This document shows, piece after piece, positions 1-25,173 of a DNA stretch of 25,173 nucleotides. Source of the DNA: a virus (lineage: Duplodnaviria > Caudoviricetes). Positions within the stretch are counted from its first letter, which is position 1. Each line of letters starts with the position of its first letter. Position numbers and translations under genes: made by a program. Location of the stretch: the IMG/VR virus record IMGVR_UViG_3300025114_000042, positions 1-25,173 of that record, one strand, 5' to 3'. The notes beneath the pieces are model-generated. The model was not told the origin of the DNA and ran no database searches. It was given only the letters and a program-made list of their open reading frames with translations.

Positions 1-70
1 GTATTAGCTGTTTGACCTCTGCCTTGGTAGCAACCGGCCCCACTTGAAATGTATCTGTTCGTTCTCTCAT
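1..70 (-). CDS. Truncated hypothetical protein (MRERTDTFQVGPVATKAEVKQLI...), runs off the window edge
   Basis: ATG at 70, 3 nt after the stop of the 894-aa gene; frame is open to position 1. Confidence 0.6.
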   Translation of the reverse strand, partial: MRERTDTFQVGPVATKAEVKQLI

Positions 71-73
71 AAT

Positions 74-2758
74 TTATAACCCGTATTTTGTTAGTAGGTG
101 ATTGCGGATAGTACCTGCTTCTGAATCCGTGAGTGCTGAGTCAAATACAATGATTTCCCACATAGCCCCCACATACTCATTATAGCTTGGAGTAGTTGGC
201 CCATCATACGAGGTAAAGAAGGTCGCAAAATCCCAATCATCTGATCCAACATTACCTGTGACACTAGCCAATCCAGAAACAATAAGTTTAGTTGTTGCAT
301 CCCCATTAAAGTGTTCAGAAACAACGTGCATATCAGTGTCATAAGCTGGGGTAATCTGGATCTCTGACCCACTACCCTGTCCAACACCAAACTCTCGGTT
401 CGGATTTGAGTTAATGCCTTTCCACCTAGCATCACTATCAGACCGAGCATCGTGTAAGAAATAAGCGTCGGAGACTGACCCTTCTGTGTACTTAAAGACC
501 ATGAACACAGTTCCGGGCGAACTTATAGTCTGCCCTGCTGTTGTCTCCAAACCTACGTCGTCATTCACATACACAGCCGCATAGTCAGTCGTATTGACAA
601 AAGCATCACCCTGTATAGTCCATGTCTCACCACCAGCACCGCTGCTTACCCATGTTGAGGTGTTGGCAGTAGCATCTGCTGGGTTGAAATCCAGTACTGG
701 CGTAGCCGTTGGGTCTGTACTGTTGAGCAAAACTACCCTGCCAAAATTCCCTGTAGCCTTGTTATCTGTACCGCTAGTATCTGAACCAATCTCAAACTCA
801 TGTGAGCTATCAACCAACGTGCCTACAACATGGGATATGTCGGCACTACCGAGTTGCGCCCATGATACGCTTGCTACCGCTGTTGTAGCAGCATCATCAC
901 TGGTATAGAAGTTGGTTGTGTTGGCTGAATTATCAAAAGTAACCCTTATCCAGTGACCTGTACCATTACTAAACCCTGTAGCAGATGTAGAATTGGAATA
1001 AACATAATCGGAACCAGTGGTTGATGTGGTTAGGGTTAGTTGGCCACCACTAATATAAAATCTATAACAACGATCAGAACTCCCTCCATACTTACCCGCA
1101 ACAACATAAGTTCCAGTATCCCAGACATCAAAAGAAGCATAAGCAATAATTGTGAACGCACTGGATACGCTGTTGTCGGCAGAGTCGGGAGTAGAAAAGT
1201 AGTTGCCCGAAGTGCTGTCCCTCCTAGCTGTATTGCTAGGCAACACAAACAAATTAGCCGCAGTCCCATTCACGGTATCCAGATCATAATCCGTACCGCC
1301 TGTGCCGCTGTTCGTCCACTCAGTTATGGGGAACGTGCCTACAATGTCAGCAGGAGTGTAGTGGGCCAGCGCAGTAGCAAGCAGGGTTTCAGCGTTAGCC
1401 AGCTCGTACTTGGTTTCAAGGTAGTCCTGTACCAGTGCTACATCGTCGTCACTCAGGGCTGAGTCGAACACGATGAACTCGTACATTGCGCCCGTTGTCG
1501 GCACAGTGTGAGCAGTATTGGAAAACAACGTACCCCAGTTTAAGTGGTATGCCCCTGCGTCCCCTGTCACACTACCCATACTGCTGTCTGTTAGTTTTGT
1601 AGTAGCATCCCCGTTATGTTGGATCGTAGTGATAGAAAGTGCGTTTTGGTATGGTTCAGCTAGATATATGTTTGATCCCGCGTACAGAGTAATCTTGTCT
1701 GGTGTTCCAGGCTCAGTGTTTACCCCTATACTAGCCGAGCCTGTTGACTTAGCGTTGAAATACACCTCAGTAGCACTGGGATCTGCAATTTTTTGTTTCA
1801 GTACCATGAATATAGTCATGGGATCAGCTATCGCTTGCTCCGTCGTTGTCTCTATACCAACCGATCCTTTAGCATACACAGCATCGTAGTCTGTCGTATT
1901 GACCACTGCATCGCCTTCAATTGTCCAGACCTCTGCGTTTGCGCCGCTGCTTGTCCATGTGTCGGCGTTGGGGGAAGCATCTGCTGGGTTACAATCCCAT
2001 GCGGGGGCTGCGGTTGGGTCAGTGCTTTTTATACCAACTACTCTGCCAAATTTCCCGCCCCATGTTGAGCCTCCATCCAATATGTCGCCTACCTGAATAT
2101 CGCCACTACTATCGTAAAGGCTTGTCTGTGTTATTGTTACTGACGTTCCTAGCTGAGTCCATGATACTGCGGTTGGTTCCGTATCTGCGGCATCGCCTGA
2201 CGTATAAAAATCTGCCGTATTTGCCGATATATCGTAAGTAACTCTAATCCAGTGCGCGGAACCATTAGCAAAACTGTAGCTTGCATTCGACGCGCCATCT
2301 GCAACGGTAGCGACCGTCCCATCACTAGTTGTAACTAGGTACAGCTTGTCTGCGCCTGACTCAGTAGCAAAAGCCCAACAAAATTCCCCTACGGAAGTGA
2401 ACTGCCCCGCAATGTATTGCCTACCTGTTGAACCCCAATCAGCCAGCGCACCATAACCGATAACTGTAAAGTCCCCTGTAAAACTGTTAGCGGCTGAGTC
2501 AGGCGTGGATAGGTAATCTGCGTATGTCACCTTCACCATGTGGCTCTCAAGCGTAATCAAATTAGCCGCTGTACCCACAACCGTATCAAGGTCGTAGGAT
2601 GCTCCACCCGTACCTGAGTTCGTCCACTCTGTGACGGGAAACGTGCCTACAATGTCGTCTGCCGTATATCGGGCAAGGGCTGTGGCTAGTAGTGTATCTA
2701 TAGGAGTGGTAGGTGTGCCGCCACCACCGAACCCAAGCATCTGATAACCAAAACTCAT
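74..2758 (-). CDS. Tail-associated receptor-binding protein with a tandem-duplicated LamG/concanavalin A-like module (894 aa)
   Basis: N-terminal MSFGYQMLGFGGGG anchor; Thr/Ser/Asp/Gly-rich beta composition. LamG-type C-terminal motif E-x-IVFDSALS/T...YL/HL-x-TKY occurs twice. TAATG-coupled to the tail fibre gene. Confidence 0.75.
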   Translation of the reverse strand: MSFGYQMLGFGGGGTPTTPIDTLLATALARYTADDIVGTFPVTEWTNSGTGGASYDLDTVVGTAANLITLESHMVKVTYADYLSTPDSAANSFTGDFTVIGYGALADWGSTGRQYIAGQFTSVGEFCWAFATESGADKLYLVTTSDGTVATVADGASNASYSFANGSAHWIRVTYDISANTADFYTSGDAADTEPTAVSWTQLGTSVTITQTSLYDSSGDIQVGDILDGGSTWGGKFGRVVGIKSTDPTAAPAWDCNPADASPNADTWTSSGANAEVWTIEGDAVVNTTDYDAVYAKGSVGIETTTEQAIADPMTIFMVLKQKIADPSATEVYFNAKSTGSASIGVNTEPGTPDKITLYAGSNIYLAEPYQNALSITTIQHNGDATTKLTDSSMGSVTGDAGAYHLNWGTLFSNTAHTVPTTGAMYEFIVFDSALSDDDVALVQDYLETKYELANAETLLATALAHYTPADIVGTFPITEWTNSGTGGTDYDLDTVNGTAANLFVLPSNTARRDSTSGNYFSTPDSADNSVSSAFTIIAYASFDVWDTGTYVVAGKYGGSSDRCYRFYISGGQLTLTTSTTGSDYVYSNSTSATGFSNGTGHWIRVTFDNSANTTNFYTSDDAATTAVASVSWAQLGSADISHVVGTLVDSSHEFEIGSDTSGTDNKATGNFGRVVLLNSTDPTATPVLDFNPADATANTSTWVSSGAGGETWTIQGDAFVNTTDYAAVYVNDDVGLETTAGQTISSPGTVFMVFKYTEGSVSDAYFLHDARSDSDARWKGINSNPNREFGVGQGSGSEIQITPAYDTDMHVVSEHFNGDATTKLIVSGLASVTGNVGSDDWDFATFFTSYDGPTTPSYNEYVGAMWEIIVFDSALTDSEAGTIRNHLLTKYGL

Positions 2759-4197
2759 TAGGCATCGTTCCCTGCGTCAGTGGTGAAAAACAGTTTTATC
2801 CCTATAAGCCTCGCGTCCTCCGCCATAGTATCGCTGCCGTTTGATACAGCCCTGAATATCCTGAAATAGCACATATCCTCAGCCGCTGGCGTACCGGCTA
2901 TGGTGATAGCGCCAGACTCGCCCGTTACAAGCATGTCATTTGCTGCCGAGATATTGTTGTCAATGACCACAACAGCAGTACCGTAGGTCGCGCCTATCGT
3001 GCCGTCGTTACTAACCGCTACACCTTGTAGACTCCATGCCACACCATCGGTATCAGTAGCCGTAGAAGTCCAGAAGGCTTGGAAGGCTACTGTGCCCTCA
3101 TTCCAGCTCTTTGGAAACGCCACTTGGAACTGTGCGTATTCGGCAGAAGTCCCGTCAAAGTCCAGCACGTTCATATCTGGTTGCCCAGCCCCTGTCGCAG
3201 CCTGTGCTATCGCCGCACAGCCGTTAGACACCGTGGGCAGCATAGCCGCTACTGGAACGAATATAGTTGATTTGCCTATGTTGCCGGATGCCAGCCCTGT
3301 ACAAGTGCCTGAGCTGCCGCTGGCGTTGCCTGTGACGTTGCCAGTTAGCGGCCCTGCAAAATTTGTAGCGGCTGTAATCACCCCGCCATCAATGGCGCTC
3401 GACCCGACATCGACAGCGCCAAAACCTGACGTAATCGAACCTGAGTCCAGCGCTCCTACAGTGACCAAATTGGCTGCACTCGTGATGGATGCTTGTGTTC
3501 CGCCTGTGACCGTTGCTGCGGTGCCACTGGCGTTACCTGTAACATTACCTGTTACGTTACCTGTAACATTGCCTGTAACATTACCTGTTACGTTGCCGGT
3601 CAAATTACCCGTGATCGTTCCACTTACTGTCAATGCCCCGTCAAACTGTACGTCACCACTATCGACCCATAATGCCCAGTTAGTAGCGCCTTCACTTGGC
3701 GCACCAGCTATGTACATGGTAGCCGCAGTTGTAACCGTTCCAGTGGCCGTGATATTCGGCTCAGTCAGATAAACAGCGGATACCAGGGCTGTAGTACCGG
3801 TGGGGATAGTGATTGCATTGCTGTTGAGCATTGCCAATCTATGCGTGTTTTCAGTAGCGTCAGCCGTGAATGCAGCAGGATCAATCGAGATAAACCCAGT
3901 GTTAGCAACCGACTGCCAGCCAATCTTGACTGCATCAACCGCCTTAACTTCAATGTCTATAACGTCGTCAGTATCCGCCGTGATCGAGGAATCCCCGTCA
4001 ACGTCGAGTATGATCTTGTTACCATTGCTGTCCTGTGTGCCTGTCCATACTGTCTGACCGTCCTTATCTATAGAGTTCGTGATTTCAGTCTCTATGTCAG
4101 TCATGGTGTTGTTATGCACCGTTGAGCTAATGGTTGTACCTGTTACGACAGGATTACCGGCTGGAAGCGTGTACGTACCTGCGCCGTCCCTAGAGAT
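2758..4197 (-). CDS. Tail fibre protein (479 aa if started at ATC 4197; the ORF track's GTG at 4119 is probably internal)
   Basis: The open frame upstream of 4119 encodes (I)SRDGAGTYTLPAGNPVVTGTTISSTVHNNTMTDI, the typical M-S/P-RNGSGTYTLP...GTTISS podovirus fibre N-terminus. It has GNVT repeats and a C-terminal beta domain (LDFD...AQF...PKSWNEGT). SD GGGAGGG lies 7 nt before the ATC. Confidence 0.85.
   Translation of the reverse strand: MSRDGAGTYTLPAGNPVVTGTTISSTVHNNTMTDIETEITNSIDKDGQTVWTGTQDSNGNKIILDVDGDSSITADTDDVIDIEVKAVDAVKIGWQSVANTGFISIDPAAFTADATENTHRLAMLNSNAITIPTGTTALVSAVYLTEPNITATGTVTTAATMYIAGAPSEGATNWALWVDSGDVQFDGALTVSGTITGNLTGNVTGNVTGNVTGNVTGNVTGNASGTAATVTGGTQASITSAANLVTVGALDSGSITSGFGAVDVGSSAIDGGVITAATNFAGPLTGNVTGNASGSSGTCTGLASGNIGKSTIFVPVAAMLPTVSNGCAAIAQAATGAGQPDMNVLDFDGTSAEYAQFQVAFPKSWNEGTVAFQAFWTSTATDTDGVAWSLQGVAVSNDGTIGATYGTAVVVIDNNISAANDMLVTGESGAITIAGTPAAEDMCYFRIFRAVSNGSDTMAEDARLIGIKLFFTTDAGNDA
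3532..3612 (-). repeat. Degenerate 12-bp coding tandem repeat (TGNV/TGNL x ~6-7) in the tail fibre shaft
   Basis: TITGNLTGNVTGNVTGNVTGNVTGNVTGNASG; unit resembles ttacctgtaaca on the + strand. Confidence 0.9.
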
Positions 4198-4201
4198 TGA
4201 A

Positions 4202-4285
4202 CTACCCTCCCGATTCCGTTACAATACATGTCTCTCTAGCATGTAACGGTATCATAATATGCTTAAGAGGATTTCTTGTAATCAT
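4202..4285 (-). CDS. Putative 27-aa leader/coupling peptide MITRNPLKHIMIPLHARETCIVTESGG
   Basis: Its ATG overlaps the TAA of the 605-aa gene (TAATG). Its TAG ends 4 nt before the ATC of the fibre gene. Confidence 0.4.
   Translation of the reverse strand: MITRNPLKHIMIPLHARETCIVTESGG
4205..4211 (-). promoter_or_regulatory. Shine-Dalgarno GGGAGGG in front of the ATC at 4197
   Basis: Minus strand reads CGGGAGGG-TAGTTCA-ATC TCT AGG GAC. Confidence 0.75.
4216..4249. other. Imperfect inverted repeat / RNA hairpin just upstream of the fibre SD
   Basis: ccgtta(caata)catg at 4216-4230 pairs with catgtaacgg at 4240-4249 (10 bp with a 5-nt bulge, 9-nt loop). Confidence 0.55.
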
Positions 4286-6102
4286 TAGAAGTCCCCTGCT
4301 TTAGTTGTTTGTGGGGCCGAGAGAATACCGGCTGTCTGCGCTAATTCCAGCGTCTTTTGCAATGCCTGTCTTTCTGCGAGAGGCACTTGTTCCAGTAATC
4401 TAGCGGCCTCTTGTGGATCACGCATAATACCATGTAGAGCCTTAAATGATCTTTCGTCCATTTTACCAACCAATCGGTTGAATGCCGTCTTAAATATCAT
4501 GTATGTCTGATTAAGCGGCCCTGTAGACGGCAACATAAAGATTTCGTCACCGATTATCTCTTTAGCCTTTTTCATGCCTTCTGCCGACATTTTCTCATAT
4601 TGCGCCCTTCGCGCAAGACTTTCGGTAATTACCTCAACCTTTTCGACCTTATCCGCCGGTAATACGTCGGGCAGTTTTTCAAATCGCTTGAATCCAGTTG
4701 CCTTTTTGATCGTGCTTGGGGCGTCCCTTACAGCTTGAGCGAACTGCGCGGAGCGTTGTACACCCTCGCTTCCTTCCTCGCCCAGCGGGGAAATTAACTT
4801 GTCACGCAACACCTTGCCGACTTCCATTTGGTTTATCGGTTTAGACGCTTCCGCAAACTCTGACCTTGCTTTGCCATATTGGGGATTTCTTGTCCCCATC
4901 CAATCTATCAGATCACCACGCAATGCCTGTACTTCAGCCTTTTTCGTGCTGCTCAAGGCGTTATCGCCAATCTTTCCTAACTTGTCGTCCAACCCTATTT
5001 TCACGAAATGGAGGAATTGAGTTAGGTCGTTTTCTGGCGTTAATCCCCGCGCTTTCATTGACTCTGCCGCATCCCCAACTTCTTTTCTGTAATGAGGGTT
5101 AGATACAATCGCTTTCAATTCACTATCAGGAGGCATACGGCCTAGTGCGTCGTCAGCGTATGCTGCCTTGTAATTTATGTCTGCTTGAGCGCCACGGGCG
5201 GATATAGCTTGCTCTAAGTCGTCGCCTTTGCCTGATATGGCCTCAACTAGCGCCTTTCTTGAATCATCGTCGGCTAATCTTGCTCGTCGATACGCTGTTG
5301 GATCACCTGATTCCGATATTTTTTGCAAAGCTGAGAACTCGGTACGTCCAGCAGGAGCCGCTATCTCACCAGCCGCCGCTTGGCCTTCAGGTAATTGTTT
5401 GTTCTCACGCAGGAGCTTGGCTATCGCCTGACGATCCTCACCAGCCGTATCCCGCATAATCCTTCCAGCAGCACGTTTACCGCCACCAGCAAGAAGGGGG
5501 TCAATTAAATTCCTGCCGCCTTTCAATACCGCTCCTGCTGCTCCAAGGGTCGCGGGAATACCTGCCCCAACCCCAGTGCCAAGGGCAATTTGAGAAGCCT
5601 GTTCCTCATCACTAACAGCGGGGGTTAATGCGCCATATCCACCGCCGACGCCAGCACCGGTCAGCACTTTCTGCATGAAGTTTTTGCCCATGTTAATGCC
5701 TTTTCCGGCAGTACCGCCAGTGGCAATTTCAGACGCTAACCTTAATGGCATACTTGTCGTATTATCCCTGCGGTGCTGTTCGTCCTCTTGAAGCCGTTGC
5801 TTTGCGCCATATCCAGCTTCCTCAAGTGATTCAAGGCCGGTGAAATGGCCTATATCACCAGCAGCGCCGGCAGCAATCCCCATTCCACCTCTGGCTAAAG
5901 CTGTGCCACCAGAAACAATGTCTTGGCCGTATCCTTTTAACTGATCAGCAAGTGTTTGCGGGTCTTGGGGCGGTTGACGTTCAGCGGCCATAGTAATCAA
6001 ACCACGGCTTACAGCCTCGTCAAATTTGGCCCTTGTGTCTGGGTCAAACCGATCCTGTAAGCCACGATCAGCTATTTCCTGCCATTTTTCTCTGGTTTCC
6101 AT
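4285..6102 (-). CDS. Putative DNA ejection / internal virion protein (605 aa; P22 gp16-like position)
   Basis: Third of three large helical proteins after the nozzle. Gly/Ala-rich hydrophobic segments (TGAGVGGGYGAL, ALGTGVGAGIPATLGAAG) are followed by a charged helical region. Confidence 0.7.
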   Translation of the reverse strand: METREKWQEIADRGLQDRFDPDTRAKFDEAVSRGLITMAAERQPPQDPQTLADQLKGYGQDIVSGGTALARGGMGIAAGAAGDIGHFTGLESLEEAGYGAKQRLQEDEQHRRDNTTSMPLRLASEIATGGTAGKGINMGKNFMQKVLTGAGVGGGYGALTPAVSDEEQASQIALGTGVGAGIPATLGAAGAVLKGGRNLIDPLLAGGGKRAAGRIMRDTAGEDRQAIAKLLRENKQLPEGQAAAGEIAAPAGRTEFSALQKISESGDPTAYRRARLADDDSRKALVEAISGKGDDLEQAISARGAQADINYKAAYADDALGRMPPDSELKAIVSNPHYRKEVGDAAESMKARGLTPENDLTQFLHFVKIGLDDKLGKIGDNALSSTKKAEVQALRGDLIDWMGTRNPQYGKARSEFAEASKPINQMEVGKVLRDKLISPLGEEGSEGVQRSAQFAQAVRDAPSTIKKATGFKRFEKLPDVLPADKVEKVEVITESLARRAQYEKMSAEGMKKAKEIIGDEIFMLPSTGPLNQTYMIFKTAFNRLVGKMDERSFKALHGIMRDPQEAARLLEQVPLAERQALQKTLELAQTAGILSAPQTTKAGDF

Positions 6103-7433
6103 TAGTTAAACAAATCGTCATCTGACATGGATTTAACGTCTTTGGGTGGCGCAAATATCTCATCGAGAGGGATTCTATCGCCATAATCTAGCCTGAATGC
6201 GTCCTTAATCCTTTGCTGCGCCTCTTTCTGCATTTCGACCAACTTCTCAAATTCGCTTCTAGCTTGCTCATCACTCTGCGCTTTCTTGACGGCAACCATT
6301 TGGTTTTCCATGCGGTCACCTTCTTTATTAGAGACATTACCAACTGCCCCGCCGCTTTTATTCAACGCCCTCATAGACTGCAAAGACTCAACAAAAATCT
6401 GGTCAACAATCGTGCTTCTAATGGCTTGAGCGTCCGTTGAATCAGTGCCAGGTAGGTGTGATCTAGGGTCTAAATATGCCGATGCACCGAAAGAAGTGTC
6501 AAAGCCAGGGTGATCAAGGAGTTGCGTGGTCTTGTCTATTAGGCGTTGAGAATTCGCGTATAACCCTTGCGCTCTAGCTGCTGCGCCGCCAACCTCAGAG
6601 TCCTTTATGGCGGACAATTCTGCCGTTGTTTCCGCAGCTTTGACAGCCCCTTTATGCTCTGGCATATCCTTTTTGGGTATCTCAATCGGAAACTCAGTTG
6701 GAGGCGGAGTATATTGTGTTGGAGCCGGTTGACCGCCAGATTGCAATGCTGCCGCCATTTGATTCTGCGGAGGATTTTGCTGTTGCCCAGCGAGTCCTGC
6801 GCCACCCTGCTGCATTAACGGCGTATTCATTCTATCCTGCGGCATTGGTGGTGAAGTAGGTTGCCCACCGCCGGAACCCAATGTATTCATAAGCTGGCGC
6901 GAATTACCCATGTCACCATACTGGTTACGCGCTATCGCTTGCTTCATTAGCTCTTTTGCTGGGCCTTCAGGCATACTTTGATAATGTTCAATGTCACGGA
7001 TATTAGACGAGCTACCGTAAGCGCCATCCTTACCGTATCTTTGTTCAGCCAATTCCATGTCGTTAGCGTGACCTTGCCTCCTATCAGCGCGTTTCAATGC
7101 CTGTGATAATGCAGCCTGTTTACCAACTTCGGACTCCATAGGCGCGTCTTGCTTTAGCGGCCCTAATCCAGAAGTAGCCATTTCATTTCCAGCAATCGCA
7201 AGCAACTTGTCCCAATCCCTGCCTTCAGTCTCCTTATTGACCTTCAGTTGCTCCTTAGCCTCACGCAGTTGCTTACCGCCCTGCCACTGGCGCAGCATGT
7301 GAGCCAAGCCCCTGCCCCAATCGGTCGGCTGTCCACCGCGCAATCCCTCCCGCATGGGTGTGTTCATTAGTTCTTCAGCCATTCTCTGCTGAAGGGCTAC
7401 TTGGTCTGAAGGAACGTAGTTGTAATTAGCCAT
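6102..7433 (-). CDS. Putative DNA ejection / internal virion protein (443 aa; P22 gp20-like position)
   Basis: Position in the operon; Gln/Pro-rich linker; C-terminal GGAVGNVSNKEG motif of the kind seen in podovirus ejection proteins. TAATG overlap with the next gene. Confidence 0.7.
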   Translation of the reverse strand: MANYNYVPSDQVALQQRMAEELMNTPMREGLRGGQPTDWGRGLAHMLRQWQGGKQLREAKEQLKVNKETEGRDWDKLLAIAGNEMATSGLGPLKQDAPMESEVGKQAALSQALKRADRRQGHANDMELAEQRYGKDGAYGSSSNIRDIEHYQSMPEGPAKELMKQAIARNQYGDMGNSRQLMNTLGSGGGQPTSPPMPQDRMNTPLMQQGGAGLAGQQQNPPQNQMAAALQSGGQPAPTQYTPPPTEFPIEIPKKDMPEHKGAVKAAETTAELSAIKDSEVGGAAARAQGLYANSQRLIDKTTQLLDHPGFDTSFGASAYLDPRSHLPGTDSTDAQAIRSTIVDQIFVESLQSMRALNKSGGAVGNVSNKEGDRMENQMVAVKKAQSDEQARSEFEKLVEMQKEAQQRIKDAFRLDYGDRIPLDEIFAPPKDVKSMSDDDLFN

Positions 7434-7441
7434 TATCTGTC

Positions 7442-7579
7442 CTAACTAAATAGTTTCCACGGTGTTAGTGAGTTTTTAAGGCTCTTTTTGTGGAAGTTAA
7501 ATAACCCTTCTGGTTCGCTTTCCTCTATCTGAGGGGCTGGGAGACTAATCGGGCGTGTCGGTGGGGCTGGTATTGGCAT
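7442..7579 (-). CDS. Small hypothetical protein (45 aa, MPIPAPPTRPISLPAPQIEESEPEGLFNFHKKSLKNSLTPWKLFS)
   Basis: Fills the gap between two ejection genes: ATG 6 nt after the upstream stop, and its TAG forms part of the TAGGA SD of the next gene. Below the ORF-track size cut-off. Confidence 0.55.
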   Translation of the reverse strand: MPIPAPPTRPISLPAPQIEESEPEGLFNFHKKSLKNSLTPWKLFS

Positions 7580-7585
7580 TATGGT

Positions 7586-10501
7586 TTACTTGAAAAGTCC
7601 CTTGAATCCACCTTGATTTGCACCTGCCGCCCCCAATGCTGCTCCGCCAAGGCCAAATAATCCGCCCATTAAATCACTTGGGTTATAGGTGTCGGCCTGA
7701 TAATTACCTTGTGCCTGTGCTGCGTTGAATATCGGTGGTGGAGCTACCTGTGCGCCACTGTACTGCTGGAACTGCGGTAATTGAGCCTGAGTACCAGTTC
7801 TAAGCGCGTTTATTTCATTAAGCGGTAAGTTACGGAGATATGCCTGTTCCTGTATCTGACGTTGACGTTCCTGCGCTTGTTGCTGCTGGAAGGACTGATT
7901 ATTCATGAACTGACGTTGTTGTTCTTGGCTCATATTCTGGAACACGCGCTGATCTTCACTCGTCATGTTCTGGAACATTCTCTGTGCTTCGGCAGCGTCA
8001 TAACTTGCAACTTCCGCCCTCTCGCCAAACTGCTGGCTACGGACAGCGTTCTGCATTTGCGCCTGAACCTGCTGTTCGCTCAATCCCTGCGCTCTCAACT
8101 GTTGCTGGAACTGGGCTAAGGATTCCTGCTCACCGAACTGTTGTCCACGTTGAGCCTGTGCGTCAGTGGCAATAGCGCCACGTTCAGCGAACTGCCCCTG
8201 CCTTGCGGCATTCTGCATTTGCGCTTGAACTTGTTGCTCGTTCAGCCCCTGAGACCTCAACTGTTGTTGGAACTGAGCCATTGCTTCTTGTTGACCAAAC
8301 TGCTGCTGATTTATAGCCATATTGACTTGGGCCTGAACCTGTTGTTCGTTCAATCCAGCGGCTCTTAGCTGCTCTTGGAATTGAGCCAGAGTAGTCTCTT
8401 CGCCAAACTGCTGCGCTCTCTGCGCTTGTGCGTCTGCCGAAATAGCCTGTCTTTCGCCAAACTGTTGACCACGAATCGCCATGTCCATTTGGGCTTGAAC
8501 TTCCTGTTCATTCAGTCCTTGAGCGCGTAATTGCTGGGCAAACTGAGCCATAGATTCTTGTTCGCCAAATTCCTGCCCTCTCTGACCAGCATAAGCGTCA
8601 GTGATCGTTGCTCGTTCCCCGAACTGCTGACCACGGATTGCGTTATTAATCTGAGTTTGAATTTGTTGCTCACTCAACCCCTGCCCTCTAAGCTGTTGAG
8701 CAAACTGCCCTATCGCTTGACGTTCAGAGAATTCCTGCCCACGCATACCCATTTGTGACGCAGTTTGAGCCTGTTGCTCAGTCAATCCTTGTGATCTACG
8801 GGCGTTCTCAAGTCCAGCGATACGGCTTTGTTCCTGACCACCGGCTAAAATAGCTTGGGTGTTAAAATCATTCTGCTGCCGGTTGATCTCGTCCATACGC
8901 TCGTTATAGCCTTCAGTCCCCGGTGTAAAGCCTCTGGCAATCAGATCAGCTTCCATATCAGAGCGTTGCTTGGCGAACAATGGGTCTTGTCTTGCTTTCA
9001 TTGCGTCAGTGATCTGATTCAATCCACCTACTGAGGGATCAATCTGATAATCACGTAACCTGCTGGGATCGACCTGGTTTACGCCGGCCATACCATAATT
9101 ATTCAACTGACCTTGTGGCGAAAGTTGATTTACGTCAATTTCCTGAAATCCCTGCAATCCACCCTGACTCAATCTACTGAAATCGCTCAAATCCTGATTA
9201 CGCAGTTGTCCTTGAGGAGATAATTGACCGAGGTTTATATCGGCAACGCCCTGCAATTCTTGATTGTTGAGGGCAGAGAAATCCCGTAATCCAGAGGTAT
9301 CTATGTTCCCTCGTTCCGCTAATTGCGACAGGTCTATGCCGGTCATTTGCTGCAACTGGCTGGTATCTATGTTGCCCTGTTGCGGTAATTGGTTGGGGTC
9401 AATCGAACCATATCCGCCCAATCCTTGTGCAGATAGTTGGTCAAAACCTCTCATTCCGCCAGTGTCTATGCTGCCCTGTTGAGCAAGTTGGTTAAGGTCG
9501 ATATTCCCGTACTGCCCTAATCCAGCGGTATTCAGTCCACTTCTGTCGCCAACAATGTTCTGATTGGGGGGTGGAGCGCCTTTTTTACTGCCAGCACCGC
9601 CGGTATACATGCCACCTGGATTTATACCGCCACTGTCATATCCACCGTCGCCTTGATTAAATCCGCCGCCAGCACCAGGGAACCACGGCTGAATACCTAC
9701 CTGACCCCCACCGGAACCGTAATTGGAGCCAATCGGAGTTTGGCCGTATCCCGTAATGCTGGAGGTCTGGTTGGTAACTGGGTCAACACCCTGCATTCCC
9801 GACGTATCGAATGAAGTGCCGAGCATTCTATTAATGTCGTCAAGCCCTGTAGTAGCAGTTTGTAACAGACCAATATCTAACCCTTGGCCGAGATCGAACT
9901 TTTGTTGCTCAGTAGGCGAGAATGTCTGCGTTACCGTGGCTTGCGGGATTCCTGCTGTGCCGTATCCACCACCGTATCCACCGCCGTATCCACCGTATCC
10001 ACTGCCTCCGCTGGTAGCACCAGTGTATCCACCGCCATAAACACCACTGGTGTTAATCCCGCCGTACTGTCCACCGCCGTATTGACCGCCACCACCGAGC
10101 GCCCAGCCACCGGTAGAATCACTCCCACCAGTAGGCGACCAAGTCCACGGATTCTGCCCTTGTGCGGTTAATCCAGCCTCAAACCCCGGAGTATAGCCAA
10201 ATCCCTTACGCTGCCCTTCTTCCAGATAATGCCCGTAAGCAGTCAAGTTGGGGTCTGATTCCATTGCTTCAGCAACGTCAGGACGCTTGGCTAGATATGC
10301 AGCGGAGTCAAATTGCCCTTGACCACCAAAACCACCGCCTGTGCCTTGTCGCCCCCATGTTGTTGTCTGGGTGCCATACGGGGTGACGACATTCGGGTTG
10401 GACAGGACGGTAGTTTGGTACGCTGCCCGTTCATTGGCTGCGCCCTGTTCTTTAGCCGCCCCCGAATAATCGGGTGCTGGAGGGGCCGATTTTTTGCCCA
10501 T
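7586..10501 (-). CDS. DNA ejection/pilot protein (P22 gp7-like position), greatly expanded by repeats (971 aa)
   Basis: N-terminus MGKKSAPPAPDY...NVVTPYG, central L-x-ARGFTPGTEGY core, RNLPLNEINAL motif and C-terminal GGLFGLGGAALGA are typical of the first ejection protein after the GNAT-like gene. AGGAG SD. Confidence 0.75.
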   Translation of the reverse strand: MGKKSAPPAPDYSGAAKEQGAANERAAYQTTVLSNPNVVTPYGTQTTTWGRQGTGGGFGGQGQFDSAAYLAKRPDVAEAMESDPNLTAYGHYLEEGQRKGFGYTPGFEAGLTAQGQNPWTWSPTGGSDSTGGWALGGGGQYGGGQYGGINTSGVYGGGYTGATSGGSGYGGYGGGYGGGYGTAGIPQATVTQTFSPTEQQKFDLGQGLDIGLLQTATTGLDDINRMLGTSFDTSGMQGVDPVTNQTSSITGYGQTPIGSNYGSGGGQVGIQPWFPGAGGGFNQGDGGYDSGGINPGGMYTGGAGSKKGAPPPNQNIVGDRSGLNTAGLGQYGNIDLNQLAQQGSIDTGGMRGFDQLSAQGLGGYGSIDPNQLPQQGNIDTSQLQQMTGIDLSQLAERGNIDTSGLRDFSALNNQELQGVADINLGQLSPQGQLRNQDLSDFSRLSQGGLQGFQEIDVNQLSPQGQLNNYGMAGVNQVDPSRLRDYQIDPSVGGLNQITDAMKARQDPLFAKQRSDMEADLIARGFTPGTEGYNERMDEINRQQNDFNTQAILAGGQEQSRIAGLENARRSQGLTEQQAQTASQMGMRGQEFSERQAIGQFAQQLRGQGLSEQQIQTQINNAIRGQQFGERATITDAYAGQRGQEFGEQESMAQFAQQLRAQGLNEQEVQAQMDMAIRGQQFGERQAISADAQAQRAQQFGEETTLAQFQEQLRAAGLNEQQVQAQVNMAINQQQFGQQEAMAQFQQQLRSQGLNEQQVQAQMQNAARQGQFAERGAIATDAQAQRGQQFGEQESLAQFQQQLRAQGLSEQQVQAQMQNAVRSQQFGERAEVASYDAAEAQRMFQNMTSEDQRVFQNMSQEQQRQFMNNQSFQQQQAQERQRQIQEQAYLRNLPLNEINALRTGTQAQLPQFQQYSGAQVAPPPIFNAAQAQGNYQADTYNPSDLMGGLFGLGGAALGAAGANQGGFKGLFK
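7991..8800 (-). repeat. 15 x 18-aa (54-bp) Gln-rich helical repeat, residues 568-837
   Basis: Units such as LRAQGLNEQEVQAQMDMA / IRGQQFGERQAISADAQA / QRAQQFGEETTLAQFQEQ in exact 18-residue register. Confidence 0.92.
9044..9538 (-). repeat. 15 x 11-aa (33-bp) repeat, residues 322-486
   Basis: Units such as NIDLNQLAQQG / SIDTGGMRGFD / QLSAQGLGGYG in exact 11-residue register. Confidence 0.88.
9960..10100 (-). repeat. Gly/Tyr-rich low-complexity repeat (GGGQYGGGQYG...GYGGYGGGYGGGYG)
   Basis: 9-12-bp ccgtatccaccg-type units on the + strand. Confidence 0.85.
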
Positions 10502-10512
10502 TTATGAAACTC

Positions 10513-10935
10513 CTATGCCGCATTCCTATTGAAATACTTGCACTTGTCTTTTGTCATTTCGGTGAGAACGTAATCTACACCAACCTTAAAACCGTCTTGA
10601 ATTTTACCAATCTCATAAAAACCAATGTTCTTGATAAACTTCAGTGCCTTTTGGTTGTCAGAAGGCGTGATTCCGATGATTTTCGTCCTACCTGATTCCT
10701 CACTGAAGGCAAACTTAAAGACCTCCTCTGCGAAACCATGACGCAAAACAAACGGGTTTCCTATCCATATATGAATAATACAGCTATTATACGACCAACT
10801 ATCGAAAACGCATACTGCTTCCGGTATTCCTTCGTTGTTTAATGCCGTTATTCCTCTCGTATCCTCGCATAAATTCGGTCTTGCCTCGCCCATATAGTCC
10901 AAATGCACGCGCTCTAATGGCACAAAACTAACCAA
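10513..10935 (-). CDS. GNAT-fold virion assembly protein (P22 gp14 / DUF2824-like), 140 aa
   Basis: GNAT C-terminal motif TPSDNQKALKFIKNIGFYEIG; located between the nozzle and the ejection proteins. Confidence 0.75.
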   Translation of the reverse strand: MVSFVPLERVHLDYMGEARPNLCEDTRGITALNNEGIPEAVCVFDSWSYNSCIIHIWIGNPFVLRHGFAEEVFKFAFSEESGRTKIIGITPSDNQKALKFIKNIGFYEIGKIQDGFKVGVDYVLTEMTKDKCKYFNRNAA

Positions 10936-12499
10936 TTACTCCTCCATATTCGTATAAATAGTCAGAAGCGGTATATCTTACGTCCAATCCATTACTAATG
11001 GTACTCAACTGTAATGCGATGGCTGTCCCTACTGCATTAACGGTCTGCCAATCATTGAACGAACTCACATCACCGCCCCATGTCGCCCCGTCCCATAGTG
11101 CTGCGTCCCACAAACCATGTGGGGAGGGGGTAAAAGTCAGTGCTGCTTGCCCCTGTACGTCGTCGCCAAAATCAACAGCAACACCCATATAAACTGCTGG
11201 AGTACCATTGGACAAGAAGTTGGGTCTGACAGAATTAACCTGCTTCAACCGGCCCTTTGCCCCTAAATAAGTGAATGCCTGTTTTAACTGCGCGTCTATG
11301 TTCAGACCTTTATCAGCGAATAACTCACCAAAATGACCCACAACACCGTCACCGCCAAAGTACATTTTCTCATTCGATATTGCCCAGCAATTAGCCTCGA
11401 TCTCGGTAAATCGCCACCACGCACCATTCAGCGTGTTCATGACGTACTGCTCCTGCTTCGATCCCTCACTAACCGGCACATTAACCAATACCTGATTACC
11501 CTGCGGGAAGAAGGTCATATTCCAGCCATAATTACTGCGGTAATTAACACTTGCGTCAGTAAATGCCGTTGAAATCATGTCGGTCAAGGCAACCTGTGGG
11601 TTAGTCTGCGAGGACTGTAGCGCCCCAGATAGCGGAAATACCCCTTGAACTGTAAGGGTTAGTATGTCGCCAGCGTACTTAATCAAGCACCTTGAGCCTA
11701 TCGGTTCGCCAATGTTCCAGATACCAATCAACCCCCATGAGTTCGTGGAGGAAGGATTTGTACCTTTGAACACAGCTACTTGGCCTTCACTGGAGACAAC
11801 GACCAAATGATCGTCTGAGCCTTCACCAGCGTCTAATGTCCATGTCTCGGCGGCAACCAAATACCCACCTTTGGAGAAATAGCCGTCTAATCGAGTTCTA
11901 GCCGTCGCTCCACCAACCGAATCAACCGGCAGGTAATAGAGCGAGAGCGAGTTGTTCAATATGAGATACATACGCCGCTTGAATATCGTGGCATTTACAA
12001 TATCAGTGGTAGTTACCCCCGTAATAGCAGGGGTAGAAGCGTCGGTAATCGTTATCCAGTTGGAATTATCCCAGTATCTCGGTGCGTCAGTACCGTTAAA
12101 GCAGCATAAATAGGAGTTTCCAGCGGAATTGGTGAAATTAACGTACTGCCAACGGGCATTCGTCAATGATCCAACAACAGCAGCACCAACGGCTCCAGCA
12201 CTTGTGACATTGTAAAACGAGTCATTTGCCGCAGCAAAGAGGGTCTGTGTACCATCCTGCGCGTTATACGGCATTAAGGACTCAACTTGCTGCCCTATGC
12301 CCGTTACATGCTCCGAATAGCCCTTGCGAACCCTTACGTCAGTGGTATTGCCGAACCAATTATCAGTTTCAGCGGCATAACCCTCCTTCATATCAGCAAG
12401 GGAATCTTTGGCGTTCCAGCCTTTGACCGGTGCGGAAACAGAGTGAGTGCGGGAAATCTCACGCCCTCTGGCTCTCTTGCGGAAAGCGGGGGTTCTCAT
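10928..12499 (-). CDS. Tail nozzle / DNA stabilisation protein (P22 gp10 / T7 gp12-like), 523 aa
   Basis: N-terminal APVKGWNAKD...NWF...VRVRKG, beta-propeller-like composition, C-terminal WDAALWDGATW; follows the adaptor. Confidence 0.8.
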   Translation of the reverse strand: MRTPAFRKRARGREISRTHSVSAPVKGWNAKDSLADMKEGYAAETDNWFGNTTDVRVRKGYSEHVTGIGQQVESLMPYNAQDGTQTLFAAANDSFYNVTSAGAVGAAVVGSLTNARWQYVNFTNSAGNSYLCCFNGTDAPRYWDNSNWITITDASTPAITGVTTTDIVNATIFKRRMYLILNNSLSLYYLPVDSVGGATARTRLDGYFSKGGYLVAAETWTLDAGEGSDDHLVVVSSEGQVAVFKGTNPSSTNSWGLIGIWNIGEPIGSRCLIKYAGDILTLTVQGVFPLSGALQSSQTNPQVALTDMISTAFTDASVNYRSNYGWNMTFFPQGNQVLVNVPVSEGSKQEQYVMNTLNGAWWRFTEIEANCWAISNEKMYFGGDGVVGHFGELFADKGLNIDAQLKQAFTYLGAKGRLKQVNSVRPNFLSNGTPAVYMGVAVDFGDDVQGQAALTFTPSPHGLWDAALWDGATWGGDVSSFNDWQTVNAVGTAIALQLSTISNGLDVRYTASDYLYEYGGVIG

Positions 12500-13212
12500 A
12501 AATCCCAGCTGCCAATCGGGATAATCACGCCAGCTTGACGGTAATCTCTATCTCTGGACTCAAGACTTAACATTGGCTTGGAACCGTCACGGGCCATTGC
12601 GTCCATAACTCTACGCTCATAAGTCGCAAAATCCTCTGCATATTCCAAACCCTTCGTTTTCAACCAGCGCCAGCGTAGACCAAGACCCATAAGGTTTTCG
12701 TCCAGCAATCCGGTATCGCTATCGGCTGCCCATGCCGCCTGACCTGTGCCACCTGAACTCTGACACCAGGAAGTAGAGGCATAGGAAAAACCCATTGTCT
12801 CGCCAGCAGTCGGGGTGGGGGCAATATAGAAATTACCCTCACGTTCCTGCCACTGTTGGTAAGGGCCGGTCACTGGGGAGGCTTGGAGTGTTTGCCACTC
12901 CATATCATTCAGAGGGCCAGTTATCGGTAATGAGGTGGTGCGGTTCCAGATCGAATCATTGATAAAGTGGTCGAAATCACCGTCACTGACCACTGTCCCG
13001 TCGATTGCACCCTGATTAGCAGTACCGACAATCGTGAAGGTCGTATCTCTAACCTGCGCCCTCCAATGGCAACGAGTTTCTAAGTCCTCGCCTTCCTCGT
13101 CGGCTAACGCCAAAAGTTGAATTATTTGTACGTCAGTATTACCGACAACCAAGTTGGGGACGGCTATGCCAACCCTACGGGAAACCTTTTGAACCATTGT
13201 TAATAAGGACAT
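12496..13212 (-). CDS. Head-to-tail adaptor (P22 gp4 / T7 gp11-like), 238 aa
   Basis: MSLLTMVQ start, LDENLMGLGLRWRWLKTKGLEYAE motif, and position in the operon. Confidence 0.78.
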   Translation of the reverse strand: MSLLTMVQKVSRRVGIAVPNLVVGNTDVQIIQLLALADEEGEDLETRCHWRAQVRDTTFTIVGTANQGAIDGTVVSDGDFDHFINDSIWNRTTSLPITGPLNDMEWQTLQASPVTGPYQQWQEREGNFYIAPTPTAGETMGFSYASTSWCQSSGGTGQAAWAADSDTGLLDENLMGLGLRWRWLKTKGLEYAEDFATYERRVMDAMARDGSKPMLSLESRDRDYRQAGVIIPIGSWDL

Positions 13213-14063
13213 TATGCACTTTCAGACACCTCTGGCTCTGGAGCCTTTGGCGGTCTGCCTCGTCGTTTTGGCTTTTCGCCGTCTTGAATACGTTGCTCAA
13301 GATCAGCGATTTTAGCCGCTAGTGTATCATTTTGTGCGCGTGTACGCTCATTCTCGGATTCCAAGGCAACCAACTTAGCACCTGAAATCTGGCCGTCAGA
13401 AGCCGAAATATAAGCAATCGCCTTTTTCTTAACGTCCCTCGCTCCCATGCCAAGCGCATCCATAGCCTCGTCGGTCATTTCAGCCGCAAGCTCAATCGTG
13501 TTAATTCCAAGGTCTACGGCGTTTTTCTGCATAGCCATGTTGATCTGATTCCACCCAACAATCGGTGTACCCTCAACAGGCATTTCAGAACCTTCTTTGA
13601 ATCTCGCCAGTGCTGACATGCAGTAATCATAGTAACTCTGGGATATACGCTTGTGGTGTAATCGCTCTTTAAGCTGATCCCCCCACGGCGTAGTAGCAAC
13701 ACGAAATTGATATGCTTCCTGAACAGTGTCAGTAATCATGACCTGTTCCTCAACCCACTCACCATTCTTTTCAACAGTGCGGTAAACAGGGCGCTGAACT
13801 TCTTTCTCAATCTCTCTTGTCTCAAATGCCCAGCCTTCAGCAATATACGGGACTTCACACTTAATATCCCCGTGGGCGCGAATATGAACCTCAATAGTCG
13901 GCACATATACGGTTCTACCCTGCTTCATGGACTCCTGCCGATCCTCGGCGGTTCCATGCTCAAATCGCAATGAGGGTGGGTCGTCCTCCCTGAATGCGTC
14001 TGGTTTTTTTCCGGCTCTCTCTGCATCTGATGCTGTATAACTACTTGCTAGGTTACTAGACAT
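13212..14063 (-). CDS. Conserved phage protein with C-terminal coiled coil and AT-hook (283 aa)
   Basis: GTPIVGW...GINTIELAA (HhH-like) segment, coiled coil, KRRGRPPK near the C-terminus; GAGGA SD. Confidence 0.7.
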   Translation of the reverse strand: MSSNLASSYTASDAERAGKKPDAFREDDPPSLRFEHGTAEDRQESMKQGRTVYVPTIEVHIRAHGDIKCEVPYIAEGWAFETREIEKEVQRPVYRTVEKNGEWVEEQVMITDTVQEAYQFRVATTPWGDQLKERLHHKRISQSYYDYCMSALARFKEGSEMPVEGTPIVGWNQINMAMQKNAVDLGINTIELAAEMTDEAMDALGMGARDVKKKAIAYISASDGQISGAKLVALESENERTRAQNDTLAAKIADLEQRIQDGEKPKRRGRPPKAPEPEVSESA

Positions 14064-14117
14064 ATTTTCCTCGCTATGGCGTTTGTGCCGTTAATGCGTT
14101 TCATGTGGATCATTCAT

Positions 14118-14152
14118 AAAAAAGGGGCGTAGCAAAGTATACTACACCCCTT
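14118..14152 (-). terminator. Rho-independent terminator after the capsid/decoration genes
   Basis: Minus strand GGGGTGTAGT-ATACTTT-GCTACGCCCC (10-bp stem with 2 G-U pairs) followed by TTTTTT. Confidence 0.88.
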
Positions 14153-14169
14153 CTCTTTAGCGGTTTACT

Positions 14170-14646
14170 TTAATGTGCGAAAGCTGCCATACACTTATCA
14201 GCAGAATCGTCAATGGCATAAGCGCAAACGGGATCGTCTACAGCCGCAGCCAAGGTTAAAGTAAGGTCGGTTGTGGACAAATACAGCGCATCACCATCAG
14301 CAGGAGTACCCGCCAAATCCTGAGTTGCTGTGAATGGCCCTTGAACCAACACCCAAACATACTCCGCAGTACCAGTTGCACCAGTAACAGCGACTTGCAG
14401 TACACCAGCCCCTACGGGCTTTGTGGCTGCGTCACTGTTATCAGTAACAACGGTATTGTTTTCAGTCGCTCCAGGTGATCCCAAGTAACCAACAACATCG
14501 CCAGCAGCGCCGGCAACAGTTGCAGTTTCATTGAGAACTTTTACATATTTATACTTTTTCCCATTGGAAGCCGTATAAACAGTACCTTCTGCGAATGCGG
14601 CAGAGGAATCATTTGAGGTTAGCTTTACGCCTATTAAATGCGTCAT
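14170..14646 (-). CDS. Putative capsid decoration/cement protein (158 aa)
   Basis: Small Ala/Gly/Thr-rich beta protein (GKKYKYVK, YVWVLVQG) directly after the capsid gene and before the terminator. Confidence 0.7.
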   Translation of the reverse strand: MTHLIGVKLTSNDSSAAFAEGTVYTASNGKKYKYVKVLNETATVAGAAGDVVGYLGSPGATENNTVVTDNSDAATKPVGAGVLQVAVTGATGTAEYVWVLVQGPFTATQDLAGTPADGDALYLSTTDLTLTLAAAVDDPVCAYAIDDSADKCMAAFAH

Positions 14647-14655
14647 TTGATACTC

Positions 14656-15642
14656 CTATGCGTGCATTACACCTTGTAAAGATCGGTTTGAGCAGGTTAA
14701 GTTGCCCATCCAGATAATCGGGATAACTACTGCGTCCTGGTTAATTGCTCTCTGTTCCTCAACTTCAGTCATTTCAGCATCGCGGTGGCAGCACAGATTG
14801 AGATAATCCGTATTGACCATATACCCGTGGGCGGCTGAGATGCCTGATCCACCGTCAAAGATAACGTCAGCAGTCTTGTACTTCAGTGAAACAAAGCCGG
14901 CGCTGGCTGAGTCCGTAGACTTGTCAGTATCGGTGGTGTATCGCTTAATAGAAGTTTGCGACCCTTCAAAGAAAGTGAAGTAATCGTTGGATAGAACAAC
15001 CAAATCAGGCTTGTCATTCCCTCGTACAAGTTCCAGCCAAAGCTGAAGCATGAAGGGATTTTCAAACGTGCTAGTCGAAAGCGTGATTGCTGAACCAGAT
15101 AGAGGACTTGAAGCGTCCTGTACCGTGTTCTTCCAGAACGTGAAGGTAGCTGAAGCAATGCCGCCTACAGTACCGCCAGCAGTATCAGGAATCAGGGCTT
15201 GAAGGCCACCGATCTGATTAGAGGCAGTTCCGTCAGAGTAAATATCAGACGAAATGTTGTTCTTGAAGGTTCGCATACCGTTTTTCAGACGGGATTTGGC
15301 GAGATTCGTGATTTGTCGATCACCGGAGTTAATTCGCAGTTCACGACCAGATGCAGTTATATGTACCGCTGCTTGTTTCCAGTTGTATTCTGCTGCTGAC
15401 AGCACATCACTTGCACTAATATCCAGAGCGTCATAGCCGCTATATCGCTGCCATGTACCATTCTCTGCGTAATCAAGTTCCTCAACGAGTGTTAATCCAC
15501 CGTCCTCAACCTTCTTACGGCCTTTTCTGTTCATTTGCATGAGCAGGGCGTTGTTGTTCGTGACGTTATCAGCAAACTCCGCTTTGTGCTTACGGTAAGT
15601 GGTCGTGACCAGTTCCGTAAATGTACTGTTTGGAGAAGCCAT
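14656..15642 (-). CDS. Major capsid protein (328 aa)
   Basis: ADNVTNNNALL, YSGYDAL, AEYNWKQAA, GNLTCSNRSLQG motifs of HK97-fold capsids; follows the scaffold; GAGGA SD. Confidence 0.9.
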   Translation of the reverse strand: MASPNSTFTELVTTTYRKHKAEFADNVTNNNALLMQMNRKGRKKVEDGGLTLVEELDYAENGTWQRYSGYDALDISASDVLSAAEYNWKQAAVHITASGRELRINSGDRQITNLAKSRLKNGMRTFKNNISSDIYSDGTASNQIGGLQALIPDTAGGTVGGIASATFTFWKNTVQDASSPLSGSAITLSTSTFENPFMLQLWLELVRGNDKPDLVVLSNDYFTFFEGSQTSIKRYTTDTDKSTDSASAGFVSLKYKTADVIFDGGSGISAAHGYMVNTDYLNLCCHRDAEMTEVEEQRAINQDAVVIPIIWMGNLTCSNRSLQGVMHA

Positions 15643-15671
15643 TTTTCTTTCCTCACAAAAAAGTTAATTGA

Positions 15672-16772
15672 TTATGACCGCGCCTTAATTTCTGCCATAG
15701 TCTCGGCCATAGTGTCGTCAACGCTTCCAGTGGGGGTTGGCTGTCTAACGCTGTGGGAGCCACTACGCTCAAGATTGTTATCCAGAGCCTTCTTAGCCTT
15801 TTCCACATGCGCTGTTGCTTGATCCTGACGTTTGGCTGAATCTGAGTGAGCCTGTTCGCTCATCAAAATCGGCCTGATCTTAGGATTCGCCCATATTTCG
15901 CGTTCATAAGCGGTTTCGAGGTCTATCCCCTCCGCTTCTACAATGGAAGCCATCTGCTGCCTTACGTTTTCAAAGTAAGGATGCTTCAGGGTTCCATCCG
16001 TATTCACTGCGGTTTCAAACTGATGTACTTCATTAACGACTAATTGCTCGGTCGCCTGTTGTCGCGCTGCCGCCAATCGCTCATTTACAGTCCGATCCAC
16101 AGTCCGATCCACGTCCTGTTGGGTTAAACCTTGGGACTGAACCGATTGTCGATTGGTATATAATGCCACCATTTCGTTGACAACGCCATACTGTTTTGCT
16201 GTTTCCCACAATTGCTGCGCTTTTTGCTGCGGTGCGGCAGTCTCTAAGACGTAATAAGCGTTCAACATTGTGCCGATCGCTTCCGTCGGATTACTGCCTC
16301 TGGCGTTGATTGTGGGCATATAAGGGGCTACAACGGAGTTTATCTGGCGTCCGTAATTAGCGTCCTCTTTGAGCATTTCCACACCACGCATGGAATCCTG
16401 CTCTCGTTTGTGTATTTCAGCCCTATGCGTCGGAGAAAGTTCATTCCATGTCGATTTGGCTAATGCACGCCAGGTACTCGGTGGATTCACATATTCTTTA
16501 ATTTCATTGCCGTCGTCGTCAAGTAGATTCTCAGCAACTACGATTTCAGGCTGTTCTACGCCCTCGGATTCTGGGTCTTTCTCGGCAAACTGGCCTTTTT
16601 CATCACGGGCTGGCCCTTCATCTGCCGGTGCCTCCTCGCTCGGCGTTTCCTCGCTCGGCGTTTCCTCGCTCGGCGTTTCCGCTTCAACTTCCTCAATTTC
16701 CTCCGCTTCTGAGGCTCTGATTTCACTCAGCGTTTCCTCCATTGACTCGTCGAGGGTTTGTACTTCAGACAT
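15672..16772 (-). CDS. Capsid scaffolding protein (366 aa)
   Basis: Acidic N-terminus, RDEKGQFA, PPSTW and HPYFENVR motifs, helical; immediately upstream of the capsid gene. Confidence 0.82.
   Translation of the reverse strand: MSEVQTLDESMEETLSEIRASEAEEIEEVEAETPSEETPSEETPSEEAPADEGPARDEKGQFAEKDPESEGVEQPEIVVAENLLDDDGNEIKEYVNPPSTWRALAKSTWNELSPTHRAEIHKREQDSMRGVEMLKEDANYGRQINSVVAPYMPTINARGSNPTEAIGTMLNAYYVLETAAPQQKAQQLWETAKQYGVVNEMVALYTNRQSVQSQGLTQQDVDRTVDRTVNERLAAARQQATEQLVVNEVHQFETAVNTDGTLKHPYFENVRQQMASIVEAEGIDLETAYEREIWANPKIRPILMSEQAHSDSAKRQDQATAHVEKAKKALDNNLERSGSHSVRQPTPTGSVDDTMAETMAEIKARS
16633..16680 (-). repeat. Perfect 15-bp tandem repeat x3 (ETPSE) in the scaffold N-terminus
   Basis: tcctcgctcggcgtt x3 on the + strand. 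Confidence 0.95.
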
Positions 16773-16781
16773 AGTGTTCTC

Positions 16782-17270
16782 CTAGTCCTTGCCGAATGTC
16801 CATGACATTTTGGCGTTCCCCGCTTTATCCGTTTCCGGTGGAGGGTTATTTTGATACTTAATGTCGTTTAGCGTTTCTGCCATTGACTTATCAAGTTTTT
16901 GGTCTAACTTCTTATCCTCATGCGCTAAATGTGCATTAGCCGCACGGTGTTCGGATTCTTGCCCTTCGGATACACGACACCCGTTGCGCTCAAGGTCATA
17001 ACGGTGTTGCCGTCTGCCTGAGATAATCTCGCCAGTGATCGGACTTGCATAGTCCTGATAATCCCTGTGTATGAAGTGGGATTTGGGTGGGGGTGGTGGG
17101 CGCATATCGTACTGATCCCACATATATTCGGGGATTAATTTGCCTGTTTCTGGGTCGGTCAAGTAGCGCATAGTCTCTACCCGCTCTTTCTCACCAAAAG
17201 CCTGATCCCAGTTATCGCCAAACTTCTCTTGTTTGACCGAAAATGGCCGTGGATTACTGCCTTTGCTCAT
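16782..17270 (-). CDS. Hypothetical phage protein (162 aa)
   Basis: YASPITGEIISGRRQHRYDLERNGC motif typical of the small gene in front of the scaffold; N-terminal MSKGSNPRPFSV...NWDQAFG. Confidence 0.75.
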   Translation of the reverse strand: MSKGSNPRPFSVKQEKFGDNWDQAFGEKERVETMRYLTDPETGKLIPEYMWDQYDMRPPPPPKSHFIHRDYQDYASPITGEIISGRRQHRYDLERNGCRVSEGQESEHRAANAHLAHEDKKLDQKLDKSMAETLNDIKYQNNPPPETDKAGNAKMSWTFGKD

Positions 17271-17517
17271 ATTCCTCTGCCATTGTGATTGCGTTTGTGA
17301 ATGGAGTTAAATCCGTAGAAACTTCGTAATTGGGGTGCTTCCTCTTTTTATTGATTAGACACTTCATAAACTTCACTACAACCTCTGCGTCAACAGGGCG
17401 TATAGTCTCTACAGTATTCGGAGCCAATAGCGGATTAAGACCAAGGATTACCATTTCAGCCTCAACCTCCCTGAACTGTCTATATAAGGACTTATTCAGT
17501 TTCGCGGGACTCGACAT
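17254..17517 (-). CDS. Hypothetical protein (87 aa)
   Basis: In operon, ATG abuts the upstream stop, GGAGG upstream. Confidence 0.65.
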   Translation of the reverse strand: MSSPAKLNKSLYRQFREVEAEMVILGLNPLLAPNTVETIRPVDAEVVVKFMKCLINKKRKHPNYEVSTDLTPFTNAITMAEEYEQRQ

Positions 17518-17709
17518 TCACAGCCTCCCAGCCTTACGCTCACATATTATATGTTCCATAATGGTTATATAGGACTCTAAATCCTCGGAAGGCATTTTTT
17601 CTAACGGGTAATCTAGGCGCGAACTTTCGTCAAATCCCACCGCCCTGATCTCAGCCTCTAACTCTATACAACGCTCATGAAGCGGGGCATTTAACTGTAC
17701 AACGCTCAA
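17518..17709 (-). CDS. Hypothetical protein (63 aa, TTG start)
   Basis: 4-nt overlap with the upstream gene; fills the gap exactly. Confidence 0.55.
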   Translation of the reverse strand: MSVVQLNAPLHERCIELEAEIRAVGFDESSRLDYPLEKMPSEDLESYITIMEHIICERKAGRL

Positions 17710-17981
17710 TCTTTGCCCCTATGAACGTGGACTTCAAAGAATCCGTCCTCGGCAATATGCTCGATAGACTTGAGCTTCGGGTGGGTGAACTGCGCCATGC
17801 GCTCCCACTCCTTATTAACGTCAACCTGTGCATTTGCGTCGTCGGGGGCGTCGTCAGCTATTTTCTGTAGTCGATCGGCATTTGCCGCCATGCGTACAAT
17901 CGGATCAAAGTCGTCGCCATACATGGCTTTCAGCCGGTTTAGCAGGAATTTCTCATTCCTTGGCGTCTGTTTAACTGGCAT
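17706..17981 (-). CDS. Putative terminase small subunit-like protein (91 aa)
   Basis: DPIVRMA helix followed by AQFTHPKLKSIE, resembling the A-x-Y-x-HPKL-x-x-I/VE signature of TerS-like proteins; AGGAGG SD. Confidence 0.5.
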   Translation of the reverse strand: MPVKQTPRNEKFLLNRLKAMYGDDFDPIVRMAANADRLQKIADDAPDDANAQVDVNKEWERMAQFTHPKLKSIEHIAEDGFFEVHVHRGKD

Positions 17982-18307
17982 TAGTAGCCTCCTTTATCCA
18001 TTAAAGGCTGGAGTCGTTTGGCACGTTTGCTCGCGTCTGCCTTGGCCTTCATGCGCCTTTTCCTGTCCTTTTTATATCCACTATGCTCATTGAGCATGTC
18101 GGTTGCCCGTTTATCAGCCTTCATTTTGCCGCCCATTTTGTTTCGGCCCTCTTTGGCTAACAATTTAGTCCTGACGCCTCGGTGCAATGCGTCTGCCTTG
18201 CCCCCCGCCTTCTTTCTATCCGATTTAGTAACAACTTCCCTAGTATCCTTATCGGCTTTGGCAAAGGCCGATATTGGGCCTTTATTGTCGTACCTGCCTT
18301 TAGCCAT
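17981..18307 (-). CDS. Highly basic Lys/Arg/Ala-rich protein (108 aa)
   Basis: AAGGAG SD, overlaps the portal stop, TAATG-coupled downstream. Confidence 0.7.
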   Translation of the reverse strand: MAKGRYDNKGPISAFAKADKDTREVVTKSDRKKAGGKADALHRGVRTKLLAKEGRNKMGGKMKADKRATDMLNEHSGYKKDRKRRMKAKADASKRAKRLQPLMDKGGY

Positions 18308-20369
18308 TTCCTGCGCTCCTTAATGGTTGTGCCTGTAGTTTACGCATTTCAAACTGAAACTTTGCCTTATCAGACTCCATTTTCATTTGAATTTCAGCCA
18401 TAGTCGCTTGGTGATCAGCTTTCGACTGCTGCATTTCCATTTGCATTTTCTGCATATCCATTTGCATTTCAGCCTGTTTAGCCTGACCTTCAACCTGTAG
18501 CTTCTGCATATTGGCTTGCATTTCAGCTTGCTTCATTTGTTGATCAGCTTGCTGCTTTTGCTGTTCGGCTTGTTGTTTCTGCTGTTCAGCTTGCTCCTCT
18601 GGCTTAGGCTCTGGTGGGCCTTCCTCCATCATGGCGTCCTCAACCTCACGCCCCAGCTTGAACTTACGCATAACCGAAACGAGGAATTTCTTGGCCGCAG
18701 GTTTAGTCATTACACCCTGCTCAACCATTGGCTGTAGTCCCTGTGTTAGCGGCCCTACACCCTGCATTAACTGGGTCAATGCCTCCTGATTAGCGGTTTG
18801 ATCAGCCTGAATCGTTGAATCAGTCTCAATATCTATGCGGTAGGCTCTGAGAACGTCGTTACCCATAACCGCTTTCAATTCCTCCCACGTTGGCTTACTC
18901 AGCATTTCCATAAGCTCTGCGGGCGGTTGAGGGGGTTGTTGTGGCTGTTGTCCCTGCTGCTTCATGGCTTCAAGCTGCATTTGAGCTTGCTGCTTTTCCT
19001 GCTGGGTTGGATACCTCAGGCCGGTCATTTTCATGAGCGTTTCAGGTGAGAAGTTCTCACCAATAATCTCAACCGTCATTCTGATTAAGTCTCTAGCATA
19101 TCGCTGAATCTCGCGCTGTCGATCCTGAAGCCTCTGTGAGCCAAAATTAGCCTTAATCTGCTGTGCGCCCAGTGTTTCATTAGGATTGGATTGGCCACGA
19201 ATAATGTCCGAAATGCCTGTCAATTCGTATATTTGAGTGATTGTGTCAGTACGATACTGTCTTAGCTGTAAAAGCACTTCAGCCAGCGTTGTTATAGGCA
19301 GCATCCAGATTGCTTTGTCTATACCGCCTTTTTCGATCAGTCTGGACAGGTTTACAGCCGGAATCATGTCGTTATCAGTGGCGCTAAACAGTTTATCCAT
19401 TTCGGCCATAGTCGAGTCGTATATACCACGGACTCTGAGCGCCTTGGTAATGCGCGACATTCGGTTGGTAACGTCCTCAAGATTGTTCGCCAATGTCTCA
19501 TACTGGGAGAAATCGGTGATAGGAACCATTGAGGTTGTTGATTCAATCGAATAACAGGGTTTGGGTATCGGCCAGAAATCTTGCAGATTCAGGGGGTCAT
19601 CAGCCACCTTGATAAAGTCGTCCTTGAAGGAATCGGCCAGCCATAGGACTTGATTTCCGTCCTTATCCCATATTTCCCAGACTTTCGCCCGTTTGAATAC
19701 TCGGGCTTCCTCGTTCTTTTCTTTCTCGGACTTGCCCTCTGCAACGTCATAATTGAGCTTATCGGCAAATTCGGGGGATAATTTCTTAATCTGGGCCTTC
19801 TTGAGCATGTGTTCAAAGGCTATCCACGGAATTTCCTCCCACGTATCACCTGGCCCTAAGAGTATTTCGTCCCACTGAACCGGTGAATAACCTACTTCCT
19901 CATTGACAACTTCCTCATGTTCTTCGCCGTCCTCACCAAGCACCATTTTGGTTGTCGGGAGGTATTTGATTCTGGTCACGCCCCTACCGGCAAGCAGCAT
20001 GTCTTGAGTAGCGCCTATCATGCGCGGGTGGAATTTAGAGGCTTCCAAGGTAAATGAACAGGCACGTTCCAGTATTTCAGAAACGTGTTTGCCTATAGGG
20101 TCGGCGTCCTTAAACCGTCTGCGTATGTCAGGGCGGGGAACTGTTGAATACAGTGCGGGTCTAATCGTTTCCACATTCGACCATAGGATATTAAACGTAT
20201 CCTTCTTTTTGTGGTCAGTATTGCCTACACGCCTGTCATTGCGGTAGGTTTTGTTGGCAACTTCAGCCTCAGCTATCCACTCTTTATCCCGTTTCAGGGC
20301 AAGCTCAATTTCCTTACTCCAGCGAGATGCGTCGGTATCGTCACTTTTCTCGATCATTTCGTCAGCCAT
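18300..20369 (-). CDS. Portal protein (689 aa) with Gln/Met-rich C-terminal barrel coiled coil
   Basis: FNILWSNVETIRPALYS, IYELTGISDIIRG...ETLGAQQIKANFGS and YRIDIETDSTI motifs of P22-like portals; downstream of TerL. Confidence 0.92.
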   Translation of the reverse strand: MADEMIEKSDDTDASRWSKEIELALKRDKEWIAEAEVANKTYRNDRRVGNTDHKKKDTFNILWSNVETIRPALYSTVPRPDIRRRFKDADPIGKHVSEILERACSFTLEASKFHPRMIGATQDMLLAGRGVTRIKYLPTTKMVLGEDGEEHEEVVNEEVGYSPVQWDEILLGPGDTWEEIPWIAFEHMLKKAQIKKLSPEFADKLNYDVAEGKSEKEKNEEARVFKRAKVWEIWDKDGNQVLWLADSFKDDFIKVADDPLNLQDFWPIPKPCYSIESTTSMVPITDFSQYETLANNLEDVTNRMSRITKALRVRGIYDSTMAEMDKLFSATDNDMIPAVNLSRLIEKGGIDKAIWMLPITTLAEVLLQLRQYRTDTITQIYELTGISDIIRGQSNPNETLGAQQIKANFGSQRLQDRQREIQRYARDLIRMTVEIIGENFSPETLMKMTGLRYPTQQEKQQAQMQLEAMKQQGQQPQQPPQPPAELMEMLSKPTWEELKAVMGNDVLRAYRIDIETDSTIQADQTANQEALTQLMQGVGPLTQGLQPMVEQGVMTKPAAKKFLVSVMRKFKLGREVEDAMMEEGPPEPKPEEQAEQQKQQAEQQKQQADQQMKQAEMQANMQKLQVEGQAKQAEMQMDMQKMQMEMQQSKADHQATMAEIQMKMESDKAKFQFEMRKLQAQPLRSAGNG

Positions 20370-20640
20370 TTGCTGCCCTCAACCATTCATCTTTCTGTTC
20401 TGAGAAGGATTCTAATACAGTATCAATGACAACGCTCTCGACATTTACCCAGCCATGTACTTCGGACGAGCCGTGATCAAAGCGAATGAACTGTTTATCA
20501 GGACTGTAGTTCTCTGGACTTGTGTCGATTTCCACCTGATAGTGAACCAAACGAGAGCCATGCTGTGCAGAGAATACTTCGTCCTCCTTAAAGTGCATGA
20601 TTACTCTAGTTGGACGTTCAAAGGTCATTATTTCCTGCAT
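20362..20640 (-). CDS. Hypothetical protein (92 aa)
   Basis: GGAG SD; overlaps the portal start. Confidence 0.7.
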   Translation of the reverse strand: MQEIMTFERPTRVIMHFKEDEVFSAQHGSRLVHYQVEIDTSPENYSPDKQFIRFDHGSSEVHGWVNVESVVIDTVLESFSEQKDEWLRAANG

Positions 20641-20741
20641 TAATTAGTCTCCAGATATAAATCAAATGCGGCCCTTAACTCGGTGTTGGTAAGCCCTACC
20701 GTTGAGGTGACAGCAATATCTGTATTACGTTCAATACTCAT
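20640..20741 (-). CDS. Small hypothetical protein (33 aa, MSIERNTDIAVTSTVGLTNTELRAAFDLYLETN)
   Basis: ATGA overlap with the upstream stop and TAATG overlap with the downstream start; GGAG upstream. Confidence 0.6.
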   Translation of the reverse strand: MSIERNTDIAVTSTVGLTNTELRAAFDLYLETN

Positions 20742-21034
20742 GAACGCTCCAGATCATCATACTGAAGTACAATCTCACCACTACTGGAGTTGTGATCAAC
20801 GACCAATGAAGTCTCAAACCTCACGCCAACGTCACGTCCTGGTGCATAGCAATCCCCGTCAGTTGAATTAGCTGGAATGCGGTAGACAATGCTTGAGTCG
20901 TCAAGAAGGTGTATTCGCGCACTACCTGACCCGATATTCACATAAACGCCCAATAATAGCGTCGGAACGTCGTTGATTGTGGTCGTTCCGCTACCTGAGA
21001 TAGCCAGAACCCTGTATTTCCACTCTCTAATCAT
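20738..21034 (-). CDS. Small beta-rich protein, possibly virion-associated (98 aa)
   Basis: ATGA-coupled to TerL; alternating beta-strand pattern with GVRFETSLVV. Confidence 0.65.
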   Translation of the reverse strand: MIREWKYRVLAISGSGTTTINDVPTLLLGVYVNIGSGSARIHLLDDSSIVYRIPANSTDGDCYAPGRDVGVRFETSLVVDHNSSSGEIVLQYDDLERS

Positions 21035-22470
21035 TGCTGCCCCGCTAATCGCCGTTTTTTATTAACAGCTAACATTTCATCAAAAGTTCGGTCTTGTGCA
21101 TACCGCGCTTCCTGTTTTTCAGCGGGTAGTTTATCCCTTGACCACGCAATAGCCAAATATCTGATCGCATCAGCTATGTCAGACGCCCAATCATGCTCTG
21201 GTTGATCACGGAAACGCTTTCGCTCGTCGTCCCACTCCCTATGATACGCTCTACAGCCTTCAATTCCCATTTCACAGTCAGTATCTATCTCAGCAACGCC
21301 CAACATGAGCCGAGTTGCGTTGATTCCGTCCTGTAATGACAGTTTAGGCACAATTTCAACATGCCCCCAGCCAAATCCAGCAGCAAACTGCTCCTCAGCC
21401 GTTTTCAGGGTCGAAAAGTTCTTTGCAGCAGCGTCATGAGGCATATATACGTTACCAATTTCCCAATCTAAATGATGATCCCACTCATTCGCTGAACCCC
21501 ACTCAACTTCACACCTGTCATCAACAATGTTGACCTGACAATCCCTACCGGCGATCAACCCCATGTAATACTTGGGGTCACGGTTGGAATCCATGTGAAA
21601 CTCAAGGATATAGACCCTCCCGTTGTAGTTCTGGAAAAACCACATAGCCGTCGAATCCTTGCGTCCAATGTCCATTGCAACGTGAACGGGGTAGTTAGGA
21701 TTGTGTTCAACACGATGAATCCTGCCTTCTCTGTCCATTCGGGCAAATTCACCAGAATAGTACGCGCCCATAATCGCTGCATCCCAGCTACACTCGTACT
21801 CCTGCTCATATAGAGCTAAACCCATTGCATCACCATAAGTCGAAACGTACTCAAGCAATTCCTCCATCAGTTCAACAGGAGTAAGCATTCCAGTATCATG
21901 AACAGTGAGCTTTTGGGTGAAGTGAAGCGGGTTTTTCAGGGAAGCGTTATACGTTGAATAGGCGTGATTCTTGCCACGGGGAGTGGTTATAAAGATTTGC
22001 CAGCCTTTGTTTTCAGCAATAATCGGCCTGAGATAGCCTCGCGCTGAAGGGTTAGCCAATGCCCACTCAGAGTATACAATACCCTTGGGGGTTGACCCGA
22101 TTGCGCCCTCAAAATTGTCTGACCCCAAACATTGCCATGTGGAAGCGTTGTGCTTGCACTTAACAAGCATGTCGGTGTCCCGTTTTTCAAATAACTCCGG
22201 TATGAATACTTCATCGACACGCCGTACTCCTGTTCTCGGATTTACAGCTTCCCAAATAGCCTTACGAACCTGGTTGCCTTTGGGCAGCATGTGCCAGTAG
22301 TTTGCGGGGGTTTCAAGCATTTCACAAGCGGTATGATAGAGGGCAACTTCGTCCTTACCGGCCCGTCTATGCCAAATAAGCTCTACATGACGCCCACCAG
22401 CAGAGAGATAATCCCAAACTGGTTCCTGATAGAAGCGTCGCTTCCACTTCGGCGGATAGTCGAGCTTCAT
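21031..22470 (-). CDS. terL: Terminase large subunit (479 aa)
   Basis: Walker A WHRRAGKD, Walker B GIVYSE, coupling motif ITTPRG, EQEYEC, nuclease motifs AMDIGRKDSTA, PHDA and HDWASDIADAIRY. Confidence 0.96.
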   Translation of the reverse strand: MKLDYPPKWKRRFYQEPVWDYLSAGGRHVELIWHRRAGKDEVALYHTACEMLETPANYWHMLPKGNQVRKAIWEAVNPRTGVRRVDEVFIPELFEKRDTDMLVKCKHNASTWQCLGSDNFEGAIGSTPKGIVYSEWALANPSARGYLRPIIAENKGWQIFITTPRGKNHAYSTYNASLKNPLHFTQKLTVHDTGMLTPVELMEELLEYVSTYGDAMGLALYEQEYECSWDAAIMGAYYSGEFARMDREGRIHRVEHNPNYPVHVAMDIGRKDSTAMWFFQNYNGRVYILEFHMDSNRDPKYYMGLIAGRDCQVNIVDDRCEVEWGSANEWDHHLDWEIGNVYMPHDAAAKNFSTLKTAEEQFAAGFGWGHVEIVPKLSLQDGINATRLMLGVAEIDTDCEMGIEGCRAYHREWDDERKRFRDQPEHDWASDIADAIRYLAIAWSRDKLPAEKQEARYAQDRTFDEMLAVNKKRRLAGQQ

Positions 22471-22748
22471 TTACCGGTTTCTAAATCGCGTACCCTCGCC
22501 GCCAACTCGCTAATATCAAGATCACATTTAGCAAAAGCCTCTTTAGCCTCTGTTGCGGTGAATCTATCGTTAGTCAAATTCTTAAACTCAGCTAACTTGA
22601 AGTTGATATAGCCTATGTCCTTCTGAACCAAACCTATATTGATCGAATTGGTATTGACCGTATTGCCAACCCACACCAAGCCAATCAGTATGAGCGTCGA
22701 TATAATAGGGGTGAATACTTCCTTCAAACGTATGGATTCTGTCGTCAT
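22467..22748 (-). CDS. Single-TM membrane protein with C-terminal coiled coil (93 aa, MTTESIRL...); holin/lysis-accessory-like
   Basis: Likely start is the ATG at 22748 (GGAG SD, 4 nt after the upstream stop), not 22895. TM segment PIISTLILIGLVWVG. ATGA overlap with terL. Confidence 0.65.
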   Translation of the reverse strand: MTTESIRLKEVFTPIISTLILIGLVWVGNTVNTNSINIGLVQKDIGYINFKLAEFKNLTNDRFTATEAKEAFAKCDLDISELAARVRDLETGK

Positions 22749-22752
22749 ACTG

Positions 22753-23214
22753 CTACTCCGAGGGAATAAAGTCCGTACCATCAGCAGTTTTGTGCCAACG
22801 TACATAATGTTTGCCGTTCTTGTAGTCTCTGTCAAGTAACCCCTGAACAGTGCCAATCTCAAGACGTAACTCCTTAACCCTAATTCGTACATCACTTAAC
22901 TTCTTATTGTCCTCTGGCCCAGCTTCTTTAGAGGCTTCAGCAAATTCTGTCCAATCAACAAACTGCGAACAGAATCCGGTCTGTTGAGCAGATATTGAAA
23001 TCTTAGGGGGGGACTCTAACTTCTTGGGTTCCGGCGGCGGAAAATATCGGACAACAACCGCACAACCAATCAATCCGAGAAAGATCAATACAGCGTAGTT
23101 TATGTCAATCCCCCAGCCATAATGACTAGCCAAGGGCGCAGCAAAGCCGACAAGCATTAGAACCTGCCAGAACTTCAACTTCTGCATGAGTACAGCTATG
23201 TTATCAATCATCAT
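22753..23214 (-). CDS. Two-TM membrane protein (153 aa)
   Basis: Hydrophobic segments FWQVLMLVGFAAPLA and YAVLIFLGLIGCAVVV followed by a soluble domain. Confidence 0.65.
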   Translation of the reverse strand: MMIDNIAVLMQKLKFWQVLMLVGFAAPLASHYGWGIDINYAVLIFLGLIGCAVVVRYFPPPEPKKLESPPKISISAQQTGFCSQFVDWTEFAEASKEAGPEDNKKLSDVRIRVKELRLEIGTVQGLLDRDYKNGKHYVRWHKTADGTDFIPSE

Positions 23215-23231
23215 ACGCTAACAATTCAAAT

Positions 23232-23351
23232 CTACGCCGCCATAGATATTAACTCAGCGTAGGGCAGAATGATACCAAGCGCACCAATCAAGATACCGTG
23301 ATCAGTGAACGTACCCTTGTATTCCTTGCCAGCATAATAGACATAAACCAT
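23232..23351 (-). CDS. Possible small protein (39 aa, MVYVYYAGKEYKGTFTDHGILIGALGIILPYAELISMAA), first ORF of the late operon
   Basis: ATG preceded by GGGCGGGGT; lies between the putative promoter and the 153-aa gene. Confidence 0.4.
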   Translation of the reverse strand: MVYVYYAGKEYKGTFTDHGILIGALGIILPYAELISMAA

Positions 23352-23386
23352 ACCCCGCCCCACTGTGTTATGGGAGTGATACAGAC

Positions 23387-23395
23387 AGTATAGCA
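23387..23395 (-). promoter_or_regulatory. Putative extended -10 promoter (TGCTATACT) for the late operon, with no recognisable -35
   Basis: TGn-TATACT about 35 nt upstream of the first minus-strand ORF. Confidence 0.5.
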
Positions 23396-23419
23396 CAACA
23401 CAAGAATCAGGGTTAGCAG

Positions 23420-23477
23420 GTTAGTAAGCACTTACTTACAGACAAAGAAGTGCATTAGGGGGTTAGTGGACACTAAC
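23420..23477. promoter_or_regulatory. Two palindromic GTWAGT-N4-ACTWAC boxes (23420-23435, 23462-23477)
   Basis: GTTAGTaagcACTTAC and GTTAGTggacACTAAC, 42 bp apart. Confidence 0.7.
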
Positions 23478-23640
23478 ATAGCCAAAACCTTAGAATACGT
23501 ATAGTGATTTGGTTGGCGTTGCTGGGAATAAAGAATCCCTACAGGCCCCGACGCTCGGCATAGAAATGGTAAATCAAAGCCAATAAAAGGCCATATCACC
23601 ACCGCCATAGACAATAAACCTACAACGTGGGGGCTTTGGT

Positions 23641-23991
23641 ATGTCTCGTAAAAATGTAAGCGGCTTTTGGAATCCTAAAGAAGCCACCTACCGTAAAAAG
23701 AAACGTAAAACTAAACGACCCAAGAAAGTCAGTAACTCTACGCCAGGAAGGGACTTCTACCTGTCAAAACGGTGGGATAGACTCCGGCGCAGAACACTCA
23801 AACACTACGGCCTAATCTGCATGAAATGCGCTGTAACCAATACCGAACTCCATGTAGACCATATCAAACCCCGATCACTCCACCCAGAACTACAGTGGAA
23901 CTTCCTAAACCTCCAAGTCCTGTGCAAAGCCTGTAACGTCGAAAAGTCCAACACAGACGAAACAGACTACCGTAAGCTAGAATCTGCATGA
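23641..23991 (+). CDS. HNH endonuclease (116 aa)
   Basis: FY-x-S-x-RW...R, CMKC, LHVDHIKP, NLQVLCKACN motifs. Confidence 0.93.
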   Translation: MSRKNVSGFWNPKEATYRKKKRKTKRPKKVSNSTPGRDFYLSKRWDRLRRRTLKHYGLICMKCAVTNTELHVDHIKPRSLHPELQWNFLNLQVLCKACNVEKSNTDETDYRKLESA

Positions 23992-24007
23992 GGTAGTTTG
24001 AAATTGG

Positions 24008-24077
24008 TTTTAGGTCGAATAGGAGCCGCTATCCTCGATTCTACTTGAGGTGAAGCGAAAACGATTTTAGGTCGAAT
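24008..24077 (+). repeat. 13-bp direct repeat TTTTAGGTCGAAT (24008-24020, 24065-24077)
   Basis: Exact match, 57-bp period. Confidence 0.85.
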
Positions 24078-24203
24078 TGGTCGAGACTCCTCCACTGACC
24101 CACCCCCCCCTCCGCGCTTACCCCGCACCCTTACCTATCCGGCATTCATTACCGGATTAGTCTTGATTCATTACAATGATAGTAGGTACAGCGTCTTATC
24201 CTA

Positions 24204-24242
24204 GTAAGTAAGTACTAACTATGCAGGTTAGTAACCACTAAC
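24204..24242. promoter_or_regulatory. Two further GTWAGT-N4-ACTWAC boxes (24204-24219, 24227-24242)
   Basis: GTAAGTaagtACTAAC and GTTAGTaaccACTAAC. Confidence 0.7.
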
Positions 24243-24248
24243 TTAGTA

Positions 24249-24289
24249 GCTATAACTGCCAGGAATACAGGCTATAACTGCCAGGAATA
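24249..24289 (+). repeat. 19-bp perfect direct repeat GCTATAACTGCCAGGAATA x2, 22-bp period
   Basis: Copies at 24249-24267 and 24271-24289. Confidence 0.92.
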
Positions 24290-24292
24290 GAG

Positions 24293-24338
24293 TGTTACCA
24301 ATTGTAACAACTAGCCAAAAGTGTTACCAAAAGTAACA
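24293..24338. promoter_or_regulatory. Two 17-bp operator-like palindromes TGTTAC-N5-GTAACA (24293-24309, 24322-24338)
   Basis: TGTTACcaattGTAACA and TGTTACcaaaaGTAACA, 29-bp period. Confidence 0.7.
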
Positions 24339-24416
24339 CATTCCCCCATTTCCACTGATTCCATTGACATATGAGCCAGATTCACGTTGATATGCACCAA
24401 CATGAGGCATTGTCGT

Positions 24417-24444
24417 TTGATTATTACCGGTAAAAGAGTAATGT
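24417..24444 (+). promoter_or_regulatory. Possible sigma70 promoter for the plus-strand genes (TTGATT-N16-TAATGT)
   Basis: Partial consensus match 36 nt upstream of the ATG at 24481. A perfect TTGACA at 24364-24369 lacks a good -10. Confidence 0.25.
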
Positions 24445-24480
24445 TGGATATGTTCTATCAACTACCTATATGGAGCGAAT

Positions 24481-24771
24481 ATGCATAAGATGAAAGTTCA
24501 AAACATGACCAGCAGTAGAGGCAACAAAGTGGCAAACCAGTTCATCATCACGACGGATAACGGCAGAGGTCGTACATTCCAGAGTTATGACACGGTGATA
24601 GCGAAGATTCAGGAGTGTTCTGGCGGTCGCGTCGTTGTACTTGACGAGAACAGTTGGGATTGCTCTGTGACTACCCGCCGTTACCGAAACATTTTTCTCG
24701 GTGAGAACAAAGCCGAGACAATCGCGAAGATAGACAGCGGAGAATACCTTTTAGCTGACCTCAACAATTAA
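24481..24771 (+). CDS. Conserved hypothetical phage early-region protein (96 aa)
   Basis: GGAG SD; NQF...FQSY-x-x-x-IA...WD-x-S-x-TT-x-x-YRN-x-FL pattern common in small phage proteins. Confidence 0.85.
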   Translation: MHKMKVQNMTSSRGNKVANQFIITTDNGRGRTFQSYDTVIAKIQECSGGRVVVLDENSWDCSVTTRRYRNIFLGENKAETIAKIDSGEYLLADLNN

Positions 24772-24784
24772 CGGAGAACTAAAA

Positions 24785-25018
24785 ATGTCTGAACAGATAA
24801 AGTGGACGGCAAACGAGGAGCAAGCTATTGCTGATATTGAAGCGATAATTGACGCCAATAGCGTCGAATATGCTTTACAGGTAGTCGCTAAAGTTTGCCG
24901 ATTAAAGGCAGATCACATTCAAAATTATTGGCAAGGCGAAGATCAGGCACTATTTTATAACAATCTTGGCGCAACTATTGACCTTTGGACTGAGCTGTTA
25001 TTTGACGAATCCGTCTAA
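24785..25018 (+). CDS. Acidic hypothetical protein (77 aa)
   Basis: GGAG SD; co-oriented with its neighbours. Confidence 0.75.
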   Translation: MSEQIKWTANEEQAIADIEAIIDANSVEYALQVVAKVCRLKADHIQNYWQGEDQALFYNNLGATIDLWTELLFDESV

Positions 25019-25060
25019 TCCAGCCAAATAATTGATCAGGGATTAAATGGAGTGATTGAT

Positions 25061-25173
25061 ATGAAACTCACATTTACAGCAAAGAATGAGCAGGTAATGC
25101 TCAAAATGTTGGCTAATAAAATGACTGAAATTAGGAGAAGGTTAAATCCTTGCCCTAGCGAGATACTCGAAGA
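25061..25173 (+). CDS. Truncated hypothetical protein (MKLTFTAKNEQVMLKMLANKMTEIRRRLNPCPSEILE...)
   Basis: GGAG SD 8 nt upstream; frame is open to the window edge. Confidence 0.6.
   Translation, partial: MKLTFTAKNEQVMLKMLANKMTEIRRRLNPCPSEILE

Follow-up and report, generated by a model that had tools for sequence, protein, structure and literature searches.

The 971-aa protein encoded on the minus strand of the window, the 25,173-nucleotide stretch of DNA analysed here, carries two unrelated repeat arrays whose units run in mirror order and whose lengths co-vary across relatives. We consider it fairly probable that the matched arrays fold back antiparallel and that several copies of the protein form an extracellular DNA tube leading from the tail nozzle to the host membrane. 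In this model, the inter-array contact, the oligomer and the function are all putative.

The ORF occupies the P22 gp7/T7 gp14 slot of a podophage (Table 1). In a profile search its product matches phrog_6121 (virion structural protein; E 1e-15), as do 14/14 short members of its family, and hhalign aligns the family with phiGT1 gp17 (99.95%, E 2.6e-38). The match spans the N-terminal module, the core and the C-anchor, and the gene order, namely adaptor, nozzle, GNAT, 971-aa gene and two ejection genes, is that of the phrog_6121/phiGT1 gp17 family. Judged by sequence, the 971-aa protein is a long form of the phiGT1 gp17 (IVPB/gene 7) family, which ranges from about 270 to 1221 aa. The product of the neighbouring gene at 10928..12499 matches a profile, phrog_5107, that bears the PHROG label 'amidase'; its size and its synteny with MW202489 and phiGT1 suggest a nozzle. 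Direct BLASTP between P22 gp20 and the gp20-slot product was not significant, and profile searches of the Pfam/PHROG type gave no family match for the gp16-slot product. Relatives of phrog_6121 occur in Brucella, Rhizobium and Sulfitobacter podophages, phiGT1 being a Sulfitobacter phage.

Table 1. Coordinates of the 971-aa protein gene, its parts and its neighbours in the window (residue numbers are those of the 971-aa protein)
Feature	Position	Strand	Basis
Tail adaptor (tubeA)	12496..13212	-	PF24175, phrog_6013
Tail nozzle/hub-slot protein (tubeB, P22 gp10 slot), putative docking partner	10928..12499	-	phrog_5107, E 2e-112; size and synteny
GNAT-like gene (P22 gp14/T7 IVPA slot)	10513..10935	-	phrog_4470, E 1.6e-13; same slot in phiGT1
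IVPB/gene 7-slot ejection protein, long-repeat form, 971 aa	7586..10501	-	ORF; phrog_6121; hhalign to phiGT1 gp17
Conserved N-terminal module, aa 1-50, helix and beta-hairpin	10352..10501	-	AlphaFold2 pLDDT 72-92; conserved in alignments A1-A4
N-arm anchor, aa 185-236, strand and helix ending in FD motif	9794..9949	-	Family anchor; AlphaFold2
Gly-rich surplus N-arm insert, aa 237-321, no C-arm partner	9539..9793	-	Varies among close relatives
Array I, 15 x 11 aa, residues 322-486	9044..9538	-	Autocorrelation, mirror tests; predicted non-helical
Conserved core helical hairpin, G-x-x-P-G turn, 81 aa	8801..9043	-	Family anchor; pLDDT 90s
Array II, 15 x 18 aa (7+11), residues 568-837	7991..8800	-	Predicted continuous helix
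Two extra 11-residue helical units after array II	7910..7975	-	Translation
Conserved C-arm anchor helix, QEQAYLR.LPLNEINALR motif	7790..7870	-	Family alignments
Gly-rich hydrophobic C-terminal segment, candidate outer-membrane anchor	7622..7672	-	17-mer with the highest hydrophobicity in the protein
Second ejection protein (P22 gp20 slot)	6102..7433	-	phrog_2534, E 4.7e-9
Third ejection protein (P22 gp16 slot)	4285..6102	-	Synteny only; phiGT1 gp19 in same slot

An earlier note, made from the sequence alone, had described both arrays, and the ORF together with identity autocorrelation, which peaks at lags 11, 22, 33 and 55 for array I and at 18, 36 and 54 for array II, confirms them. Array II is rich in Q, R and E (28% Q, 7% R) with two hydrophobic faces, and its helix runs on past unit 15 through the two additional units. 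Because no exact run of 40 or more bases occurs at the unit lags in L092, whose gene is identical, and because identical or 94% identical copies of the protein are found in L002-L005, an assembly artefact as the source of the arrays is ruled out. Pfam cwf21, DUF1967 and TIGR03595 matches on array II had no passing stretch or fell below the cut-off, and were set aside as composition artefacts.

The proposal that the units of the two arrays correspond one for one in mirror order withstood permutation (Mantel r=0.58, p=1.5e-4, 20,000 permutations; parallel order r=0.21, p=0.036). At the best phase the values are 0.72 for mirror and 0.41 for parallel order, and at the DNA level 0.46 and 0.22, respectively. 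When 30 combinations of circular shift and orientation are compared, the mirror without a shift scores highest (0.55; runner-up 0.43). Two-class clustering is concordant at 14/15 units, including the skipped unit 10 on which the note had remarked; its finer split of subtypes (L/T against B/C) was not recovered by clustering in its own phase. No DNA similarity, whether direct, inverted or reversed, links the two arrays, which rules out DNA-level coupling through direct or inverted repeats between them, and the coupling therefore likely acts on the protein.

Co-expansion of the arrays, likewise proposed from the single sequence, is seen across relatives. In the 134 of 191 proteins in which all four anchors could be placed, N-arm and C-arm lengths co-vary with rho 0.92 and a slope of 0.587, that is, about 10.6 residues per 18, compared with rho 0.27 and -0.16 for control regions in the same analysis. 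Phylogenetic contrasts give r 0.69, with the same sign in 96/109 (controls, 52/92 and 51/99). When the C-arm changes between close pairs, the N-arm moves the same way in 42/46, at a ratio of 0.50-0.67 in 35/46, and the arms change in opposite directions in three of the 46. In a held-out set of 39 new proteins, most of which (33) are short forms, rho is 0.997. Unmatched relatives, which tell against the model, include P0100, with 18 more residues in the C-arm only, and P0113, whose N-arm is 90 residues shorter than that of P0115 at equal C-arm length. In 131/134 proteins, the C-arm changes length in steps of 7 and 11. Additionally, L004 has 38 aa more in the Gly-rich insert and the same arrays, and the N-arm residual of the 971-aa protein itself is +65. 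The lengths of the gp20-slot and gp16-slot genes do not follow the arrays (rho 0.08, n=51 loci, and rho 0.11, n=41, respectively).

Individual loci illustrate this co-expansion. The close relative L095 has 17/17 units, and its added units are type-matched. In L100, from a different phage, cognate units of both arrays are exactly triplicated (3 x 99 bp and 3 x 162 bp); both repeats are multi-copy in 4/4 sequencing runs examined. L006, L007, L097 and L098, with 16/13 units, were considered as a one-sided intermediate and rejected, as the 162-bp repeat is multi-copy in the reads too. These four and L096/P0004 (13/13) are likely assembly collapses, and P0004 may thus be under-counted in the arm-length, contrast, mirror and pairing analyses.

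A common rule describes the pairing in the proteins compared. Mirror order outscores parallel order in 59/70 proteins, and an array I ranks its own array II first in 11/16 cases (mean r 0.50 vs 0.02). Over 153 pairs from 16 related proteins, the 11-mer predicts the type of the mirror 18-mer with an AUC of 0.93, compared with 0.51 for the parallel one, although in these kindred proteins neighbouring registers are predictive too (AUC 0.83 at shift -1). In particular, Gly at 11-mer position 5 lies opposite Phe units in 60/84 pairs and opposite Leu/Met/Val units in 14/69. One could suppose that array I makes no residue-level contact and is simply a tether spanning an equal distance, the mirror order being a by-product of duplication history or DNA-level copying. 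Paired duplications alone do yield mirrored similarity, long inserts are tolerated in the N-arm, and pooled mutual information is high at every register; being confounded by kinship, the last was discarded as register evidence. On the other hand, the same type rule applies in proteins whose units are ordered differently, the slope keeps close to 10-11 per 18, a tether has no need of duplication at cognate positions as in L095 and L100, and DNA-level copying fits poorly with two arrays that lack DNA similarity. We regard the tether as very improbable.

In AlphaFold2 monomers, the core between the arrays, which the earlier note had taken as non-repetitive sequence, is present but emerges as a conserved helix-turn-helix with pLDDT in the 90s, and array II is helical. 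The N-arm is predicted to be non-helical, and the repeat part of array I stays under a pLDDT of about 50 with alignments of 36 and of 94 sequences. Foldseek with the model of the 971-aa protein returned no PDB match at E<=0.001, PDB sequence searches gave nothing significant, and VIA-align with the L034 model found only generic helical hairpins (best Z 8.2), among which the T7 chains 7ey7_A (Z 7.2, rmsd 4.1, 92 aligned) and 8e4g_a (Z 7.1, rmsd 6.5, 105 aligned) score on a par with hairpins of unrelated proteins. Against P22 gp7, hhalign found no sequence homology (E 0.078), and PF25688 has no match in the genome; in the ESM Atlas, 2/30 matches fall in clusters with 22% PF25688 (score 0.92), which serves as a lead only.

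That array I is a low-confidence coil in both models would suit a reading in which the pairing exists but has its role in storage or folding, with array I as an internal chaperone that would cover array II in the capsid or during nozzle passage, after which only total length would matter. Ejection proteins such as gp41 do refold on exit. However, once ejected, gp7* and gp41 have both hairpin ends at the membrane, so the N-arm must finally come to run back beside the C-arm, and P22 gp7* has been reported to be disordered within virions. This reading appears improbable.

The tube model, by contrast, assigns the pairing to the ejected state. Each 10-11-residue unit would pack antiparallel against a single 18-residue unit of helix, whose 18 residues would make five turns, 27 A long and nearly straight. 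After ejection, the core would dock in the nozzle, the array II helices would pack side by side in a ring of about 6-12 as a putative tube wall of about 40 nm, and array I would return along the outside as an outer antiparallel strand at about 2.5 A per residue, with the N-terminal module and the hydrophobic C-end coming together at the outer membrane. Every unit pair would add about 2.7 nm, for a total of about 40 nm in the 971-aa protein and a range from 0 to about 85 nm across the family. Selection on the protein would keep the arms matched, and tolerance of surplus in the non-helical arm would offer a stepwise route to matched lengthening. The fold-back suggested in the earlier note gains support from co-expansion and unit-for-unit matching, with the inter-array contact as a presumed consequence. 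Two of the outcomes that the note had named as refuting, independently varying repeat counts and a mirror order lost under objective analysis, were looked for and did not occur. Its placement of the core at the stalk tip is likely wrong: because in gp7* and gp41 it is the hairpin turn that attaches to the tail hub or nozzle, with both ends directed toward the outer membrane, the core is likely at the phage end, as the nozzle-docking end, with the arms toward the host. By the same analogy, the stalk would bridge the extracellular space instead of spanning the envelope as a conduit, and nothing was found in support of a spring.

The same antiparallel pairing could also be built as a trimer, with a three-helix array II coiled coil and three array I chains outside, acting as a solid needle, plug or membrane-probing stalk. 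S74 chaperones are trimer-forming. The hydrophobic C-terminal segment, recognized at the sequence level, has the same position in 148/169 relatives, and in 95/169 an S74-type tail follows it; Pfam finds S74 in 6/14 short members as well. These chaperones count against a 6-12-mer ring. The gp20-slot gene speaks against the tube model as well: it does not lengthen here, yet the gp20 N-terminus lines and stabilises the gp7 tube in P22. The 7- and 11-residue C-arm steps are coiled-coil-like, and among the ORFs of the window no needle-sized gene lies between the nozzle-slot and GNAT genes. Yet S74 is dispensable, being carried by L004 (94% identical) and absent from the 971-aa protein; the helix has two opposite hydrophobic faces rather than one (second harmonic 1.73 vs first 0.58, and 1.38 vs 0.47, in two subfamilies), a helical-wheel pattern that is no more than suggestive of a 6- or 12-mer channel; and both slot and phiGT1 label of the gene point to IVPB/gene 7. 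We consider the trimer unlikely, albeit the least so of the three alternatives.

The family varies more than fourfold in length, in matched steps at two loci. As a clean natural example of co-evolution within one molecule, it shows unrelated repeats duplicated in pairs, with L095 and L100 as snapshots of the process, and it might lend itself as a modular scaffold for protein nanotubes. If the tube model is true, short-tailed phages can use a single gene to determine how far they reach across surface layers, and the limit on podophage reach becomes testable through the number of unit pairs. We give even chances to the broader proposal of a widespread podophage lineage with a deployable, tunable tail: a strand-on-helix tube, built by one ejected protein, of 0 to about 30 modules of 2.7 nm (to about 85 nm), with register set by a Gly/Phe-type pairing code and reach retuned by paired duplications within one phage population, and with no tape measure.

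No description of such a paired-array architecture was found in openly licensed PMC and bioRxiv text, and 0/59 phage records cover 80% of a 530-aa mid-length member. The nearest described protein is phiGT1 gp17, published as 'IVPB/gene7' and listed in virion mass spectrometry (PMC10386132). It shares the N-terminal module, core hairpin, C-anchor and gene slot with the 971-aa protein but, at 342 aa, has neither array and is a zero-repeat family member; virion presence is reported for gp17 only, and the 971-aa protein is a putative ejection protein. Salmonella phage P22 gp7* is a fold-back monomer of 229 aa whose turn sits on the tail hub and whose hydrophobic C-end lies in the outer membrane; it forms an extracellular channel bridging about 6 nm, lined and stabilised by the gp20 N-terminus (bioRxiv 10.64898/2026.09.03.749273). 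Both proteins follow a gp14-type acetyltransferase slot and end in a hydrophobic segment (here at the sequence level). Unlike gp7*, in which both arms are helical and no repeats are described, and the gp7/gp14 type generally, with both arms helical and about 200 aa, the 971-aa protein has an N-arm predicted to be non-helical and two arrays. It also differs from S74-chaperoned trimeric fibres and spikes in lacking a C-terminal Peptidase_S74 domain. In chemoreceptor (MCP) hairpins, both arms are helical and indels are symmetric and equal in the two arms. Such hairpins fall into discrete heptad length classes (PMC7534058), whereas here the units are unequal (10-11 vs 18) and come from unrelated sequences. 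The phiX174 H DNA pilot tube is helical, with 7- and 11-residue periods and amide and guanidinium side chains (PMC7354561); array II resembles it as a 7/11-periodic Q/R-rich helix, a likeness of working and not of membership, as H is a microvirus protein with one helical layer and no returning strand, and no H-type PHROG or Pfam match occurs here. Ar-KM gp41 and T7 gp14 form a helical hairpin in the nozzle as a hexamer, with both termini toward the host. The 181-240 aa class of gp14/gp7-slot proteins is described as the most size-constant among ejection proteins, varying by under 30% (PMC8954989), whereas the family of the 971-aa protein varies more than fourfold.

Both repeat arrays lie, at the residues that the earlier note had assigned to them, in a 971-aa protein of this linear virus record, encoded in an operon that runs terminase, portal, major head, adaptor, 523-aa nozzle-slot protein, GNAT-like gene, 971-aa gene, 443-aa gene and 605-aa gene. 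An equal gene order is annotated in MW202489 and Sulfitobacter phage phiGT1, and the corresponding stretch of P22 reads 14, 7, 20, 16. The 443-aa protein has a match to phrog_2534, annotated 'released from the phage upon host infection', the 971-aa protein matches phrog_6121 (E 1e-15), and the family alignment matches phiGT1 gp17, which carries neither array, at 99.95%. The 971-aa protein belongs to the phiGT1 gp17/phrog_6121 family. The supplement of PMC10386132 lists phiGT1 gp17 as 'IVPB/gene7' with 45 spectral counts, and the copy number of 12 in that supplement is its authors' expectation rather than a measurement.

Several further features accompany the gene. The 'amidase' label of the gene upstream of the GNAT gene is likely wrong, and the 894-aa and 453-aa proteins are likely receptor-binding parts. 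An MGK start is found in 84/169 family proteins; several relatives carry an N-terminal extension ahead of it, which resembles the cleaved leader of P22 gp7, and, at a guess, the ejection protein might be acylated at its N-terminus. A small module in the N-terminal linker, shared with the related locus L004, lies within the N-arm right before array I in three relatives (P0001, P0004 and P0011), is missing from locus L099 and has no NCBIfam match; it resembles a mobile, looped-out domain.

Features of the window that surround or belong to the ejection-protein gene
Feature	Coordinates	Strand	Remark
894-aa protein	74-2758	-	large internal duplication (about 430 aa); no family matches
453-aa fibre-like protein	2758-4119	-	GNVT tetrapeptide repeats; no family matches
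12-bp tandem in the 453-aa protein gene	3533-3609		
971-aa ORF	7586-10501	-	carries both arrays
End of the 971-aa ORF	7586-7670		without S74 chaperone domain
YLA..PDVA...HY...G..EG module	10199-10312	-	N-terminal linker
N-terminal segment of the 971-aa ORF	10490-10501		
GNAT gene	10513-10935	-	immediately before the ejection-protein gene in most loci
Gene labelled 'amidase' (PHROG 5107)	10928-12499	-	position and size fit tail nozzle (tubeB) of phiGT1 and MW202489
Short exact tandem repeat, scaffold-slot gene	16633-16680		15 bp x 3.2
Short exact tandem repeat, near portal C-terminus	18430-18595		21 bp

The protein has two arms, bounded by conserved anchors on either side of an 81-aa core, with array I (15 x 11 aa) in the N-arm and array II (15 x 18 aa) in the C-arm, and their lengths change together, as had been anticipated for the repeat counts. 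Relatives were gathered from the 120 listed of 145 matches, 6 shorter proteins and 80 viral loci that encode 66 different proteins; among the resulting 191 distinct proteins, the 134 with all four anchors placed were used and the other 57 left out. Specifically, N-arm and C-arm lengths correlate with rho 0.92 and a slope of 0.587, equal to 10.6 residues per 18 (n=134), versus rho 0.27 and -0.16 for control regions outside the hairpin. Independent contrasts give r 0.69, with concordant signs in 96/109 (controls, 52/92 and 51/99). Among 52 disjoint close pairs, the C-arm differs in 46, in which the N-arm changes in the same direction in 42, is unchanged in 1 and moves oppositely in 3; the remaining 6 differ in the N-arm only. 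The residuals are skewed, exceeding +20 (N-arm surplus) in 16/134 proteins and falling below -20 in 2/134, and exceptions to the length rule include P0100, with +18 in the C-arm only, and P0113, whose N-arm is 90 short. Additionally, 87 held-out loci yielded 52 proteins in which every anchor could be placed. The 39 new ones among these give rho 0.997, and 33 deviate by no more than 4 residues from the line obtained before, all 33 being short forms. The C-arm period is 18 in 109 of 111 proteins with long C-arms, and the N-arm period in the same 111 is 10 (40 proteins), 11 (36 proteins) or unclear (35 proteins). Very long members, P0111 (Sulfitobacter mediterraneus record) and L077:5245-7947, reach about 30 units, in C-arms of 586 and 496 residues.

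Duplications in both arms are visible in single loci. The close relative L095 has 17 units per arm, with the extra units type-matched at mirror positions, and P0033 carries near-exact duplications of 20 aa and 36 aa. In locus L100, a 99-bp sequence of array I and a 162-bp sequence of array II each occur as an exact 3x tandem, at cognate units; the locus is 99.7-99.9% identical to assemblies in which the copy numbers are 1/1 or 2/1. In locus L096, repeat contigs of both arrays stand at about 1.5 to 4x the depth of their flanks in 4/4 read runs, a depth too noisy for exact copy counts and drawn from runs of which 3 may be the assemblies' own sources; short junction contigs accompany the 162-bp repeat in 4 runs and, among those listed, the 99-bp repeat in 3. 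Because depth is raised at both repeats and junction contigs are present, the 2/1 mismatch likely reflects assembly collapse.

The units also correspond in mirror order, with array I read C-to-N against array II read N-to-C. Unit-similarity matrices correlate with r 0.58 (p 1.5e-4) in mirror order versus r 0.21 (p 0.036) in parallel. As free permutation favours periodic arrays, stricter controls (circular shifts, own versus relatives' arrays) were added, and the unshifted mirror ranks best among 30 circular shifts and orientations. The array I of each protein correlates with its own array II at a mean r of 0.50 versus 0.02 with array II of 15 relatives, and the own array II ranks first in 11/16. 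When the query alone sets the register, mirror exceeds parallel in 59/70 proteins, a set that includes near-duplicates, and reaches p<0.05 in 46/70. Two-class clustering agrees at 14/15 units, which upholds the mirrored order described earlier, but it did not reproduce the three subtypes assigned by eye. Taken together, the array match is real and exceeds chance. Array I and array II are dissimilar to each other in DNA, whether compared directly, inverted or reversed, and in protein, so their coupling likely acts via selection on the protein.

To look for a pairing rule, 23 proteins were divided into units and the 16 in phase were used; the 7 left out were near copies, out of phase or the L006 case, and a rule-based step discarded a false first unit. 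When trained on other proteins, the 11-mer predicts the core residue of its mirror 18-mer (Phe versus Leu/Met/Val) with an AUC of 0.93 over 153 pairs, versus 0.83 and 0.67 one unit off and 0.51-0.58 in parallel; pooled mutual information does not separate the registers. Gly occupies 11-mer position 5 in 60/84 units opposite Phe and in 14/69 opposite Leu/Met/Val, a large-small complement in sequence that suggests contact. Since a helix rises 1.5 Å per residue, 18 residues span 27 Å, and an array I partner would therefore span 2.5-2.7 Å per residue, as an extended chain with turns; 15 pairs would reach about 40 nm, and across the family the helix added would measure between 0 and about 85 nm. 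In the AlphaFold2 model of the query, the core hairpin and N-terminal module are confident, array II is helical and array I is of low confidence; that of the mid-length L034 protein is similar, with a confident non-helical distal N-arm and repeats at pLDDT 40-52. Array I-array II pairing is absent from both models. On a helical wheel, the 18-mer of either subfamily carries two hydrophobic faces separated by about 160-200 degrees, with a Q/R/N-rich arc between them; in the 11-mer subfamily, Arg and Glu of the 18-mer are near-invariant. Such a helix would be compatible with ring packing around an amide-lined lumen like that described for the phiX174 H tube (PMC7354561), and also with one face toward helices and the other toward array I.

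P22 gp7* is described as a dodecamer of folded-back monomers, with residues 90-126 wedged in the gp10 hub and C-terminal helices in the outer membrane, bridging a gap of about 6 nm (bioRxiv 10.64898/2026.09.03.749273), and Ar-KM gp41 as a nozzle-lining hairpin with both termini outward (bioRxiv 10.64898/2026.05.18.726046). The 971-aa protein occupies the corresponding gene slot, has a predicted central hairpin and a hydrophobic C-end (148/169 relatives) and, by this analogy, likely works like P22 gp7*. The core would then dock in the tail nozzle, reversing the core-at-tip orientation of the earlier note; array II would make the tube wall, array I would zip back along its outside, and both protein ends would reach the host membrane, where the next two ejection proteins may extend the channel. 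As the main rival, a trimeric solid stalk would replace the tube; an S74 chaperone in 95/169 relatives fits a trimer, whereas the loss of S74 from the 971-aa protein and its two-faced array II helix speak against one. The S74 domain has been gained or lost recently and often; the relative at L004:2841-6002, which shares 94% identity with the 971-aa protein over the arrays, carries this domain at its end. S74-bearing members are named 'tail fiber domain-containing protein' in databases, likely a misannotation. In the preferred tube model, the 971-aa protein alone would build the added stretch, unlike in P22, since the gp20-slot gene shows no lengthening in step with the arrays. Tolerated N-arm surplus may provide an N-arm-first route to each new unit pair.

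The sequence test for P22 gp7 did not recognize the 971-aa protein, ESM Atlas gives only a lead toward P22 gp7, and T7 tail-complex structure matches are non-significant. According to a review, gp14-like proteins are size-constant within 30% (PMC8954989). Cultured relatives appear short-form, and searches of CC-licensed PMC and bioRxiv papers turned up no account of arrays matched in mirror order in proteins of this kind. The nearest principle to paired array growth is that of chemoreceptor hairpins, which undergo symmetric indels in both arms. These hairpins are reported to fall in length classes (PMC7534058).
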